Positions 1 through 64,000 of a DNA stretch of 64,000 nt are shown here, one piece after another (position 1 is the first letter of the stretch; each line of letters opens with the position of its first letter). The stretch is from the NCBI GenBank assembly GCA_046351535.1, contig JAXLYG010000005.1, positions 293,334 through 357,333 on the forward strand. Reading direction: 5' to 3'. The notes beneath the pieces are model-generated. The model did no database searches. It was not told the origin of the DNA and was given only the letters and a program-made list of their open reading frames with translations. The stretch comes from Polyangiales bacterium. Its GTDB lineage: Bacteria; Myxococcota_A; Polyangia; Polyangiales; Ga0077539. Both the position numbers and the translations under genes were made by a program.

Positions 1-2
1 AG

Positions 3-1937
3 AAGCAGAAGGGCATCACGATCACCTCGGCGGCCACCACCGCGCCGTGGACCGTGCGCGACGGCCTCTTCGCGGGGGTCGAGCATCAGCTCACGCTCAT
101 CGACACGCCCGGCCACGTCGACTTCACCATCGAGGTCGAGCGGTCGCTGCGCGTGCTCGACGGCGCCGTGGCCGTGTTCGACGCCTCGCAGGGCGTCGAG
201 CCGCAGAGCGAGACCGTGTGGCGACAGGCCGATCGGTACGGCGTCCCTCGCGTGGCGTTCATCAACAAGATGGACAAGCTGGGCGCGGACTTCGCCATGT
301 CGGTGCGCTCCATCGTGGAGCGCCTCGGCGCCGACGCGCTGCCCGTTCAGCTCCCGCTCGGCGAAGGCAACGAGCACCGCGGCGTCGTGGATCTCATCCG
401 TCGCGTGGCCTACGTGTTCGAAGGCGACCCCACGGGCAGGACCTTCGAAACCGTGGCCGTGCCCGAGGCGATGATCCCCGAGGTCGAGGCCGCGCGCGCG
501 AGGCTCGTCGAGCGCTGCGCCGAGCTCGACGCGACGCTCACTGACAAGTACCTGTCAGAGGGCGCCGCGGCGATCACGGAGCCCGAGCTCGAACGCGCCC
601 TCCGCGTCGGAACGCTCCGCCGCGAGGTGGTGCCCGTGCTCTGCGGCTCTGCGTACAAGAAGCGCGGGGTGCAGATGCTCCTCGACGCGGTGGTGAAGTA
701 CCTCCCGTCGCCCGCCGACGTGCGGCCGGTGGAAGGGCTCACCCCCGCGGGCGAGACCGTCACGCGCGCGCCCGACGATGATGAATCGCTGTGCGCGCTG
801 GCCTTCAAGCTCGTGACGGGACAGAGCGCCGGCGCGCTCACCTTCGTGCGCGTGTACGCCGGTCGCCTCGCGCCGGGCATGCAGGTCTGGAACGCCTCCC
901 GCGGTCGCAGAGAGCGCGTGGGGCGTCTGGTTCGCATGCACGCCGCGGCGATGACCGAGGTGCCGTGCGCGTACGCGGGCGACATCGTGGCGGCCGTGGG
1001 TCTGAGGGACGTTCGCACCGGCGACACGCTCTCGGACCCCGACCGCCCCGTGAGCCTCGGATCGATCACGGTGCCCGAGGCCGTGGTGACGCTGGCCATC
1101 GAGGCGAAGGCCGCGGGCGAGACCGACCGTCTCTCTGCGGCGCTCGCGAAGATGTCCGTCGAAGACCCGTCGTTGCGCGTCGGCGTCGACGACGAGACCG
1201 GGCAGACCCTGCTCCGCGGCGTGGGTGAGCTGCACCTCGAGATCGTGGTCGAGCGGCTTCGAAGCGAGCACCGCGTCGAGGCCCGCACGGGTCGTCCTCG
1301 CGTGGCCTTTCGCGAGGCCCTCGTGGGAACGGCGCGCGTCGAGCACACGCTGTCGCGTCAGAACGGCGGCGTCGGGCTCTATGCGCGCGTGGTGATCGAG
1401 GTCTCGCCCGCGCCGCGCGACGCGGGGCTGGTGTTCGAAGACCTGACCCGCGGCGGCGTCGTCACCGCGGAGTACGCGCAGGCCGTCCGTCGCGGCGTCG
1501 CGGGCGCCATGTCGAAGGGCCTCCGCGGCGGTCGCCCCGTGGTCGACGCGCAGGTGAAGCTCGTCGACGGCGCGATGCACGCCGTGGATTCGAGCGCGAT
1601 GGCCTTCGAGCTCGCGGGCTCGATGGCGTTTCAGGAGGCCGCGCTCGAAGCGGGCCTCGCGGTGCTCGAGCCCGTGATGTCCGTCGAGGTCGTCACGCCC
1701 GAGGTCCATCTCGGTGAGGCGCTCGGGTCCATTCAGTCACGTCGCGGCACGGTGCGCGACGTGAGCGCGCGCGGCAACGCGTCGGTGGTCGACGCCGACG
1801 TCCCGCTGGCGGCGCTGTTCGGTTACGTGGGCGACCTGCGCGGTCGCACCCACGGCCGCGCGTCTGCGTCGATGCGCTTCTCGCGCTACGAGCTCGTCCC
1901 CGCGGCGATCGAGCGCGAGGTGCTCGCGTCGGCGTAG
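3..1937 (+). CDS. fusA: Elongation factor G paralog (translational GTPase), 5' end outside window
   Basis: Frame 3 reads KQKGITITSAATT...LIDTPGHVDFTIEVERSLRVLDGAV from the first base, giving the G1-G3 GTPase motifs and EF-G domains II-V. The ORF track shows only the part after an internal Met at 54. Stop TAG at 1935-1937. Divergent from canonical EF-G, so probably an EF-G2 paralog. Confidence 0.85.
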   Translation, partial: KQKGITITSAATTAPWTVRDGLFAGVEHQLTLIDTPGHVDFTIEVERSLRVLDGAVAVFDASQGVEPQSETVWRQADRYGVPRVAFINKMDKLGADFAMSVRSIVERLGADALPVQLPLGEGNEHRGVVDLIRRVAYVFEGDPTGRTFETVAVPEAMIPEVEAARARLVERCAELDATLTDKYLSEGAAAITEPELERALRVGTLRREVVPVLCGSAYKKRGVQMLLDAVVKYLPSPADVRPVEGLTPAGETVTRAPDDDESLCALAFKLVTGQSAGALTFVRVYAGRLAPGMQVWNASRGRRERVGRLVRMHAAAMTEVPCAYAGDIVAAVGLRDVRTGDTLSDPDRPVSLGSITVPEAVVTLAIEAKAAGETDRLSAALAKMSVEDPSLRVGVDDETGQTLLRGVGELHLEIVVERLRSEHRVEARTGRPRVAFREALVGTARVEHTLSRQNGGVGLYARVVIEVSPAPRDAGLVFEDLTRGGVVTAEYAQAVRRGVAGAMSKGLRGGRPVVDAQVKLVDGAMHAVDSSAMAFELAGSMAFQEAALEAGLAVLEPVMSVEVVTPEVHLGEALGSIQSRRGTVRDVSARGNASVVDADVPLAALFGYVGDLRGRTHGRASASMRFSRYELVPAAIEREVLASA

Positions 1938-1980
1938 CGCCTCCCCTTCCCCATCCTGCCCACAAGCAGTCCCCCAGCGC

Positions 1981-2848
1981 CTCCGCTCACGCGTCGCCCG
2001 CGTGGGCCTTGTAGCGCTGCGCGATCTCCGCGGCCGTGCGCAGGGTGGTACCCCTCACCGCCCGCTTCCGCGCGCCCTTTCCCCGCCAGCGCCCGCAAGG
2101 GCTGCGTCGCGGTGATCGTCGGCCGACCGCGTGGCGGACGCGCGGCGCCACCGCTTCCGTCGCGCGCGCCCTTGCCCCGCGTGAGTCTGACCGCCATTGG
2201 GGAGTTGACAGCGCCAGACGCTTCCCGTCGCGCCTGGGGTTCGGCCCGCGTGAGAGGGACGCGCGTGACGCGCCCAGGGCGATACGCGCGTGACGCGCCC
2301 GGGCGATACGCGCGTGACGCGCCCAGGGCGATACGCGCGTGAGGCGCCCAGGGCGATACGCGCGTGACGCGCCCAGGGTTCGCCCCCAAGGGATGTACAC
2401 GATCGGGGGCTCAGCCTGGGCTATGACGAGGCACGGATCACCCTCTTCGAGGGTTCAGCAGAGAGAGCCTCGCCATGCCTTCTGAACCGGTCGAAGACCG
2501 GTGATCCGTGCCTTGATGAAGCCCAGGCCGAGCCCCCGATCGCGTACATCCCTTGGGGGGCGAGCCCTGGGCGCGTCACGCGCGTATCGCCCTGGGCGCG
2601 TCACGCGCGTCCCTCTCACGCGGGCCGAACCCCAGGCGCGACGGGAAGCGTCTGGCGCTGTCAACTCCCCAATGGCGGTCAGACTCGACTGGCGGGGAAA
2701 GGGCGCGCGGAAGCGGGGTGAGGGGTACCACCCTGCGCGCCGCCGCAACCTCGCGCGCCGAACCCCAGGCGATCCCCGTCGAGCACCACCGCCTCCGCTC
2801 ACGCGTCGCCCGCGTGGGCCTTGTAGCGCTGCGCGATCTCCGCGGCCG
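1981..2848. repeat. Complex palindromic repeat region made of segments A, B, C, D, a centre, D', B', E and A
   Basis: A direct repeat of a 63-bp gene 3' end lies at 1981-2043 and 2783-2848. Inverted arms at 2044-2090 vs 2690-2735 and at 2184-2395 vs 2560-2690 are near-exact reverse complements. The centre (2396-2560) is itself an extended palindrome. Arm copy number of an internal 25-bp repeat differs (about 4.5 vs 2). Confidence 0.8.
2266..2395. repeat. Tandem 25-bp repeat (gcgcgtgacgcgcccagggcgatac), about 4.5 copies; two inverted copies at 2566-2615
   Basis: Read directly from the sequence. Each unit contains the near-palindrome gcgcgtgacgcgc. Confidence 0.85.
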
Positions 2849-3275
2849 TGCGCAGCACGAACTCCGACGCGTCGGCGTGCACCATGAGCTGCAACCCCGG
2901 CATCAGCGTCACGTGCACCCAGCGCTCGCCTGTCACGCCCTCGGCGCGCGCCACCGCCGCCACGGGAGCCTCCGCGGGCTTCGTCGTCGGCGGGAGCAGC
3001 GCCTTCAGCGCGGCGTCGCTCGCGCCTCGCACCTTCGGAACGATCACGTCGAAGCGCATCCCGGCGGCGCGCATCTGCGCGATCGCACGCACCTGAAGCA
3101 CCGCGCGCGGGGAGTAGAAGGTGTTCACCCCGTGGTCCTCGGCGCGCTCGACGAGGCCCGCCTCGATCCACTTGCGCAGCGTGCGGTCCTTGATGTTGCC
3201 CAGGCGGCAGAGCGGACGCGTGCGCATCCATCCTTCGGGCGGCGCGGGGAGCTTCGGAGGCGGTCGTCTCGTCAT
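2799..3275 (-). CDS. MerR-family HTH transcriptional regulator (small, about 158 aa)
   Basis: The N-terminal segment LCRLGNIKDRTLRKWIEAGLV followed by YSPRAVLQVRAIAQMRAAGMRFDVI fits the MerR HTH plus wing pattern. The last 19 codons are duplicated as a fragment at 1981-2043. Confidence 0.6.
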   Translation of the reverse strand: MTRRPPPKLPAPPEGWMRTRPLCRLGNIKDRTLRKWIEAGLVERAEDHGVNTFYSPRAVLQVRAIAQMRAAGMRFDVIVPKVRGASDAALKALLPPTTKPAEAPVAAVARAEGVTGERWVHVTLMPGLQLMVHADASEFVLRTAAEIAQRYKAHAGDA

Positions 3276-3330
3276 CGGGTGCGCCGAAGCGTCTCAAGAC
3301 CCCGGCACCGAATCAACAAGACCACGGTAA

Positions 3331-3520
3331 TGATCGCCCTCCGTACGGCCCCGAATGACACACATTGCGGCATCGGAGGCCCTCCATACGGCCCCGAGTC
3401 ACGTACCAGGGCCGGATGGAGGGCTTCGGTCCGGCCCCGTTGGCTGCGCGTACGGCAATGGAGACCCTCCGTACGGCCCCGAAACCGTTTCGGTGCTGGA
3501 CCGAAAGGCTCCCCACGGCC
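3331..3520. repeat. Degenerate tandem repeat array, about 5 copies of a roughly 44-bp unit with conserved core ccctccgtacggccccga
   Basis: Core copies at about 3335, 3378 and 3467, with diverged copies between. The array is intergenic, between the asparaginase stop and the MerR-like gene start. Confidence 0.6.
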
Positions 3521-3536
3521 CCGCTTCGCGTTGCGG

Positions 3537-4526
3537 TCAGGCTTCTCCGGCCCACGGGGCCGTGAAGGCGTCTCTCGCGGCGTCGACGCGGGCTCCCGTG
3601 GCGCGTCCGAGGGCCACCATGAGCTTCGCGAGGGCCGCTTCGGAGGTCATCGTGCCCGCGCCGATCGCGCCCGCGTGGGCCGCAGCGGAGCCTCCCTGAT
3701 AGCGCGAGAGGTCGACGGCGCCGCGCGCGCACTGGCTCGCGATCACCACGGGGATGTCTCGCTCCGTGGCCTCTTCGATCACGGGGACCAGCGAGTTCTC
3801 GAGGTGCGGGACGTTGCCTGCGCCGAAGGCTTCGAGCACCACACCACGGACGCCCGTTCGAAGCGCGCCCGCGAGGAGCCTCGGGTCGAGGCCGGGGAAG
3901 ACGCGCGCCGCCAGCACGCGCGGCTCGATGCGTCGGTCGAAGGGAACGCGCGTGCGCGGAGGGAGCACGTGGGCGGCGATCTCGACGGTGACCCCGAGCT
4001 CGACGAGGGGCGCGCACGAGGGCGTGCCGAAGGCGTTCATGCCCCACGCGTCGAGCTTGGTCGCGCGGCAGCCGCGGAGGAGCTTCGAACCGAAGGCGAT
4101 CCCCACTTCGGGGACGGGCATCGTCGCGAGCATGCACGCGTCGACGAGGTTGGCGCGCGCGTCGGTGCGCACCTCGACGAGCGGACGCTGCGCGCCCGTG
4201 AGCACCACCGGGCGGTCGAGGCCCGGGAGCAGGAACGCCAGGGCGCTCGCGGTGTAGGCCATCGTGTCGGTGCCGTGCACCACCACCACGCCGTCGTAGC
4301 TCGGGAGCGCGTCGTGGACGACGGCCGCGAGCTCGACCCAGTGGTGCGGCTGCATGTCCGACGAGTCGAGGTTGAAGAGGATCCGACTCTCGATCTCGGC
4401 GACCTTGCGGAGCACGGGGAGCTCGGCGAGGAGGTCCGAGGTGTACACGTCGGGGGCGAGGGGAGACGGGTCTCCGCCTCGCATCATGAGCGTCCCTCCG
4501 GTGTGGAGGATGAGCACGTTCTTCAC
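3537..4526 (-). CDS. ansA: L-asparaginase, type I family
   Basis: N-terminal ILHTGGTLMM (the TGGT active-site motif), DGVVVVHGTDTMAYTASAL and 329 aa length are typical of cytoplasmic asparaginase. Confidence 0.85.
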   Translation of the reverse strand: MKNVLILHTGGTLMMRGGDPSPLAPDVYTSDLLAELPVLRKVAEIESRILFNLDSSDMQPHHWVELAAVVHDALPSYDGVVVVHGTDTMAYTASALAFLLPGLDRPVVLTGAQRPLVEVRTDARANLVDACMLATMPVPEVGIAFGSKLLRGCRATKLDAWGMNAFGTPSCAPLVELGVTVEIAAHVLPPRTRVPFDRRIEPRVLAARVFPGLDPRLLAGALRTGVRGVVLEAFGAGNVPHLENSLVPVIEEATERDIPVVIASQCARGAVDLSRYQGGSAAAHAGAIGAGTMTSEAALAKLMVALGRATGARVDAARDAFTAPWAGEA

Positions 4527-4542
4527 GGCGCGTTCTGTGGGG

Positions 4543-5520
4543 CTATGCCGGGTCTTCGACGGCGCGCACGGTCTCTCGCAGCGAGCGCAGCGGGCGGTAG
4601 CCCATGAGCGTGCGCGCGCGCTTGTCGTCGACCATGCACACGTACCGGATGTGATCGAGCTCCGGCGCGGGGAAGCTCGAGGGGCGGTACCTGAAGAGGT
4701 CCGTGAGGAGCTTGCGGCCGAAGGTGTGCGGCACGGGGAGGATGGGCCGCCCGAGCATCTTGATGATGCGCGTGAGGGGCGCGGGCTCGGGGCCCGCGAT
4801 GTTGAAGATCCCTCGCACGCCGGGCTGGAGCGCGAGCTCGATGGCGCGCGTCACGTCGGACTGGTGCACCACCTGGATCATCGGGTCGAAGCCCATGAGC
4901 GTGGGCACCACCGGGAGGCGCAGGTAGTTGCTCGGCGCGTTGCGCACGCTCCCGAGGATGTGCGTCGGCCGGAGGATCACGGTCTCGGTCTTCGTCGCGC
5001 GCCAGAAGAAGCTCTGCGCGAGCATGTCGATCTCGATGAGGTCGCGGATCTCGCTGAACTCCTGGCTCCCGAGGAGCGGCGCCTCCTCCGTGATGAACTG
5101 CGGGTTGTCGGGGCGCGGGCCGTAGATGTTGGCGCTCGACAGCACGACGAGCTTCTCGACGCCGTACTGGGCCATGAACTCCAGCATCTTGCCGAAGCCG
5201 ACGACGTTCCACGTGTGGTGGTCGTGGGCGCTGGCGCGGGGGTCGTGCATGACGCCGAGGTGCACGACGGCGCGCACGTTGCCGTGGCGAAACACGTCGC
5301 GGAGCTTCTTTCGCCGCACGTCGAACTGGTGGTGCACCACGTCGCGGGGCTTGTCCGCGAAGTCTCGCCGGTCGACGCCGATCACCGTCGCGCGGCGGTG
5401 GAGCACGCGACACACCTGCTTGCCCAGGCGCCCGACGATGCCCGTGATGACGATGGAGCCCTCATCGCTCGCGGGTCGCGCGCTGCGCGGTGCGGTCTCG
5501 TCGTGGACGCTCTCGCTCAT
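4543..5520 (-). CDS. NAD-dependent epimerase/dehydratase (extended SDR family)
   Basis: Rossmann motif ITGIVGRLG near the N-terminus, with the length and architecture of an SDR epimerase. Confidence 0.7.
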   Translation of the reverse strand: MSESVHDETAPRSARPASDEGSIVITGIVGRLGKQVCRVLHRRATVIGVDRRDFADKPRDVVHHQFDVRRKKLRDVFRHGNVRAVVHLGVMHDPRASAHDHHTWNVVGFGKMLEFMAQYGVEKLVVLSSANIYGPRPDNPQFITEEAPLLGSQEFSEIRDLIEIDMLAQSFFWRATKTETVILRPTHILGSVRNAPSNYLRLPVVPTLMGFDPMIQVVHQSDVTRAIELALQPGVRGIFNIAGPEPAPLTRIIKMLGRPILPVPHTFGRKLLTDLFRYRPSSFPAPELDHIRYVCMVDDKRARTLMGYRPLRSLRETVRAVEDPA

Positions 5521-5560
5521 CGCGGCGGATCGTCGTCGCCGTGGGGTGTCGGTGTCAATC

Positions 5561-6982
5561 TCAGCGCGGCGCGAACGCGACGCTGCGGTACGTGGTGTTG
5601 AGCGGCGCCGTGGCGACGGCCGTGAGCGACGCGGTGGCCGACGTGACCGAGACGTCGAGGCGGAGCAGCCGCGCGCGCGACTCCGTGGTGGTGGCGTAGA
5701 GCACGTAGTCCGAGCCGTTGGTGCGCCCCGTGAGGCCGCGGAGGCCGTTCGTGAGGCCCGTCACGGTGAGGGGCTGCATGGTCCAGGTGCCGCCCACGAG
5801 GCGCCAGTAGAGCAGTCCGCCGCCCGAGGCGGGGGTGCGGTCGTCGGCGACGAAGAGCACGTCGGCGGCGCCGTTTCCGTCGCGGTCGAAGGCCGCCACG
5901 CCGTAGGGCGAGAGGGTCATCGTGGTGGGGAAGCCCGGCGCCACCGAGAGCGTCGCGCCCGCCGCGCGAGGCAGCGGCGAGGTGGTGAACACGCCCGAGC
6001 CCGCGGGCGTGGAGCCCGTGACGAAGAGCTGCGTGCCGAAGGCCGAGACCCAGCGGTACACGTTGGTCGTGAGCAGGGGGATGCCCGCCGTCGCGCCGCC
6101 GTAGGGCGTGTAGAAGAGGTTCCCGTCGCTCACGAGCGCGTGGATCGACCAGAACTCGCTGCCGTCGACGGTGGCGACGGAGCGCATCGCGAGGCGGTCG
6201 GCCATGGCGCCGACGGTGGTGCGCGTGTCGACCACGCCCGCGGCGTTGATGCGCGCGATCACGCGCGGTCCGCTCGTGGAGTTGGGCGTCGTCGTGCCGA
6301 CGGGGATGCCGTAGCCGCCGAGCACCACGTAGGCGCCGTTGACCGAGCGGAAGAGCGCCCCCTCGGCCGTCGCGTTGCCCGTGATCGTGAGGATGTTGTT
6401 GGCCCCCGAAGGCGCCGTGGGGAGCGCGATGGGCGTGCCCACGGGCGTCGCCGTCGCGCCGTTGTAGATCTCGATGTTCACGGGCGCCGCCGTGGCCGCG
6501 AGCGAGGCGACGCCGTCTCCGACGCGGAGCACCCAGATCGTGTCGTTCCCCGTGACGGGCACGTCGGGGGTGACGGGCACGTCGGGCGTGACGGGCACAT
6601 CGGGCGTGACCGGAACGTCGGGCCTCACGGGCACATCGGGCGCCACGGGGATGTCGGGCGTCACGGGGATGTCCATCGTGACGGGCACATCGGGCGTGAC
6701 CGGAACGTCGGGCACGACGGGCACATCCATCGTGACGGGAACGTCCATCGCGACGGGCGCATCGGGGGTGACGGGCGCGTCGGGGGTGACGGGCGCGTCG
6801 GGCGTGACGGGGGTGTCGGTGGCGACGGGGACGTCGTCGGTGACGGGCGTGTCGGGCGTCGAGGGCGTGTCGTTGACCGCGGCGTCGTCGGTGGGCGTCG
6901 AGCCTCCACCCGTGTTGCCGCGCGCGGAGCACGCCATCGAGAGAAGCATCGCGAGAAGGAGGGGCTGCGGTCGGAAGCTCAT
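5561..6982 (-). CDS. Secreted lipoprotein with a Pro/Thr/Asp-rich tandem linker (PVTPDV x about 20) and an unknown C-terminal domain
   Basis: Signal peptide and lipobox (LLSMACSARG). An 18-nt tandem coding repeat at about 6500-6850 encodes the repeated D(T/V/A)PVTPD units. Confidence 0.6.
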   Translation of the reverse strand: MSFRPQPLLLAMLLSMACSARGNTGGGSTPTDDAAVNDTPSTPDTPVTDDVPVATDTPVTPDAPVTPDAPVTPDAPVAMDVPVTMDVPVVPDVPVTPDVPVTMDIPVTPDIPVAPDVPVRPDVPVTPDVPVTPDVPVTPDVPVTGNDTIWVLRVGDGVASLAATAAPVNIEIYNGATATPVGTPIALPTAPSGANNILTITGNATAEGALFRSVNGAYVVLGGYGIPVGTTTPNSTSGPRVIARINAAGVVDTRTTVGAMADRLAMRSVATVDGSEFWSIHALVSDGNLFYTPYGGATAGIPLLTTNVYRWVSAFGTQLFVTGSTPAGSGVFTTSPLPRAAGATLSVAPGFPTTMTLSPYGVAAFDRDGNGAADVLFVADDRTPASGGGLLYWRLVGGTWTMQPLTVTGLTNGLRGLTGRTNGSDYVLYATTTESRARLLRLDVSVTSATASLTAVATAPLNTTYRSVAFAPR

Positions 6983-7090
6983 GGGGGTGGTTTCCTACAA
7001 CACCCCGGGCGAGGACGAAACTCCGCGACGGACCGCCTCGACGGCGCGGTGGACATTCTCTCGCCGGTAGCCGACAACCGCGGACCCCCG

Positions 7091-7639
7091 ATGGCACTCA
7101 CCGCGACCGTGTACCGCATTCTCATCGACCTCTCCGACGTCGACCGCGGCGTCTACGAGGCGCTCGATCTGCGCGTCGCGCGGCACCCCTCCGAGACGCT
7201 GCGGTACATGCTCCTCCGCACGCTCGCGTACTGCCTCTGCCACGCCGAGGGGATCGCGTTTTCGAAGGGCCTCTTCTCCACCGACGAGCCCGCGGTGTGG
7301 ATCCGTCAGCCCGACGGGCGCGTGGATCTCTGGGTCGACATCGGGCGCCCCGCCATCGAGCGGCTCCACAAAGCCAGCAAGCTCTCGGGGCGCGTCGAGG
7401 TCTTCACCCACGACGACCCCGAGCTCCTCCGCCGCGAGGCGCGCGGCGCGAAGCTCCATCGCGGGAGCGAGATCATGGTGAGCTCCGTCGACGCGGCCCT
7501 CCTCGACGCGCTCGAAGCGAAGATCGACCGCAACACCAGCCTCACGCTGGTGCGCAACGACGGGCACCTCTACGTCACGCTCGGCGCCGTGAGCCTCGAA
7601 GGCGCGATCACGCGGCGCCCCCTCGTCGACGCGGAGTGA
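7091..7639 (+). CDS. yaeQ: YaeQ family protein
   Basis: MALTATVYRILIDLSDVDRGVYEALDLRVARHPSETLRYMLLRTLAYCL is collinear with E. coli YaeQ. ATG at 7091 within the long antisense-artefact ORF 5126..7639. Confidence 0.8.
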   Translation: MALTATVYRILIDLSDVDRGVYEALDLRVARHPSETLRYMLLRTLAYCLCHAEGIAFSKGLFSTDEPAVWIRQPDGRVDLWVDIGRPAIERLHKASKLSGRVEVFTHDDPELLRREARGAKLHRGSEIMVSSVDAALLDALEAKIDRNTSLTLVRNDGHLYVTLGAVSLEGAITRRPLVDAE

Positions 7640-7640
7640 C

Positions 7641-8534
7641 TCACCGCGCGACGCGGTTTCGGCCCCCGTGCTTGGCGGCGTAGAGCGCGCGATCGGCCCT
7701 CGCAACGAGCGCCTCGGCGGAGACTCCCTCGTCACCTGGGACGAGCTCCGCCGCGGAGGCGATGCCGAGGCTGACGGTGACGCTCACGGGGCTGCCCTTG
7801 GGGCGCAACTCGATGGTCGAGATCGCGCGGCGGATGCGCTCCGCGACGATCTCGGCCTGATCGGCCGTGGTGTCTGGGAGCACGAGGGCGAGCTCCTCGC
7901 CGCCGTACCGGCACGCCGCGTCGGAGCCGCGCGAGTTCGCCGCGAGGGTCTCTCCGATGCGCTGGAGCACGAGGTCGCCGAAGGGGTGACCGTAGTCGTC
8001 GTTCACGCGCTTGAAGTGGTCGACGTCGATGAGCACGAGCGACAGGTCGCGGCCGTGCCGTCGGTACCCGCTGATCTCGTCGGCGAGGCGCTGGTTGAAG
8101 TACCCGCGGTTCCAGAGGCCCGTGAGCCCGTCGACGCGGGCGCAGGCCGAGAGCATGTCTTGAAAGCGCTTGGTGCGGAGCGCGGCGCGGACCCTGGCGC
8201 GCAGCTCCGCGGCGTCGAAGGGCTTGGTCACGTAGTCGACGGCGCCGAGGTCGAAGCCTCGCACCTTCACCTCGACGGACTCGGCGCCCGTGAGAAAGAT
8301 CACCGGCACCATCGTGGTGACGGGGTCGGCCTTGAGGTACGAGCACACCTCCATGCCGCTCATCCCCGGCATCTCGACGTCGAGCAGGATGAGGTCTGGC
8401 GGGTTCTCGGTGGCCTGCGAGATGCCCTCGACGGCGCCGAGCGCGTGCTTCACCGTGAGGTTCTCGGGGCGCAGCCGCACGTCGAGGAGCGCGTGGATCT
8501 CTGGCGAATCATCGATGGCGAGTACGGTCTGCAT
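7641..8534 (-). CDS. Response regulator with receiver and GGDEF (diguanylate cyclase) domains
   Basis: REC domain (LDVEMPGMSGMEV...KPF) followed by GGDEF with the RYGGEEL active-site motif and DVDHFKRVND. Confidence 0.85.
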   Translation of the reverse strand: MQTVLAIDDSPEIHALLDVRLRPENLTVKHALGAVEGISQATENPPDLILLDVEMPGMSGMEVCSYLKADPVTTMVPVIFLTGAESVEVKVRGFDLGAVDYVTKPFDAAELRARVRAALRTKRFQDMLSACARVDGLTGLWNRGYFNQRLADEISGYRRHGRDLSLVLIDVDHFKRVNDDYGHPFGDLVLQRIGETLAANSRGSDAACRYGGEELALVLPDTTADQAEIVAERIRRAISTIELRPKGSPVSVTVSLGIASAAELVPGDEGVSAEALVARADRALYAAKHGGRNRVAR

Positions 8535-8568
8535 GGCGGGTGACTCCTCGGGTCTCTGCTTCGCGGGT

Positions 8569-10917
8569 TCACATCGCGGCGGCGAGCGGTTCGATGGCGC
8601 GGGCGCGGGCGCACACCACGACGAGGCGGTCGGCGCTCTCCCGCACGCGCTCCGCGGTGTCGCGGCGGAGGAGGCACAGCTCGAGCTCTCCCGCGGCGAC
8701 GGTGATGGGGGCGAAGCCGTAGCCCCCGGCGGCGCCCTTGAGCTGGTGGGCGAGGCGCTTGAGGTCGTCGTAGCGCCCCTCGGCCATCGCGACGCGCAGC
8801 GACGACGCGCGCTCGGGGAGGCTCGCGACGAAGGTGTTCACGATGTCGACCATGTCGGGGTCGTCGGCGAACTCCGAGTCGATGGGCTCGTCTTGCAGGT
8901 TCGCGGGGCGCATCGAGGGCGGCGCCGGGGCGGGCGACGGCGCGGGGAGGATGGAGATCGGGTGCGACACGGGCGCGGGCTCCGTCGATGGGCGCAGCAC
9001 CACGGGGCCGTTGCTCTGGCGCTTCGTGGCCCAGCGACGGATGGTCTCGATGAGCCGGATCTTGTGGATGGGCTTGGTGAGGTAGTCGTCGCAGCCCGCG
9101 GCGGTGCAGCGCTCGCGGTCGCCGGCCATCGCGTGGGCGGTGAGCGCGACGATGGGGCCCTCGTAGCCGCGCGCGCGGAGCTTCGCGGCGGCGCCGTAGC
9201 CGTCGAGCTCGGGCATCTGCATGTCCATGAGCACCACGTCGAAGGGGGCGCCCGACACGGCCGCGGCGAGGGCGCGCTCGACGGCGACGCGCCCGTTCTC
9301 GGCGATGACCACCGAGGCGCCCGCGCGGCGGAGCATGGTCGAGATGAGGAGCTGGTTGTCGATGCCGTCTTCGGCCAGGAGGATCGCGCAGCGCAGGGGC
9401 TCGTTGCTCGCCTCCTCGCGCACGCTGAGGGAGCCGCCCTCTGGGATGGCCGCTTCGAAGAGCCCGTCGAACATCTTCACGCCGTCGAGGCGGCCGGTCT
9501 CGACGGAGAGGATGAACGAGCTGCCGCGGCCCGCGAGGCTCTCGACCTCGATGTCGCCACCGAGCATGTGGGCGAGGCGGCGGCAGATCACGAGGCCGAG
9601 GCCCGTGCCGCCGTACTTGCGCGTGGTGCTGTTGTCGGCCTGCTCGAAGGGCTTGAAGAGCCGGAGCTGCTGGTCGCGGGTGAGGCCCACGCCGGTGTCG
9701 GCCACTTCGAACACGAGGCGCGGCCACGGGCCCTCGGGGTCTTCGCAGCGGGCGAGGATGCGCACGCTGCCGCGGTGCGTGAACTTGATGGCGTTGCCCA
9801 CGAGGTTGAGCAGCACCTGACGGAGCCGCGTGGGGTCGCTCAAGATGGTCTCGGGCACGGGCGTGACGAACTCGACTTCGAAGTCGAGGGACTTGTCCTT
9901 GGCGCGGGCGCGCATGAGCGAGCACACGTCGGCGATGACCTGGCAGGGCGAGCAGGGGACGCGCTCGACGACCATCTTGCCGGCCTCGATCTTCGAGAGG
10001 TCGAGGATCTCGTTGATGAGCGAGAGGAGGTGCTCGCTGTTGCGACGGATCGTCTGGACGTGCTCGATGCGCTCGCTCGCGGTGATGCCCGGGTCGAGGA
10101 GGAGGTCGGCGTACCCGATGACCGCGGTCATGGGCGTGCGGATCTCGTGCGACATGTTGGCGAGGAAGTCGCTCTTGGCGCGGCTGGCCTCGTTGGCGAT
10201 GGCGAGGAGGTCGGCCTCGCGCTCGCGGGCCTCTTCGAGGCGGGCCTGGCGCTCGCGGTCGTCTTCGGCGCGGGCCTGGCGGAGCGAGACGAGGCGCATC
10301 TCGGCGTCGGCGCGGGCGCACGAGGTCATGAGAAAGAGGTCGGTGAAGAGCAGCCAGCCCGCGTGCTCGAGGGAGCGGGCGAGGGTCGGGGCGGCCACGC
10401 CGTAGACGCTCATGGGGGCGAAGAGTCCGCGGCCGAGGTGGTCGAGCGCGGTGACGATCGAGGCCGTGAGCAGCACGCGCCAGTCGCGGTAGAACGCGAG
10501 GAAGGCCAGCGAGCCGAAGACGTGAAAGTGCGTCTCGATGCGGCCGCCGCTGAGGTGGATGAGCAGCCCCGAGTAGCCGAGCTGTCCGGCGGCGATCATG
10601 TGGCGGGTGATGGGCGCGCCGGGGCGGAGCAGGGCCATCGCGATGGGGGGCGCGGCGAGGAGCGTCCCGACGAGCAGGGCGCCGAGGACGTGGGGGTGGG
10701 CCCCCGGCCAGACGTGGGGAGAGAGCGTGAGGGCGAGCGCGATCGAGGCGGCCCACTCGAGGGCGAGGAGCGCCGCGAACGTGCGGTCGGTGCCCTTCAC
10801 CACGGCCGACGCGTCGGCCTCGTAGAGCTCCCTCGCGCGGGCCTGGAGCGCCGGGTCATCGGGCGCCGTACAGACCGTCGATTCCTGAGATGCCGTGGTG
10901 GGCTCCGCTCGCTGCAT
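8569..10917 (-). CDS. Hybrid sensor histidine kinase (membrane sensor, HisKA, HATPase_c, REC and a C-terminal HPt-like domain)
   Basis: Hydrophobic N-terminal segments. H-box MSHEIRTPM. The G boxes GTGLGL. A receiver domain (VLMDMQMPELDGY). C-terminal LKGAAGGYGF is HPt-like. Confidence 0.85.
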   Translation of the reverse strand: MQRAEPTTASQESTVCTAPDDPALQARARELYEADASAVVKGTDRTFAALLALEWAASIALALTLSPHVWPGAHPHVLGALLVGTLLAAPPIAMALLRPGAPITRHMIAAGQLGYSGLLIHLSGGRIETHFHVFGSLAFLAFYRDWRVLLTASIVTALDHLGRGLFAPMSVYGVAAPTLARSLEHAGWLLFTDLFLMTSCARADAEMRLVSLRQARAEDDRERQARLEEAREREADLLAIANEASRAKSDFLANMSHEIRTPMTAVIGYADLLLDPGITASERIEHVQTIRRNSEHLLSLINEILDLSKIEAGKMVVERVPCSPCQVIADVCSLMRARAKDKSLDFEVEFVTPVPETILSDPTRLRQVLLNLVGNAIKFTHRGSVRILARCEDPEGPWPRLVFEVADTGVGLTRDQQLRLFKPFEQADNSTTRKYGGTGLGLVICRRLAHMLGGDIEVESLAGRGSSFILSVETGRLDGVKMFDGLFEAAIPEGGSLSVREEASNEPLRCAILLAEDGIDNQLLISTMLRRAGASVVIAENGRVAVERALAAAVSGAPFDVVLMDMQMPELDGYGAAAKLRARGYEGPIVALTAHAMAGDRERCTAAGCDDYLTKPIHKIRLIETIRRWATKRQSNGPVVLRPSTEPAPVSHPISILPAPSPAPAPPSMRPANLQDEPIDSEFADDPDMVDIVNTFVASLPERASSLRVAMAEGRYDDLKRLAHQLKGAAGGYGFAPITVAAGELELCLLRRDTAERVRESADRLVVVCARARAIEPLAAAM

Positions 10918-11087
10918 GACGCTCCGGCGAGGTCGCGAGGCGCTCGGATCACCCGTTGAAGGGATGCAGAGCCTCTGATCTCACCCGGTCTAACGGTCGA
11001 GCTACGGCCGAGCTTGAGCGAAGAAATAGGGGTGACGAAGTTTTTCTGTCTGGTTTACCCGAATCCCGGTCTTCGCTGAACGAGTGA

Positions 11088-11696
11088 TCAGAAGTCGCCG
11101 AAGAGGTCTTGGATGCGGGCGTCGAGGGCGACGGCGATCTTGTAGAGCGACGAGATGCTGGCCGACGACTCGGCGCGCTCGATCTGCGAGAGGAGCGAGA
11201 CCGAGAGGCCCGTGCGCTTGGCCATCTGCTTGAGGGTGAGCGAGCGCTCCTTGCGGAGGTTTCGGATGGTCTCGCCGATGACCCGGTGGAGCTGCTCCTC
11301 GGGGGTGCGCGAGAGGCCCTTCTTCTTGAGCACGCGCTCGACGACGGTGCGGAGGTCTTCGACGGTGAAGGGCTTTCGCAGGTAGTCGAGGGCGTCGAGC
11401 TTCATGGCCTGCACGGCCGTGTCGAGCGAGGGGTAGCCCGTGACCATGACCACGGCGAGGTCCTTGTCGACCTTGCGGATCTTGCGGAGGGTCTCAACCC
11501 CGTCCTGGCCGGGCATCATGATGTCGAGCAGGCAGAGGTGGAACTTGCCCGCCCGCACCTCGGCGTCGGCCTTCGTCGGGTCATCGAGGGTGGTGACCTC
11601 GTAGCCGTCCTTTCGGAGCACGGTCTCGAGGAGGTCTCGGATGGCCGCGTCGTCGTCGACGACCAGCACGCGAATGGACTGAACAGCGCTGGACAT
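11088..11696 (-). CDS. Response regulator with receiver and XRE-type HTH domains
   Basis: MSSAVQSIRVLVVDDD...LDIMMPGQDG...KPF (REC), then LTLKQMAKRTGLSVSLLSQIER (HTH). The start was located by counting back from the stop. ATG at 11696 lies within a long artefact ORF. Confidence 0.8.
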   Translation of the reverse strand: MSSAVQSIRVLVVDDDAAIRDLLETVLRKDGYEVTTLDDPTKADAEVRAGKFHLCLLDIMMPGQDGVETLRKIRKVDKDLAVVMVTGYPSLDTAVQAMKLDALDYLRKPFTVEDLRTVVERVLKKKGLSRTPEEQLHRVIGETIRNLRKERSLTLKQMAKRTGLSVSLLSQIERAESSASISSLYKIAVALDARIQDLFGDF

Positions 11697-11879
11697 GGCG
11701 TCCGCGACTCTAACGGACTTCGCGCCGGGGTTGGAAATACCGCGCAGAAGTGCGCGCCCCCGGGCGCCGCGGCCGCCGAGGGACCCCATCGACGCAACCG
11801 GGCGTTCCGCGACTGTGGGGCTTCCGCCCCCGGCCTCGCAGACCGACACTGTGCCCGCAGAAGGGATACGCACCCCACG

Positions 11880-12578
11880 ATGTTGCAGATCCGACTCGCC
11901 TCCGACCGCGGCAGCGCCGACCACGGCTGGCTCGACACGCGCCACACGTTCTCCTTCGCGGACTACTACGACCCGAAGCACATGGGCTTCCGTGCGCTGC
12001 GGGTCATCAATGATGATCGCGTCGCGCCGGGCCGCGGCTTCGGCACGCACCCGCACCGCGACATGGAGATCATCTCGTACGTGCTCTCGGGGGCGCTCGC
12101 GCACCGCGACTCCATGGGCAACGGGTCGGAGATCCGCCCCGGCGACGTGCAGCGCATGACCGCGGGGACGGGCGTCACCCACAGCGAGTTCAACGCCTCG
12201 CGCGACGCGCTCGTGCGCTTCCTTCAGATCTGGATCGTTCCGGAGAAGAAGAACCTCGAGCCGGGCTACGAGCAGGCCCACTTCTCCGACGCCGAGCGCC
12301 GCGCGCGGCTGCGCCTCGTGGCCTCGCGCGACGGCCGCGACGGGTCCGTCACCGTGCACCAGGACGTGTCGCTCTACGCGGGGCTCTTCGAAGCCGGGGA
12401 GCGCGCGCGCCACGAGCTCGCCCTCGGTCGCCACGCGTGGGTCCAGATCGCCCGCGGCCGCGCCCGCATCAACGGCAGGGAGCTCTCCGAGGGAGACGGC
12501 GCCGCGCTCACCGACGAGGCCGGCGTCGACATCGAAGGCATCGAGGGCGCCGAGGTGCTCGTCTTCGACCTCGGGTGA
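11880..12578 (+). CDS. Pirin family protein (bicupin)
   Basis: GFGTHPHRDMEIISYVL and the second cupin half are typical of pirin/YhhW. Confidence 0.8.
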   Translation: MLQIRLASDRGSADHGWLDTRHTFSFADYYDPKHMGFRALRVINDDRVAPGRGFGTHPHRDMEIISYVLSGALAHRDSMGNGSEIRPGDVQRMTAGTGVTHSEFNASRDALVRFLQIWIVPEKKNLEPGYEQAHFSDAERRARLRLVASRDGRDGSVTVHQDVSLYAGLFEAGERARHELALGRHAWVQIARGRARINGRELSEGDGAALTDEAGVDIEGIEGAEVLVFDLG

Positions 12579-12617
12579 TCTGTCACCTCGCGCGGCTCCC
12601 TCTTGCGACCGCGCGCG

Positions 12618-13664
12618 ATGTACCCGCACACTCTGCTGGTGAAGCGCTACGCATGGATCCTCGCGCTGGCCCTTCTCGGGGGGTGCGCCGAGGGCAACGA
12701 GGTCATCGGCAGCTCCGACGCCGCGGATGACCTCGTCACCGACGACACCGTCACCACCGACGACGCCCCCGAAGTCGCGCCCCCCGACGCCGCAGACGAG
12801 AGCCCCATCGACGCGGTGATTCCCGACGCGGTGAGCGACACGGCGATGGACCTCGCGCCCGACGTCGCGCCCGATGTGACCGTCGATGTGACCGTCGACG
12901 CGGTCGAAGACACGGGCCTCGTGTGTGACGCGGGTCGCTCGGTGTGCAGCGGGCGCTGCGTGCTCGTCGCGAGCGATCCGGCCAACTGCGGACGCTGCGG
13001 AAACGCCTGTCCCGCAGGGCTCGCGTGCGTGGGCGGCGCCTGCGCGTGCCCGTCGCCCCTCACGCTCTGCGACGGCGCGTGCGTCGACACCCGCGTCGCG
13101 CCGACCCACTGCGGACGCTGCGGCAACGCGTGCCCCGTGGGCGCCGCGTGCTCGGCGGGCGCGTGCACGTGCGCCGTCGGATCGCTCTGCGGCTCCACCT
13201 GCATCGACACGCGCAGCAGCAACACCAACTGCGGCGCGTGCGGCAACGCGTGCCCCGCGGGCGAGGCCTGCTCCGCGGGCGCGTGCGTGTGCGGCGCCAC
13301 GCAGATGCGCTGCAGCGGCGTCTGCGTCGACACGCGCACGAGCGCCACCAACTGCGGCGCGTGCGGGCGGGCCTGCACCGCGGGCCAGAGCTGCATCTCG
13401 GGCGCGTGCGCGTGTGCGTCGGGGTCCACCATCTGCTCGGGCGCGTGCGTGAACACCTTCGCCGATCGAATGAACTGCGGCGGCTGCGATCGGTATTGCG
13501 GTGGGGACTGTGTGGGCGGCACCTGCCTCCCCGCGTGCAACCCCGGTCAGACGCGTTGCGGGAGCGTGTGCGACAACCTCTCAACCAGCGTCTACAACTG
13601 CGGTCGCTGCGGGAACATGTGCGGCGGGACGCGGCTCTGCGTCGGCGGTACGTGTACGCCGTAA
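12618..13664 (+). CDS. Secreted lipoprotein built of about 7 Cys-rich tandem repeats (myxobacterial Cys-rich repeat type)
   Basis: Signal plus lipobox (LALLGGCAEG). Repeats of C-x-G-x-C...CVDTR...NCG(A/R)CGNACP.G.AC every about 40 aa. Confidence 0.65.
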   Translation: MYPHTLLVKRYAWILALALLGGCAEGNEVIGSSDAADDLVTDDTVTTDDAPEVAPPDAADESPIDAVIPDAVSDTAMDLAPDVAPDVTVDVTVDAVEDTGLVCDAGRSVCSGRCVLVASDPANCGRCGNACPAGLACVGGACACPSPLTLCDGACVDTRVAPTHCGRCGNACPVGAACSAGACTCAVGSLCGSTCIDTRSSNTNCGACGNACPAGEACSAGACVCGATQMRCSGVCVDTRTSATNCGACGRACTAGQSCISGACACASGSTICSGACVNTFADRMNCGGCDRYCGGDCVGGTCLPACNPGQTRCGSVCDNLSTSVYNCGRCGNMCGGTRLCVGGTCTP

Positions 13665-13708
13665 CGGCTTGAAAATAGCCCTCTCGCGCACCACAACCCT
13701 CACACCCC

Positions 13709-14494
13709 ATGTGCACCATCGTCGCGATGCGGAACGTCCACCGGGAGTTTCCGCTGGTGATCGCCGCGAACCGCGACGAGTTCTATCGACGCCCCGCGCT
13801 CGCGCCGCACACGCTCTCCGAGAGCCCGCGCATCATCGCCGGGCAGGACCGCGACCGCGGCGGAACCTGGATGGGCGTGAGCCACGGAGGCTTCTTCGTC
13901 GGCGTCACCAACCAGCGCACGTGGAAGGCCGCCAACAGCGCCCTCCGATCGCGCGGCGAGGTCGTGCTCGCGTGCCTCGCAGACGGATCGCTCGAAGCCG
14001 TCACCGAGCGCCTCTCGCGCCTCGACGCGCGGGCCTACAACCCCTTCAACCTCATGTTCGGCGACGTCACCGCGATGCGCGTGGCCTACGTGCGTCACGA
14101 CGCTCCCCACGTGCGCTTCGAAGACCTCGGCGACGGGGTGCGCGCGCTCGCCAACGATCACCTCGGGTCACCGCACTTCCCCAAGACCGAGCGGGTCGAG
14201 TCGAGGCTCCGCGACCCCGCCCTCGCGACGCTCTCGTGGGACGATCTCCAGCCGCACCTCGCGGCCGCGCTCGGAGACCACAAGCTCCCTGACAAAGACC
14301 TCCTCGAAGACCCGCCCGCGGGGGCGCTCTTCCCGAAGTTCCTCGCGCGACGGCTCCAGGCGCTGTGCGTTCACACCCCCGCGTACGGGACCGTCTCGTC
14401 GACCCTCATGGCCTTCACCGCGCAGGGCGTGGCCCGCTACCTCTACGCCGACGGTCACCCCTGCGAGAGCCCGTTCTCGCCCGTGGTTTTGTGA
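13709..14494 (+). CDS. NRDE family protein (DUF833, TANGO2-like)
   Basis: N-terminal MCTIV..., an IAANRDEF motif and GTWMG. Confidence 0.75.
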   Translation: MCTIVAMRNVHREFPLVIAANRDEFYRRPALAPHTLSESPRIIAGQDRDRGGTWMGVSHGGFFVGVTNQRTWKAANSALRSRGEVVLACLADGSLEAVTERLSRLDARAYNPFNLMFGDVTAMRVAYVRHDAPHVRFEDLGDGVRALANDHLGSPHFPKTERVESRLRDPALATLSWDDLQPHLAAALGDHKLPDKDLLEDPPAGALFPKFLARRLQALCVHTPAYGTVSSTLMAFTAQGVARYLYADGHPCESPFSPVVL

Positions 14495-14551
14495 GCTGAC
14501 CGCGCGACGCGTTGATGACATTCGGCCGCGCTTCTGGCACGCAAACGGGCC

Positions 14552-16480
14552 ATGAGTGACGGCGTCGAGACCCCGCAGACCGAAGACCCCGAGCAGAAGT
14601 GGCTCCGTGAGGTGTACCAGGGCGACGACGCCCGGCAGCTCACCATCCGGGCCGCCGTGCTCGGGATGTTCCTCGGCGGCGTGATGTCGTTCTCGAACCT
14701 CGTCATCGCCCTGAAGACGGGGTGGAGCTTCGGCGTCACCATCACCGCGGGCATCCTCGCGTTCGTCATCTCGAAGGGCCTCCACCGCATCGGGATCTTC
14801 AAGGCCCCCTTCGGGATGCTCGAGAACAACGCGATGCAGTCCGTGGCCTCGGCCGCGGGCTACATGACCGGCGGCGGCACCGCGGCGGCCATCCCCGCGC
14901 TGATGATGGTCAACCACGCGTCGATCCCGGGGCACGTGATGTTCCTCTGGATCACCACCATCGCGATGCTCGGCGTGTTCATGGCCATCCCCATGAAGCG
15001 CCAGATGATCAATCAGGAGGGGCTGAAGTTCCCCTCGGGCATCGCGGCGGCGGAGACTCTCAGAGGCTTGTATCCCGCCGAGGCCGCGGCCCTCGACGCG
15101 CGCAAGCACCAGCACATCAAGGTCGGCGAGGGCGTCCACCGCGAGGCCACCGTCAGCGTGCAGGAGTCGACCGAGGCCGCCGCCGCGGGCCGCTGGCTCA
15201 TCAACGCGATGGGCGTCGGCGCGCTCTGGACGTGGCTCCGCGAGGCGAAGGCGCCGTGGCGCTTCTGGTTCAGCCTCCCCGAATCGCTGGAGTTCCCGGG
15301 GCTCAAGATCCACGGTGTCCTCGCGAAGAAGTGGTCGGTCTACTTCGACACGAGCCTCCTGCTCATGGCCGCGGGCGCCATCATGGGCTGGCGCTCGGCG
15401 TGGACGATGATGATCGGCGCGACGGCGAACTACTTTCTCCTCGCGCCCTACGGCCACTCGCTCGGGGCCTTCACCGAGATCAAGTACAAGAACATCGTCG
15501 CGTGGACCGTGTGGCTCGGCTCGCCGATGCTCCTCACGTCGGGCCTCCTCGCGTTCGCGTTCTCGTGGCGCCAGGTGGCGCGCGCCTTCAGCGACCTCGG
15601 GCGACTCTTCGGCAAGAAGACCGACTCGAGCGACCCGATGACCCGCGTCGAGGTGCCGATGGCGTGGTTCCTCGGCGGCGTCGTGGCGCTCACGCCCTTC
15701 GTCGCCCTCTTCGGCTTTCTCTTCTTCGGCATCGCGTGGTGGATGAGCCTCCTCTGCGTCGCGCTGAGCTTCTTCATCGCCATCGTCGCGAGCCGCGCCA
15801 CGGGCGAGACCGACATCACCCCCACGGGCGCCCTCGCCAAGATCACGCAGATCGTCTCGGGCGTGCTCGCGCCGGGCTCGGTCACCACCAACCTCATGAC
15901 CGCGTCGATGGGCTCGGGCGTCGCCATCCACGCGGCCGACCTGCTCACCGACCTCAAGTCGGGATACCTCCTCGGGGCGAAGCCGCGGCAGCAGTTCCTC
16001 GCGCAGTTCTTCGGGGTGATGGCGGGCTCGGTCTGCGTCGTGTGGGCCTTTCAGCAGATGGTCCCCGACTGGACCGTGCTCGGCACCGACCGCATCCCCG
16101 CGCCCGGCGCCATCTCGTGGAAGGCCGTCTCCGAGGTGCTCTCGCAGGGCATCGGTCGGCTCCCCGAGAGCGCGCGCGTGCTGGCCGTGATCGGCGCCAT
16201 CGCGGGCGTGGTGCTCGTGCTCGTGGAGCGCGCGCTGCCCCCCAAGGCCAAGAAGTACATGCCCTCGGCCACGGGGCTCGGGCTCGCGTTCACGCTGCCC
16301 TTCTCGAACGCGCTCTCGATGTTCCTCGGCGCCCTCATCGCCCTCCTCATCGAGAAGAAATACTCGAAGGATCAGGCCGAGCGCTGGCTCATCCCGATCA
16401 GCTCCGGGATCATCGCGGGCGAGAGCCTCATGGAGATCGTGGTGCGTGTGCTCGTGAACTTCCACGTGCTGGCGGAGTGA
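14552..16480 (+). CDS. OPT-family oligopeptide transporter
   Basis: 642 aa with many TM helices. The N-terminal region ...QLTIRAAVLGMFLGGVMSFSNLVIALKTGWSFGVTITAGILAF is typical of the bacterial OPT family. Confidence 0.75.
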   Translation: MSDGVETPQTEDPEQKWLREVYQGDDARQLTIRAAVLGMFLGGVMSFSNLVIALKTGWSFGVTITAGILAFVISKGLHRIGIFKAPFGMLENNAMQSVASAAGYMTGGGTAAAIPALMMVNHASIPGHVMFLWITTIAMLGVFMAIPMKRQMINQEGLKFPSGIAAAETLRGLYPAEAAALDARKHQHIKVGEGVHREATVSVQESTEAAAAGRWLINAMGVGALWTWLREAKAPWRFWFSLPESLEFPGLKIHGVLAKKWSVYFDTSLLLMAAGAIMGWRSAWTMMIGATANYFLLAPYGHSLGAFTEIKYKNIVAWTVWLGSPMLLTSGLLAFAFSWRQVARAFSDLGRLFGKKTDSSDPMTRVEVPMAWFLGGVVALTPFVALFGFLFFGIAWWMSLLCVALSFFIAIVASRATGETDITPTGALAKITQIVSGVLAPGSVTTNLMTASMGSGVAIHAADLLTDLKSGYLLGAKPRQQFLAQFFGVMAGSVCVVWAFQQMVPDWTVLGTDRIPAPGAISWKAVSEVLSQGIGRLPESARVLAVIGAIAGVVLVLVERALPPKAKKYMPSATGLGLAFTLPFSNALSMFLGALIALLIEKKYSKDQAERWLIPISSGIIAGESLMEIVVRVLVNFHVLAE

Positions 16481-16484
16481 CGCG

Positions 16485-17831
16485 ATGGGCGACGAGCGAC
16501 CGCTGCCTCGGGCGAGCGAGGTGCCCTTCTTCGGCTCGTCGCTCCACTACGTGCGCGACCCGCTGGGCTTTCTGGAGCGCACCGCGCGCAAGGGCGACCT
16601 CGTGGCGATGCGCTTCATGCAGCACCGCGCGTGGCTCGCGAGCGACCCCGACGACATCGAGCAGGTGCTCGTCAAGAACGCCTCGAAGTTCCAGAAAGAC
16701 GTCTTTCTCCGCGACCTGAAGCGCCTCCTCGGCGAAGGCCTCCTCACGGCCGAGGGCGCGAAATGGAAGCGCCAGCGGAGGCTCATCCAGCCCGCGTTTC
16801 ACCGCGAGAAGATCGCGGGCTACGGCCGCACGATGGTCGAGCACACGGCGCGCATGCTCGACGGGTGGCGCGACGGCACCACCCTCGACATGCACCACGC
16901 GATGATGCTCCTCACGGCCGACATCGTGACGGGCGCCCTCTTCGGCACCGACGTGGGCGACGACGCGCGCGCCGTGGCCGACTGCATCGACGTGCTCATG
17001 GAGCGCTTCTCGGACCCGCTGTTCCTCCTCTTTCCGGGCCTCGACAAGCTGCCGCTGCCGGTGAACAAGCGCTTCGAAGCCGTGGCCGTGAAGCTCGACG
17101 CGATCGTGCGGGGCTTCATCGCGAAGCGCAGGGCCTCGGGCGAGCCCGTCGCGGGCGACGACCTCCTCGCGATGCTCCTCAACGCGCGCGACGAGGACGG
17201 CTCGCGCATGGACGACCAGACCGTGCGCGACGAGGTGCTGGTGCTCTTTCTCGCGGGCCACGAGACCACCGCGCTCAACCTCTCGTGGACTTTCGACCTC
17301 CTCTCGCAGAACCCCGACGCGGAGGCGAAGCTCCACGCCGAGCTCGACGCCGTGCTCGGAGGCCGCGCGCCCACGCTCGAAGACATCCCGAAGCTGGTCT
17401 ACACCGAGCGCGTCGTGAAGGAGTCTCTGCGTCTGAGGCCCCCCGCGTGGGCCCTCGGGCGCGAGGCCCTCGAGCCCTTCGAACTCCGCGGGCGGCGCTT
17501 CGAAGTCGGGTCGTGGATGTGGATGATCCCGTGGGTCGTCCACCGCGATCCGCGCTGGTACCCCGAGCCCGAGAGGTTCTCGCCCGAGCGCTGGGAAGAC
17601 GGCCTCGCGAAGCGGCTCCCGAAGTTCGCGTACCTCCCCTTCGGCGGCGGCCCCCGCATCTGCATCGGGAACCAGTTCGCCATGATGGAGGCCGTGCTGC
17701 TCCTCTCGTCGATCGCGCAGCGCTTCTCGCTTCGCAGGGCGCCCGGCCACAAGGTCGTGCCCGTCCCGTCGGTGACGCTGCGCTTCAAGCACGGCCTCCG
17801 CATGACGCTCACCGCGCGACGGAGGGGCTGA
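16485..17831 (+). CDS. Cytochrome P450
   Basis: Heme-binding loop FGGGPRICIGNQFA. The ETT motif (AGHETT). EXXR (ESLRLRPP). The stop overlaps the next start (CTGACGATG). Confidence 0.9.
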   Translation: MGDERPLPRASEVPFFGSSLHYVRDPLGFLERTARKGDLVAMRFMQHRAWLASDPDDIEQVLVKNASKFQKDVFLRDLKRLLGEGLLTAEGAKWKRQRRLIQPAFHREKIAGYGRTMVEHTARMLDGWRDGTTLDMHHAMMLLTADIVTGALFGTDVGDDARAVADCIDVLMERFSDPLFLLFPGLDKLPLPVNKRFEAVAVKLDAIVRGFIAKRRASGEPVAGDDLLAMLLNARDEDGSRMDDQTVRDEVLVLFLAGHETTALNLSWTFDLLSQNPDAEAKLHAELDAVLGGRAPTLEDIPKLVYTERVVKESLRLRPPAWALGREALEPFELRGRRFEVGSWMWMIPWVVHRDPRWYPEPERFSPERWEDGLAKRLPKFAYLPFGGGPRICIGNQFAMMEAVLLLSSIAQRFSLRRAPGHKVVPVPSVTLRFKHGLRMTLTARRRG

Positions 17832-17833
17832 CG

Positions 17834-18799
17834 ATGTCGCGCATCGAGCACCTCCGCCGACGCGCGGGCGCCGCGATCGCCGACGGCTTCTTCCGCGGAA
17901 TCTCTCGCGCGGGGAGGCTCCACCCCCTCGCGCGCCCCGAGGCGCACCGCGTCGAGGTGCTCGCCGACATCGCGTACGACCCGACGCACCCGACGCGACG
18001 GCTCGACGTGTGGCGCCCCGTCGACAGGCCCGTTGATGCGCTGCTCCCCGTGGTGCTCTACGTCCACGGCGGAGGGTTTCGAATCCTCTCGAAGGACACG
18101 CACTGGGTCATGGCGCTCGCCTTCGCGCGCCGCGGCTACGTGGTCTTCAACATCGACTACAGGCTCGCGCCGGAGCACCCCTTTCCCGCGGCGATCGAGG
18201 ACGCGTGCGAGGCCTACGCGTGGGTCTGCTCGCACGCGGCGCTCTACGGCGGAGACTGCCGTCACATGGTGCTCGCGGGCGAGTCCGCGGGCGCGAACCT
18301 CGTGGCCTCGCTCGCGGCCGCGGCGTGCTTCGAACGCGACGAGCCCTACGCGCGCAAGGTGTTCGAGACGGGGGTGATCCCGAGGGCGGTGCTCCCTGCG
18401 TGCGGGCTGCACCAGGTGACCGACCCGGGGCGGTTTCGACGGCGCAAGCCGCACCTCTCGCGCTTCGTGATCGACCGCATCGAGGAGGTCTCGCACGGCT
18501 ACCTCGGCGACCGCGCGCACGGTGAGACCGAAGGCCTCGCCGACCCGCTGTGCATCTTCGAGAGCGGGCATCCCCTCGCGCGCCCGCTGCCGCCCTTCTT
18601 TCTCACCTGCGGGACGGCCGATCCGATCCTCGACGACACGCGGCGGCTGCACGCGGCCCTCGTCGCGCGGGGCGGAGTCTCGGAGGCGCGGTACTACCCG
18701 GGCGAGCCCCACGCCTTTCACGCGCTGGTGTTCCGCGAGAGCGCGCGGCGCTGCTGGCGCGACACGTTCGACTTCCTCGACCGCTACGCCGCTCGGTGA
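17834..18799 (+). CDS. Alpha/beta hydrolase (HSL-family esterase/lipase)
   Basis: Oxyanion-hole HGGGF, nucleophile elbow GESAGAN and a C-terminal conserved His (EPHAFH). Confidence 0.8.
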   Translation: MSRIEHLRRRAGAAIADGFFRGISRAGRLHPLARPEAHRVEVLADIAYDPTHPTRRLDVWRPVDRPVDALLPVVLYVHGGGFRILSKDTHWVMALAFARRGYVVFNIDYRLAPEHPFPAAIEDACEAYAWVCSHAALYGGDCRHMVLAGESAGANLVASLAAAACFERDEPYARKVFETGVIPRAVLPACGLHQVTDPGRFRRRKPHLSRFVIDRIEEVSHGYLGDRAHGETEGLADPLCIFESGHPLARPLPPFFLTCGTADPILDDTRRLHAALVARGGVSEARYYPGEPHAFHALVFRESARRCWRDTFDFLDRYAAR

Positions 18800-18833
18800 T
18801 TCCTGCGCGGCGTGCTACACAACGGACCCCGTC

Positions 18834-19313
18834 ATGGCCGCGCAGAAGCCCGCAGAGGGCATCACGATGATCTCCGAGAACCGCCGCGCGCTCATGCGCT
18901 ACACCATCGATGAGCGCATCGAGGTGGGCGTCGTGCTGGTGGGCTCCGAGGTCAAGAGCCTCCGCGACGGCAAGATGGAGCTCAACGACGCGTACGGCGT
19001 GGTGCAGAACGGCCAGCTCACGCTCCTCAACGCGTACATCCCCCCGTACCCCTTCGCGACGATGATCAAGCACGAGGAGAAGCGCTCGCGGCGCCTCCTC
19101 GCGCACCGCGCGGAGATCGACCGCATCGAGGGGAAGATCACCCAGCGCGGCTACACGCTCGTCGCGCTGAAGGCTTATTTCAAAGACGGTCGCGTGAAGA
19201 TCGAGCTCGGCCTCGCGCGCGGAAAAGAAGACGTCGACCGCCGCCAGGAGATCAAGAAGCGCGAGGGCGAGCGAGAGGCCCGCGCCGCCATGACGAGGCG
19301 CTTCAAGAGCTGA
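18834..19313 (+). CDS. smpB: SsrA-binding protein SmpB
   Basis: ISENRRALMRYTIDERIEVGVVLVGSEVKSLR...GYTLVALKAYFKDGRVKIELGLARGK is collinear with SmpB. Confidence 0.9.
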   Translation: MAAQKPAEGITMISENRRALMRYTIDERIEVGVVLVGSEVKSLRDGKMELNDAYGVVQNGQLTLLNAYIPPYPFATMIKHEEKRSRRLLAHRAEIDRIEGKITQRGYTLVALKAYFKDGRVKIELGLARGKEDVDRRQEIKKREGEREARAAMTRRFKS

Positions 19314-19322
19314 GGGAGTGCG

Positions 19323-19595
19323 ATGACGGCGACGCGCATCACCTGGACGCCCGACGGAGAGGGCGCGCTCGGCGAGGTCGACGACCTCCACGTGACCGTG
19401 CGCGCCTCGACGCGCGCATACCCGCCCGGGGCCACGGCCTCGGGGACGCTCCACGCGGAGACGCCCACGGCGTTCTCGATGAAGATCGCGGGCTCGCGCC
19501 GCGAGGCCGACGGCTTCGTCGTGCGGGGGCGACTCGTGAACGCCACCGTCGCCATTCGAAGCGCCTTCGCCGCCGCGGGAACCGCGAAGTCCTGA
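19323..19595 (+). CDS. Small hypothetical protein (90 aa)
   Basis: ORF with non-artefact composition, sitting between smpB and tatD. No recognisable motif. Confidence 0.35.
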   Translation: MTATRITWTPDGEGALGEVDDLHVTVRASTRAYPPGATASGTLHAETPTAFSMKIAGSRREADGFVVRGRLVNATVAIRSAFAAAGTAKS

Positions 19596-19598
19596 GCG

Positions 19599-20450
19599 GT
19601 GCTCTTCGACTCGCACTGCCACCTCGACGCGCCCGAGTTCGACGACGACCGCGAGGCCGTGTGGGCGCGCGCACTCTCCGCGGGCGTGTGCGGCGCGCTC
19701 GTTCCCGCGGTGGAGCCCGCGTCGTGGGAGAAGACCCTCGCCACCGCGCGAGACGGTGCGCGCACGGTCGCCCTGGGGATTCACCCGCACTACCTCGCGA
19801 ACCTCGACGCGCCTTCGCTCGACGCCGCGATGGCCTCGCTCGCAGACCGCATTCGAAGCGCGGGCGCGTGCGTGGTGGCCGTCGGCGAGTGCGGCCTCGA
19901 CGGGAGCACCGACGCGCTCCGCGCGACGCTCGACCGACAGCGTGCGGTGTTCGCGGCGCACGTCGAGGTGGCGCGCACGCTCGCGCTGCCGCTCGTGGTT
20001 CACGTCTACAAAGCGCACGGAGAGGCCCTCGCGGCGATGCGCGCGGTGAAGCTCCCAGCGAACCCCGGCGTGATCCACAGCTACTCGGGGAGCGCGGAGC
20101 TCGCGCGCGAGTACCTCGCGATGGGGTGGCACCTCGCGATGGGCGGCGCCGTGACGCGCCCCAACGCGCGGCGCCCCGTCGAGGCCACGCGGGCCGTTCC
20201 GAGAGAGCGGCTCCTGATCGAGACCGACGCGCCCGATCAGACGCCGACGGGCGCGCCCGAGGGCGTGCGACGCTGCGAGCCCGCGCACCTCGCGATCATC
20301 GCGAAGAAGATCGCGGAGGTGCGCGGCGAGTCACGCGACGACGTGGGCGCATACACGCGCGAGAACGCGTCGAGGCTCTTCGGCGCTCACATCCTCACGA
20401 GGCACTCGAGCACGGTGCCGCGCACTCTGGCCCGCCGCACGCAGGAGTAG
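19599..20450 (+). CDS. tatD: TatD-family metal-dependent hydrolase/DNase
   Basis: N-terminal LFDSHCHLD with the later conserved His/Glu/Asp residues. GTG start. Confidence 0.8.
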   Translation: MLFDSHCHLDAPEFDDDREAVWARALSAGVCGALVPAVEPASWEKTLATARDGARTVALGIHPHYLANLDAPSLDAAMASLADRIRSAGACVVAVGECGLDGSTDALRATLDRQRAVFAAHVEVARTLALPLVVHVYKAHGEALAAMRAVKLPANPGVIHSYSGSAELAREYLAMGWHLAMGGAVTRPNARRPVEATRAVPRERLLIETDAPDQTPTGAPEGVRRCEPAHLAIIAKKIAEVRGESRDDVGAYTRENASRLFGAHILTRHSSTVPRTLARRTQE

Positions 20451-21001
20451 CCTTCGAGCATTCCGCTGAAGCGGTGCCAGATCGCGACGCGCGTCCCCGC
20501 GGGGGCGCGGAGGAGCTGCGCCTCGACGAAGGCGACGTCGCCGTCGTGTCGGTCGGCGTTGAGCTCGACGTCGTGGTCGATGCGCTCCTCGTCGGGGAGG
20601 TGGTTCTCGCCGAAGGGGTTGAAGAGATAGAACCCGTCGAAGGCGCCCCAGTCGACGGCGCGCACGTCGCCGCAGACGAAGTCCGCGGTGGTCACGCGGA
20701 GCTTCAGAGACGCCTCGCGCGCCGCCTCGACGAGCCACGGCCGCTGCTCGACGCCGGTGAAGTGTCCGGGTGTGGTGAGGGCGCCCGCGAGGCAGAAGCG
20801 TCCCGCGCCGCTGCCCACGTCGAGCACGCGGGCGTCACCATCGGGCGCGAGCCACGCCGCGGCGCGGGCGCTCACCTCGACGGGCGTCGTGTGCTGCACG
20901 CGAAATCGTCGGAACGCGTCGGGGTACAGCGTATCGAGGAGCTCATCGGCGTCGATGGCGTTCTCTCGGAGGGCCGTGCGCACCGTGTCGGCGTCGATCA
21001 C
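20387..21001 (-). CDS. Class I SAM-dependent methyltransferase
   Basis: Motif I VLDVGSGAGRF. A GTG start at 21001 is inferred because no upstream ATG exists. The 3' end overlaps tatD by 64 nt (convergent). Confidence 0.5.
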   Translation of the reverse strand: MIDADTVRTALRENAIDADELLDTLYPDAFRRFRVQHTTPVEVSARAAAWLAPDGDARVLDVGSGAGRFCLAGALTTPGHFTGVEQRPWLVEAAREASLKLRVTTADFVCGDVRAVDWGAFDGFYLFNPFGENHLPDEERIDHDVELNADRHDGDVAFVEAQLLRAPAGTRVAIWHRFSGMLEGYSCVRRARVRGTVLECLVRM

Positions 21002-22662
21002 CGCACCGCCCCCATGCGCGCGGGTCGTAGCGCGCCGTCGAAGCCCTCGCGCGCGGGCTGCCAGGTCGCGCCGCGGTCGTCGGACCAGAGCGCCGCCGTG
21101 GTGGCGCCCGTCGCGAAGAGCGCGAGCCGATCGCCCGCGGAGAAGAGCCAGAGCGAACGCGCGGAGATTCCGCCGTGCGCGGCGTCGTCGTCGATGGCCG
21201 CGGTGGGCGCGGAGGCGAAGCTCATCGGGTCTCCGTGGCGCACGCGCAGCCCGTCGCCGTCGCGCGCGATCGAGACCATCACGAGCTCGCCGCCGATGCG
21301 CGCGAAGCGTCGCGGGACTTCGAAGGTGAGCGCGGGCGCGCAGCCTCCCTCGCGTCGGCAGCTCTGCGCCGACGAGCCTCCGACGAGGGTCACCCCCTGC
21401 GCGTCGCAAAGAAGTTCGAAGGGCAGTCCGCTCTGCGCCACGTCGCCGAGCTCGCGCGGCGCGTGACCGGCCTCGATGGCGAAGAGGTGCGTGCCCGGCG
21501 CGTCGACCGCGGCCACGTAGCTCACGCCCTCCGCGTTGCAGCTCGCGAGCAGCGTCGAGGGGCTGTGGAGCGCGGTGACGTGCTGAACCTCACCCAACGG
21601 CGCGGGCGCCGCGGGGACGCTCCGCGCGTCGAGCGAGAGCGCGTTCGCCTCACCCGACACGCCCACCCACCACGCGTCGCTCCCCGCGCGAACGAGCACG
21701 GACTCGAGCCGCGACGGCGTACCGAGCGGCGCCTCGACACACGCCCCTCCGCGCGCGCAGCGCTGGAGCACCGCGCGCGGACCGTCGGCCGTGACCGCGA
21801 CGAGCGCGCCATTGGAGACCCTCGCGGCGAGGCTCGGCACGATGGGCTTCGCGAGCGAGAAGACGGGCTGCGTGAGCGCATCGAAGGACGCGAACGCGGC
21901 GGTCCCCGCGGGGCTCTCGACGAGGGTGATGGCCTCGGGGGCGTCGCTCGCGACGAGGTACTGCGGCGCGCCTTCGCGGGCGAAGCGGCGGCACGTCCAC
22001 GACCCGCCGCGGTCGCGAGAGCGGCAGAAGACGCGCTCCCGCGTGGGCTCGATGAAGAGGGCCGAGAGCGTGCCCGCGGCGTGGTTCGAGCCCGCCACGA
22101 CGGAGCCCTGCGCGATGGAGACCGGGATGAGGTCACCGCCGATGGGCGCGAGCGCGGTGGGGAGGTTCGTCTCGCGGGGCCTCTCCCTCCCGCGTCCGTA
22201 GGTGCCCGTGAGGATCGTCGCCTCGACGTGGAGCGCGCGTAGCGCGGTCGCGATCGCGTCGAAGGGGAGGCCCGCGCGACCCTCGCGAAACGCCGCGACC
22301 TCCCCGAGGACGGCGTCGCGGTCGAGGGCCGTCGCGAGCGCCGCGGCCTGCGCGGAGAGCTTCGCGAGGTGCGCCTCGCCGTGGGCCATCTCGACGATCG
22401 CGCGGGCCCTCGCCGCGCAGTTCATGGGCCACACGGCGGGCGTCGCGGGGGCGAGCGCGACGCGCCGCAGCCGCGCGTTCATCGCGGCCACATCGCGGGC
22501 CGACGAGGTCTCTCCCACGACGCAGACCGTGAGCCTCGACGCGAGGGCGTCGGCCAGTTGCGCCGTGGCCCGCGCGTGCGCCGCCCGACGGCGCGAGAGA
22601 AAGAACCACCCCGAGCCCGCGAGGGCCGCCAGGGCGACGATCAGGAACACGCGCGATCTCAT
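20998..22662 (-). CDS. Membrane-anchored hypothetical protein (N-terminal TM, large extracytoplasmic domain)
   Basis: MRSRVFLIVALAALAGSGWFFL signal-anchor. No identifiable domain. Confidence 0.45.
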   Translation of the reverse strand: MRSRVFLIVALAALAGSGWFFLSRRRAAHARATAQLADALASRLTVCVVGETSSARDVAAMNARLRRVALAPATPAVWPMNCAARARAIVEMAHGEAHLAKLSAQAAALATALDRDAVLGEVAAFREGRAGLPFDAIATALRALHVEATILTGTYGRGRERPRETNLPTALAPIGGDLIPVSIAQGSVVAGSNHAAGTLSALFIEPTRERVFCRSRDRGGSWTCRRFAREGAPQYLVASDAPEAITLVESPAGTAAFASFDALTQPVFSLAKPIVPSLAARVSNGALVAVTADGPRAVLQRCARGGACVEAPLGTPSRLESVLVRAGSDAWWVGVSGEANALSLDARSVPAAPAPLGEVQHVTALHSPSTLLASCNAEGVSYVAAVDAPGTHLFAIEAGHAPRELGDVAQSGLPFELLCDAQGVTLVGGSSAQSCRREGGCAPALTFEVPRRFARIGGELVMVSIARDGDGLRVRHGDPMSFASAPTAAIDDDAAHGGISARSLWLFSAGDRLALFATGATTAALWSDDRGATWQPAREGFDGALRPARMGAVR

Positions 22663-22720
22663 CGGCGGCACTTATAAACCGAGGTCCGCACGCGGCCCAT
22701 CGTCGAGTAGAGTTCTTGCC

Positions 22721-23020
22721 GTGCTCGCGCGCCACGCCCTCCTCGCCTCGCTCGCCGCGCTCGTCGCGTGCTCGTCCACGCAGCGCGTTCGAAGCGCCGG
22801 GGCGTACCGCTTTCAGTGCGAGCCCGTCGACGCCCACGTCATCGTCGACGAAGACGACCTGGGGCCCTGCGCGATCTGGTCGTCGCGGTGGCTCGGGCTC
22901 CCCGCGGGCCCCCACCGCGTGCGCATCTACCGCGAGGGATGGCTCCCGCAAGAGTCCGACGTCACCCCCAACGGCGCGCGCGTGACCGTCACCGCGCGGC
23001 TCCGACGCGTCCCCGACTGA
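22721..23020 (+). CDS. Small lipoprotein (about 99 aa)
   Basis: GTG start. ALLASLAALVACSS lipobox. Confidence 0.4.
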   Translation: MLARHALLASLAALVACSSTQRVRSAGAYRFQCEPVDAHVIVDEDDLGPCAIWSSRWLGLPAGPHRVRIYREGWLPQESDVTPNGARVTVTARLRRVPD

Positions 23021-23043
23021 AACCGCCACGCAGAGAGAAGCTG

Positions 23044-24588
23044 ATGCGCTCCACGAAGCACCGCCACGTCGCCCTCGCCACGTCGCTCGCCGCCTCGCTC
23101 GCCTCGACGGCGGCCCTCTCGCAAGACCTCCAGTGCCGCACCTGCGAAGACTGCTCGCAGCTCCTCTCGACGCCCAACGCGCGCGTCGAGCTCGGCACCG
23201 ACCTCGCGCTCCACGGCGCGGGGCCGTGCGTGGTGATCCGCGGCGAGGGCGCTCGCTTCAACGGCCACGGACACGTCATCCTCGCGCAGCCCGCGGGCGG
23301 CGTGGCGCTGCGCGTCGAGGCCGCGAACGCCGTCGCGCGACACCTCAGGGTCACGGGCGCCGACGTGGGCGTCGAGCTCGTGGGCGCCCGCGACGCGACC
23401 CTCTACGACATCACCGCGGAGGCTCGCGCGAAGGGCTTTTCCGTCGAGCGATCGCCGAACGCGCGCTTCGAACGCGTGCACGCGTCGGGCGGTCGCGTGG
23501 GCCTCTCGTTCGGCGCCTCGGCCAACGGGAGCTGCGACGCGAACACCACGATGCAGAGCCCCGGCGCAGTGGTGCTGCGCTCGACCTTCGAACGTGCCAC
23601 GACGGGCATCGCAGCGTGTGACGCGCGCCCCGTGCTCACGGGAAACACCGTGTCGCGCAACGCCGTGGGCGTCGTGCTCGGAGACCCCGCGGCGGGGACG
23701 GGCCCTGGCGGCGCGGCGCCCTACGACGCGTGCGCGTGCGCGCCGACGGTCGAGGCGGTGCATCCCGGCACGGTGGCGGTGTACAGCTCGGGCTGCGGGA
23801 GCTGCCAGGTGCACGAGGGCTGGATGCCCGGTCTGCGACGGCGCGGCGCGGACATCGTGGTGCGCGAGAGCGGCCCCGACACGCAGTCCGCGCAGGAGCG
23901 CTTCGACCGCTTCGGCTGGCGCTGCATGCCCGGCGTGATGGACTCGCTCGGAATCCCCGGCTGCGTGCCCAACTACGCGTGCGTGACGAGCGGAGCTTTT
24001 TCGAAGCGCCGCGAAGGCGACGCGCAGCTCATGGTCGACGTGCCGATCAACGGCGCAGACGACGCGTTCCGCTTCGCGAGCGAGTGCGCCGAGGGGGCGC
24101 GCGGACGCTACGCCCGCGGCGCCCGCTGCGTGCTCCAGGGGCTCGCGGACAACCGCATCTGCGGCAACCGCACGCTCGACCTCAGCGCCGTGGGCGGTGC
24201 TTCACGCGCGGGCGGCGCGCGCGACCGCTGCGATCACGCCGAAGGGTGGAGCGAGGGAGGTCACGCAGGCTGCGCGCTCACCTGCGACGAGGCTGTTCCA
24301 TCGACCGAGGCGCCTCCGCCGAGGGAGCCCGCGCTGATCGAGCCGCAGGCAGGTCCGTCACCGAACGCGATCGTGCCCGACACGACGCAGCCTCCGGCGA
24401 CGCCGCTCGTGCTGCCGACCGCCGCGCCTCCGAGCCCCGCGGGGAGCGTCGCGCCTGCGGTGAGAACGCCGACGCGCACAAGCCCCGCTGCGCAGCGCGC
24501 GCCCTCGGCCGACGAGCCGCTCTACATCGTGGGCGGCATCGTGGCGGCGGTGCTCGTCGGCGCGTGGGCGTTTCGAAAGAAGGGGTGA
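23044..24588 (+). CDS. Secreted protein, probably with a right-handed parallel beta-helix, and a C-terminal TM anchor
   Basis: Signal peptide. Repetitive G/V/A-rich segments with regularly spaced Asn/Gly. A C-terminal hydrophobic helix (IVGGIVAAVLVGAWAF) followed by RKKG. Confidence 0.4.
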   Translation: MRSTKHRHVALATSLAASLASTAALSQDLQCRTCEDCSQLLSTPNARVELGTDLALHGAGPCVVIRGEGARFNGHGHVILAQPAGGVALRVEAANAVARHLRVTGADVGVELVGARDATLYDITAEARAKGFSVERSPNARFERVHASGGRVGLSFGASANGSCDANTTMQSPGAVVLRSTFERATTGIAACDARPVLTGNTVSRNAVGVVLGDPAAGTGPGGAAPYDACACAPTVEAVHPGTVAVYSSGCGSCQVHEGWMPGLRRRGADIVVRESGPDTQSAQERFDRFGWRCMPGVMDSLGIPGCVPNYACVTSGAFSKRREGDAQLMVDVPINGADDAFRFASECAEGARGRYARGARCVLQGLADNRICGNRTLDLSAVGGASRAGGARDRCDHAEGWSEGGHAGCALTCDEAVPSTEAPPPREPALIEPQAGPSPNAIVPDTTQPPATPLVLPTAAPPSPAGSVAPAVRTPTRTSPAAQRAPSADEPLYIVGGIVAAVLVGAWAFRKKG

Positions 24589-24998
24589 CCCTCACCCCGT
24601 CCCTCTCCCGCGAAGCGGGAGAGGGTGCCTGTTGGTAGCTGCCATGCCCTCACCCTGCCCTCCCGGCAGAGCCGGGAGAGGGTGTCAGCGCATCGACGAC
24701 GAAGCGCTCGGTGGTGCCGACGAAGCGCTCGGTGGCGGTGCCGACGAAGCGCTCGGTGGCGGTGCCGACGAAGCGCTCGGTGGCGGTGCCGACGAAGCGC
24801 TCGGTGGCGGTGCCGACGAAGCGCTCGGTGACGGTGCTGACGAAGCGCTCGGTAACGGTGCTGACGAGGATCGACGTCACGCTTCGTCGCCTCGACACCC
24901 TCTCCCGGCTCTGCCGGGAGAGGGCCGGGGTGAGGGCATGGCAGCTACCAACAGGCACCCTCTCCCGCTTCGCGGGAGAGGGACGGGGTGAGGGTCAC
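24584..24998. repeat. Composite element: a perfect roughly 105-bp inverted repeat flanking about 7 tandem 24-bp repeats, between convergent stop codons
   Basis: The left arm (24584-24685) is the exact reverse complement of the right arm (24893-24998), and both include the GGTGA of the flanking genes' stops. Each arm holds two internal hairpins (ccctctcccgcgaagcgggagaggg; ccctcccggcagagccgggagaggg). The centre, at 24700-24870, is tandem copies of gacgaagcgctcggtggcggtgcc. Confidence 0.85.
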
Positions 24999-25996
24999 CA
25001 CGCGAGCACGATCTTGCCGAGCGTGGCGTTGCGCTCCATGAGCGCGTGCGCGTCGCGGATCTGCGACATGGGCATCACCGCGTCGACGACGGCCTTGAGC
25101 TTCCCGCGCGCGAAGAGCGGCAGCACGGAGCGCGAGAACTCCCGCGCGACGCGGGCCTTCTCTTCGAGCGGACGCGCGCGCAGCGTCGTGCCGAAGATCC
25201 GCAGGCGCTTCATGAGAATCGGCGCGAGGGGCACCTCGGCGTGCATTCCGCCCATGAACGCGATGAGCACGAGGCGTCCGAGGGGCGCCATCGCCTGGAG
25301 GTTGTCTTCGAGGTACGAAGCTCCGACGGGGTCGAGCACCACGTCGACGCCGTGGCCGTGCGTGAGGCGGTCGACCTCGGCGGCGAAGCGTCCGTCCTTC
25401 ACGACGACGCCGTCGGCGAAGCCGAGCTTGAGGATGCGATCGAGCTTGTCGGCCGTGCGCACCGTGGCGAGCGCGCGCACCGAGGCCGCGCGACAGAGCT
25501 GCGCCGCGGCCGTTCCCACCCCGCTCGCGGCGGCGTGAATGAGGGCCGTCTCGCCCATCACCGCCTGGGCCTGGTTGAAGAGCGCGTCCCACGCCGTGAG
25601 GAACACCTCGGGGATCGCCGCGGCTTCGGAGAAGGGCATGCCCTCGGGCACGGGCATGAGCTCCCGCGCGTGCGCGACGACGCGCGTACACATCGCGCCG
25701 CCGCCCGTGATCGCCATGACCCTGTCGCCGACGGACCAGTCTCGCACGCCCTCGCCGAGCGCCGTGACGGTGCCCGCGAACTCGAGGCCCGGCACGTCGG
25801 CGGGATAGCCCGGCGGCGCGGGGTAGTAGCCCTTTCTCTGCATGATGTCCGCGCGGTTGAGGCCCGCCGTGGCGACCTCGACGAGCACCTCGCCGGGCCC
25901 CGGGGCGCGCACGGGCACCTCTCCGATCTCGAGCACGTCGAGGTCACCAGACTCACGGATGCGTACGGCCGTCGCGGTCTCGCTCATGGTGCGCAA
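24995..25996 (-). CDS. qor: NADPH:quinone oxidoreductase / zeta-crystallin (MDR superfamily)
   Basis: N-terminal GroES-like domain. Cofactor site AAASGVGTAA. About 330 aa. Confidence 0.8.
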   Translation of the reverse strand: MRTMSETATAVRIRESGDLDVLEIGEVPVRAPGPGEVLVEVATAGLNRADIMQRKGYYPAPPGYPADVPGLEFAGTVTALGEGVRDWSVGDRVMAITGGGAMCTRVVAHARELMPVPEGMPFSEAAAIPEVFLTAWDALFNQAQAVMGETALIHAAASGVGTAAAQLCRAASVRALATVRTADKLDRILKLGFADGVVVKDGRFAAEVDRLTHGHGVDVVLDPVGASYLEDNLQAMAPLGRLVLIAFMGGMHAEVPLAPILMKRLRIFGTTLRARPLEEKARVAREFSRSVLPLFARGKLKAVVDAVMPMSQIRDAHALMERNATLGKIVLAW

Positions 25997-26103
25997 TGGG
26001 TATCACGACGACGCGTCGCGCGGGGCGATACGGCGATGCGGCGTGAGGTCGCCGCGCCCGCGTGCGGAGCGCCACGCGGCTGAGGTAGTCTCCGCGCCCT
26101 CGC

Positions 26104-27195
26104 ATGAAGTGCCCCCGATGTAGCGCCGCGCTCGGCCCCTTCAACACCGAAGAGGGGCTCGTCGTCGACACCTGCAGCACCTGCCGCGCCGTGTGGTTCG
26201 ACCGCGGCGAGCTCGCGCGCATGGTCGGCACGCGCGAGGACCTCCCCGCCCTCGACGCCGCGCAGGAGTACTCGCTCGCGTCTGCGCTCCCGTGCCCGCG
26301 GTGCCTCGGCGCGACGCTCGCGGAGATGCCCTACGCCGTGGGCAACGCCGTCACCATCGCGACGTGCCCGATGTGTCAGGGCGTGCTCTCGTCGCTCTCG
26401 GACCTGCGCGCGATGCGCGAGATCGCGGCCTCGTCGCGCGTCGCGCAGACGACCTCGTCGGCCTTCGCGGGCGCGGGCTTCGCCCAGTCGGGCACCGCGC
26501 AGTCGGGCTTCGCGCAGTCGGGCTTCGCGATCTCGAACAGCACCGAGCTCGCGCGCGCGGGAGAGGTCTCGATCGAGCGCGTCGCGCAGCGCTTCAACGA
26601 CCTCAACCGCCTCACGGTGAAGCAGCGACGGAGCTGGCTCGAGGCGCTCACGGGCTTCGAACAGGCCAACCGCTACACCGTGCTCGGCAACGGGATGGGC
26701 GCGGCCTTCGTGGTGCAGGAGCAGTCCGCGGGCTTTCTGGAGCTGCTCTCGCGGCTCTTTCTCGGCCCGTGGCGGCCCTTCGAGTCGTACGTCGAAGACA
26801 CGCGCCGCGGCACGATCGCGATGAAGCTGCGGCGGCCCTTCCGATGGTTCCTGCCGACGCTGGAGGTGTGCGACCCCGACGGGAACCTCCTCGCGCGCAT
26901 CGAGCGGCGGTGGACGTGGTTCGCCACGCGCTACGAGATCTTCGACGCCGCGGACGCGCTCATCGGAGAGATCCACGGCCCGATGTTTCGCCCGTGGACC
27001 TTCGAGGTGATGGCGAACGGAGCCCGCGTCGCGCTCGTGCAGAAGAAGTGGTCGGGGCTCATCAAGGAGGCCTTCACCGACGCCGACAACTTCGAAGTCA
27101 CCTTCGACCCCGGCGCGCCGCCGAAGTGGAAGCCGCTCGCGCTCGCGTGCGCCGTGCTCATCGACGTGGCGCACTTCGAACGCTCGAACAAGTAG
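26104..27195 (+). CDS. Zinc-ribbon (2 x CxxC...CxxC) N-terminus plus a scramblase/LOR-like C-terminal domain
   Basis: Two TFIIB-type Zn-ribbon signatures (CPRCSA...CSTCRA; CPRCLG...CPMCQG). A Q/S/G/F-rich linker (FAQSGxAQSG repeats). A C-terminal domain with scramblase-like features (EIFD..., FEVTFD, trailing helix). Confidence 0.4.
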   Translation: MKCPRCSAALGPFNTEEGLVVDTCSTCRAVWFDRGELARMVGTREDLPALDAAQEYSLASALPCPRCLGATLAEMPYAVGNAVTIATCPMCQGVLSSLSDLRAMREIAASSRVAQTTSSAFAGAGFAQSGTAQSGFAQSGFAISNSTELARAGEVSIERVAQRFNDLNRLTVKQRRSWLEALTGFEQANRYTVLGNGMGAAFVVQEQSAGFLELLSRLFLGPWRPFESYVEDTRRGTIAMKLRRPFRWFLPTLEVCDPDGNLLARIERRWTWFATRYEIFDAADALIGEIHGPMFRPWTFEVMANGARVALVQKKWSGLIKEAFTDADNFEVTFDPGAPPKWKPLALACAVLIDVAHFERSNK

Positions 27196-27198
27196 CGG

Positions 27199-28656
27199 CT
27201 ACGACTTCGAGAAGCGCAGCGCGCCGTCTTCGAGGGCGCCGCGCCGGAGCGCGAAGCGGTCGAGCGCGTAGTTCTGATAGACCCGCCACGGCGGCCGCGA
27301 GCCCTGCCGCGGAAACTTGTCGATGGAGCGCAGCACGTAGCCCGCCGCGAAGTCGAGCAGCGGGATCTCACGCACCGTCGGGTCGTCGTTGTGCGGTCTG
27401 CACTGGGTGTAGCCGCGCGCGTCCATGTGGTTGAGGATGCGGCACACGTACTCGCAGGTGAGGTCGCATTTGAGCGTCCACGAGGAGTTGGTGTACCCGA
27501 TGGCGAGCGCGAGGTTGGGCACGTCGCTCACCATCATCCCCTTGTAGGCCATGGCCTTCGAGGGCTCGACGACCGCGCCGTCGACGGTGAGCCTCACGCC
27601 GCCGAGGAACTTCAGGTTGAGCCCCGTGGCCGTCACGATGATGTCGGCCTCGAGCTCCCTGCCCGAGCGGAGCCTGATGCCCTTCTCGGTGAAGGCGTCG
27701 ATGTGGTCGGTGACCACCGACGCGCGCCCTTCACGGATGACTTCGAAGAGGTCGCCGTCGGGCACGGCGCAGAGGCGCTGATCCCAGGGGTTGTAGGGCG
27801 GCGTGAAGGCCTCGACGAGCGCGTCGTCGCGGAGCTGCTTCTTCACCTCGCCCACGATGAAGCGCTTGGCGCGCTCGGGGAATCGCCGGCAGAAGTTGTA
27901 GAACGCCATGTTGACGAGGACGTTCTTCCACCGCGTGACGTCGTACGCGACGCTGTCCGAGAGGCGCGCGCGGAGCCAGTTGGCGAGGCGGTCCTGCTCG
28001 GGGAGCGAGAACACGTACGTGGGCGTGCGCTGGAGCATCGTGACGTGCCCCGCGGTCTTCGCCATCGCGGGCACGAGCGTGACCGCCGTCGCGCCGCTGC
28101 CGATCACCACCACGCGCTTGCCCGCGTAGTCGAGGTCCTCGGGCCAGTGCTGGGGATGCACCACGCGGCCCTTGAAATCACCGACGTTCTTGAACTCCGG
28201 CGTGTAGCCCTCTTCGTAGTCGTAGTAGCCCGCGCACGCGTAGAGAAAGCCGCACGTGAGCGTTCGCAGTTCGCCCGTCGCGCCGTCGCGCACCTCGACG
28301 GTCCACCGCGCGGCGTCGCTCGACCAGCTCGCCGACTCGACGCGCTGTCGGTACTGAATGTGACGGTCGATGCCGTAGGTCTCGGCCGTCTCGCGGATGT
28401 ACTGGAGGATCGAAGGGCCGTCGGCGATGGCCTTGGGGTTCGTCCACGGGCGGAACGAGTACCCCAGGGTGAACATGTCGGAGTCGCTGCGGATGCCGGG
28501 GTAGCGGAAGAGGTCCCACGTTCCGCCGAGGCGCTCACGGCCCTCGAGGATCGCGTAGCGCTTCGTGGGACAGTTCTTCTGGAGGTGGTAGGCGGCGCCG
28601 ACGCCCGAGAGGCCAGCGCCGATGATCAGCACGTCGAAGTGGTTCTCGTCGCTCAC
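27199..28656 (-). CDS. Flavin-containing monooxygenase (Baeyer-Villiger type)
   Basis: FAD GxGxxG (VLIIGAGLSGVGAA). BVMO fingerprint FxGxxxHxxxW (FKGRVVHPQHW). Second Rossmann GSGATA. Confidence 0.85.
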   Translation of the reverse strand: MSDENHFDVLIIGAGLSGVGAAYHLQKNCPTKRYAILEGRERLGGTWDLFRYPGIRSDSDMFTLGYSFRPWTNPKAIADGPSILQYIRETAETYGIDRHIQYRQRVESASWSSDAARWTVEVRDGATGELRTLTCGFLYACAGYYDYEEGYTPEFKNVGDFKGRVVHPQHWPEDLDYAGKRVVVIGSGATAVTLVPAMAKTAGHVTMLQRTPTYVFSLPEQDRLANWLRARLSDSVAYDVTRWKNVLVNMAFYNFCRRFPERAKRFIVGEVKKQLRDDALVEAFTPPYNPWDQRLCAVPDGDLFEVIREGRASVVTDHIDAFTEKGIRLRSGRELEADIIVTATGLNLKFLGGVRLTVDGAVVEPSKAMAYKGMMVSDVPNLALAIGYTNSSWTLKCDLTCEYVCRILNHMDARGYTQCRPHNDDPTVREIPLLDFAAGYVLRSIDKFPRQGSRPPWRVYQNYALDRFALRRGALEDGALRFSKS

Positions 28657-28699
28657 GGTGGCGCGGGAGGTTACGCCAATGTGAGCGCCGCCGCGACGC

Positions 28700-30316
28700 T
28701 CAGCGCGCGATCCCGCGGTACGCGGTGATGAGCGAGAGGATCTCGTCGAGCGCCGTGTCGGGGCCCGTGCGCGCGGCGCGTACCGTGCGCTCCGTCGCGT
28801 CGAGGATGGCGTCCGACGACGAGGGGTTGTTCGCGATCTGCTTGAGCGCCTCGGCCCACGCGACGATGGCCCTGCCGCGGCGGAGCGCTTCGTCAGAGCC
28901 TTCGAGGAGCTGGCCGAAGGTCGTGTCGACGGTCTCGACGCCGGGGACGCGACCGCGCGTGGCGTAGGTGGCCCGCGCGACGATGTGGTCGCTCATGTCG
29001 ACGGTCGAGCCGAGGCACGACTGGATCACCTGGTGAAACACCATCGCGTCGTTGGGCGCGAGGTGCTGCGGGTCGATCACGCGCGGGTCGGCGGAGATGG
29101 CCTCGCCGTGGAACTCCGCGACGCGCATGTACCAGGGCAGCGTGAGCTCGAGGCGCACGGCGCGGACGGCGAGGTCCATGGTCTCGGTGAAGCGTCCGCC
29201 GAACATGATGTCGGCCTCGGCGTCGCTGTCGACGAAGACGTAGGCGCCGCGGCCCTTGTCGGTGACGGTGTCCATGAGGGTGTCGTTGAAGCCGTCGCCG
29301 ACGCCGACGGCCACGAGGTAGATCTCCTCGCGCTCGGCGAAGTGCGACGCCTCGGCGATGATGGTCTCGTCGGTCACGCCCACGTTGGCGATGCCGTCGG
29401 AGATGAGCACCACGCGGTTGAGCCGACCTTCGCCGTAGTTGCGCTGCGCGAGCGCGTAGCCCGCCGCGAGTCCGCCCGAGAGGTCCGTGCCGCCGCCCGC
29501 CACGAGGCTCGACGCGAGCGAGAGGAGCGTCGGATCGTTGGGTCCCGTGACGGGGTAGTTCGAGAGCGGCGCGCGCTGCTCGGTGTTCCACGTGACGGCG
29601 GAGACGACGTCGCCCGCGCGGAGCGACGACGCGATGGCGCGCACGACGGCGCGCTCGCGCTCGATGCGCTGGCCCTCGCCCATCGAGCCCGAGGTGTCGA
29701 GCACGAAGGTGATGTTCATCGGGCGGAGGTCTGCGGTGCTGCGGCGCTCCGACGCGATGCCCACCTGGAGCTCGTAGCTCCCCTCGGCGGTGCCCGGTCG
29801 CATCTGCGGCACGACGCGCACGTGATCGGGCGCCGCGGCCTCGTAGGGCACGTTGTAGTAGTTGAGGAACTCGTAGGTCCGCACGATCCCCGCGGGCACG
29901 CGCCGCCCGAGTCGGATCATCCGTCGGGCGATGGCCGGCGAGGCCATGGAGTTCGAATCGTCGGCCGAGAGGTAGAGCGTCACCGGCTCACGCGAAGGGA
30001 TCGCCTCGCACGCCACCCTCGCGTCGGCGGCGTCTGCCGCGTCGGGGCGATCCGCGGAGGCGTCGTACGGTGCGGGCACATCGGGGGATGAGGTCGCGTC
30101 GGTCCTCGCGGCGTCGGAGGGAGCCGCCGCGTCGAGGGGCGTGGGAGAGGGGCGATCGGAGGTCCCTGCGTCGTAGGGGGCGAAGCTCGTCGCGGACGCG
30201 TCGTAGACGCCTGCGTCGTACTCCTCCGACGAGACGTAGTCGCCCTCGGAGTCGCTGCACGCGTCGAGTCCGAGCCCGAATGCGACGAAGAGTGCGAGGT
30301 ACGAAAGCTTGCGCAT
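28700..30316 (-). CDS. VWA (von Willebrand factor A) domain lipoprotein
   Basis: Lipobox LGLDACSDS. MIDAS motif DTSGSM. A D/A/S/P-rich linker. ATG at 30316 preceded by GGAGG. Confidence 0.8.
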   Translation of the reverse strand: MRKLSYLALFVAFGLGLDACSDSEGDYVSSEEYDAGVYDASATSFAPYDAGTSDRPSPTPLDAAAPSDAARTDATSSPDVPAPYDASADRPDAADAADARVACEAIPSREPVTLYLSADDSNSMASPAIARRMIRLGRRVPAGIVRTYEFLNYYNVPYEAAAPDHVRVVPQMRPGTAEGSYELQVGIASERRSTADLRPMNITFVLDTSGSMGEGQRIERERAVVRAIASSLRAGDVVSAVTWNTEQRAPLSNYPVTGPNDPTLLSLASSLVAGGGTDLSGGLAAGYALAQRNYGEGRLNRVVLISDGIANVGVTDETIIAEASHFAEREEIYLVAVGVGDGFNDTLMDTVTDKGRGAYVFVDSDAEADIMFGGRFTETMDLAVRAVRLELTLPWYMRVAEFHGEAISADPRVIDPQHLAPNDAMVFHQVIQSCLGSTVDMSDHIVARATYATRGRVPGVETVDTTFGQLLEGSDEALRRGRAIVAWAEALKQIANNPSSSDAILDATERTVRAARTGPDTALDEILSLITAYRGIAR

Positions 30317-30752
30317 GGTGAAGTCTCCCCTCCGTGACGGCGTTGATTCACCGGAGCACAAAGCAGCGCGCGTGCCGCGGCTAAAACTCACAAAATGCCT
30401 ATATTTAAGCTGTTTTAGCGAGTCGAGCCCGTGTGGCTCGGTCGGCACACCGGGCCGCGAGGGCACAGCGCGAGGTCCGCGGCGCGCTTCGGCGACCTGA
30501 CACGGCGGCCACGCGCGCTCGCGCTGCGGGTCGGTGACGAGCAAGACGAACGACGGACGCGGCGTCGTGCTCGCGGTCGCACGGGCGATGGGAGCGTCGC
30601 GCGAGCGTCAAGATCATGGCGCCAGAGGGACGCTTCGGAGGGGGTGTCGCCAGGGACCGGGTGGGGCGTCCGGGGGGCTGGTGCGCATCGTGCCTTGCTC
30701 CGGGCTTTCAACCCCATGACGTTCGTCATGGTGGGGCCACGAGGAGAGGGCA
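30317..30752. promoter_or_regulatory. Divergent intergenic region with a locally AT-rich segment (30380-30430: aaactcacaaaatgcctatatttaagctgtttt)
   Basis: Only conspicuously AT-rich 50 bp in the window, lying between divergently transcribed VWA and cytochrome genes. Contains a tatattta -10-like hexamer. Confidence 0.35.
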
Positions 30753-33677
30753 ATGGAACGCGGAACTACGAGAAGGATGCTCTACGGAGCAGCGCTGGTC
30801 GCGGCGATCGCGGCATGCGCCGGTGACCCCGGCGCCAACGGAACGAGCTGTACGGTCTCGGCGAATAGCGACGGAACCAGCACGATCCGATGCGGCGACG
30901 GGACGACGGCGACCATCCGCAACGGCGCGGACGGAGGCAACGGCACCAACGGCACCAACGGCACCAACGGCACCAACGGGACCAACGGGACCTCGTGCAC
31001 CGTGTCCGCGGACGATGCCGGGACGCGCACCATTTCGTGCACCGATGGCACGAGCGTCCAGGTGAGCAACGGGACCAACGGGACCTCGTGCACCATCACC
31101 ACGGATGCCGACTCGGGGGTTCGCACGATCCGCTGCGCCGACGGGACTAGCACCCGGATCAACGACGGCGCGCCCGGACTCTCGGCTCGCGTTCTCGACC
31201 ATCACGGCTCGCAGTACCTCGCGACGCACGGCGAGTACGCCAACGGCGCGAAGGTGCTCGGACGCGCGACGATCACGGCCGCCACGGCGGACGCCTCGGG
31301 CCGCGTGACGGTGAACTTCCGCGTGACCGACCAGGCCGGAAGGCCCCTCTCCGACGTCGGCGCCATCGCGGCGAACATCGTGAAGCTCGTCCCGGCGCGC
31401 ACCGGCGAGGCTTCGAACCACTGGGTCGCGTACATCTACCGCACGCAGACCGTGTCGGGCACGGGCTCGTGGCCGGCCCCCTCGGGCACCTCGGCGGTGC
31501 AGGCATACCGTGAGAACAACGGCATGCTCACGAACAACCGCGACGGCACGTACCAGTACGTCTTCGCGACGAACCTCTCGACGGCGATGATGGGCACCAC
31601 GCCCATCACGTACGAGCGCAACCGCACGCACCGCGTCTACATCTCGATGGGCGGTCATAGCGGCACGACGGCCGACGCGTACTTCGACTTCGTGCCCGAC
31701 GGCTCGGCGATCACCGAGCGCAGGGACATCGTGCAGACGGCGACCTGCCAGGGCTGCCACAACACGAACGAGTTCCACGGCCACGGCGGCGACCGCCTGA
31801 CCGTCGAGGGCTGCGGGACGTGTCACCTCCCCGGCAACGTCGACCCGCACAGCGGCCGCAGCCTCGACCTCCCCGAGATGATCCACAAGATCCATGCGGG
31901 CGGCGAGCTCCCCTCGGTGCGCGGCGCCGACGGCATCCTCTATGACGACCCCGCGACCACGGTGAACGAGGCGGCCGACAACGGCACCTACGCGATCTGG
32001 GGCAACGCCAACGCGCGCCAGTCGTGGGAGCACGTGGAGTTCCCCGCCGTTCTCGCGAACTGCACCACCTGCCACCGCGGAACCGGCGCGCAGGTCGACA
32101 ACTGGAACTCTCGTCCTTCGCGCGCCGCCTGCGGCTCGTGCCACGACAACCTCAACTTCGCGACGGGCACCAACCACGGCAACGCGACCCTGATGCCCGG
32201 ACCGCAGCCCGATGACGGCTCGTGCACCACCTGCCACCGCGCCACCGCGGGCATCGCCCCCATCGTCGCAGGCCACGACTTCGTGCGCTCGAACCCGCGG
32301 AACATCGCCGAGTTCAACGCGACGCTCTCGATGACGCCGCCGGCCAACGGTCGCTTCTACGTGGCCGGTGAGGCCCCCGTGGTGAGCATCGTGCTCCGCG
32401 ACGCCGTCACCGGCGCGCTCGTCGATCACACCACGCTCAACGAAGACCCCACGGCCGAAGGCTGCCCGACCACGTCGGCGACCTGCCCGCCCCGCGACGG
32501 CCTGCTCCGCACGGCGTCGCTCTTCGTTCAGGGCCCGCGCGCTCACCGCATGCCGGTGCTCACGACGGCCGCGCGCTCGCAGGTCATCGCCCCCGCGGCG
32601 GGCCCCTACAACCTCTCGGGCACCGGCGTCTCGCTCGTCGTGAAGTTCGACGGCGGCGACGACGTGCACACGGTGAACTCCACCGGCGGCGACGTGCTCC
32701 GCATGGGCCTCGTGACCGTTCCGATGACCACCACGGGCTTCGTGAGCGCGGCCGCCGCGACCACCGCCGAAGTGGTGGCGTGGCTCAATCGCGACGCGGC
32801 CTTCGCGGCGCGCGGCATCGCCTGGGATGAGGGCGGCAGGGTCGCCATCCGCAGCCGCAGCCTCGGCAACATCCACTCGGTGCAGCTCCTCGCGAGCGCC
32901 GCGACGACCGCGGTCTTCGGCGGCGACGTGACCGTGCACATGCCCGCGGGCTTCACGTCGGGCAACACCGTGAGCCGCCGCACGGTGGCCGCGAACAACG
33001 ACCCCAAGGCGTCGTGGAGCGCGGGCTCGATCAACTACCAGCTCGACGCCGTCGACGACCTCGAGCCGGGCACCTACGTGGTCTCCATCGAGTTCGCGGA
33101 CCGCGGCCGCGTCGACGCGGTCAACTACGTCACGCCGACCGTGGCGCGCCTGACCTTCCAGGTGAAGACCGCGACGGAGCAGCTCCTCGTCGCGGGCAAC
33201 TGCAACAGCTGCCACCAGAACGCGACGGGCACGGGCTTCGTGCTCGACTACTCGCGTCACAACAAGCAGTTCGACACGGCCGCGCTCGACCAGTGCGGCG
33301 CCTGCCACGACTACCAGCCCCAGGCCGCCACGGGCCTCGCATGGTCGGGCGCGCGCCCCATCTCTCGCCGCGTCCACGCGATCCACTACGGATCGTCGCT
33401 GACCTATCCGCTCGCGGACGTCGACTACTCGAACGGCGACCCGGTGCCCGGGCGCAACTGGAACATCACGTTCCCCCAGGACGTGCGCAACTGCCAGACC
33501 TGCCACCCGTCGAACACGACGAGCGGGACGTGGGCGACGCGTCCGGCGAGGCTGCCCTGCTCGGGCTGCCACGACGCCGACGCTGCGATGGCGCACATGC
33601 GCATCCAGACCTTCGACCCGACCCCTGCCGATCCGTGGAGCGGTGACGAGCAGGAGTCCTGTCAGACCTGCCACTGA
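30753..33677 (+). CDS. Decaheme c-type cytochrome lipoprotein (974 aa) with N-terminal Gly-X-Y (GTN)8 repeat and 3 Cys-pair modules
   Basis: Lipobox IAACAG. Ten CxxCH motifs (CQGCH, CGTCH, CTTCH, CGSCH, CTTCH, CNSCH, CGACH, CQTCH, CSGCH, CQTCH). RBS aggaga upstream of the ATG. Confidence 0.85.
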   Translation: MERGTTRRMLYGAALVAAIAACAGDPGANGTSCTVSANSDGTSTIRCGDGTTATIRNGADGGNGTNGTNGTNGTNGTNGTSCTVSADDAGTRTISCTDGTSVQVSNGTNGTSCTITTDADSGVRTIRCADGTSTRINDGAPGLSARVLDHHGSQYLATHGEYANGAKVLGRATITAATADASGRVTVNFRVTDQAGRPLSDVGAIAANIVKLVPARTGEASNHWVAYIYRTQTVSGTGSWPAPSGTSAVQAYRENNGMLTNNRDGTYQYVFATNLSTAMMGTTPITYERNRTHRVYISMGGHSGTTADAYFDFVPDGSAITERRDIVQTATCQGCHNTNEFHGHGGDRLTVEGCGTCHLPGNVDPHSGRSLDLPEMIHKIHAGGELPSVRGADGILYDDPATTVNEAADNGTYAIWGNANARQSWEHVEFPAVLANCTTCHRGTGAQVDNWNSRPSRAACGSCHDNLNFATGTNHGNATLMPGPQPDDGSCTTCHRATAGIAPIVAGHDFVRSNPRNIAEFNATLSMTPPANGRFYVAGEAPVVSIVLRDAVTGALVDHTTLNEDPTAEGCPTTSATCPPRDGLLRTASLFVQGPRAHRMPVLTTAARSQVIAPAAGPYNLSGTGVSLVVKFDGGDDVHTVNSTGGDVLRMGLVTVPMTTTGFVSAAAATTAEVVAWLNRDAAFAARGIAWDEGGRVAIRSRSLGNIHSVQLLASAATTAVFGGDVTVHMPAGFTSGNTVSRRTVAANNDPKASWSAGSINYQLDAVDDLEPGTYVVSIEFADRGRVDAVNYVTPTVARLTFQVKTATEQLLVAGNCNSCHQNATGTGFVLDYSRHNKQFDTAALDQCGACHDYQPQAATGLAWSGARPISRRVHAIHYGSSLTYPLADVDYSNGDPVPGRNWNITFPQDVRNCQTCHPSNTTSGTWATRPARLPCSGCHDADAAMAHMRIQTFDPTPADPWSGDEQESCQTCH

Positions 33678-33680
33678 GCC

Positions 33681-34562
33681 ATGAAGCACCTCGCCCTCGC
33701 TCCCCTCTTCGTCTGCGCGGCCTTGTCGCTCTCGTGCAAGGTCGCGCAGCCTCCTCCCGCCACGCCTCATCAACGCGTCGAGGGCGAGGTGATCGCCACG
33801 GTCAACGGGGTCCCGCTCACGCGCCAGGAGCTCCCTCCGAGCGCGCACGGGCAGGGGCCTCGCAGCGCGACGGGACCCGTCGACGCCGACCTCCTCTCAC
33901 GCCTCGTCGAGGACGAGGTGCTCGCGCAGTACGCCACCTCCACGGGTCTCGATCGCGACCCGACGTACCGCGCCGAGCTCGCCCGCGCCGAGGCCGGGTT
34001 CCGCGCGTGGCGGCGCGCGCAGCTCGTCGCCCTCGCCGATCGCGCGCAGTCAAACGGGCTCAACGTCACCGAGGCCGAGGCGCGGAGCTGGTACGAGACC
34101 CACACCGCGCGGGCGCGTGCCGAGGTTCGCGTCGCGCAGATCCTCGTTCGCGACGAGGCCACGGCCAACCAGCTCCTCGCGGAGCTCCGCGCGGGCGCGG
34201 CCTTCGATGACGTCGCCCGCAGGCTCGCGCCCCCGAGCGACGATCCCGCTGCGAAGCCCTGGGAGATGGGCCCGCTGCGCTGGCACCAGCTCCCCGACGC
34301 GTGGCGTGGCCCCGTCGACGCGCTCCAGGTCGGCCAGGTCTCCGCCGTGATCCGCGGACCCAACCGACGCTTCTGGATCGTGAAGCTCCTCGACCGTCGC
34401 GAGAACGCCTCGCTCACGTTCGAGACGACGCGTGACACGATCGTGCAGGTGCTCCGCGACGAGCGCGCCATCGAAGCGCGCGCGCGCCTCCGAGAGACGC
34501 TCCGCCGTGCGGCCCGCGTCGACGTCACCCCGCAGCGCCCCGCCCCCACCGAAACCCGCTGA
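33681..34562 (+). CDS. Parvulin-type peptidyl-prolyl cis-trans isomerase lipoprotein (SurA/PrsA-like)
   Basis: Lipobox LSLSCK. SurA-like N-terminal chaperone region. PpiC domain (EVRVAQILV...WEMGPLRWHQLPDAW...RFWIVK). Confidence 0.7.
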   Translation: MKHLALAPLFVCAALSLSCKVAQPPPATPHQRVEGEVIATVNGVPLTRQELPPSAHGQGPRSATGPVDADLLSRLVEDEVLAQYATSTGLDRDPTYRAELARAEAGFRAWRRAQLVALADRAQSNGLNVTEAEARSWYETHTARARAEVRVAQILVRDEATANQLLAELRAGAAFDDVARRLAPPSDDPAAKPWEMGPLRWHQLPDAWRGPVDALQVGQVSAVIRGPNRRFWIVKLLDRRENASLTFETTRDTIVQVLRDERAIEARARLRETLRRAARVDVTPQRPAPTETR

Positions 34563-34837
34563 TCTCGTCGCCTCGCGCCGCGCGCGGGTCGTCTCGTGCG
34601 CTGTGCCCACGCGACGACGCGCAGTCCGCGCGGCCCCTACGCCCGACGTCGCCCATCTGACGCCCCATGGCGCACGCCATCCACGCACTGCGCGCGTGTA
34701 TGCACCGGGTTCGTTCGCGCTCGCGGTGCCTGCGCGATGTCATATCGCCATGAATCGGGCGTCTCGCGTGCGCAGCGGCGGGCGCGCTCGGCGCGCGGAG
34801 GTGTGGCGCGGGGAATGCTCAATGGGCCTCTTCGAGG

Positions 34838-36949
34838 ATGCAGATGACGGACGCACGACGTTGGGCGCTTGGGGTGATGCTCGTCGCGATGGTGGGATGC
34901 GGCGCGGACGGCGCTCCTGGCGAGCGCGGCCCTGCCGGTCCGGCCGGTGACGCTGGCGCGCAGGGGCCTCAGGGCGAGCGGGGCCCGCAGGGCGATCGCG
35001 GTCCGCAGGGCGAGCCCGGCGACGCGGCGGTGACCGTGGTGTCGGGGAGCTTCCCCGCCGCGGGGCTCACGCTGAACGTCCTCGACGCGACGGTGAGCGC
35101 CTCGGGCGCGGTGTCGGTGCACTTCAACCTCCGCGACGGGCGCTCGCAGGCCCTCACGCCGCGCGACACCGACCTCCTCGGCTTCATGGTGAGCGAGGTG
35201 GTGCTCGACGCGATGGGTCAGCCGCTGCGCTACCGCGCGCTCACGACCTGCCCCGCCGACGCGCCCCACGCCGACGTCCGTCAGTCGTGCATGGAGTGGG
35301 CGATGCGGAGCGGCGCGCTCGCGAGCGACCGCCTCACGCAGCGCGCGGACCTCTCGTGGGACTTCCGTCTCGCGACGGTGGTGCCCGCGTCGACGACGCC
35401 CACGCGCACGCTCTCGATCACCGCGCAGGGTCTCCGCCCCGGTCTGTATGCGTCGGACCCCGCCTCGGTCTCGACGGCGGTCTTCGACTTCGTGCCCGGC
35501 GGCGGCACGCCCGTCTCCGTTCGCGTGGTCGACCCCGCGGGCTGCGAGGGCTGCCACCAGACCGTGCGCGCGCACGGCGGCACCCGCGTCAACGCGACGA
35601 TGTGCGTCCGCTGCCACACCGACGAGCTCTCCGACCCCGACACCGGGAACAGCCTCAGCTTCGGCGTGATGGTTCACAAGATCCACCGCGGCGAGCACCT
35701 GCCGAGCGTCGTGGGCGGCGCGCCCTATCGCATCGTGGGGTACCGCGGCGCGGTCTCGGACTTCAGCGACGTCGCGTACCCGCAGGACCTCCGCAACTGC
35801 GAGTCGTGTCACCGCCCCACCACCGCGGCGCCGGACTCCGTTCGCTTCGCGCAGCGCCCCGCGGAGCGCATCTGCACGAGCTGCCACGACCGCACGTACT
35901 TCAGCGACGGCGCCTTGCCCACGGGCTACACGCGCCACCCGCCGGGGATGGTCGACCCGACGCAGTGCACGACCTGCCACCGCGAGACGGGCGGGCTCAG
36001 CGGCATCCGCGACAAGCACATGCTCCCGTGGCGTCGCCCCGGCGCGCCCACGATCGCGGCCACCATCGAGTCGGTGACGGGGCTCATCCCGAACACCGCG
36101 CCCACGGTGGAGTTCACCCTCCGCTCGCGTGAGGGCACGGCGATCACCGACCTCTCGGCGCTCTCTCGCCTGGGTTTTCTCATCAACGGCCCGACGGCGC
36201 CCGCGTACTCGCTGCCCGGCGTGGTGCTCCAGGCCACGGGGACCGCGGCGGTGGGCGTGACGACGAACCTCGGCGGCGGACGCTACCGCTGGGTGGCGCC
36301 CATGTCGGCCGCGCTGCCTGCGACCGCCTCGGGGACCTGGGCCATCGGCATCGAGGCGCAGCGCACCGAGACCCTCGCGGACATGACCACGTTCCGTCAC
36401 GGCGCGACCAACCCCGTCGCGTACTCGTCGGTGGCGGGCGGGCCCGTCGTGCGACGCCGTCAGGTCGTCGAGATCGCGCGCTGCAACAACTGCCACGGCC
36501 GCCTCGCGCTGCACGGGAACAATCGCATCGACAACCCCGAGTACTGCGTGATGTGCCACACGCCCACGGCGACCGACGTCTCGCAGCGTCCGTCGACGGC
36601 GGGCGCGCCGCAGAGCATCGACTTCGCGAACATGGTCCACCGGATCCACACGGGCGCGAACCTCCCGAGCGTGGCCGAGGGGCGGCCGTACGTGATCTAT
36701 GGCTTCGGCGGGTCGCGCAACGACTTCTCGAACGTGCGCTTCCCGCAGTCGCTCCTGAACTGCTCGGCGTGCCACGCCGACGGGACCACGACGACGCCCT
36801 CGGCGCGCGCCTGCACGGGCTGCCACGACAGCACCGCGACGATCGCGCACGCGCAGATCAACACCACCTCCGCGGGCGTCGAGTCCTGCGCGGCGTGCCA
36901 CGGCGCGGGGCGGACCTTCTCCGTCGCGACGTCGCACCCGGCGCCGTGA
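34838..36949 (+). CDS. Decaheme c-type cytochrome lipoprotein (703 aa) with N-terminal collagen-like Gly-X-Y repeat; paralog of 30753..33677
   Basis: Lipobox VGCGADG. (GPAGPAGDAGAQGPQGERGPQGDRGPQGEPGD) is 11 consecutive Gly-X-Y triplets. Ten CxxCH motifs. Shares the ...CxxCH...HKIH...LPSV... blocks with the upstream cytochrome. Confidence 0.85.
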   Translation: MQMTDARRWALGVMLVAMVGCGADGAPGERGPAGPAGDAGAQGPQGERGPQGDRGPQGEPGDAAVTVVSGSFPAAGLTLNVLDATVSASGAVSVHFNLRDGRSQALTPRDTDLLGFMVSEVVLDAMGQPLRYRALTTCPADAPHADVRQSCMEWAMRSGALASDRLTQRADLSWDFRLATVVPASTTPTRTLSITAQGLRPGLYASDPASVSTAVFDFVPGGGTPVSVRVVDPAGCEGCHQTVRAHGGTRVNATMCVRCHTDELSDPDTGNSLSFGVMVHKIHRGEHLPSVVGGAPYRIVGYRGAVSDFSDVAYPQDLRNCESCHRPTTAAPDSVRFAQRPAERICTSCHDRTYFSDGALPTGYTRHPPGMVDPTQCTTCHRETGGLSGIRDKHMLPWRRPGAPTIAATIESVTGLIPNTAPTVEFTLRSREGTAITDLSALSRLGFLINGPTAPAYSLPGVVLQATGTAAVGVTTNLGGGRYRWVAPMSAALPATASGTWAIGIEAQRTETLADMTTFRHGATNPVAYSSVAGGPVVRRRQVVEIARCNNCHGRLALHGNNRIDNPEYCVMCHTPTATDVSQRPSTAGAPQSIDFANMVHRIHTGANLPSVAEGRPYVIYGFGGSRNDFSNVRFPQSLLNCSACHADGTTTTPSARACTGCHDSTATIAHAQINTTSAGVESCAACHGAGRTFSVATSHPAP

Positions 36950-36960
36950 AGGGGGATGCC

Positions 36961-37503
36961 GTGACGGTCTTCACCACCCACGCGCGCGTCGCAGCGGTCC
37001 TCGCGCTCTCCCTCACGGGCTGCGCCGATCGGCCTCGCGAGATGCGTCCCCCGCCCGACGGGGGCGCGGTGACGGTGATGCCGCGCGTGCCTCACCTCGC
37101 GACGTACCCGTGCATGCAGCGCTGCCACAACGACCGCGCGCCGAACCCCACGCCGCGGGAGATGCGCGAGTTCCACACGGGCCGCGTGCTCCGTCACGGT
37201 CCGACGATTCGCAACTGCGACTTCTGCCACCCCTCGGGCGAGCTCGATCACCTGAGGCTCATCAACGGCGACGCGGTCTCGTTCAACGAGTCGTATCGCC
37301 TCTGCGGCCAGTGCCACGGCGAGAAGCTCCGCGACTGGGAGCACGGCGTCCACGGCTCGCAGTCGGGCTCGTGGGCGGGCGCGAGGCTCCGCCGCGCGTG
37401 CACGGTCTGCCACGACCCGCACGCGCCGCAGCGCCCGCAGTTCGACCCCATCCCGCCGCCGCAACGAGACCGCGCATTCCCCGCTGGAGGACATCACCCG
37501 TGA
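36961..37503 (+). CDS. Small tetraheme cytochrome c lipoprotein (NrfB/c3-like)
   Basis: Lipobox LSLTGCAD. Heme motifs CMQRCH (CX3CH), CDFCH, CGQCH, CTVCH. The GTG start was chosen after a GGGGGA RBS; 36946 is an alternative. Confidence 0.7.
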   Translation: MTVFTTHARVAAVLALSLTGCADRPREMRPPPDGGAVTVMPRVPHLATYPCMQRCHNDRAPNPTPREMREFHTGRVLRHGPTIRNCDFCHPSGELDHLRLINGDAVSFNESYRLCGQCHGEKLRDWEHGVHGSQSGSWAGARLRRACTVCHDPHAPQRPQFDPIPPPQRDRAFPAGGHHP

Positions 37504-38435
37504 GCGAGCACGACGACCCCGAGATCGTAGAGGCGCTCGAGCGAGCGAAGGTCACCCGGCGACGCTTTCTCGCCACCGTGGGCGCCGCCTCGGCCGCCGC
37601 CTGCGCGTCGGGATGCAGCGGCGGCGGCAGCGCCCGCTCCGCGGCCTGGGAGGAGTTCTTTCAGCAGCACTACAAGCGCCTCTCCGACGAGGACAAGCGC
37701 GCCATCTTCGCGCGCCTCGAGGAGAAGGTGCGGCGCAGCCACGGCGTGCGGGTGCACATCTCCGACCCCGCGCCGATGCAGGGCGTCGAGTACGGCTACG
37801 CGCTCAACCTCTCGGCCTGCGTGGGCTGCCGCCGCTGCGAGTACGCGTGCGTGGCGGAGAACAACCAGTCGCGCGATCCCGAGATCCACTACATCAAGAT
37901 CCTTCAGATGGAGAAGGGCTCGATGGACGTCGAGCGCTCGGAGACCCAGTACGAGGGGCCCGTGCCGAGCGAGGGGCACTTCTACATGCCCGTGCAGTGC
38001 CACCAGTGCCGCGAGGCGCCCTGCGTGAAGGCCTGCCCGGTGAACGCCACGTGGACCGAGCCCGACGGGATCACCGTCGTCGACTACAACTGGTGCATCG
38101 GGTGCCGCTACTGCGAGGCCGCGTGCCCGTACTTCGCGCGGCGCTTCAACTTCGCCGAGGGCGACATCAGGCCCTCGGAGATCAACCCCGACCAGGGCTA
38201 CCTCTCGAACCGGCTGAGGCCCGCGGGCGTGGTCGAGAAGTGCACCTTCTGTCTCCACCGCGTGCGGCGGGGAGAGTATCCGGCGTGCCTCGAGGCCTGT
38301 CCGACGGGGGCGCGCAAGTTCGGCAACCTCCTCGATCCGACGAGCGAGGTCCGCCAGGTCATCGACACGAAGCGCGTCTACGTGCTCCACGAAGAGGCCG
38401 GCACGCTGCCGCGCTTCTATTACTTCTTCGACTGA
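37500..38435 (+). CDS. Tat-exported 4x[4Fe-4S] ferredoxin-type subunit (NrfC/PsrB/HybA-like)
   Basis: Twin-arginine signal (TRRRFLATVGAA). Four Cys clusters (CVGCRRCEYAC...CP; CHQCREAPCVKACP; CIGCRYCEAACP; CTFC...CLEACP). GTG start overlaps the upstream stop. Confidence 0.8.
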   Translation: MSEHDDPEIVEALERAKVTRRRFLATVGAASAAACASGCSGGGSARSAAWEEFFQQHYKRLSDEDKRAIFARLEEKVRRSHGVRVHISDPAPMQGVEYGYALNLSACVGCRRCEYACVAENNQSRDPEIHYIKILQMEKGSMDVERSETQYEGPVPSEGHFYMPVQCHQCREAPCVKACPVNATWTEPDGITVVDYNWCIGCRYCEAACPYFARRFNFAEGDIRPSEINPDQGYLSNRLRPAGVVEKCTFCLHRVRRGEYPACLEACPTGARKFGNLLDPTSEVRQVIDTKRVYVLHEEAGTLPRFYYFFD

Positions 38436-38448
38436 GGGGAATGGCGCG

Positions 38449-39699
38449 ATGGGCTCGGTGGCGATGCACGTGCGTGAGCTGTTCGCGTTTGTGAAGGCCT
38501 CGGCGGTCGAGGTCGCGCGCGGCAGCCGCGGGTACTACCGCTGGCTGGCGTTCCTGACGGCGCTGGTGGTCCTCGGCGGCCTCGCGTGGGCGCAGCAGCT
38601 CATGCGCGGGATGACCGTCACGGCGATGACCGACCAGGTCCCGTGGGGGGCCTACATCGCGAACTTCTCGTTCACCGTGGGCCTCGCGTCCGCGGCGCTC
38701 GTGATGGTCGCGCTGGCGTACATCCGTCACGACGAGCGGGCCGCCGAGCTCGTCATCGTGGGGCAGGTGATGGCCATCGCCGCGCTCACGATGGGGATGC
38801 TCTTCGTCGTCGTCGACATCGGCCGCCCCGACCGCGCGTGGCACCTCATGCCGGGCCTCGGGCGCTTCAACTTCCCCATCTCGATGCTGTCGTGGGACGT
38901 GGTCGTCCTCAACGGCTACCTGCTGCTGAACTTCTACCTCGCGACGTACACCCTCCTCGCGCGCTTCCGCGGTAGGCCCATCGACAAGAAGAAGTATCGC
39001 CCCGTGCTCGGCGCCGCGATGGTGTGGGCCGTGTCGATCCACGTGGTCGCCGCGTTCCTCTACTGCGGCCTCGCGGGCAGGCCCCACTGGCACGCCGCGG
39101 TGCTCGCGCCTCGCGTCGTCGCCTCGGCCTTCGGCAGCGGCCCCGCGATGCTCATCATCGTGCTCACGGTCATCCGCGACCGCATGAACGCCCCCGTGCG
39201 CGACGAGACCATCGGGCTCCTCCGCGGGATCGTCACGGCGGCCGTGTACGCCAACCTCTTCCTCCTCGGCGCCGAGCTCTTCACCGAGCTCTACGGCGGC
39301 TCGGTGCACTCGGCGCCGCTGCGCTACCTGCTCTTCGGGCTCCACGGTCACCACCTGCTCGTGCCGTACATGTGGCTCTCGATCGTGCTCGATCTCTTCT
39401 CGGCGACGGTGTTCTCGCTGCCGGGCCTCTTCAACCGCAAGCGCGTGCTCCTCACCGCGTGCGGCACGACCATCGTCGGCATGTGGATCGAGAAGGGCAT
39501 GGGCCACGTCATCCCGGGCTTCATTCCGAGCTCCCTCGGCGAGATCGTCGAGTACAGCCCGTCGCTCACCGAGACGCTCGTCTGCGCGGGCGTGTGGGCC
39601 GCGGGCGGGCTCGTGCTCACCCTGATGCTCAAGGTCGCGATCCCCGTCGAGTTCCACGGGCTCCGCATCGATCGCCCCGAGGCGGGAGGTGCGTCGTGA
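38449..39699 (+). CDS. NrfD/PsrC-family integral membrane quinol-interacting subunit
   Basis: 416 aa with about 10 TM helices. Its size and position after an NrfC-like gene are typical of NrfD/PsrC/ActC. Confidence 0.75.
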   Translation: MGSVAMHVRELFAFVKASAVEVARGSRGYYRWLAFLTALVVLGGLAWAQQLMRGMTVTAMTDQVPWGAYIANFSFTVGLASAALVMVALAYIRHDERAAELVIVGQVMAIAALTMGMLFVVVDIGRPDRAWHLMPGLGRFNFPISMLSWDVVVLNGYLLLNFYLATYTLLARFRGRPIDKKKYRPVLGAAMVWAVSIHVVAAFLYCGLAGRPHWHAAVLAPRVVASAFGSGPAMLIIVLTVIRDRMNAPVRDETIGLLRGIVTAAVYANLFLLGAELFTELYGGSVHSAPLRYLLFGLHGHHLLVPYMWLSIVLDLFSATVFSLPGLFNRKRVLLTACGTTIVGMWIEKGMGHVIPGFIPSSLGEIVEYSPSLTETLVCAGVWAAGGLVLTLMLKVAIPVEFHGLRIDRPEAGGAS

Positions 39700-40346
39700 G
39701 GCGCTTCTTCTTCGGGCTCGCGCTCGCGGTCACCGCGTCGTGCCAGAGCCCCACGCCCACGACGAACGTCGGCGCCGACACGCTCGACCTCGGGCTCACG
39801 CCCGCGGGCGCGGTCTCGGGCGAGCTCGACGGCGCGCGCTTCACGCTGCGTGAGGCGTGGTTCCGCGTCGATCGCAGGGAGCCGCGCGCGCGCGTCGACC
39901 TCATCCTCTCGGAGGGGCGCGCCACACGGCTCTGCGCCACGTCCGATCCGCCGCACGCGCGGCACATCCTCGTGCGCGTCCCGCGCGCGCAGTCGCTCGC
40001 CGTGGGGACCCTGCGTGGCGCGCCGGGCGCCGAGACGCCGGTCTCCGCGAACTTCGAGACCCACGCGTCGGACCACTGGGTCGGGCGACCCGGGAGCGTC
40101 GCCATCGCGATCGACACCTCGACGCCGACGCTCGTCACCGGGCGCATCCGCGCGTGCTTCGGCCCCGGCGCAGAGGGCTGCGTGGCGGGCGCCTTTCAGG
40201 CTCGTCAGTGCGTGACCGAGCTCGACCTCGACGGCCCGCTCACCGGGAACGTGCGCCCCTCGACGGACGACGCGGGCGCGCCCGCCGCCGCCCCCGCCGC
40301 AGGACACGCAGTGCCGCCGACCGAGCACGGAGGCGCGTCGCCGTGA
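39696..40346 (+). CDS. Lipoprotein of unknown function, within the cytochrome operon
   Basis: GTG start after a GGGAGG RBS, overlapping the upstream stop. Lipobox VTASCQS. Confidence 0.5.
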   Translation: MRRFFFGLALAVTASCQSPTPTTNVGADTLDLGLTPAGAVSGELDGARFTLREAWFRVDRREPRARVDLILSEGRATRLCATSDPPHARHILVRVPRAQSLAVGTLRGAPGAETPVSANFETHASDHWVGRPGSVAIAIDTSTPTLVTGRIRACFGPGAEGCVAGAFQARQCVTELDLDGPLTGNVRPSTDDAGAPAAAPAAGHAVPPTEHGGASP

Positions 40347-41926
40347 AGTCTCCAAGGCGTGAGAGAGGGGCTTCGAAGGGCGCTGCCGCGGCGCGCGTCG
40401 CGGGCGTCCTCGCGCTCACGTTGCAGGGCTGCGCCGACGTGCGCGAGACCCCCACGGTCGCCACGCCCGACTGGGAGCTCGACCTGCGCCCCGCGCTCAC
40501 CGCCGCCTGCGCCCGCTGCCACGACGGCGACACCCCCGCGGGTGACTGGGCCGTCAGCCGCTACACCGACGCCGTCTCGTGCTTCGAATCGCTCGACGGC
40601 GGCGTGGGCGTGAGCGTCGCCAATCGACTACGTCGCGCGCTCGGTCGCGACGACCACGCGTCGTACTTCAACGCCGCGCTCCGACGCAGCATCGACGCGT
40701 GGATCACTGGAGGCGCGAGGCCCCGCCGCGGATCGATGCACGAGGGCGGCTTCGTCGACCCGCGCTCCCCGTACTTTCACGGCCGACTGCTCCGCGCGTC
40801 TCGCTGGGCGCAGATGCTCGACGGCACCCGTCAGGACGCCTGCGGACGCTGTCACGACGGCACGCCCTCGCGTCCGAGCACCGTGCGAGAGGGCGCTCCC
40901 GCGGCGGGCGCGACGCCCTGCACCGCGTGTCACACCGCGACCGCGGGCGTGCTCGACTGCTCGACCTGCCACGGCGAGGGCGGACGCGTCTGGCCCGGAC
41001 CGACCTGCCGCATGCTCCCCGCCACGCACGGCGACGCGCACGCGCGACACGTGCTCCCGGGCGCGGCGCTGCTTCAGCCCCTCGCGTGCGCGACCTGTCA
41101 CCCCGCGCGCGACACCAACCTCGCGACGGGCTCGCACGGCGACGGCACCATCGACGTCCGCTTCGACACCGCGATCGTCGGCGCCACGGCGCGCTACGAC
41201 GCGGCCAGCGGGTCGTGCACCGTCTCGTGCCACAGCGCCGACGCGATGAGCCCCACGCCGCACTGGCGCACGCCGTCGTCGGGCCCCACCTGCGCGGGCT
41301 GTCACGGCGCCCCCCCGGCGGGCCACTGGACGCAGCCCTGCACCACCTGTCACTTCGAAGCCAACGCGACGGGTACCGCGCTCGCGCGCGCCGCGCTGCA
41401 CCTCAACGGCCGCGTCGACTTCGGCGACGGCACCAACAACTGCGGCTCGTGCCACGGCAGCAACGGCGACCCGTGGCCGCGCGACGCGACCCACCAGGCC
41501 CACCGCAACGCCAGCGTCACCACGCCGGTGACCTGCGACGAGTGCCACGAGGTCCCCGCCACGATCACCGCCGCGGGGCACCTCGACGATCGCGGCGCGG
41601 GCGACCTGCGCTTCGGCGCGAGGGCGACCGCGCGCGGCGCGAGGCCGTCGTACGTGAGCGGCTCGTGCGTCTCGGTCGCGTGTCACGGCGAGAACCTCAT
41701 CGGGCGCTCCGGCGTGCGCATCGCGTGGCGCGGCGGCTCCGTTGCGGGCAACTGCGTCGGATGTCACGGCGCGCCGCCCGCGCTGCCCCACTCGAACAAC
41801 GGCTCGTGTGAGCTCGTGCTGTGTCACGGCTCCGAGGTCGAGCGCGTCGACGGCGCGCTGCGGATCATCGCGTCTCAGCGCGCCTCGCACATCAACGGCG
41901 TCGTGACCGCGGGGGGTGCGCGATGA
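40343..41926 (+). CDS. 13-heme c-type cytochrome lipoprotein of the Geobacter CX(3-4)CH...CXXCH type
   Basis: Lipobox LTLQGCAD. Ten CxxCH motifs plus CTVSCH (CX3CH), CVSVACH and CELVLCH (CX4CH). GTGA overlap with the upstream gene. Confidence 0.8.
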   Translation: MKSPRRERGASKGAAAARVAGVLALTLQGCADVRETPTVATPDWELDLRPALTAACARCHDGDTPAGDWAVSRYTDAVSCFESLDGGVGVSVANRLRRALGRDDHASYFNAALRRSIDAWITGGARPRRGSMHEGGFVDPRSPYFHGRLLRASRWAQMLDGTRQDACGRCHDGTPSRPSTVREGAPAAGATPCTACHTATAGVLDCSTCHGEGGRVWPGPTCRMLPATHGDAHARHVLPGAALLQPLACATCHPARDTNLATGSHGDGTIDVRFDTAIVGATARYDAASGSCTVSCHSADAMSPTPHWRTPSSGPTCAGCHGAPPAGHWTQPCTTCHFEANATGTALARAALHLNGRVDFGDGTNNCGSCHGSNGDPWPRDATHQAHRNASVTTPVTCDECHEVPATITAAGHLDDRGAGDLRFGARATARGARPSYVSGSCVSVACHGENLIGRSGVRIAWRGGSVAGNCVGCHGAPPALPHSNNGSCELVLCHGSEVERVDGALRIIASQRASHINGVVTAGGAR

Positions 41927-43260
41927 GGCCCGCCGTCGTCATCGTGGCGCTCGTGCTCGTCGTCGAGCGCGGCGACGCCCTCGCGCAGTCGCACGCCGAG
42001 TCGCGCGACGAGTCGCACGTCAGCGTGCGCATCGACAGCGTGTTCCGCGGCGTCCCGCGCTACGTGCTCACCGCGGCCGACGGGCAGGCGAGCGCCGCCG
42101 ACCGATACTGGCGCACCGTCACGCTCGCGCCGATCATGGCGCGCGCAACGCTCGACGCGCGCGGGCTCTCGAACGGTCACCTCGAGGCGCACCTCAACGC
42201 CTGGGGCGCCGTCGACCTCGCCGCGGCGGACCCGCAGGCGTACGCGGCGGGCGACCTCGCCGTCGCGTGGGCGCGCTACGCGGCGGGGCCGTGGGGCGTG
42301 TGGGCCGGGCGACGCTTTCTCCCCTGGGGCTCGCCCGGCGGCGTGCACATCGACGGGATCGGCGGAGAGGTCATCGCGGGCGGCTTCAACGCCGAGGTGA
42401 TGGTCGGACGCCCCGTGACCCCCGCGTACGGCGCGCTGGTCGGCGCGCAGCCCTCGTTCGACGGCGTGACCGTGGCCTACGGCGCGCGCGTCGGGTGGAT
42501 GCAGGCTGGCACCTTCGCGGCCTCGGCGTCGTACCTCGAGCGCTGGGCCTACGGCGTCGCGGGCGTGCGCGCCCTCTCGCTCGACGCGTCGTTCACGCCG
42601 ACGGAGCGCCTCGACCTCCGCGCGGGGATCGCCTTCGACGCGGCCGGCGGCGGCGTCACGCAGGCGAGCGCCGACGTCGACTGGACGCCGGCGTCGTGGG
42701 GGCTCGTCGGCGCGGGCTACGCGCACGTCGACCCGTCGAGGCTCATCCCGAAATGGTCGATCTTGAGCGTGTTCGCGACGCAGGTCTTCGATGAGATGAG
42801 GGCGTCGTTCACGTGGCGTCCCTCGCGCGTGGTGTCGCTGCGCCTCGAGGGCGCCGGGCAGCGCTATGACATCCCCGGTTCGAACGAGGACGCGCGCTGG
42901 GGCTCCCGCGTCGAGGCGATGCTGCGGGTGACCTCTCGCGATCGCTCGCGGCAGGGGACGCTCTCGGCGAGCCGCCGCGATGACGGCGTGCGACCGCTCA
43001 CGCTCGTGCGCATCGCGGGCATGTGGACGCTGCCTCGCAACATCGGGGTCGCGCTCGAAGGCGCCGCGGCGCTCGACGACGACGACCCGAGCTCGCCGCG
43101 CACGTCGCTCTACGCGCGCGCCGCGGTCGACGTCCCCCTCGGACACGGCTGGCGCGTCGGCGCCGCCATCGACGGCGTGCGGTCGCCCATCGCGCTCAGC
43201 GAGCTGCGCGGGCTCGCCCACGGGACCTGGACCTTCGAGAGCCGCGGAGGCGCGCGATGA
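41923..43260 (+). CDS. Putative outer-membrane beta-barrel (porin-like) protein embedded between cytochrome genes
   Basis: Signal peptide (VALVLVVERGDALAQS). Gly/Ala/aromatic-rich with an alternating amphipathic pattern. No heme motif. ATGA overlaps on both sides. Its position matches Pcc-type porin genes. Confidence 0.45.
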   Translation: MRPAVVIVALVLVVERGDALAQSHAESRDESHVSVRIDSVFRGVPRYVLTAADGQASAADRYWRTVTLAPIMARATLDARGLSNGHLEAHLNAWGAVDLAAADPQAYAAGDLAVAWARYAAGPWGVWAGRRFLPWGSPGGVHIDGIGGEVIAGGFNAEVMVGRPVTPAYGALVGAQPSFDGVTVAYGARVGWMQAGTFAASASYLERWAYGVAGVRALSLDASFTPTERLDLRAGIAFDAAGGGVTQASADVDWTPASWGLVGAGYAHVDPSRLIPKWSILSVFATQVFDEMRASFTWRPSRVVSLRLEGAGQRYDIPGSNEDARWGSRVEAMLRVTSRDRSRQGTLSASRRDDGVRPLTLVRIAGMWTLPRNIGVALEGAAALDDDDPSSPRTSLYARAAVDVPLGHGWRVGAAIDGVRSPIALSELRGLAHGTWTFESRGGAR

Positions 43261-44321
43261 GCCGCCTCTTCGTCGTCCTCGCCGCGCTCCTCTTCGCCGT
43301 GAGCTGTCAGCGCGGAGACACCGAGCGGGTGCGCCCCGACGCGATCCGCTTCTCGCACGGCAAGCACCTGCGCGCGGGCGCGACGTGCCCGCAGTGCCAC
43401 GCGCGCGTCGTCGACCCCGCCGCGGACACCGCCCGCACGCGCAACCTCGCGCTCCCCGCGGAGGCGGTATGCACGGGCTGCCACACGCGCCCCGAGGAGC
43501 GCGCGTGCGCCTACTGCCACGCCGAGCCGCGCAACCCTCGCACGTACCTCCGCACCGACCGCGAGCTCAACTTCTCGCACGCGACGCACGTCGCCCGCGA
43601 GCGCGGCGGCTGCGTGTCGTGCCACGGCCTGCGCGCCGACACGTCGACGGTGCGGCCCTTCGAGCCCGAGATCCCGACGATGGCCGGGTGCGCCACGCGC
43701 TGCCACGACGCGGACATGCGCGCGATGAACTGCACCAAGTGTCACCGCAGCCTCGACCGCTACAGCATGGAGGACCTCGCCTTCGTGCGGCACCCCGCGG
43801 GCTTCGCGCGGCGACACGGGACGCAGGCGCGCGCCGAGAGCAACCTCTGCTCGCAGTGTCACGAGCCCAACTTCTGCGCGCGGTGCCACAACCCGAGCGC
43901 GGGCGCGCCGCTGGCCGACCTGGAGCTCATGTCGGTCGCGCGAGATTTCGTGCACCGCGGTGACTTCCAGGCGAGGCACGCCGACGAGGCGCGGCTCACG
44001 CAGAACACCTGCACGCGCTGCCACGCCGTCGAGACCTGCGACGGGTGCCACCGCACGAGCGGCATCGGCGGAGGCGTCGGCCCGAGGGCCACGCACCCCG
44101 TCGGCTGGCTCGACCCCAACTCGCCGCGCAGCCACGCGCGTGAGGCGCGGCGGAACATCCTCGCGTGCGCGTCGTGTCACGAGACCGACGCCGCGCAGGT
44201 CTGCACGCCCTGCCACCGCGAGGGCGGCGGCGCGGGCAACCCCCACCCGCCCGGATTCGCGGCGGGCTTCGATCGAACGCAGCACTCGGTCTGCCTCGTG
44301 TGCCATACACACGCGCCTTGA
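43257..44321 (+). CDS. 13-heme c-type cytochrome lipoprotein
   Basis: Lipobox LFAVSCQR. Twelve CxxCH motifs plus CATRCH (CX3CH). ATGA overlap with the upstream gene. Confidence 0.85.
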   Translation: MSRLFVVLAALLFAVSCQRGDTERVRPDAIRFSHGKHLRAGATCPQCHARVVDPAADTARTRNLALPAEAVCTGCHTRPEERACAYCHAEPRNPRTYLRTDRELNFSHATHVARERGGCVSCHGLRADTSTVRPFEPEIPTMAGCATRCHDADMRAMNCTKCHRSLDRYSMEDLAFVRHPAGFARRHGTQARAESNLCSQCHEPNFCARCHNPSAGAPLADLELMSVARDFVHRGDFQARHADEARLTQNTCTRCHAVETCDGCHRTSGIGGGVGPRATHPVGWLDPNSPRSHAREARRNILACASCHETDAAQVCTPCHREGGGAGNPHPPGFAAGFDRTQHSVCLVCHTHAP

Positions 44322-44346
44322 GACTCCGACGGAGACGTGACTTCCG

Positions 44347-44802
44347 ATGAGCGATCAACAGCGACCCCCGGACCCGAAGCGTCGAAGGCTCCTCGACGGC
44401 GCGCTCGTGGTCGCCTCCTGCGCGGCGGGCGTGTCGGCGGCGTTGCCCGCCGTGCGCTTCGCCACACCCCCGTCGGATGGGGCGACGGGAGCCTCCGCGT
44501 CGGTGCGCCGCACTGAGGTGCTCGCCGCGGGGTCGAAGCTCGTCGAGGTCGCGGGCGACGTGGTGCTCGTGGTCGCGGTGGGCGGCGAGCTCCGCGCCTT
44601 CTCCGCGCGCTGCACGCACCTCGGGTGCACGGTGCGCTACGCCCGCGCCACGGGCGAGATCGAGTGTCCGTGTCACGGCGGCCGCTTCGCCGTCGACGGG
44701 CGGGTGATCGCGGGGCCGCCTCCCGCGCCGCTCCACGAGTACGAGGTGACCGTCGCGGGCGACGACGTCGTGATCGAACGGAGGCGCGCATGGACCGGGT
44801 GA
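44347..44802 (+). CDS. Rieske [2Fe-2S] protein with Tat signal
   Basis: RRRLLDGALVVA twin-arginine signal. CTHLGC ... CPCHGG Rieske boxes. Confidence 0.9.
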   Translation: MSDQQRPPDPKRRRLLDGALVVASCAAGVSAALPAVRFATPPSDGATGASASVRRTEVLAAGSKLVEVAGDVVLVVAVGGELRAFSARCTHLGCTVRYARATGEIECPCHGGRFAVDGRVIAGPPPAPLHEYEVTVAGDDVVIERRRAWTG

Positions 44803-45815
44803 ACCCCACCGACTCGCTCGCGTCGCGCTACCCCACCGACGCCCTGCGGCTCCGCCTCACGGAGGCCCGCGTCGACGGCTCGCGCATGGCGCTGACGCTC
44901 CTGGCCGCGCTCTCCGCGGCGCTCGTCGCCGTCGAGTTCGCGACGGGCGCGCTGCTCGCGCTCTACTACCGCCCCGAGCGCGAGGGCGCCCGCGCGTCGG
45001 TGCAGTTCATCATCTCGCGCGTGGAGTTCGGCGAGCTCGTCCGATCGATCCACGTGTGGGGCTCGCACGCGCTGCTCGCGTCGCTCTTCGCGCTCGTGGG
45101 CGTGGCGCTCTTCGCGGGCGTCCACCGCCGACCGGGCGAGGTCGCCTGGTGCGCGCTGGTCACGGCGTGGTTCCTCGGGCTCGCGTCGGCCTTCACGGGC
45201 GCGATGCTCCCGTGGACGGCGCGCAGCGCGCTCGACGCGACGCTCGCCTCGGAGGCCACGTCGCGGCTGCCGATCCTCGGACCGGGCCTCCGCGCGATCG
45301 TGTTCGGCGCGCCGTCGCAGGGCGTCGACCTCGTGCGCGCGCAGGGGATCCACCTCGGCGCGCTCCCGTCGCTCTGGGGCATCGTGCTGCTCGTGGCGGT
45401 GTTCCACGCGCTCGGTCGCCTCGTGCAGGAGCCGCCGCGCGAGGGGACGCGGGTCTTCCCCGACGTCATGTTCCGCGCCGCGGCCCTCAGCGTCACGGCC
45501 TTCGGCGCCCTCCTCGCGCTCGCCTCGTGGAGGCCCGCGGGCCTCGCCGAGGCGCCGTCGCCCACGCACGCGCTCACGGGCGACCTCCGCCCGACCTGGT
45601 ACCTCGCGCCCATCGACGGTCTGCTCCGCGCCGCGCCGCCTACGATCGTAGGCATCCCCGGCGTGACCGTGCTGGTCTCGCTCGCCGCGGTGGGGGCGCT
45701 CGCCGCGCTCTCGCTGCCCCTCGTCGACCGTGGAGGCGGACGCCTCGGTCAGCGGATCGGACTCGCGCTGTATGCGCTCCTGCTGGGGGTGATGACCTTT
45801 GCGCTCCTTCGCTGA
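44790..45815 (+). CDS. Cytochrome b (bc/b6f-type, fused N- and C-terminal domains)
   Basis: ALYYRPERE...IHVWGSHALLASLF matches the His-ligand helix pattern. About 8 TM helices. Start overlaps the Rieske stop by 13 nt. Confidence 0.75.
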   Translation: MDRVNPTDSLASRYPTDALRLRLTEARVDGSRMALTLLAALSAALVAVEFATGALLALYYRPEREGARASVQFIISRVEFGELVRSIHVWGSHALLASLFALVGVALFAGVHRRPGEVAWCALVTAWFLGLASAFTGAMLPWTARSALDATLASEATSRLPILGPGLRAIVFGAPSQGVDLVRAQGIHLGALPSLWGIVLLVAVFHALGRLVQEPPREGTRVFPDVMFRAAALSVTAFGALLALASWRPAGLAEAPSPTHALTGDLRPTWYLAPIDGLLRAAPPTIVGIPGVTVLVSLAAVGALAALSLPLVDRGGGRLGQRIGLALYALLLGVMTFALLR

Positions 45816-47031
45816 CATCGCCCTCGCGCTCGCGGTCGCGCTCGCATCGACGGCCGTCGCCGCCGAGGAGCACTGCGGCCAGTGCCACGCCACCCTCCGC
45901 GAGGCGCGCCTGCGCACGCCCGCCGAGGCCCTTCGAGAGAGCGTCCACGACGCGCCTCGCGTGGGCTGCTCGGGCTGCCACGGCGGTCGCGCCTCGGAGG
46001 CCACCACGGCCGCCCACGACGCCGCCGCGGGCTTCGTCGCGCGCCCCGACCTCGCCGTCACCTCCGAGCGCTGCGGCGCCTGCCACGCCGACGCGCGCTT
46101 CATCCGCCGCGCGAGCGCGACGCTCCAGGTCGATCAGCTCGCGCTCTTTCGCGCCGACGCGCACGGCCACGCCGTCGCCGACGGCCGCGTGCGCGCGCCC
46201 TCGTGCGCCTCGTGTCACGGCGCCCACGACATCCGTCACGTCGCCGACCCCTCGTCGCCCGTAAACCCGCTGCACGTCGCAGAGACCTGCGGACGCTGCC
46301 ACGAAGGACCCACCGCGATCCGCGGCGCGCGCCCCGCGAACGAGCCTCCCTCCGCGTGGAGGGCGAGCGTCCACGGCCGGGCGCGCGTCGAGCGCGGCGA
46401 CGAGAACGCCCCCACCTGCGCGAGCTGCCACGGCGCGCACGGCGAGTTCCGCGAAGCGGGCGGACCCGACGCGCGCTGCGGGAGCTGTCACCGCGACGAG
46501 GCCGAGGCCTTCACGCGCAGCCCCCACGCGGCGCCCTTCGCGCGCCTCGGCTTCTCGGGGTGCGTGCAGTGCCACGGGTCGCACGGCGTCGGCGAGGCCG
46601 GCGGCGCGCTCCTCGGGAGCGGCTCGAGCAACGTCTGCGGTCGTTGCCACGACGGCGCGCAGAAGGCCCTCGAGACGGCCTCACGCCTCGACGCCGCCCG
46701 CGCCGGCGCGCTCCGCGCCGTCGACGAAGCGGCGGACCTCATGCGCCGCGCCGATCGCGCGGGGCTCTCGATTCCAGAAGGCGCTTCGAAGCTCGAAGAG
46801 GCCCGCGCGGCGCAGCAGCGCCTCGACGTGGCCCTCCACACGCTCGACGAGCGCGTGGTCGCGGGCGCGGTGCGCGAGGTGACGAGCGCCGCGACGGCCT
46901 CGCAGCGCGCGGCGCGCCGGACCCTCGGCCTCCGTGACCGTCAGCGTCGGGCGTGGCTCCCCGTGGTGGGCCTGCTCTTCGCGCTCGGAGCCCTGCTGGC
47001 GCTCCGCTCTCGCAACGGGGGCGACCGGTGA
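45799..47031 (+). CDS. Nonaheme c-type cytochrome with signal peptide and C-terminal TM anchor
   Basis: Nine CxxCH motifs. C-terminal WLPVVGLLFALGALLAL. A TTG start is inferred because there is no in-frame ATG; it overlaps cytochrome b by 17 nt. Confidence 0.75.
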   Translation: MRSFADIALALAVALASTAVAAEEHCGQCHATLREARLRTPAEALRESVHDAPRVGCSGCHGGRASEATTAAHDAAAGFVARPDLAVTSERCGACHADARFIRRASATLQVDQLALFRADAHGHAVADGRVRAPSCASCHGAHDIRHVADPSSPVNPLHVAETCGRCHEGPTAIRGARPANEPPSAWRASVHGRARVERGDENAPTCASCHGAHGEFREAGGPDARCGSCHRDEAEAFTRSPHAAPFARLGFSGCVQCHGSHGVGEAGGALLGSGSSNVCGRCHDGAQKALETASRLDAARAGALRAVDEAADLMRRADRAGLSIPEGASKLEEARAAQQRLDVALHTLDERVVAGAVREVTSAATASQRAARRTLGLRDRQRRAWLPVVGLLFALGALLALRSRNGGDR

Positions 47032-49301
47032 ACGAGGAGCCGTCGACCGCGCGCGCACGCCCGAGGCTGCGTCCGTCATGGGGCGTCCTCGCGGCCGTGG
47101 CGCTCGCGCTCGTGGCGCTCTTCGCGGGCGCCGAGCGCGCCACCCGCTCGGATGACTTCTGCGCGTCGTGCCACGCGAGCTCGCGCGCGCACCTCCGCGG
47201 TCATCAGGGCACCCGCTGCGACGCGTGCCACGCCGCGAAGACCGCGGAGCGCCTCGGGCTCCTCGCGCGCTCGATCACGCACACCGCCGCGAGCCGCCAC
47301 CACGCCGCCGTCGACCCGACGACCTGCGTCTCGTGCCACCAGGACCGCGCGGGCTCGTGGCGCAGGCTGATGTCGACCGAGGGGCACGCGTCGCACACGA
47401 CGGGCGCGCGCAAGACCGACTGCGTGCGCTGCCACGGGCCCTCGCTCCACGACAAGCCCGACCCCGGCGCGCGCTGCGTCGCGTGTCACGCGAGCACGCC
47501 CATGCGCTCCGAGCCGCGCGACGAGGGCTCGTGCGTGCGCTGCCACGCCTTCGGCGCGCGCCCCGCGGCGCTCGCCCGCCAGGTGCCCTCGGCCCACGGG
47601 CCCCGCGTCGACGGATCGCGCATCCACGGCGCCGTCGACTGCCGGAGCTGCCACGACCCGCACCGCGACACCAACGACCGCGGCACGCACGACGGCAACG
47701 ACTGCGTGCGCTGCCACCGCGGGAGCATCGCGTCCGAGGTGGCCGCCGGGCCGCGCGGTCACCGCGAGTGCCTCGGGTGTCACTCCGCGCACGCCGAGAG
47801 AGGCCGCGCGGGCATCGACTGCGGACGCTGCCACGAGCCGCCTCCGCCGCGCTCGACGCACCAGGCGGAGCCGTCGCGCAGGCAGCCCGCGGCCCGGGTG
47901 ACGCCGTGGGTGACCTTCGCGTCTGGAACGACCACCGCGGTCCCCGACGCGCGCACCCCCAACGCCCCCACCGCGCGCCCCGCGCACACCGACTGGACGC
48001 TCACGGGCGTCTGCTCGACCTGCCACCGCCCGCACACGTGGACGGCGCACACCGACGACTGCCGCACGTGCCACGCCGGCCCCTCGACGTCGCTCCCGCG
48101 CGACGGTCGAGGCCACAACGAGTGCGTCGGCTGCCACGACCCGCACGCGCCCGTCCCCAACGCAGACACCTGCGCGACGTGCCACCAGAACATCGCGGCC
48201 GCGACCCATCAGGCGCCGCCCACGCCGCACCAGGACTGCCTCTCGTGTCACGCGCAGCACGACCCGCGGCGCCCCACGGCGTCGACGTGCGAGCACTGCC
48301 ACGCAGCGCCCACGGCGGGCGTCGCGCACGGCCCCGACGAGCACCGCAACTGCCTGTCGTGCCACGAGCAGCACGGTCCGCCCGCGGCCAACGCCGAGCG
48401 CTGCGCGCGCTGCCACGCGGCCGAGGTGTCGTCGACCGCGACGCGCGCGACGTCGCTCTCGGGCGTGCACCAGCGCTGCGAGAGCTGCCACACGCCGCAC
48501 GAGTTCGAACGCGCCAACGCGCGGACCGCGTGCGTCCACTGCCACGAGCGCGCCGCCGCGCCCACGTCGAACCACCGCGGGACGTGTACGCAGTGCCACG
48601 CGCCCCACGCGAACATCAACGCCCGCGGGACCGACTGCGCGACGTGCCACGCGGGCGTCCGCGCGGTGGGCTCGGAGCGTCCCGGCTCGGCGCACGCGCG
48701 CTGTCAGTCGTGTCACACGCCGCACACGGCCGCGCGCGGCGCCCTCCAGCGGTGCCCGACGTGTCACGCGCGGCAGGTCTCCGTCGCGCGCACGTGGCCC
48801 GCGGAGTCTCCGCACGCGGGCCGCTGCGAGTCGTGCCACGACATGCACGGACCGACGCCGCGGGTGGCCTGCGCGAGCTGCCACGCGCCGCAGAACAACG
48901 CGTCGCACATGGGACGCCACACCGACTGCGTGGGCTGCCACGCGCCGCACCAGGACCGCCCCTCCGGCGGCGCCTCGGCGTGGTGGAACCGCTGCGCCAC
49001 CTGCCACACGCAGCAGGCGACCGCGGCGCAGACCGGCGCCGTCGCGCACCGGGCGTGTTCGAACTGCCACCAGCGCCCGGGCTTGCGGGCGCCGACCTGC
49101 GCGACCTGCCACGCCCAGGCCGCGGGCACGCTGCTCCACGGTCACCCCGCGCACGCCAACTGCGCCGGGTGCCACCCCCCGCACGGCACTGGAATCCCCG
49201 AGCGGGCGCAGTGCGTCGCGTGTCACCAGAACCGGGCGCAGCACTTCCCCGATGCGCCGCGTTGCCAGTCGTGCCATCCCTTCGGCACGCAGGGACGATG
49301 A
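47028..49301 (+). CDS. Giant (~33-heme) c-type cytochrome with N-terminal signal-anchor
   Basis: 33 CxxCH motifs counted across 757 aa, almost all in a C-x2-CH-x(8-20)-H periodicity. N-terminal VLAAVALALVALFAGA. GTGA overlap with the upstream gene. Confidence 0.85.
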   Translation: MNEEPSTARARPRLRPSWGVLAAVALALVALFAGAERATRSDDFCASCHASSRAHLRGHQGTRCDACHAAKTAERLGLLARSITHTAASRHHAAVDPTTCVSCHQDRAGSWRRLMSTEGHASHTTGARKTDCVRCHGPSLHDKPDPGARCVACHASTPMRSEPRDEGSCVRCHAFGARPAALARQVPSAHGPRVDGSRIHGAVDCRSCHDPHRDTNDRGTHDGNDCVRCHRGSIASEVAAGPRGHRECLGCHSAHAERGRAGIDCGRCHEPPPPRSTHQAEPSRRQPAARVTPWVTFASGTTTAVPDARTPNAPTARPAHTDWTLTGVCSTCHRPHTWTAHTDDCRTCHAGPSTSLPRDGRGHNECVGCHDPHAPVPNADTCATCHQNIAAATHQAPPTPHQDCLSCHAQHDPRRPTASTCEHCHAAPTAGVAHGPDEHRNCLSCHEQHGPPAANAERCARCHAAEVSSTATRATSLSGVHQRCESCHTPHEFERANARTACVHCHERAAAPTSNHRGTCTQCHAPHANINARGTDCATCHAGVRAVGSERPGSAHARCQSCHTPHTAARGALQRCPTCHARQVSVARTWPAESPHAGRCESCHDMHGPTPRVACASCHAPQNNASHMGRHTDCVGCHAPHQDRPSGGASAWWNRCATCHTQQATAAQTGAVAHRACSNCHQRPGLRAPTCATCHAQAAGTLLHGHPAHANCAGCHPPHGTGIPERAQCVACHQNRAQHFPDAPRCQSCHPFGTQGR

Positions 49302-49579
49302 AACTCGACGCGGACACTCGCTCGTTACAGTTCTCCTCCGAAGAAGAGCTTCAGCGCTTTCACGACGACCTCACGGAGCTCATCCGCGTGGCCACCGTGA
49401 GCGTCACGAAGAACGTCGAGGTCGAGGTCGCCACCGAGCGCGCGCGGGAGCTCATGCGCCGCCACGCCACGGTGCTGCGCTGCCTCAACCAGCTCCGGCG
49501 CGTGCTCCCGCGCCACGCCTCGGGCGTCGACGACCACAAGGTCGCCCCCGAGCGAGGCGACCCCCCCGACGAGACCTGA
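49298..49579 (+). CDS. Small acidic hypothetical protein (93 aa), last gene of the cytochrome operon
   Basis: ATGA overlap with the cytochrome stop. Coherent, non-Arg-rich composition. Confidence 0.4.
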   Translation: MKLDADTRSLQFSSEEELQRFHDDLTELIRVATVSVTKNVEVEVATERARELMRRHATVLRCLNQLRRVLPRHASGVDDHKVAPERGDPPDET

Positions 49580-49588
49580 TCGCCTCGC

Positions 49589-51328
49589 TCAGGTGATGAC
49601 GTCGCGGCGCAGGTCGCGCCAGAGCACCGCCGCGCACGCGGCGGCGCCCGCGAGGAGCGCGAGGCCCTTCGGAGCCTCGTGGAGCAGCACCTTCCCGACG
49701 CCGAAGAGCGTGAGGTAGATCATCGCGCAGCCGAGCACCCAGTCGCGCAGGCGCACGCCCACCGTGGGCCCCGCGCTCCCCACGTCGGGGAGCTCCCTCG
49801 CGATGGGCGCCCAGCCCGAGCCCGCGGGGCGCACGCGCGCGTAGAAGCTCATGAGCGTCTCGACGGGCTCGGGCTTCGTGGCGTACGTGGCCGCGACCCA
49901 CGACACCGTGGTGATCGCGAGCGTGCCGAGCATCAGGTGGGCGAAGCCCCGCGGCGTCGACGGGTCGAGGCCGACGACGTGCTGGAGCACCAGCGACGCG
50001 ATGAGCGACGCGGCCATCGCGACGATCTCGCTCCACGCGTTGATGCGCCACCAGTACCAGCGGAGAATGAGCACGAGCCCCGTGCCCGCGCCCATCGAGA
50101 GGAGGATCTTCCACGCGCCCTCGACGGAGCCGAGCATGAGGGTCACGGCGCCCGCGAGGAGCATCGTGAGCACCGTGGCCGCGCGCGACGCGTTGACGTA
50201 GTGCGCCTCGCTCTGACCGGGCTTGAGAAAGCGCGCGTAGAGGTCGCGCACCAGATACGACGCGCCCCAGTTGAGGTGCGTCGCGACGGTCGACATGTAC
50301 GCCGCGATGAAGCCCGCCATCATCAGCCCGCGGAGGCTCGGCGGGAGGTGGTCGATCATCACGCGCACGTAGGCCCCCTCGGGGTCGCGGTCGGTGCCGT
50401 CGCGCAGGCCGGGATAGAGCGCGTACGCGGCGAGCGCCGTGAGCACCCAGGGCCAGCTTCGAACGCAGTAGTGCGCGACGTTGAACCACAGCGTCGCGAG
50501 CACGCCGTCGCGCTCGGTGCGGGCCGCGAAGATGCGCTGCGCCACGTAGCCGCCGCCGCCGGGCTCGGCGCCCGGATACCACGCGGCCCACCACTGCACG
50601 CCGAGGTACACCGCGAGGGCCTCATAGGGCATCCACTCGGCGCCCGCCGGCGGGAGCACCGCGAGTCGCTCCGCGGGGATGGCCGCGCGGATGCCGTCGA
50701 TGCCGCCCGCCGCGTCGACGGCGTAGAACGCGAGCGCGATGGTGCACCCGAGCTTCACGACGAACTGGAGCACGTCGGCCCAGAGCACGCCCCAGAGCCC
50801 CGAGACCGACACGTAGAGCCCCGTCACGAGGAGGCACACGGCCACCGCGGGCCCCTTCGGGAGCCCCAGCGTGAGCCCGAGGATCTTCGCCATCGCGAGG
50901 TTCACCCACCCCAGGATCACGCAGTTGATCGGCAGCGCGAGGTAGGCCGCGCGAAAGGCTCGCAGGGCCGCGGCGGGGCGTCCGGCGTAGCGCAGCTCGA
51001 TGAGCTCGACGTCGGTCATCACGCCCGCGCGACGCCACAGCGAGGCGAAGAAGAAGACCGTGAGCATCCCGCTGGCGACGGCGTTCCACCACAGCCAGTT
51101 GCCCGCGACGCCGTGCGAGACCACGAGGCCCGTCACCACGAGCGGCGTGTCGGCCGAGAAGGTCGTCGCCACCATCGACGTGCCCGCGAGCCACCACGGC
51201 ACGTCGCGGCCCGAGACGAAGAACTCGCTGAGGCTCGATTTCGCGCGCCGCCCGAACGCGAGCCCGAGGCCGACGTTCAGCGCGAAGAAGGCCACCATCA
51301 CCGCCCAGTCGAGCCCCGTGAGTCGCAT
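49589..51328 (-). CDS. Sodium:solute symporter family transporter
   Basis: 579 aa, about 13 TM helices. The N-terminal region (AVMVAFFALNVGLGLAFGRRAKSSLSEFFVSGRDVPWWLAGTSMVATTFSADTPL) is typical of the SSS family. Confidence 0.75.
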   Translation of the reverse strand: MRLTGLDWAVMVAFFALNVGLGLAFGRRAKSSLSEFFVSGRDVPWWLAGTSMVATTFSADTPLVVTGLVVSHGVAGNWLWWNAVASGMLTVFFFASLWRRAGVMTDVELIELRYAGRPAAALRAFRAAYLALPINCVILGWVNLAMAKILGLTLGLPKGPAVAVCLLVTGLYVSVSGLWGVLWADVLQFVVKLGCTIALAFYAVDAAGGIDGIRAAIPAERLAVLPPAGAEWMPYEALAVYLGVQWWAAWYPGAEPGGGGYVAQRIFAARTERDGVLATLWFNVAHYCVRSWPWVLTALAAYALYPGLRDGTDRDPEGAYVRVMIDHLPPSLRGLMMAGFIAAYMSTVATHLNWGASYLVRDLYARFLKPGQSEAHYVNASRAATVLTMLLAGAVTLMLGSVEGAWKILLSMGAGTGLVLILRWYWWRINAWSEIVAMAASLIASLVLQHVVGLDPSTPRGFAHLMLGTLAITTVSWVAATYATKPEPVETLMSFYARVRPAGSGWAPIARELPDVGSAGPTVGVRLRDWVLGCAMIYLTLFGVGKVLLHEAPKGLALLAGAAACAAVLWRDLRRDVIT

Positions 51329-51382
51329 CGCGCGACTCTAGATCACAGCGCCCGAACGAAGAACGCCGTTGCGCGCGGCGAC

Positions 51383-52693
51383 CTACGGGAGCTGGATGCG
51401 CCGCATGCGGTGAAAGGGCTCGCCGGTCCCGCGGTTGCCGTCGGGGAGGTAGAGGATCCCGTCGTCGGGCGAGATCGCGATGCCCTCGAGGCCGTAGAAC
51501 TCGGCCTCTTCGAGGGGGCCGTCGACGCAGCCCGCGTTGCCGTTGCCCGCGAGCGTCGCGACGACGCCCTCGGCGTCGATGGTGCGCACGTGGTGGCCGT
51601 CGGCCTCGCTCACGTACACGAGCCCGCGCGAGTCGATGGTGATGCCCTGCGGGCCGCTGAACTGGGCCATCGCGCCGGGGCCGTCGAGGGAGCCCGCGGT
51701 GCCGCTCCCGGCGAGGGTGCTCACCTCGCCCTCGGGGGTCACGAGGCGGATGCGCTGGTTGCCCTGGTCGGCGATGAGGAGGTTCCCGTCGGCGCGGAGC
51801 ACCACGCCGTAGGGGCGCATGAAGCGGGCGGCGGTGCCGGGGCCGTCGACGAAGCCCGAGCGGCTGCGCGCGCCCGCGAGCACGGTGACCGTGCCGTCGG
51901 TGAGGTCGAGCGTCTCGACGACGTGGAGCACGTAGTCGGTCATCGCGAGGCGCCCGTCGGGGAGCACGACGAGGCCGCGGGGGCGCCCGATGTCGCGCGC
52001 GACGACGGTGGCGGTGTGCTCTCCCGGCGCGACGCGCCAGATGGTCCCCGTGGTGTTGGTGCGGCCGCCGCGGTCGTTGGCGTCGGTCTCGATGTAGAGC
52101 GTCCCGTCGGGGGTGAACGCGAGGCCGAAGGGCGCTTCGAAGTTCGCCTGTCGAATGAGCGTGGTGACCCACCCGTCGGGCTCGATCCTGCGGACGGCGT
52201 TGTTGTTGAAGTCGGCGACGTAGACGTTGCCGTCGGGGCTCACGACCACGTTCACGGGGTTGTTGAAGCGCGCGTCGGTGCGCAGCCCGTCGGCGAAGCC
52301 CGGGTCGCCCGCGCCCGCGAAGGTCACCACGCCCTCTTCGAAGGGAGGCACGTCGTCGGGGTGCACGAGGTCGATGGCGATGTCGCTGAGCGCCGACTCG
52401 TCGTCGACGTCGGTCGTCGGAGCGATGTCTCCCTGCGCGACGTCGGCGATGATGTCGCTCGTCGCGTCGCGCACGTCGACGCGCGCGTCGGCCACGTCGC
52501 TTCGAACGTCGACGCGCGCGTCGGCGACGTCGCTCCGAACGTCGCTTCGAACGTCGACGCGCGCGTCAGCGCGGGCGTCGAGGCCCGCGTCTGAAGGCGC
52601 TCCCGAGTCGCCGCAACCCGCCGCGATCACCGCGACGAGCGCCGCGCATGGCGCGGAGCAGCGCCAGCGACGAGCGACAATCCAAGTGCTCAT
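51383..52693 (-). CDS. NHL-repeat beta-propeller lipoprotein
   Basis: Lipobox VIAAGCGD. N-terminal (DARVDVRSDV)n repeats. NHL blocks (YVADFNNNAVRRIEPDG; LLIADQGNQRIRLV; VYVSEADGHHVRTID). Start found by counting back from the stop. Confidence 0.7.
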   Translation of the reverse strand: MSTWIVARRWRCSAPCAALVAVIAAGCGDSGAPSDAGLDARADARVDVRSDVRSDVADARVDVRSDVADARVDVRDATSDIIADVAQGDIAPTTDVDDESALSDIAIDLVHPDDVPPFEEGVVTFAGAGDPGFADGLRTDARFNNPVNVVVSPDGNVYVADFNNNAVRRIEPDGWVTTLIRQANFEAPFGLAFTPDGTLYIETDANDRGGRTNTTGTIWRVAPGEHTATVVARDIGRPRGLVVLPDGRLAMTDYVLHVVETLDLTDGTVTVLAGARSRSGFVDGPGTAARFMRPYGVVLRADGNLLIADQGNQRIRLVTPEGEVSTLAGSGTAGSLDGPGAMAQFSGPQGITIDSRGLVYVSEADGHHVRTIDAEGVVATLAGNGNAGCVDGPLEEAEFYGLEGIAISPDDGILYLPDGNRGTGEPFHRMRRIQLP

Positions 52694-52859
52694 GCCGCGA
52701 CCGTAGAGCGTCTCAGCGAACAAGTGAATTGTGGCGAAACCACCACAAGGAGAGGCGTTTGGTGCACACGACGTGAGGCGCGAAAGACGCTCTCCACGCC
52801 GCTGTGCAATTGTCGTTTGCCGACGTGCACGCGGCCGCACATCGCGCGTGAGCGAGCGC

Positions 52860-53363
52860 TCAATCACCCAGATCGAGTTCCCAGAATCCCACGTCGTGCC
52901 ACGCGGCGAACTTGTATCCGACGGCGTGAAAGGTCCCGACGTGACGGAAGCCGAGCGCCTCGTGGAGCCGCACGGAAGGCTCATTGGGCATGGTGATTCC
53001 CGCGACGACGACCCTGAATCCACCGAGCTTCAAGCGACCGAGGAGCACCCCGTAGAGCGCGCTCGCGACGCCCGTCCTCCGCGCCTCGGGTGCGACGTAG
53101 ATGCCCGTCTCGACGGTGCGCGCATACGCGTCTCGCTCTCGCCAACGACCCGCCTTGCAGTACCCCGCGAAGCGACCGTCGATGTCAGCCGCGACCCAGG
53201 GAAAACGCCGATCGCGTCGCTCCCAGGCCGCGGCGAAGTCCTCCTCGGAGGCTGGCGTCTCACCGAAGTGCACGGTGGTGTGCACGATGAAGTGGTTGGT
53301 GAGCGCGCACGCGGGCGCGATGTCGCGCGCTTCGAAGTCCCTCACGATCAGCTCGGAGCTCAT
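52860..53363 (-). CDS. GNAT N-acetyltransferase (phosphinothricin acetyltransferase-like)
   Basis: ETGIYVAPEARRTGVASALYGVLLGRLKLGGF is the GNAT A motif. 167 aa. Confidence 0.75.
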   Translation of the reverse strand: MSSELIVRDFEARDIAPACALTNHFIVHTTVHFGETPASEEDFAAAWERRDRRFPWVAADIDGRFAGYCKAGRWRERDAYARTVETGIYVAPEARRTGVASALYGVLLGRLKLGGFRVVVAGITMPNEPSVRLHEALGFRHVGTFHAVGYKFAAWHDVGFWELDLGD

Positions 53364-53395
53364 GCGCCGAGACGATCAGCGCGCGGCACCGACTG

Positions 53396-54017
53396 TCAAC
53401 GTCCCCGCGGAGCTCCGCCGTCGTAGAGGAGCGAGACGTTGGGCGTCGCGACCGTCGGCGCGATCGCGTGCGTGGGCGTCGATCGGCGCGTGAACGCCAG
53501 CGCGACGCCGAGCGTGACGACCACCAGCGCGAGCGCGAGCAGCGACCCGAGCACCACGCCGCTCGACGTGCCGCGACGCGAGGCCGAGCGGTCGCGCGCG
53601 GGCGCCTCCTCCGTCGTGCGATGACGCGGCGGCGGCAGCGGAGGCAGCGCGTACGTGGGCTGCGCGTACGCGGGCGGCGCGTACGCACGGCGAAGCGTAC
53701 GCGGGCGACGCGGGACACTCGGGCGGAGGGAGCGTGACGGGCTCCTCGACGTCGTCGGCGACGACCACCGACGGAGGCTGCGAGGGCGCGCGAGACGGCT
53801 TCGTCACGGGGGGACGCGTCGAGGGCGCGCTTCCGCGGATCGTCCGTCGCGCGCCGCTCGGCGGTCGCGAGCGCGTCGCCTCGGGCGCGGGCGTCGCCAT
53901 CGATCGCGCGGGATACGAGGCGGGTTCACGACGGATCGTGGGCGCGTCGTCGTGGCCGGGCCCCTCGGGCGACCCGTGGACCAGCGTCGGAACGCTGCGC
54001 TTCGGCGCTTCATCCAT
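53396..54017 (-). pseudogene. Pro-rich single-pass membrane protein gene with an apparent +1 frameshift
   Basis: Frame A (53376..54017) gives a coherent Pro-rich N-terminus ending ...PASPAYASP. Frame B then continues with AYAPPAYAQPTYALPPLPPP, a TM helix (VVLGSLLALALVVVTLGVALAF) and a stop at 53396. The frame switch lies in a gcgtacgc-repeat tract near 53660-53690. Confidence 0.5.
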
Positions 54018-54074
54018 CGCGACGCGATCGTCCCCCGGCGCGCACGTCGGCGCAAGGCGCGGGGCGCGGTGACG

Positions 54075-54539
54075 TCACCCGAGGCGCTTCTCGTAGAGGT
54101 TGTCCTCCCAGTCGTTGTCGACGCGCTCGAGGAGCGTGAAGCCGTTGCGCTCATAGAGCCTGTGGGCCTTGCCGAAGCGCCGCGACGAGTCGAGCCAGAT
54201 CGCCTCGTAGCCCGCGCGCCGCGCGAAAGCCTCGGCGTGATCGTAGAGCCGCTGACCGAGGCCCGAACCCCTCCGTTGGGGGTGGAGGTAGAGCCGCTTG
54301 AACTCGCAGGTGCGGCCCTCCTTCGGTCTGATCGCGACGGTGCCGACGACGACGCCGTCCTCCGCGACCGCGACCCAGAAGCCCGCGCCCTCGGCGCCGT
54401 AGCGCGTCGCGATCTCCGCGAGGTCGCGCTCCACGCCGCCGACGGCGTGGCCGAAGCCGAACTCCGTGAGCACGGCCGCGACGAGCGCGCGCACGGCGTC
54501 GCGGTCTTCATCCCGATAGGGCCTGATGGAGACGCTCAC
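54075..54539 (-). CDS. GNAT family N-acetyltransferase
   Basis: VGTVAIRP...RLYLHPQRRGSGLGQRLYDHAEAFARRAGYE is a GNAT acetyl-CoA binding motif. Confidence 0.8.
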   Translation of the reverse strand: MSVSIRPYRDEDRDAVRALVAAVLTEFGFGHAVGGVERDLAEIATRYGAEGAGFWVAVAEDGVVVGTVAIRPKEGRTCEFKRLYLHPQRRGSGLGQRLYDHAEAFARRAGYEAIWLDSSRRFGKAHRLYERNGFTLLERVDNDWEDNLYEKRLG

Positions 54540-54546
54540 GGTCGGA

Positions 54547-57500
54547 TCAGCTCCCCGAGGCGGCGGTCCACACGTAGCCCGCGAGGCCCTCGTTGGCGTA
54601 GCCGCTGCGAAGGGCCGAGTCTCGCTCGGCCACGCTCGTGGTGTAGAGGTGGTCGTTCGAACCGCCCTGATAGAGCCGATAGAGCGGGACGGCGCCGCAC
54701 ACGGGCGACGACGCGATGTAGCCCATGACGCCCTCGTTGGTGCCCGGCACGAGCCCCTCGCAGTTGCTCGCCGTCGTGTAGAAGTGCTTTCCGTACGACA
54801 TGTAGCAGCGGTAGAAGGGCACCAGGCCCGGGGCCGGGGCCGCGTAGAGGTAGTAGTAGGGCGAGAACTCCACGCGGAAGCCGCAGCACGACGCCTCCGC
54901 GGCGCTGGCCGTGTAGAAGTGCTCGCCGCTCGCGTGATACGAGCGCGAGATGGCGACGCGGCAGCCGCCGCGGTCGTCGCAGACGCCGTTGCAGTTGTCG
55001 TCGGCGAGGTTGCACGCCTCCGCAGGAACCGACCCGCACGCGCCGCAGTTCGAGGGGTCCGTGCGGAGGTTCGACTCGCAGCCGTCGGCCGCGGCGCCGT
55101 TGCAGTTCCCGTAGCCCGACACGCACGAGACGACGGTGCAGCCGCCGCTCGCGCAGCCCGTCGCGGCGGTGTTGGCGAGGGCGCACGCGCGGCCGCACGC
55201 GCCGCAGTTCGACGGGTCGCTCGCGGTGCTCACCTCGCAGCCGTCGGCGGGGTTGCCGTTGCAGTTCGCGAAGCCCGCGTTGCAAGACGCCACGGCGCAG
55301 CGCCCGGAGGCGCACGCCGCCGTGGCGTTCGAGAGCGCGCAGCGCATCCCGCAGCCGCCGCAGTTCGAAGCGTCGGTGCCGAGCGACGCCTCGCAGCCGT
55401 CGGAGGCCGCGCCGTTGCAGTCGCCGAAGCCCGTGTTGCACGCCACGACGGTGCAGCGGCCCGACGCGCACACGCCCGCCCCGTTCGACGGCGCGCAGCG
55501 CACGCCGCAGCCGCCGCAGTTCGACTCGTCGCTCGACGTGAAGACCTCGCAGCCGTTGGCGGGGTTGCCGTCGCAGTCGGCGAAGCCCGCGTTGCAAGAC
55601 GCCACGGCGCAGCGCCCGCCGACGCAGGTCGCCGTGGCGCTCGGGAGCGAGCAGGCCGTGCCGCACGCGCCGCAGTTGCGCGCGTCGGAGGCGAGCGTGA
55701 CCTCGCAGCCGTTGGTGGGGTTGCCGTCGCAGTCGGCGCGCCCCGCGTCGCACGCGGCGATGTCGCAGCGCGCGCCCGTGCACGCGGGCGTTCCGCCGGG
55801 CGTGGCGCAGCGCACGCCGCAGCCGTTGCAGTTCGAAGGATCGCTGCGGGTGTTGACCTCGCAGCCGTTGGCGGGGTTGCCGTCGCAGTCGGCGAAGCCC
55901 GCGTTGCAAGACGCCACGGCGCAGCGCCCGCCCGCGCACGACGCGGTGCCGTTGGTGATCGCGCAGCCCATGCCGCAGGCGCCGCAGTTGCGCACGTCGG
56001 TGGCGAAGGTGGCCTCGCAGCCGTTGGAGGAGTCGCCGTCGCAGTCGCCGAGGCCCGCGGCGCACGAGGCGATGCGGCAGCTCCCGCGCTCACACGCCGC
56101 CGACGAGCCGGGGAAGGAGCACGCGTTGCCGCAGCGTCCGCAGTGCGAGGTGCTCGTCGCGAGGTTCACCTCGCAGCCGTTGGAGGCGACCATGTCGCAG
56201 TCGGCGAAGCCCGCATCGCAGGTCGCAATGGCGCAGCGTCCCGTCGCGCACGCCGCCGTGGCGTTGGGGAGCGAGCAGGCCGTGCCGCACGCGCCGCAGT
56301 TGCGCGCGTCGGAGGCGAGGTCGACCTCGCAGCCGTTCGAGGCCGTGGCGTCGCAGTCGGCGCGGCCCGTCATGCACGCGGCGATGTCGCAGCGGCCCGC
56401 CATGCACGCGGGCGTTCCGCCGGGCGTGGCGCAGCGCATGCCGCAGCCGTTGCAGTTCGCGGCGTCGCTGAGGGTGTTCACCTCGCAGCCGTTCGAAGGG
56501 TCCATGTCGCAGTCGGCGAAGTTCGCCTCGCACGCGGTGATCGCGCAGCGGCCCAACGCGCAGGCGCCCGTGGCGTGGGCCGGCGCGCAGGCGCGGTCGC
56601 AGGCGCCGCAGTTGCGCGCGTCGGCGCGCACGTCGACCTCGCAGCCGTTGTCGGCGTTGCCGTCGCAGTCTTGAAAGCCCATCACGCACGACGTCACGCA
56701 GCGCCCGCCGAGGCAGCCGGGGAAGGCGTTGGGCCGCGACGGGCACGCCGTTCCGCAGCGTCCGCAGTGCGAGACGGCGGTGTTGGTGTCGACCTCGCAG
56801 CCGTTGGTGGGGTTGCCGTCGCAGTCGCCGAAGCCCGTCGCGCACGAGGCCACGGCGCACCGCCCCATCGCGCACGAAGGCACCGCGTTGGGCGGATTGC
56901 ACGCCGCCCTGCACGCGCCGCAGCTCGTCTCGTCGGCGTTGAGGTCGACCTCGCAGCCGTTGTCGGCGTTGCCGTCGCAGTCGGCGAAGCCCGCCTCGCA
57001 CGCGAACTCGCAGCGGCCCGACGAGCACGACGAGCGCGCGTGGGGCCGCGCGGGGCAGGCGCTCCCGCAGGCGCCGCAGTTCGAGGCGTCAGTGAGCGTG
57101 TTGGTCTCGCAGCCGCTGGCCGCGGCGCGGTCGCAGTCGGCGAAGGGCGCCGTGCACGCGCCCACGGCGCACATGCCGTTCATGCACGCGGCGGTGGCGT
57201 TGGGCGCGGCGCAGCGGTTGTCGCAGCGGCCGCAGTGGGCGAGGTTCGACACGTTGTCGACGCACGCGCCGCCGCAGCACGAGAGCGTGCCGGGGCAGGG
57301 GCGCGACGCGGTGCAGCCCATCACGCAGGTGCTCCCGACGCAGAGCATCCCCGCGGGGCAGTGGTCGTCGGTGACGCACTCCACGCAGGCGCGGGTCGTA
57401 CGGTCGCAGCGCCTCGCCAGCGGGATCGCGCTCCCCGCGTCGACGCCCGCGTCGCCGAGCAGCGCCGCGCAGCCCTCGTCGTCGCGGCAGCCGGGGAGGC

Positions 57501-57894
57501 AGGTGTTGCCCGTGGGGTCGCAGAAGCGTCCCGCGGGGCAGGTGTCGCGCGTCGCGAGGCAGCCCACGCAGCGCCCGGTGGTCGTGTCGCACACGGGGCC
57601 CGCGGGGTCGCTCGCGCAGTCGCCGTCGCTGGCGCAGCGCGTCGGTCCGTCGGGGGTGTCGGTGGCGTCGGTGACGTCGGCCGCGTCGGAGGCGTCGTCG
57701 GCGTCGGTGACGTCCGCGGCGTCGCGCGCGTCGGCGTCGAGGTCCGGCGCGTCGGTGACGTCCGGGGCGTCGGTGACCTCCGACGCGTCTTCTGGCGATC
57801 CGTCGGCGAGGCCGCCGACGACGGGGCGACCGGAGCACGCGGCGAGCGCGAAGAGCGCGAACAGCGCAGCGAGGCGGGCGATGTGACGCTTCAC
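54547..57894 (-). CDS. Giant secreted Cys-rich repeat lipoprotein (about 1115 aa; about 14 tandem 46-aa Cys repeats and a C-terminal triple HFYT repeat domain)
   Basis: GTG start after a GGGGAG RBS. Lipobox LFALAACSG. Repeats of ...C..G.C...C..GFADCDGN..NGCEV....D..NCG.CG..C.... A C-terminal domain carrying EHFYT / KHFYTT / DHLYTT. Confidence 0.7.
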   Translation of the reverse strand: MKRHIARLAALFALFALAACSGRPVVGGLADGSPEDASEVTDAPDVTDAPDLDADARDAADVTDADDASDAADVTDATDTPDGPTRCASDGDCASDPAGPVCDTTTGRCVGCLATRDTCPAGRFCDPTGNTCLPGCRDDEGCAALLGDAGVDAGSAIPLARRCDRTTRACVECVTDDHCPAGMLCVGSTCVMGCTASRPCPGTLSCCGGACVDNVSNLAHCGRCDNRCAAPNATAACMNGMCAVGACTAPFADCDRAAASGCETNTLTDASNCGACGSACPARPHARSSCSSGRCEFACEAGFADCDGNADNGCEVDLNADETSCGACRAACNPPNAVPSCAMGRCAVASCATGFGDCDGNPTNGCEVDTNTAVSHCGRCGTACPSRPNAFPGCLGGRCVTSCVMGFQDCDGNADNGCEVDVRADARNCGACDRACAPAHATGACALGRCAITACEANFADCDMDPSNGCEVNTLSDAANCNGCGMRCATPGGTPACMAGRCDIAACMTGRADCDATASNGCEVDLASDARNCGACGTACSLPNATAACATGRCAIATCDAGFADCDMVASNGCEVNLATSTSHCGRCGNACSFPGSSAACERGSCRIASCAAGLGDCDGDSSNGCEATFATDVRNCGACGMGCAITNGTASCAGGRCAVASCNAGFADCDGNPANGCEVNTRSDPSNCNGCGVRCATPGGTPACTGARCDIAACDAGRADCDGNPTNGCEVTLASDARNCGACGTACSLPSATATCVGGRCAVASCNAGFADCDGNPANGCEVFTSSDESNCGGCGVRCAPSNGAGVCASGRCTVVACNTGFGDCNGAASDGCEASLGTDASNCGGCGMRCALSNATAACASGRCAVASCNAGFANCNGNPADGCEVSTASDPSNCGACGRACALANTAATGCASGGCTVVSCVSGYGNCNGAAADGCESNLRTDPSNCGACGSVPAEACNLADDNCNGVCDDRGGCRVAISRSYHASGEHFYTASAAEASCCGFRVEFSPYYYLYAAPAPGLVPFYRCYMSYGKHFYTTASNCEGLVPGTNEGVMGYIASSPVCGAVPLYRLYQGGSNDHLYTTSVAERDSALRSGYANEGLAGYVWTAASGS

Positions 57895-58102
57895 GAAGAG
57901 ACTCCCCGGGCGGTGCGGTGGTGGAACGGCGCGACGGCGACGACGATACACGCGCCGCGGCCCGCCGCGACGGGCGCCGCATGGGCCGTTTGTCTCACGC
58001 CCATTTCTCTCGCGAAGCGCGCGGCGGGCGCGGCGCGCAAAGCACGACGCGCGATGCGGCTGCGCGGGGCGCACGAAACGTAGTAACGTCGCGTCCCTTT
58101 CG

Positions 58103-59143
58103 ATGGCTTCCCGCTTCCCCGACGCTGCGCTGATGATGCCGAGCCTTGGCGCGAAGCTCGACGAGGCCGCCGAGCGAAACCTCACGCCCGCGCTCATCAC
58201 CGTGGCGCGCGGCGCCGACGCGCGTGCCCCGCTCCCCGCGCGGACCGTGCGCCTCTGCGCCGCCCTCGGCGAGCTCGCCGGCGCCGTCTACGACGCCCTC
58301 GCGCCGCAGCCCGACGAAGACCTCCGCGCGCGCGTCACCGAGGCCGCCGCGGCGCTCGCGCTGCTCACCCGCGTCGACGACCAGGTGATCGACGGGCGTC
58401 ACTTTCACGGCGGCGCGAAGGCCCCGCGCGACGGGCTCCGGCGCACGGTCACGGCGTACCTCGCGCCCACGCTCGACTCGCTCCGCGCGGCGCGTCCGCG
58501 CTACGACGAGGCCCGCTGCGCGCTCGCGGCCTTCACGGGGCAGCGCCTCCGCGCGCTCGCCGTCGACGAGGCGCGCATCGCCTCGCAGCACGCCATCATC
58601 GCCCGCGGCTGGGACACGCAGGTCGACACCGTCGCGACGCTCTCGGCGCACCCCTCGACGGTCACCGCGCACCGCGTGGCGAGCGTGTCGACGCGAAGCT
58701 CCGCGCTGTGGCTCGGCATGGTCGCGTCGGTGGGCGCGCTCCCGTTCCGCGAGCCCGTCGCGGCGCGCCCGCGGTGGCGTCGGGGGATGCTCCTCTGGGG
58801 CCGCTGGATCCAGCGCGCCGACGCGCTCGCCGACCTCGCGCGCGACCTCGACGACGGGCTCCTCTCGACGGTCGTCGCGCGGGCCCTGTGGGAGCGCGCG
58901 CCGCACGCCGTCGACGAGGCCATGCGCCGACGCGACGCGCCCGCGCTCTTTCGCCTCATTGCCGCGTACGGCGTCGACACGATGATGCTCCCGCCGCCGG
59001 GCGCGCTCGCGCGGGCGACGCGCGACCTCGCGGGCCTCGGAGACCTCGCCGCGCACCTCGCGTGGATCCACGCGTATCACCTCGGTCGCTACGAGTCGAA
59101 CCCGCTGCGCGCCGCTGCGGGAGAGCGCAACCCGACGCCGTGA
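58103..59143 (+). CDS. Hypothetical protein with a DDxxD motif (possible isoprenoid-synthase fold)
   Basis: Helical, Ala/Leu-rich. DDQVID at about residue 93 and a later acidic cluster DLARDLDDG. Family assignment is uncertain. Confidence 0.35.
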   Translation: MASRFPDAALMMPSLGAKLDEAAERNLTPALITVARGADARAPLPARTVRLCAALGELAGAVYDALAPQPDEDLRARVTEAAAALALLTRVDDQVIDGRHFHGGAKAPRDGLRRTVTAYLAPTLDSLRAARPRYDEARCALAAFTGQRLRALAVDEARIASQHAIIARGWDTQVDTVATLSAHPSTVTAHRVASVSTRSSALWLGMVASVGALPFREPVAARPRWRRGMLLWGRWIQRADALADLARDLDDGLLSTVVARALWERAPHAVDEAMRRRDAPALFRLIAAYGVDTMMLPPPGALARATRDLAGLGDLAAHLAWIHAYHLGRYESNPLRAAAGERNPTP

Positions 59144-59313
59144 TTCCGCGCCGCGCGCGCGCTCGTCCGCGCCGTCGCCGCTGATTCCGCCTGCCGCTCG
59201 GGGGCGGAGGGTGTATGGTGCGCGCCCTGCGAAACACGAGTGCCTTCTCACCTCTTCGATGGTCGACGACGCGAGGACGCAGATCTCGTTCAACGCATCG
59301 AAAGAGGCTCCGA

Positions 59314-59504
59314 TGAGCAGTCAGGGAAGACCGTCGTTCGCGAAGCGACAAAAAGAACAGGCCCGCGCCGAGAAGCAGCGCGAGAAGGCCGCCGAGCGCG
59401 CCCGCCGCGCCGTGGACCGCAAGAACAAGCCCGAGGGCGAGCCCGGCGTCGACCCCGACATCGCGGGCGTGATCCCCGGGCCCCAGCCCGTCGTCGAGGA
59501 TTGA
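59314..59504 (+). CDS. Small basic protein (63 aa; KRQKEQARAEKQREKAAERARRA)
   Basis: ATG preceded by aaagaggct. Lys/Arg/Glu-rich helix. Confidence 0.4.
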
Positions 59505-59528
59505 CCGCCGCGCCGTTGAGAGGACGCG

Positions 59529-60755
59529 GTGACACGCCGCCCGCCGCCCGCTGAGGGCGTACGCTCCCCCGCCGTGAACCGCGCGCTCCGTTTCGTCTCC
59601 GCGCTCGCTCTGTCGCTCCCCGCGTGCCGCGCCCGACCGCCGCGCGCACCGACCGCGACCGCCGCGCCCGTGAGCTCCGACTGCCGCCGCGCGATCGCGT
59701 CGGAGCTCGCGTCGACGCCGCTCGACGACACGGTCACCTGGACCTGCGGCGACGCGTCGACGTGCTGCCCCGCGCGCGCGTCCGACGGGCGGATCGCCCT
59801 CGCGCTCGTGGCCGTGAGCGATCCCCCCGGCGAGTGGTCGCACATGCTCTCGGGCGCGTGGTTCGACCGCGCGCGCGACGCGTATCTGGCCGTGCGCGAC
59901 AACGACCCCGGCGTCGTGTGGATGCGCCCCGATCCGACCTTCTCCCATTGGACGGGCGGCTTCACGGGGATCGCGGTGTGGCCCCACGGCTCGCTCGAAG
60001 CGATCTCGGGCCTCGGCGACGGCCTCGTCATCGCCGACGAGGAGGAGGGCAACGTCACCCCCGCGGGGCCTCACCTCTTCACCACGACCCTCGCAGACGC
60101 GGGGCTCGACGCGTCGGCGAGGCCCCTCCTGCGCGTCCCCGAGAGGCTCGCGCGAGCCTGTGAAAACAGCGGTCTGGAGTCGGTCTCGGTCACGCCCGAC
60201 GGTCGCACGCTCGTCGCCTCGATGGAGCGCGCGCTCTCGGGCGACGCGCCCGGCGTCGCGCGCGTGCTCGTCTCGGACCTCGCCTCGGGGACGCAGCGGC
60301 AGCGCGCGTGGCGCCTCGGCCCCGACTGCTGGAACGACGACCGTCCGAGCGACCTCGGCGTCTCGGAGCTCGTGGCGCTCTCGGCCGACCGCGCGCTCGT
60401 GCTCGAGCGCTCGTGGCGTCGCGCGGGCGGTAGCTGCGCCCGCATCTACCTCGCGGACCTCGCGCGCGGCGACGACGTGACCGACGTGACGGCCCTCACG
60501 CGCGAGACGCGCGCGATCCCCAAGCGGCTCGTGCTCGACCTCTCGACGCTGCCGCGCGACGCGGGCCTCGAACCCGCCGCGGGGCAGACCCACCCCGTGC
60601 TCGGCAACTACGAGGGAATGGCCCTCGGGCCGTGCATGGCCGACGGACGGCGCGCGGTGCTGCTGGTCACCGACGACAACGACGACTCGGTGCGGGCGCG
60701 CGGCGGACCTCCGCAGGCGAGGCGCGCGCTGGTGCTCGCCGCGACGGGTCTCTGA
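59529..60755 (+). CDS. Secreted hypothetical protein, possibly phytase-like/esterase-like
   Basis: Signal peptide (VSALALSLPACRA), GTG start, and a C-terminal NYEGMALG block. No firm family. Confidence 0.35.
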   Translation: MTRRPPPAEGVRSPAVNRALRFVSALALSLPACRARPPRAPTATAAPVSSDCRRAIASELASTPLDDTVTWTCGDASTCCPARASDGRIALALVAVSDPPGEWSHMLSGAWFDRARDAYLAVRDNDPGVVWMRPDPTFSHWTGGFTGIAVWPHGSLEAISGLGDGLVIADEEEGNVTPAGPHLFTTTLADAGLDASARPLLRVPERLARACENSGLESVSVTPDGRTLVASMERALSGDAPGVARVLVSDLASGTQRQRAWRLGPDCWNDDRPSDLGVSELVALSADRALVLERSWRRAGGSCARIYLADLARGDDVTDVTALTRETRAIPKRLVLDLSTLPRDAGLEPAAGQTHPVLGNYEGMALGPCMADGRRAVLLVTDDNDDSVRARGGPPQARRALVLAATGL

Positions 60756-60826
60756 TCGCGCCGCGGCGCGCTTCACCGCTTCCCACGGGGCGTGTGTGTG
60801 GTGATACTCCGCGCCCCCGAAACGCC

Positions 60827-61381
60827 ATGAGCACCGCACGACGCAGAGGCCCCGCCGTCACCGACGCCACCTGGCGCCTCCTCGCGCGCGCCGCCGAGAA
60901 GGCCCGCCGCCGCGCCCACGCGCCCTACTCGGGCTACCACGTCGGCGCCGCGCTGCTCACCACGCGGGGGCTCATCACGGGCTGCAACGTCGAGAACGCG
61001 TCGTACCCGCTCTGCATCTGCGCCGAAGCCGCCGCCGTCGTCGGCGCCGTCAGCAAGGGGTGGAAGCGCTGGAAGGCCATCGCCGTCGCCACCGAGGGCC
61101 CCGTCGCAGGCACCCCCTGCGGCGCGTGCCGACAGATCCTCGCGGAGTTCGGAAAGGACCTCCCCGTCGGGCTCGTCGTCGGTGGAAAGGTGCTGCGCGT
61201 GGTGACGGTGGCCGAGCTCCTCCCCTTCGCCTTCGACGCCGACGTGCTGGCCGAGAGCACCGCGCCCGCAAGAGCAGGGGCTCATAAAACAGCGACCGTG
61301 AAGACGTCGGGGACCACGAAGCCCGCGCGCAAACCGGCACGCGCGAAGACGCCCGGCACGGAGCCCGCGCGCGACGGGTGA
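60827..61381 (+). CDS. cdd: Cytidine deaminase with a Lys/Ala/Pro-rich C-terminal tail
   Basis: HAPYSGYHVGAAL, the CAE zinc motif (ICAEAAAV) and PCGACRQ. Confidence 0.85.
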   Translation: MSTARRRGPAVTDATWRLLARAAEKARRRAHAPYSGYHVGAALLTTRGLITGCNVENASYPLCICAEAAAVVGAVSKGWKRWKAIAVATEGPVAGTPCGACRQILAEFGKDLPVGLVVGGKVLRVVTVAELLPFAFDADVLAESTAPARAGAHKTATVKTSGTTKPARKPARAKTPGTEPARDG

Positions 61382-61402
61382 TATAACCCTCGGCCGACCA
61401 CC

Positions 61403-64000
61403 ATGACCGCCTGCGTCGGACGGGAGCGCGAGCTCGCCTGGATCACATCGCGACTCGAGTCGACGGGCGCGAGCGGCACCGCGATGGTCGTCGTCACGGG
61501 CACCGCGGGCGTGGGCAAGTCGCGCCTCTGCGACGAGCTCCGCGAGCAGTGCCGCACGGCGGGGTTCACCGTGCTCGAAGGCTGGTGCGTGCGCAACGCC
61601 GCCTACGCGCCCTTCGTCTCCATCGCGGCGCAGGCCCTCGCGTGGCTGCGCGCCCGCTCCGAGCAGGACCAGCTCTCGCCCTCGGACCTCGACGCCCTCG
61701 CGCCCCTCGTGAGCGGACGCTCGATGCGCGGCGCCGACGCGCTCCCGCACGACGACGACGACGAGGCCGCCATCGGCTTCATCGAGGCCGTCTCGCGCAT
61801 GCTCGCCGCCGTCGGACGGCTGCGCCCCGTGCTCGTGCTCCTGCGCGGATGGTCGCGCGCCGACGACGCCTCGCGCTCGCTCGTGCGCTCGCTCCTCGAC
61901 GCCGCGGGACCCCTCGGCGAGCCCACGCCCGGCGCCCCCGCGTCGCTCTTCGTCGCGGGCGTTCGGAGCACCGAGCTCGGCGACCAGCTCGACCATCCGC
62001 GCACCGAGAAGCTCGAGCTCGAAGGGCTCTCCGTCGACGGCGTGCGGCGCATCCTCGCCGACGAGACCGTGGTCGGGCGCCTCCACGCCGCCACGTCGGG
62101 CAACCCCGAGGCGCTCCTCGCGACGCTCGCGAGGCTCCCGCCGCCGCGCGAGGCCGACATCGCGGAGCGCCTCGACGAGCTCGGCGACCTCCCGAGGCGG
62201 CTCGTGGCCGTGCTCGCGGCGGCCGACCGACCGCTCCCCACGCACGTGCTCGGCGCGGCGCTCGACCTCGACGCGCAGTCGGTCACGCGCGCGATCCCTT
62301 CGCTCACGGGGCCCGGCGTCGCGTGGCGCGCGCTCGACGCGACCGTGGGCGACGTGGTGATCGGCCTCGCCCGTCACGACGACGGCGTCACGGCCCTCGC
62401 GCGGCTCTCGCCCGAGGAGCGAAGGAGCCTCCACGCGGCGCTCGGCGCGGCCCTCGACGCGTGGGGCAGGGCCTCGCCCGAAGAGGTGCTGCGCCATCGG
62501 CTCGAAGGCCATCCCACGCCCGAGGCCGCCGACGACACCGCGAAGGTCGCCCGCGCGCTGCTTCGTCGACACGCGCCCGCGTCGGCGCTCGCGCTCGCCC
62601 GCGAGGCCGCGCCCCACGCCGCGCCCGCGACGTTGCGCGCGCTGGCCCGCATCGCGTCGAGCGCCGCGCGCGCGATCGGAGCGCCCGCGGAGGCCCGTCA
62701 GGTCGTCGCCACGGCGAGCCTCGCGCTGCCCGACGACCCCGAGCTCGCGCGCCTCGACGCGACGCTGTGCCTCGCGCTCGGTGACTGGAGCGAGACGGCG
62801 TCTGCGCTCGACCGCGCCGACGGGCTCACGCGCGACGAAGATCATCCCCAGCGCGCGGCCAACGCGGCGACGCGCGCCGAGCTCTCGTATCAGCGCGGGA
62901 TGCTCGACGAGACCGAGCGCCTCGCGCGCCTCGCGATCGAGCTCGCGGTCGACGACAGCCCCGTGGTGACGCAGGCGCGCAACACGCTCACGAAGGTCTT
63001 TCTCGCGCGTCGCGACCTCGACCGCGGCTGGGAGTGGTCGCGCGAGAGCCTCGAGCGCGCGCGGGCGAGGGGGGCGAGCACCGAGATCCTGCGCGGGCTC
63101 ATCAACCTCGGCGTGGTGGCGATCTGGCGTGGTGATCTCGACGAGGCGGTGCGTCAGCTCGGCGCGGCGCGCGCGGTGGCCGAGCACGGCGGGTCGATGA
63201 TGCTCCGCGGCGTGCTGCGCGAGAACGAGGCCGTGGTGGCGCACCTCCAGGGCCGCTTCGGCGACGCGCTCCAGTGCTACCAGGAGGCCCTCGGGATCCT
63301 CACGCGCGTCGGCAATCGGCGCTTCCTCGCGCGCGTGGCGAACAACCTCGGCGAGCTCTACGTGCACGTGGGCGAGGTGGCGCGCGCGCGTCGTCTCTGC
63401 GAGTACGCGGTGCAGGTCGCGCGAGGGCTCACGGGGCAGCTCGCGGCCGAGGGGTTGATGCTCCGCGCGCAGGTCGAGGTGGCCGACGCGCGCACCGAGG
63501 CGGCCCGCGCCGCGCTCACGCAGGCCCTCGCGATCTACGTCGCCACGGGAGACACCGAGCGTCAGTCGAACGCGCGGCTCCTCCTGGCGCGCGCGGCGCT
63601 GGTCGACGGAGACCTCCCGCGCGCGGCGACGGAGCTCGCGCAGGTGCTCGACGACGAGTCGGTGTCCGCGAGGCTCCGCGCCGAGCGCGCGCTGGCCGAG
63701 GCCGAGCTCGCGCGCAGCCGCGGCGTCGACGCGTTCTCGCACGCGCGCAAGGCCCTCGAACTCGCCGAGCAGATGAACGACCTCGACCTGCGCTTTCACG
63801 CGCACGTCGCCGTCGCACTCAGCCTCGCGGAGCGCGGCGACGCGCCCGCCGCGAAGCGCCACGCGGAGCTCGCCGAGGCGCTTCGAACGGAGCTCCTCTC
63901 GCGCGTGCCCGAGGGGCTGCGCGTGTCGTACGGCGCGCAGCTCGCGCGCTCAGGCATCAGCCAGCTCGGCGCGCGCCTCGAGGTGCTGGTCACGGGAGCC
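61403..64000 (+). CDS. STAND/AAA-type NTPase with C-terminal TPR-like repeats (3' end outside window)
   Basis: Absent from the ORF track because no stop falls in the window. Frame 2 reads MTACVGRERELAWITSRLESTGASGTAMVVVTGTAGVGKSRL (Walker A) and continues coherently to the end of the window with TPR-like helices. Confidence 0.6.
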   Translation, partial: MTACVGRERELAWITSRLESTGASGTAMVVVTGTAGVGKSRLCDELREQCRTAGFTVLEGWCVRNAAYAPFVSIAAQALAWLRARSEQDQLSPSDLDALAPLVSGRSMRGADALPHDDDDEAAIGFIEAVSRMLAAVGRLRPVLVLLRGWSRADDASRSLVRSLLDAAGPLGEPTPGAPASLFVAGVRSTELGDQLDHPRTEKLELEGLSVDGVRRILADETVVGRLHAATSGNPEALLATLARLPPPREADIAERLDELGDLPRRLVAVLAAADRPLPTHVLGAALDLDAQSVTRAIPSLTGPGVAWRALDATVGDVVIGLARHDDGVTALARLSPEERRSLHAALGAALDAWGRASPEEVLRHRLEGHPTPEAADDTAKVARALLRRHAPASALALAREAAPHAAPATLRALARIASSAARAIGAPAEARQVVATASLALPDDPELARLDATLCLALGDWSETASALDRADGLTRDEDHPQRAANAATRAELSYQRGMLDETERLARLAIELAVDDSPVVTQARNTLTKVFLARRDLDRGWEWSRESLERARARGASTEILRGLINLGVVAIWRGDLDEAVRQLGAARAVAEHGGSMMLRGVLRENEAVVAHLQGRFGDALQCYQEALGILTRVGNRRFLARVANNLGELYVHVGEVARARRLCEYAVQVARGLTGQLAAEGLMLRAQVEVADARTEAARAALTQALAIYVATGDTERQSNARLLLARAALVDGDLPRAATELAQVLDDESVSARLRAERALAEAELARSRGVDAFSHARKALELAEQMNDLDLRFHAHVAVALSLAERGDAPAAKRHAELAEALRTELLSRVPEGLRVSYGAQLARSGISQLGARLEVLVTGA

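What the first reader, a model, noticed from the sequence alone, without database searches (positions are those of the whole stretch)
47028..49301. A roughly 33-heme c-type cytochrome, membrane-anchored
I count 33 CxxCH motifs in 757 residues, about one heme per 23 aa. They come with a regular distal His spacing and an N-terminal signal-anchor. That would rank it among the largest multiheme cytochromes known. The regular C-x2-CH-x(10-20)-H periodicity suggests a heme-wire built from repeated His/His-ligated units.
Basis: seen in the sequence. Interest (0 to 1): 0.7.

Follow-up and report, generated by a model that had tools for sequence, protein, structure and literature searches.

The report
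Conserved 33-heme membrane-anchored cytochrome wire
The gene really does encode a cytochrome with 33 heme sites; it belongs to an unnamed but conserved family in uncultured myxobacteria that sits beside a quinol-oxidising membrane complex and probably carries electrons across the periplasm, though it is far from the largest such protein on record.

Summary
The count is confirmed. Window 47028-49301 (+) is one intact 757-aa ORF with 33 CxxCH motifs that use all 66 cysteines.

About 40 homologue clusters share its length, down to 27% identity, and keep every heme site. Nearly all come from uncultured Myxococcota. 33 non-motif histidines are conserved, 29 of them strongly, which fits bis-His ligation throughout.

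The N-terminus (TM helix plus hemes 1-2) is homologous to the NrfH/NapC quinol-dehydrogenase anchor. The rest is built of roughly 38-aa di-heme repeats whose nearest solved relative is the decaheme wire MtrA. The layout is 10 hemes, a variable Pro-rich linker, then 23 hemes.

It is the last gene of a 14-gene cluster: two OmcA/MtrC-like decahemes, NrfCD, a predicted 22-strand outer-membrane barrel, further multiheme cytochromes, Rieske, cytochrome b and a 9-heme C-terminally anchored cytochrome. The 9-heme/33-heme pair is almost always kept. It follows Rieske/cyt b in 18 loci and pairs with NrfCD in about 10.

Best reading: an inner-membrane-anchored periplasmic heme cable linking quinol oxidation to an outer-membrane conduit. 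This function is inferred, not shown.

"Among the largest known" is wrong, since related database proteins carry 101-131 motifs. I rate it a new variant of a known kind, of moderate interest.

The parts
47028..49301 (+). 33-heme c-type cytochrome gene (757 aa; GTG start overlapping the upstream stop)
47076..47135 (+). N-terminal hydrophobic helix (about residues 17-36), a probable uncleaved signal-anchor
   Evidence: uncharged stretch of 16-28 aa in every family member; AF2 helix 16-40; aligned with the NrfH TM helix
47028..47246 (+). NrfH/NapC-like head: TM helix plus hemes 1 and 2 (residues 1-73)
47160..47834 (+). N-terminal 10-heme module (residues 45-269)
   Evidence: weak DmsE-family match
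47835..48011 (+). Pro-rich linker with no heme site (residues 270-328); its length varies (38-97 aa between hemes 10 and 11) within the window's clade
   Evidence: AF2 pLDDT below 50 for residues 248-315
48012..49298 (+). C-terminal 23-heme module of roughly 38-aa di-heme repeats (CxxCH-x11-17-H-x2-3-CxxCH-x-P-H); this is the part shared with 23-27-heme relatives
45799..47031 (+). 9-heme cytochrome (410 aa) with a signal peptide and a C-terminal TM helix; the near-constant upstream partner gene
44790..45815 (+). Cytochrome b (b6 plus subunit-IV-like, about 8 TM helices); lacks the canonical second helix-B His
44347..44802 (+). Rieske 2Fe-2S protein (CTHLGC ... CPCHGG)
43257..44321 (+). 12-heme cytochrome with a lipoprotein-type signal (c7-like domains)
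41923..43260 (+). Predicted 22-strand outer-membrane beta-barrel (no Pfam family)
   Evidence: AF2 pLDDT 81, pTM 0.72; Foldseek hits to usher pores, Occ porins and BtuB
40343..41926 (+). Lipoprotein multiheme cytochrome with the Geobacter-type CxxxxCH/CxxCH domain (10 CxxCH plus variant motifs)
39696..40346 (+). Small lipoprotein of unknown family, co-conserved in the cluster
38449..39699 (+). NrfD/DsrP-like integral membrane quinone-interacting subunit
37500..38435 (+). NrfC/DsrO-like 4Fe-4S protein with a TAT signal
36961..37503 (+). Small lipoprotein cytochrome (3 CxxCH plus 1 Cx3CH)
34838..36949 (+). OmcA/MtrC-family decaheme lipoprotein with an N-terminal collagen-like repeat
   Evidence: TIGR03507, 349.9 bits against a cutoff of 209.3
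33678..34562 (+). PpiC-type peptidyl-prolyl isomerase
30753..33677 (+). Second OmcA-like decaheme lipoprotein; first gene of the cluster

Best explanation
The ORF encodes a genuine, conserved 33-heme c-type cytochrome from an uncultured Polyangiales (Myxococcota) bacterium.

Anatomy, shown directly:
- An N-terminal helix plus the first hemes, homologous to the membrane anchor of NrfH/NapC-type quinol dehydrogenases.
- Then di-heme repeats of the MtrA type, arranged as 10 hemes, a variable Pro-rich linker and 23 hemes. All appear to be bis-His ligated, so this is an electron-transfer protein and not a catalytic one.

Context, shown directly:
- It is the last gene of a 14-gene cluster.
- It is almost always preceded by a 9-heme cytochrome with a C-terminal membrane helix, which is the topology of cytochrome c1 or f.
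- In most genomes a Rieske protein and cytochrome b come before that pair. In other lineages an NrfCD module replaces them.
- The wider cluster adds a predicted outer-membrane barrel, a 12-heme cytochrome and lipoprotein cytochromes of the OmcA/MtrC type.

Mechanism, inferred:
- Quinol is oxidised in the inner membrane by the Rieske/cyt b module (and/or NrfCD).
- Electrons pass through the 9-heme subunit into the anchored 33-heme chain.
- At MtrA-like heme density that chain would be about 25-30 nm long, enough to cross the periplasm.
- It hands electrons to the barrel-cytochrome conduit and the surface decahemes, for extracellular electron transfer. The flow could also run in the opposite direction.
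For: - Heme count and conservation.
- The Rieske / cyt b / ~410-aa cytochrome / 33-heme module is conserved in the window plus 17 loci, at identities down to 26-36% and including a 50%-GC organism.
- About 10 loci instead carry NrfC and NrfD around the same pair.
- The neighbouring 445-aa protein is predicted as a 22-strand barrel.
- An OmcA/MtrC-family decaheme scores above its curated cutoff.
- Relatives with 23-27 hemes match only the C-terminal module and occupy the same place in the cluster. One such cluster has a separate NapC/NirT gene.
- Length scale from the literature: MtrA, with 10 hemes, measures about 100 A, and low aa-per-heme ratios are read as wire-like (PMC5566968). The periplasm is about 170 A wide (PMC11492766).
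Against: - No experiment exists: every homologue comes from a MAG or a metagenome.
- The full-length AF2 model is only moderate (pLDDT 68.8, pTM 0.35).
- The window's clade has lost one heme between hemes 6 and 7 and carries a 38-97-aa heme-free linker after heme 10. Either could interrupt the chain.
- The barrel and surface cytochromes are missing from the neighbourhood in some loci (L001, L003, L083).
- The cluster's cytochrome b lacks the canonical second helix-B histidine in this clade, so a normal Q cycle is doubtful.
- Rieske centres are usually more positive than bis-His multihemes, so outward flow is not obviously favourable. This rests on general knowledge.
- The N-terminal AGA|E sequence could be a signal-peptidase site.
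Confidence: 0.55

Rival explanations
1. The protein is itself a CymA/NrfH-type quinol dehydrogenase with a very long output wire. Quinol would be oxidised at its own membrane-proximal heme 1, and the neighbouring Rieske/cyt b would be a parallel module and not its donor.
For: The N-terminal profile matches NrfH at E 6.3e-13 across the TM helix, heme 1 (FCxSCH) and heme 2. About 10 loci keep the protein without Rieske/cyt b. The most divergent members, P0035 and P0036, retain the NrfH CxxCHxM signature.
Against: The window protein and most of its family read CASCHAS and lack the Met of CxxCHxM. The window protein does not reach Pfam Cytochrom_NNT even at E 0.1. P0035, which does keep the Met, still sits behind Rieske/cyt b. 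Every locus variant keeps some other quinol-interacting module next to it.
Confidence: 0.2
2. The architecture is the same but the flow is inward. The cluster would take electrons from an extracellular donor such as Fe(II), Mn(II), reduced humics or a partner or prey cell. The 33-heme chain would deliver them to the Rieske/cyt b module or onward to oxidases.
For: Rieske/cyt b complexes feature in iron-oxidiser electron chains, and PCC3-type clusters with large periplasmic cytochromes were proposed for Fe(II) oxidation (PMC5566968). Multiheme chains are reversible, which is general knowledge. Nothing in the sequence fixes the direction.
Against: OmcA/MtrC-type surface decahemes and the Geobacter-type CxxxxCH lipoprotein cytochrome are best known from metal reducers. 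No Cyc2 or MtoA marker was seen in the window.
Confidence: 0.25
3. It is a periplasmic electron store (a capacitor) that buffers respiration when acceptors are scarce, and not a directional wire.
For: It has 33 low-spin sites in one polypeptide, and the cluster holds at least 77 hemes. The flexible linker is not needed for a rigid wire.
Against: The strict conservation of heme number, order and spacing, and the membrane anchoring beside quinol modules, fit a defined pathway better than bulk storage. The two roles are not mutually exclusive.
Confidence: 0.1
4. The N-terminal helix is a cleaved signal peptide, and the mature protein is soluble or secreted, for example as an extracellular heme filament.
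For: An A-G-A|E motif follows the hydrophobic stretch. The divergent homologue P0044 has a lipoprotein signal instead of the anchor.
Against: The hydrophobic stretch is 16-28 residues long (mostly 18-23) in all members and is followed by Arg/Lys, with no conserved AxA. The region aligns with the uncleaved NrfH anchor.
Confidence: 0.12
5. It is an assembly or annotation artefact: a frameshifted fusion of two genes, or a spurious high-GC ORF.
For: None found.
Against: The product is identical in NCBI. An independent MAG carries a copy at 94% identity. About 40 clusters of the same length have 32-34 hemes. GC3 is 94% in frame.
Confidence: 0.01

Closest known systems
MtrA/DmsE decaheme cytochromes (Shewanella MtrCAB, PDB 6R2Q chain A)
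   Different: This protein has 33 hemes against 10 and 757 aa against about 330. It is membrane-anchored, not soluble or porin-inserted. It scores 29 bits against the 192-bit family cutoff of TIGR03508. It is not adjacent to an MtrB-family porin.
NrfH / NapC / CymA tetraheme quinol dehydrogenases
   Different: Those proteins have 4 hemes and about 160-200 aa. The window protein lacks the CxxCHxM methionine and does not reach Pfam PF03264. Only hemes 1-2 align convincingly.
Geobacter extHIJKLMNOPQS (Cbc6) cluster
   Same: A porin-like protein, 10- and 12-heme cytochromes, a Rieske protein (ExtO) and a cytochrome b (ExtP) in one cluster (PMC5877670). The window's cytochrome b matches the ExtP model best, at 93 bits, which is below the cutoff.
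   Different: The gene order differs. There is no 33-heme or NrfH-anchored cytochrome. None of the window's cytochromes matched any Ext-named NCBIfam model.
PCC3 porin-cytochrome clusters of iron oxidisers (He et al. 2017, PMC5566968)
   Same: The concept is the same: a porin plus an extracellular cytochrome plus a very heme-rich, low-complexity, repeat-built periplasmic cytochrome (median 21 hemes) proposed to bridge the two membranes.
   Different: PCC3 uses a 5-TM di-heme-b-like inner-membrane protein, not Rieske/cyt b or NrfCD. It is found in Proteobacteria. Homology to PCC3 components was not tested here.
GSU1996 dodecaheme 'nanowire' (PDB 3OV0) and HmcA 16-heme cytochrome
   Same: Polymers of small c7/c3-type heme domains forming linear chains. 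They are the second- and third-best solved matches (E 1.3e-20 and about 1e-19).
   Different: They are soluble periplasmic proteins with 12 or 16 hemes and a different repeat unit (triheme c7 or tetraheme c3). They have no anchor.

Membership tests
c-type multiheme cytochromes | Multiple CxxCH heme-attachment motifs conserved among homologues | tested here: met
   33 motifs, all invariant or at least 90% conserved in 34 homologues
c-type multiheme cytochromes | Export signal, because heme attachment takes place outside the cytoplasm | tested here: met
   N-terminal hydrophobic helix in all members
c-type multiheme cytochromes | Covalently bound heme in the expressed protein | not testable with these tools
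   Needs heme staining or mass spectrometry
MtrA/DmsE decaheme family (TIGR03508) | Score above the curated family cutoff (192.2 bits) | tested here: not met
   29.2 bits, E 6e-7
MtrA/DmsE decaheme family (TIGR03508) | Ten hemes in a soluble periplasmic protein of about 300-350 aa, encoded next to an MtrB-type porin | tested here: not met
   33 hemes, 757 aa, anchored. The cluster's barrel lies four genes upstream and has no Pfam family
NapC/NirT/NrfH family (PF03264) | N-terminal TM helix followed directly by heme 1 and heme 2, homologous to NrfH | tested here: met
   Family N-terminal profile against 2j7a_C, E 6.3e-13, query positions 3-67 to NrfH 7-73
NapC/NirT/NrfH family (PF03264) | Match to the Pfam Cytochrom_NNT model | tested here: not met
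   No hit for the window protein at E <= 0.1; 5 of 34 relatives hit, best E 2.4e-5
NapC/NirT/NrfH family (PF03264) | CxxCHxM at heme 1 (the NrfH-type Met ligand at the quinol site) | tested here: not met
   The window protein reads CASCHAS; only P0035 and P0036 keep the Met
NapC/NirT/NrfH family (PF03264) | Quinol dehydrogenase activity | not testable with these tools
   Biochemical assay needed
Cytochrome subunit or partner of a Rieske/cytochrome b complex | Conserved gene adjacency with Rieske and cytochrome b | tested here: met
   The window plus 17 loci show Rieske, cyt b, a ~410-aa cytochrome and the 33-heme cytochrome in that order. About 10 loci lack Rieske/cyt b, so the link is frequent but not obligatory
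Cytochrome subunit or partner of a Rieske/cytochrome b complex | Physical association and electron transfer from the Rieske centre | not testable with these tools
   Needs co-purification, complex modelling or kinetics
Porin-cytochrome extracellular electron-transfer conduits | An outer-membrane beta-barrel encoded together with periplasmic and lipoprotein multiheme cytochromes | tested here: met
   22-strand barrel model, pTM 0.72. Flanking 12-heme and 10-heme lipoprotein cytochromes and OmcA/MtrC decahemes. Co-conserved in most Myxococcota loci
Porin-cytochrome extracellular electron-transfer conduits | The 33-heme protein contacts or enters the barrel | not tested
   No complex prediction was available. 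The barrel is absent near the gene in L001, L003 and L083
Paired_CXXCH_1 (PF09699) doubled-CxxCH repeat | Match to the Pfam model | tested here: inconclusive
   29 of 34 relatives hit (best E 2.2e-18), but the window protein itself does not at E <= 0.1. The pattern is visible by eye

The most novel reading that the evidence does not exclude
A single polypeptide hard-wires the inner membrane to the outer membrane. The NrfH-like head would sit beside the Rieske/cyt b or NrfCD quinol site. The 33-heme chain would cross the whole periplasm. Its MtrA-like C-terminal end would plug into the 22-strand barrel. This would replace the soluble periplasmic shuttles used by Shewanella and Geobacter with one covalently anchored cable, driven by a Rieske/cyt b complex whose n-side heme ligand has been lost.
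Probability: 0.2. Interest if true: 0.75.

Novelty: new variant of a known kind. Interest (0 to 1): 0.5.

Why it matters
How electrons cross the 15-25 nm periplasm is a weak point in models of extracellular electron transfer. The studied organisms use diffusing small cytochromes. Membrane-spanning "cables" have been proposed only from genomics, as with PCC3.

This family offers a sharply defined candidate. It has a fixed number of 33-34 hemes. Its anchor is homologous to that of quinol dehydrogenases, and its body is homologous to MtrA. It shows conserved genetic coupling to a Rieske/cytochrome b (or NrfCD) module and to a barrel-cytochrome set.

It also points to extracellular electron-transfer capacity in uncultured Polyangiales and Sandaracinaceae, groups usually regarded as aerobic predators and degraders.

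None of this makes it a record-size cytochrome. The function remains an inference.

Tried and rejected
- The search for related loci with the 34-sequence alignment failed because no stretch was conserved enough. It worked with a 9-sequence alignment.
- Literature searches found no description of this family. 'multiheme cytochrome' + Rieske + Myxococcota returned 0 papers. '33 heme' returned only irrelevant hits. The bc-complex and multiheme searches found nothing either.
- The 9-heme partner has no significant solved relative.
- No sigma-70-like promoter or intrinsic terminator was found downstream of the gene.
- Membership of the DmsE/MtrA family was considered and rejected, because the score is far below the cutoff and the architecture differs.
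- HmcA membership was rejected as well: 15.8 bits against a cutoff of 400.
- The frameshift or two-gene explanation was rejected.
- I could not measure the heme-chain length or continuity, because model coordinates are not exposed and hemes are not modelled.
Full report
**Observation**

Window 47028-49301 (+) translates without interruption into 757 residues. A script finds exactly 33 CxxCH motifs. All 66 cysteines lie in those motifs. There are 78 histidines and four internal methionines. Third-position GC is 94% in this frame, against 72% GC for the window.

The GTG start overlaps the stop of the upstream gene (GTGA), the usual sign of translational coupling. The identical 757-aa product is already in NCBI as a hypothetical protein of a Polyangiales MAG (P0001). 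A 94%-identical full-length copy exists in a second MAG (L004).

**A conserved family**

The word-indexed search returned about 40 clusters of 700-830 aa covering 92-100% of the query, down to 27-30% identity. Almost all have 32-34 heme motifs and an N-terminal hydrophobic helix. The exhaustive profile search of 1.84 billion representatives gave roughly 40 full-length single-stretch matches. Among new matches of 680-840 aa, 18 have 33 motifs, 11 have 34 and 6 have 32.

In a 34-sequence alignment every one of the 33 sites is invariant or at least 90% conserved. Besides the motif histidines, 29 histidines are conserved at 80% or more and 4 at 50-80%. No methionine or lysine is conserved. That makes 33 candidate distal ligands for 33 hemes, which fits bis-His ligation throughout and a pure electron-transfer role.

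Genome hits are all MAGs. They are labelled Polyangiales, Sandaracinaceae, uncultured 'Myxococcaceae', Kofleriaceae or 'Deltaproteobacteria'. One divergent member lies in a 50%-GC contig (L003).

**Anatomy**

- Spacing. From heme 7 onward the spacing alternates at about 17 and 21 residues. The repeat is CxxCH-x11-17-H-x2-3-CxxCH-x-P-H, about 38 aa with two hemes. Pfam calls this the doubled-CxxCH motif, and 29 of 34 relatives hit that model.
- Anchor. The uncharged N-terminal stretch is 16-28 residues in every member and is followed by Arg/Lys. I read it as an uncleaved anchor, although an AGA|E site leaves cleavage possible.
- Missing NrfH signature. The window protein lacks the NrfH CxxCHxM methionine. 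Only the most divergent members keep it.
- Linker. Hemes 10 and 11 are separated by a Pro-rich, low-confidence linker whose length varies from 38 to 97 aa in the window's clade. The 34-heme clade has short spacing there and an extra heme between reference hemes 6 and 7.
- Shorter relatives. Proteins with 23-27 hemes align end-to-end with the C-terminal module only (residues 329-757). The 33-heme form therefore looks like an NrfH-anchored 10-heme module joined to a pre-existing 23-heme wire.

**Context**

The gene closes a 14-gene, same-strand cluster (30753-49301). In order it contains:

1. an OmcA-like decaheme;
2. a PpiC isomerase;
3. an OmcA/MtrC-family decaheme (TIGR03507, 350 bits, above its cutoff) with a collagen-like N-terminus;
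4. a small cytochrome;
5. NrfC/DsrO-like and NrfD/DsrP-like subunits;
6. a lipoprotein;
7. a Geobacter-type CxxxxCH cytochrome;
8. a 445-aa protein with no Pfam family;
9. a 12-heme cytochrome;
10. Rieske and cytochrome b;
11. a 9-heme cytochrome with a signal peptide and a C-terminal TM helix;
12. the 33-heme gene.

The unannotated 445-aa protein folds (pLDDT 81, pTM 0.72) as a 22-strand beta-barrel resembling usher pores, Occ porins and BtuB.

Across fetched loci, the order Rieske, cyt b, ~410-aa cytochrome, 33-heme cytochrome recurs in the window and in 17 other loci. These include homologues at 26-36% identity with otherwise unrelated neighbours (L001, L003, L083). About ten loci, from Sandaracinaceae and others, lack Rieske/cyt b. 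They keep the ~410-aa/33-heme pair, with NrfC upstream and NrfD immediately downstream. The near-constant unit is therefore the two anchored cytochromes, and they are always beside a quinol-interacting module.

**Mechanism (inferred)**

The 9-heme protein has the topology of cytochrome c1 or f, with a C-terminal anchor, and is the natural acceptor of the Rieske centre. The 33-heme protein is anchored by the opposite end and built like three MtrA units in series. It is best read as the output cable.

MtrA's ten hemes span about 100 A (cited in PMC5566968), and the periplasm is about 170 A wide (PMC11492766). An extended 33-heme chain could therefore reach the outer-membrane barrel-cytochrome set and the OmcA/MtrC-like surface decahemes.

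Several things remain open:

- the direction of flow;
- whether the NrfH-like head oxidises quinol itself;
- whether the linker breaks the chain;
- whether the C-terminus enters the barrel.

A further oddity concerns the cluster's cytochrome b. It keeps the first helix-B histidine and both helix-D histidines. It lacks the canonical second helix-B histidine, the n-side heme ligand, throughout the window's clade. Distant orthologues keep it. A standard Q cycle is therefore questionable here.

**Comparison with what is known**

The protein works like a fusion of a CymA/NrfH-type anchor with an MtrA-type wire. It is a member of neither family by their own criteria:

- 29 bits against a 192-bit cutoff for the DmsE/MtrA model;
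- no PF03264 hit;
- no CxxCHxM.

The nearest described gene clusters are Geobacter extHIJKLMNOPQS, which has Rieske/cyt b plus 10- and 12-heme cytochromes plus a porin (PMC5877670), and the PCC3 clusters, whose heme-rich periplasmic cytochromes were proposed to bridge the membranes (PMC5566968). I found no paper describing this family or this coupling. NCBIfam and Pfam offer only generic cytochrome domains.

**Size claim**

The claim that 33 hemes would rank among the largest known does not hold. The same profile search returns proteins with 131, 129, 120, 118 and 101 CxxCH motifs. The literature lists 53- and 69-heme proteins (PMC11492766), more than 100 motifs in Bacteroidota (PMC11495043) and a median of 34 for PCC3 extracellular cytochromes (PMC5566968). 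It is, however, about twice the largest chain with a solved structure that matched here, the 16-heme HmcA.

**Verdict**

This is a real, conserved and so far unnamed 33-heme cytochrome. It is a new variant of known kinds, combining an NrfH-like anchor, an MtrA-like wire and Rieske/cyt b or NrfCD coupling. A plausible periplasm-bridging role is inferred, not shown. Interest is moderate at 0.5. I give about 0.95 confidence that it is a genuine conserved 33-heme cytochrome, and about 0.55 for the proposed function.

Noticed in passing
window 44790-45815 (+): The cluster's cytochrome b lacks the canonical second helix-B histidine (the n-side heme bH/bn ligand, 14 residues after the first). This holds for the window protein and its whole Polyangiales/'Myxococcaceae' clade. 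Distant orthologues (L001, L003, L083) keep it. The clade often has His about 24 residues downstream instead (HRRPHE). The n-side heme may be missing or ligated differently.
   Followed up: partly
loci L032-L082 (for example L033 7785-9851, L048 7959-9944): A cytochrome of about 670 aa with exactly 26 CxxCH motifs recurs in about 45 species-level MAGs from many phyla, including Nitrospirota, Ignavibacteria, Zixibacteria, Thermodesulfovibrionales, Acidobacteriota, Fibrobacterota and Rokubacteria. It is 22-29% identical to the window protein. The tblastn matches run about 3.1 kb, so a second cytochrome gene probably follows.
   Followed up: no
proteins P0217, P0198, P0208, P0215, P0234: Giant predicted cytochromes of the same repeat type: 131 CxxCH in 3592 aa, 129 in 3274 aa, 120 in 3949 aa, 118 in 5264 aa and 101 in 4309 aa.
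   Followed up: no
window 34838-36949 (+); also L084 8949-10772: The OmcA/MtrC-family decaheme lipoprotein carries a collagen-like Gly-X-Y repeat directly after its lipobox. The same collagen plus MtrC-domain combination appears in a distant locus.
   Followed up: no
window 41923-43260 (+): A 445-aa protein with no Pfam or NCBIfam family is predicted with good confidence (pTM 0.72) as a 22-strand outer-membrane beta-barrel. It has 37 homologue clusters, all unnamed and without Pfam domains, and the few with a taxon label are Polyangiales or Deltaproteobacteria MAGs. It is co-conserved with the cytochrome cluster.
   Followed up: yes
window 47028-49301, residues 174-204 and 270-328: Compared with the 34-heme clade, the window's clade has lost one heme site between hemes 6 and 7. 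It has also gained a longer linker of variable length after heme 10. These are the two regions of lowest AF2 confidence.
   Followed up: partly
L085 6909-7547: In a complete 6-Mb MAG chromosome, a 23-heme relative sits in a cluster that encodes a separate 212-aa NapC/NirT-type cytochrome. This fits the 33-heme form having arisen by adding such a head to the wire.
   Followed up: partly
window 26089-27195 (+): A bacterial protein combines a TFIIB-type zinc ribbon with a scramblase-family domain (Pfam Scramblase, E 5.9e-37).
   Followed up: no
window 33678-34562 (+): A PpiC-type peptidyl-prolyl isomerase gene lies between the two OmcA-like decaheme genes. It may be a dedicated folding factor for the secreted cytochromes.
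   Followed up: no

What the first reader, a model, noticed from the sequence alone, without database searches (positions are those of the whole stretch)
54547..57894. A roughly 1115-aa lipoprotein made of about 14 near-identical 46-aa Cys-rich repeats plus a triple HFYT C-terminal module; a smaller relative at 12618..13664
Units have the form A-C-x(3,5)-C-x-x-G-x-C-x(3,4)-C-x-x-G-F-A-D-C-D-G-N-x-x-N-G-C-E-V-x(6)-N-C-G-x-C-G-x-x-C, with about 8 Cys per unit and over 110 Cys in total. The C-terminus carries three short HFYT-containing repeats. The 12618 protein uses a related CVDTR...NCGACGNACP unit. Such Cys-rich repeats are characteristic of Myxococcota. The nucleotide-level repetition (55100-57300) is also a recombination and misassembly hazard.
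Basis: partly seen in the sequence, partly recalled or inferred. Interest (0 to 1): 0.5.

Follow-up and report, generated by a model that had tools for sequence, protein, structure and literature searches.

The report
Cysteine-rich stalk lipoprotein with lectin-like head
This is a real but ordinary myxobacterial gene for a lipid-anchored protein, built as a long rod of fourteen 52-residue cysteine-rich modules with a probable sugar-binding domain at its far end; it is one of thousands of uncharacterised relatives.

Summary
The gene is real: 54547..57894 on the minus strand, 1115 aa, with a conserved lipobox. The repeat period is 52 aa (156 nt), not 46. The units average about 50% identity to each other, so they are not near-identical. 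The protein has 145 Cys. No TIGR02232 match exists. The hits are NCBIfam NF041328 (MXAN_6577-like Cys-rich) and Pfam DUF5648, which covers the three HFYT blades. The smaller protein at 12618..13664 is a genuine relative, with six 41-aa Stig1-type units.

An independent assembly of a related strain (95% nt identity) is intact and has no indel in the repeats, and a third assembly of that strain is colinear with the same gene length. Assembly collapse is therefore unlikely.

AlphaFold2 models four units at pLDDT 95.7. No solved structure is close; the best matches are weak ones to tandem EGF arrays. The module occurs in about 13,500 protein clusters. All 79 genome loci retrieved come from Myxococcota or unclassified delta-/proteobacterial MAGs. 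Paralogues carry other binding domains at the C-terminus (LamG, F5/8-C, RCC1, FG-GAP).

Best reading: an envelope-anchored adhesin or lectin with tether, rigid disulfide-bonded stalk and glycan-binding head. This resembles TraA in design, but it is not a TraA family member. It is a new member of a known, uncharacterised kind, of modest interest.

The parts
54547..57894 (-). Complete gene for the 1115-aa Cys-rich lipoprotein (stop codon 54547-54549; GTG start at 57894)
   Evidence: ORF listing and start-codon scan. GC3 is 96%. dN/dS against orthologue L004 is 0.23. More than 2600 homologues were found.
57902..57907 (-). Shine-Dalgarno-like GGGGAG, 7 nt upstream of the GTG start
   Evidence: Upstream sequence printed. 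This is sequence inspection only.
57835..57894 (-). Lipoprotein signal peptide, aa 1-20 (MKRHIARLAALFALFALAAC), with lipobox L-A-A-C
   Evidence: Sequence. A lipobox is kept in orthologues: VKRPLARISALITLIALSAC in L004 and MRPWVSHRLLLAILAAC in L002. Many paralogues also have one.
57640..57834 (-). Acidic low-complexity tether, aa 21-85 (about 27% Asp and 20% Ala, net charge about -19), encoded by a degenerate 9/18-nt repeat
   Evidence: Composition. TRF arrays at 57639-57789. This is the only part of the gene with length differences from orthologue L004, namely two 3-nt indels.
57157..57639 (-). N-terminal Cys-rich region, aa 86-246 (26 Cys), ending in one canonical Stig1-type unit (CCGGACVDNVSNLAHCGRCDNRC...)
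   Evidence: Sequence and NCGxCG motif scan. The best NF041328 stretch covers aa 195-347. No Pfam family matches this region.
54970..57156 (-). Array of 14 tandem 52-aa modules, aa 247-975 (13 complete, the last truncated and running into a CNLADDNCNGVCDD junction). Consensus: CxxGFaDCDGnxxNGCEVx4DxxNCGxCGxxCx8CxxGRCxxxx, with 8 Cys per unit
   Evidence: TRF period 156 nt at 55034-57236. Unit table and identity matrix. 13 DNA copies spaced at 156 nt. AF2 model of aa 293-510 at pLDDT 95.7, with the same secondary-structure pattern every 52 residues.
54568..54945 (-). C-terminal DUF5648 (PF18885) domain, aa 984-1109: three HFYT/HLYT blades. [quoted passage not shown]
   Evidence: Pfam E = 3.6e-23, 82.7 bits against a cutoff of 25. 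Blade motifs. AF2 pLDDT is 85-93 over this part, with three beta-beta-(alpha)-beta modules. Literature.
12618..13664 (+). Smaller paralogue: a 348-aa lipoprotein (lipobox L-G-G-C) with an acidic tether, six 40-41-aa Stig1-type Cys-rich units and no head domain
   Evidence: ORF and sequence. Pfam Stig1 at 101.8 bits in 6 stretches, and NF041328 at 252.4 bits. BLASTP to the large protein gives E = 3e-14.

Best explanation
The gene encodes an exported, lipid-anchored envelope protein of an uncultivated Myxococcota bacterium. It is built as anchor, tether, stalk and head.

- Anchor: after signal peptidase II cleavage, Cys20 would carry the lipid anchor.
- Tether: a segment of about 65 residues, strongly acidic and low in complexity, follows the anchor.
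- Stalk: a Cys-rich N-terminal region and fourteen contiguous 52-aa modules come next. Each module has 8 Cys, presumably forming four disulfides. There are no linkers between units, so the array should form a stiff, protease-resistant rod.
- Head: a DUF5648 three-bladed beta-alpha propeller sits at the distal C-terminus and most likely binds a glycan. Candidate ligands are a prey or neighbour surface polysaccharide, or the organism's own exopolysaccharide.

The protein would therefore act as a long-reach adhesin or lectin. The stalk sets the reach and the head sets the specificity. Paralogues swap the head and change the number of stalk units.

Shown here: the ORF, the lipobox, the repeat anatomy, family membership, purifying selection, a confident module fold, and the C-terminal position of variable heads in paralogues.

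Inferred: lipidation, disulfide bonding, rod shape and rigidity, surface exposure, glycan binding and the ligand.
For: Anatomy:
- The lipobox, the acidic tether, and the array of 14 x 52 aa with 8 invariant Cys per unit and zero-length linkers.

Selection and stability:
- dN/dS is 0.20 in the repeats. All Cys but one (C170, in the N-terminal region) are conserved against the 94%-identical orthologue. No indels occur in the repeats.

Stalk module:
- AF2 gives pLDDT 95.7 for four units, each with the same small N-terminal part plus a beta-hairpin.
- The nearest solved structures, though weak matches, are rod-forming tandem EGF arrays from Notch and NELL.

Head:
- Pfam DUF5648, E = 3.6e-23, with pLDDT 85-93 in the AF2 model.
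[quoted passage not shown] It serves as the C-terminal receptor-binding domain of the O-antigen-targeting toxins BSAP-2 and BSAP-3. It is also an auxiliary domain of GH70 glucanotransferases and is found on a GH25 endolysin (PMC12853789, PMC11299179).

Modularity:
- In six paralogues checked, the non-repeat domain lies C-terminal to the array. These domains are mostly binding domains: Laminin_G_3/ConA-like, F5/8 type C, RCC1 propeller, FG-GAP, plus one FGE-sulfatase.
- Homologues bearing DUF5648 fall into two length classes, about 1100 aa with 13-14 units and about 900 aa with 9-10 units. The difference is about four whole units.

Precedent:
- For M. xanthus TraA, the authors proposed that Cys-rich tandem repeats act as a rigid stalk presenting a lectin-like PA14 head on the cell surface (PMC3325183).
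Against: - No experiment exists on this protein or on any close homologue.
- Most Gram-negative lipoproteins face the periplasm, and surface exposure is not shown.
- I could not inspect model coordinates, so disulfide pairing, rise per unit and straightness were not measured.
- Glycan binding by DUF5648 is itself an inference in the literature. No solved structure or ligand complex exists. Sequence and Foldseek searches of the PDB found nothing.
- The junction between stalk and head (aa 949-976) is modelled with pLDDT below 50.
- Neighbouring genes are not conserved between orthologous loci, so genomic context gives no functional support.
Confidence: 0.55

Rival explanations
1. A periplasmic or matrix structural protein with no specific ligand. 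In this reading the Cys-rich array is a scaffold or filler of the envelope or extracellular matrix, and the DUF5648 domain has a non-lectin role such as protein-protein contact.
For: Cys-rich proteins are typical of extracellular matrices (statement in PMC3325183). Many family members end shortly after the repeats and have no recognisable head. The small paralogue at 12618..13664 has no head at all. Surface exposure has not been shown.
Against: Where extra domains exist, they lie C-terminal to the array and are mostly carbohydrate- or ligand-binding types. DUF5648 occurs in proteins that target glycans. The lipid anchor plus a long tether fits display better than bulk matrix.
Confidence: 0.2
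2. A metal-binding or redox-buffering protein. In this reading the 145 cysteines act as thiolate ligands or redox-active thiols, as in metallothioneins, rather than forming structural disulfides.
For: Cys makes up 13% of the protein. The junction motif CNLADDNCNGVCDD resembles the MopE 'putative metal-binding motif' PF11617, which some paralogues do carry.
Against: The protein has an export signal, so it folds in an oxidising compartment. There is an even number of invariant Cys per unit in a fixed framework. AF2 gives a highly confident, beta-hairpin-containing module fold whose nearest neighbours are disulfide-bonded EGF modules. PF11617 itself does not hit this protein at E <= 1.
Confidence: 0.07
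3. A kin-recognition or outer-membrane-exchange component, either a TraA-like receptor or lipoprotein cargo, that mediates cell-cell recognition among myxobacteria rather than general adhesion.
For: It shares a design with TraA: a lectin-like head on a Cys-rich stalk anchored in the outer membrane. It belongs to a large paralogous family, with at least 5-7 loci per MAG among the best 80 hits. The head has a somewhat higher dN/dS (0.35) than the stalk (0.20).
Against: It has no PA14 domain, no TIGR04201 repeats, no MYXO-CTERM and no traB-like neighbour. Its topology is inverted, with an N-terminal anchor. dN/dS of 0.35 still indicates purifying selection, not the hypervariability seen in the TraA variable domain.
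Confidence: 0.1
4. An assembly artefact, meaning the repeat number has collapsed or expanded, or a non-functional pseudogene.
For: The gene contains tandem DNA repeats with a 156-nt period and exact repeats of up to 78 nt. In one related assembly (L001, GCA_964268295.1) the gene is broken by frameshifts.
Against: Unit copies are only 62-84% identical at the DNA level. L004, an independently assembled MAG (JBPOHC01), is intact, has the same number of units and has no indel in the repeats. L001 is 99.1% identical to L004 and differs from it by four small indels of 1-4 nt (three of 1 nt, one of them in a C run, and one of 4 nt), so sequencing or assembly error in L001 is the likelier cause of its frameshifts. 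Orthologues at 66-80% identity keep 13-14 units. dN/dS is 0.23.
Confidence: 0.03

Closest known systems
NCBIfam NF041328, MXAN_6577-like cysteine-rich protein (function unknown)
   Same: Both window proteins score above the curated cutoff of 100 bits: 129.6 bits in 9 stretches for the large protein and 252.4 bits for the small one. They share the ...C-[VE]-[DV]-x6-7-NCGxCGxxC-x-C-x-C... core.
   Different: The 145-position profile models the short, Stig1-type unit of about 41 aa. The large protein's unit is an expanded 52-aa version with an extra CxxGFADCDGNxxNGCE segment. It also carries a DUF5648 head that the family model does not include.
Pfam PF04885 Stig1 (plant stigma-specific Cys-rich STIG1-like family)
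   Same: The small protein matches in 6 stretches (101.8 bits). Both share the NCGxCGxxC motif and the Cys spacing.
   Different: The large protein gives no Stig1 hit at E <= 1. Plant STIG1 proteins, as I recall them, are small secreted signalling peptides with a single Cys-rich domain (recalled, not tested here); they are not lipoproteins with long arrays.
[quoted passage not shown]
   Same: The C-terminal 126 aa match nearly the full profile (positions 4-134 of 134) at E = 3.6e-23. There are three blades with the HFYT signature. It is a C-terminal targeting module, as in the BSAPs.
   Different: Here it is fused to a Cys-rich stalk and a lipid anchor, not to a pore-forming MACPF domain or a glycoside hydrolase. 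It carries 6 extra Cys. The ligand is unknown.
Myxococcus xanthus TraA (PA14 head, TIGR04201 Cys-rich stalk, MYXO-CTERM anchor)
   Same: Same design principle and same phylum: a lectin-like head held away from the outer membrane by a tandem Cys-rich stalk (PMC3325183).
   Different: The head is different (DUF5648, not PA14). The repeat family is different, with no TIGR04201 hit. The anchor and polarity are different: an N-terminal lipobox rather than a C-terminal MYXO-CTERM. There is no TraB partner gene. This is an analogy in how it might work, not family membership.
Eukaryotic tandem EGF-like arrays (Notch EGF11-13, NELL1 EGF1-3, fibrillin)
   Same: These are the nearest solved structures to the four-unit model. 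Both consist of small disulfide-rich modules with a beta-hairpin, concatenated without linkers.

Membership tests
   No TIGR02232 hit in NCBIfam and no DUF4215 hit in Pfam at E <= 1 for either protein.
NF041328 MXAN_6577-like cysteine-rich protein | Whole-protein score at or above the curated cutoff of 100 bits | tested here: met
   129.6 bits (E = 8e-38, 9 stretches) for the large protein and 252.4 bits (E = 1e-75) for the small protein.
Pfam Stig1 (PF04885) | Score at or above the gathering cutoff of 24.1 bits | tested here: not met
   The large protein has no hit at E <= 1. The small protein at 12618..13664 does meet it, with 101.8 bits in 6 stretches.
Pfam DUF5648 (PF18885) | Score at or above the cutoff of 25 bits over the full-length profile, with three repeated blades | tested here: met
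   82.7 bits, with profile positions 4-134 of 134 matched at aa 984-1109. HFYT/HFYT/HLYT spaced 45 aa apart. The AF2 model shows three beta-beta-(alpha)-beta modules at pLDDT 85-93.
DUF5648 as a glycan-binding module | Demonstrated binding of a carbohydrate ligand | not testable with these tools
   Only inferred in the literature, from BSAP-2/-3 targeting of O-antigen and from the GH70 and GH25 contexts. No solved structure exists.
Bacterial lipoprotein (signal peptidase II substrate) | A positively charged n-region, a hydrophobic h-region and a lipobox [LVI][ASTVI][GAS]C within the first 15-35 residues | tested here: met
   MKRHIARLAALFALFALAAC, with L-A-A-C at positions 17-20. A lipobox is conserved in orthologues. 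Actual lipidation and localisation are not testable here.
TraA-type receptor | A PA14 domain, TIGR04201 repeats, the MYXO-CTERM tag (TIGR03901) and an adjacent traB | tested here: not met
   None of these models hit. The C-terminus is ...YVWTAASGS, with no transmembrane or Arg-rich tag. The neighbours are a GNAT acetyltransferase and unrelated genes.
EGF-like domain superfamily | A six-Cys framework with 1-3, 2-4, 5-6 pairing, and significant fold or sequence similarity | tested here: not met

The most novel reading that the evidence does not exclude
The 52-aa, 8-Cys module may be a distinct rod-forming extracellular domain seen so far only in Myxococcota-type MAGs. It has no dedicated Pfam model and no solved structural neighbour. 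Myxobacteria may use it as a universal, length-adjustable display stalk for a large, head-swapping repertoire of surface lectins or receptors, possibly for prey or kin recognition. The module is found in more than 13,000 clusters at 50% identity, and each genome carries several paralogues. If so, it would be a bacterial counterpart of eukaryotic EGF or TNFR-type arrays.
Probability: 0.3. Interest if true: 0.55.

Novelty: new member of a known kind. Interest (0 to 1): 0.3.

Why it matters
Myxococcota genomes are full of large Cys-rich 'hypothetical' lipoproteins whose roles in predation, adhesion and social behaviour are unknown. This locus is a clean, intact example. It has a confidently predicted stalk module and a head domain that recent work links to recognition of O-antigen and other glycans. 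That makes it a practical starting point for testing whether this family forms a repertoire of surface lectins. For genome annotation, three points follow. The TIGR02232 label would be wrong. The repeat count appears reliable. And the 52-aa unit deserves its own family model. No new biological principle is demonstrated.

Tried and rejected
- An exact-sequence lookup of the protein in public assemblies found nothing on record.
- PDB sequence searches with the head and with three units gave only chance-level hits. These were Fe superoxide dismutase, and a potato-type trypsin inhibitor at E = 0.04.
I used the whole protein instead.
- Literature searches for MXAN_6577 and for Stig1 in myxobacteria found nothing relevant. 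The one Stig1 hit was a peptide name beginning 'Stig_'.
- I looked for functional clues in gene neighbourhood and rejected that line. The downstream GNAT acetyltransferase (54075..54539) is kept only in the near-identical strain (L001). In a 75%-identical orthologue locus (L002/L003) the neighbours are entirely different.
- The 1185-aa antisense ORF (54526..58083, plus strand) was rejected as a shadow ORF of the GC-rich gene.
- The truncated 618-aa database protein P0007 and the antisense gene calls in L001 were traced to frameshift errors in that assembly.
- My first two regex versions of the Cys framework were miscounted and matched nothing. They were corrected.
Full report
**1. The observation**

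The window has 72% G+C. On the minus strand an ORF runs to a stop at 54547-54549. Of the possible starts, GTG at 57894 lies 7 nt downstream of GGGGAG. It yields MKRHIARLAALFALFALAAC|SGRP..., a textbook lipoprotein signal with lipobox L-A-A-C.

The product is 1115 aa with 145 Cys, or 13%. GC3 of this frame is 96%. The 1185-aa ORF on the opposite strand is therefore the usual high-GC shadow.

**2. Repeat anatomy**

- Tandem Repeats Finder reports a 156-nt period over 55034-57236, with higher-order periods of 312 and 468 nt.
- At the protein level the DC[DN]G motif recurs every 52 residues (53 once) from aa 253 to 930.
- Cut at the first Cys, there are 13 complete units plus a truncated fourteenth, together spanning aa 247-975. 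Each has 8 Cys.
- The consensus is CxxGFaDCDGnxxNGCEVx4DxxNCGxCGxxCx8CxxGRCxxxx.
- The Cys framework C-6-C-7-C-10-C-2-C-3-C-8/9-C-4-C-4-C occurs 11 times, and in none of 2000 shuffles of the protein.
- Units 1 and 3 use a 9/3 spacing instead of 8/4 but keep the 52-aa length.

The units are not near-identical. Mean pairwise identity is 50%, with a range of 23-77%. DNA copies are 62-84% identical. The longest exact intragenic repeat is 78 nt.

**3. The other parts of the protein**

- Residues 21-85 are an acidic low-complexity tether, with about 27% Asp and a net charge of about -19.
- Residues 86-246 are a further Cys-rich region with 26 Cys. It ends in one short Stig1-type unit.
- The C-terminal 140 residues contain three blades with HFYT, HFYT and HLYT at a 45-aa spacing.

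**4. The second protein**

The protein at 12618..13664 (plus strand) is 348 aa with lipobox L-G-G-C and a similar acidic tether. It has six 40-41-aa units of the form C-x-C-x6-C-x3-C-[VI]-[DN]-T-x6-NCGxCGxxC-x5-C-x4. BLASTP between the two proteins gives E = 3e-14. No other ORF in the window carries the NCGxCGxxC motif.

**5. Family assignments**

- Pfam finds only DUF5648 (PF18885) in the large protein: aa 984-1109, E = 3.6e-23, covering nearly the whole profile. In the small protein it finds Stig1 (PF04885) in six stretches.
- NCBIfam, which includes the TIGRFAMs, finds NF041328 'MXAN_6577-like cysteine-rich protein' in both. Scores are 129.6 and 252.4 bits against a cutoff of 100.
Neither does TIGR04201, the TraA stalk repeat.

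The 52-aa unit thus looks like an expanded form of the Stig1/NF041328 unit of about 41 aa. The short 'C-x3-C-V-D' entry is replaced by 'CxxGFADCDGNxxNGCEV'. This comes from the alignments and is an inference.

**6. Is the repeat number an artefact?**

- A 20-kb stretch of the window is colinear at 93-94% nt identity with a 1-Mb contig of GCA_964268295.1 (L001). The gene has the same length there. In L001 the gene is interrupted by frameshifts and was annotated as a 618-aa fragment (P0007) plus antisense ORFs.
- A different assembly, JBPOHC01 'Myxococcota bacterium MAG_1' (L004), carries an intact 1117-aa gene.
- L001 and L004 are 99.1% identical. Within the gene they differ by four small indels of 1-4 nt, three of them single bases and one of those in a C run. 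That pattern suggests sequencing or assembly error in L001.
- The window gene differs from L004 by 4.8% substitutions and two 3-nt indels. Both indels lie in the acidic tether and none in the repeats.
- Orthologues at 66-80% identity (L002, L005, L006, L007) keep 13-14 units.
- dN/dS between the window and L004 is 0.23 overall and 0.20 in the repeats. Only one Cys position differs.

The gene is functional and its copy number is stable. The misassembly concern is largely removed, although reads from this particular sample were not available.

**7. Distribution**

- A word-indexed search returned more than 2600 homologues. None carries an informative name.
- A profile of four units, searched against 1.84 billion representatives at 50% identity, found 13,561 proteins at E <= 1e-3 and 3,184 at E <= 1e-30. 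Some exceed 4000 aa.
- In species-representative genomes, 405 stretches were confirmed. All 79 loci returned are MAGs labelled Myxococcota, Polyangiales, Polyangiaceae, Myxococcales, Myxococcaceae, Deltaproteobacteria or, in one case, Proteobacteria. Individual MAGs contribute 5-7 paralogous loci to the best 80 hits.
- Family members have 8-25 units of 51-52 aa and frequently a lipobox.
- In six paralogues scanned, the additional domains lie C-terminal to the array. They are Laminin_G_3 (ConA-like lectin fold), F5/8 type C with a NedA-like galactose-binding domain, an RCC1 propeller, FG-GAP, and FGE-sulfatase. Precomputed annotations add MopE motifs, Kelch and others.
- Homologues bearing DUF5648 fall into two length classes, about 1100 aa with 13-14 units and about 900 aa with 9-10 units. 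The difference is about four whole units.

**8. Structure**

An AlphaFold2 model of aa 293-510 (four units) was built from a 40-row alignment of four-unit windows taken from homologues. It reached mean pLDDT 95.7 and pTM 0.72. The same secondary-structure pattern recurs every 52 residues: two short bridges and two one-turn helices in the first half, then a beta-hairpin.

A second model covered aa 871-1115 and used 16 orthologues. It gave pLDDT 85-93 for the DUF5648 part, as three beta-beta-(alpha)-beta modules. The junction at aa 949-976 scored below 50. This model has no PDB neighbour by sequence or by Foldseek. That agrees with the statement that no 3D structure of DUF5648 had been described (PMC11299179).

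**9. What is known about the head**

DUF5648 is described from AlphaFold models as a (beta3-alpha)x3 domain, or three-bladed beta-alpha propeller. Surface grooves between the subdomains are lined with aromatic residues (PMC11299179). It forms the C-terminal receptor-binding domain of the Bacteroidales toxins BSAP-2 and BSAP-3, which target O-antigen glycans. It also occurs in GH70 alpha-glucanotransferases. The authors infer glycan recognition from this (PMC12853789). One instance is fused to a GH25 endolysin domain.

In the orthologue alignment, an R...[E/K/D]-H-[F/L]-Y-T...E signature is conserved in each of the three blades. This would fit three pseudo-equivalent sites, but that is an inference.

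**10. Mechanism proposed**

The protein is a lipid-anchored, long-reach adhesin or lectin. Its parts are an anchor (Cys20), a flexible acidic tether, a stiff disulfide-bonded stalk whose length is set by the number of 52-aa modules, and a distal glycan-binding DUF5648 head.

The closest functional analogy in the same phylum is TraA of Myxococcus xanthus. There a PA14 lectin-like head is followed by Cys-rich tandem repeats, which the authors proposed act as a rigid stalk, and by a MYXO-CTERM anchor (PMC3325183). The present protein is not a TraA family member. The head, the repeat family, the anchor and the polarity all differ.

Localisation, disulfide formation, rigidity and ligand are inferred, not shown. 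From my own recollection, not tested here, M. xanthus lipoproteins without Lys at +2 are generally sorted to the outer membrane. The +2 residue here is Ser.

**11. Rivals**

- A ligand-less matrix or periplasmic scaffold is plausible for the headless paralogues, including the small protein at 12618.
- A metal-thiolate or redox role is unlikely, given the export signal, the fixed even-numbered Cys framework and the EGF-like module fold.
- A TraA-like kin-recognition role is not excluded, but no defining feature of that system is present.
- An assembly artefact or pseudogene is rejected by section 6.

Gene neighbourhood does not help. The GNAT gene 8 nt downstream is conserved only in the near-identical strain. 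A 75%-identical orthologue sits among entirely different genes.

**12. Verdict**

The protein is a new member of a very large, curated-but-uncharacterised family of Cys-rich lipoproteins found in Myxococcota-type MAGs (NF041328), carrying a DUF5648 head.

The points of modest interest are these. The 52-aa module has no dedicated Pfam model and no solved structural neighbour, despite a very confident prediction. The family also shows modularity, with interchangeable C-terminal heads and varying unit numbers. Nothing here would strongly surprise a specialist.

Noticed in passing
window 5561..6982 (-): Another predicted lipoprotein (MSFRPQPLLLAMLLSMACSARG...). Its tether is a long (P-D-V-P-V-T)n hexapeptide repeat, encoded by the 18-nt x 17 tandem array at 6551-6859. 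It follows the same 'lipobox plus acidic Pro/Asp/Val/Thr tether' design as the two Cys-rich proteins, but the body of the protein is not Cys-rich.
   Followed up: partly
window 24697..24867: A well-conserved 24-nt tandem repeat (7.2 copies, 96% matches). It lies between or at the edge of doubtful ORFs. In one frame it reads VPTKRSVA repeated. Its nature (coding or non-coding) was not determined.
   Followed up: no
window 2259..2378: A 25-nt tandem repeat with 4.8 copies and 95% matches (ACGCGCGTGACGCGCCCAGGGCGAT). It was not examined.
   Followed up: no
L001 8400..11900 (GCA_964268295.1, contig CAXXZZ010000026.1): In this public assembly the orthologous gene is split by 1-4-nt indels relative to the 99.1%-identical L004. 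As a result it was annotated as a 618-aa fragment (P0007) plus spurious antisense ORFs. This is an annotation hazard for such genes in error-prone assemblies.
   Followed up: yes
P0016 (homologue list): One strong homologue (1139 aa, 21 units) is deposited as a protein of the bdelloid rotifer Adineta steineri. This most likely reflects bacterial contamination of that assembly, or possibly horizontal transfer. It was not examined.
   Followed up: no
P0079 (Chondromyces apiculatus CAP_2185): UniRef names a member of this Cys-rich repeat family 'Tryptophan synthase alpha chain'. This is an evident mis-annotation that may propagate to relatives.
   Followed up: no
window 54075..54539 (-): A 154-aa GNAT-type acetyltransferase starts 8 nt after the stop of the Cys-rich gene, on the same strand. 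The pairing is conserved in the near-identical strain L001 but not in the 75%-identical orthologue locus L002, so it is probably coincidental.
   Followed up: partly
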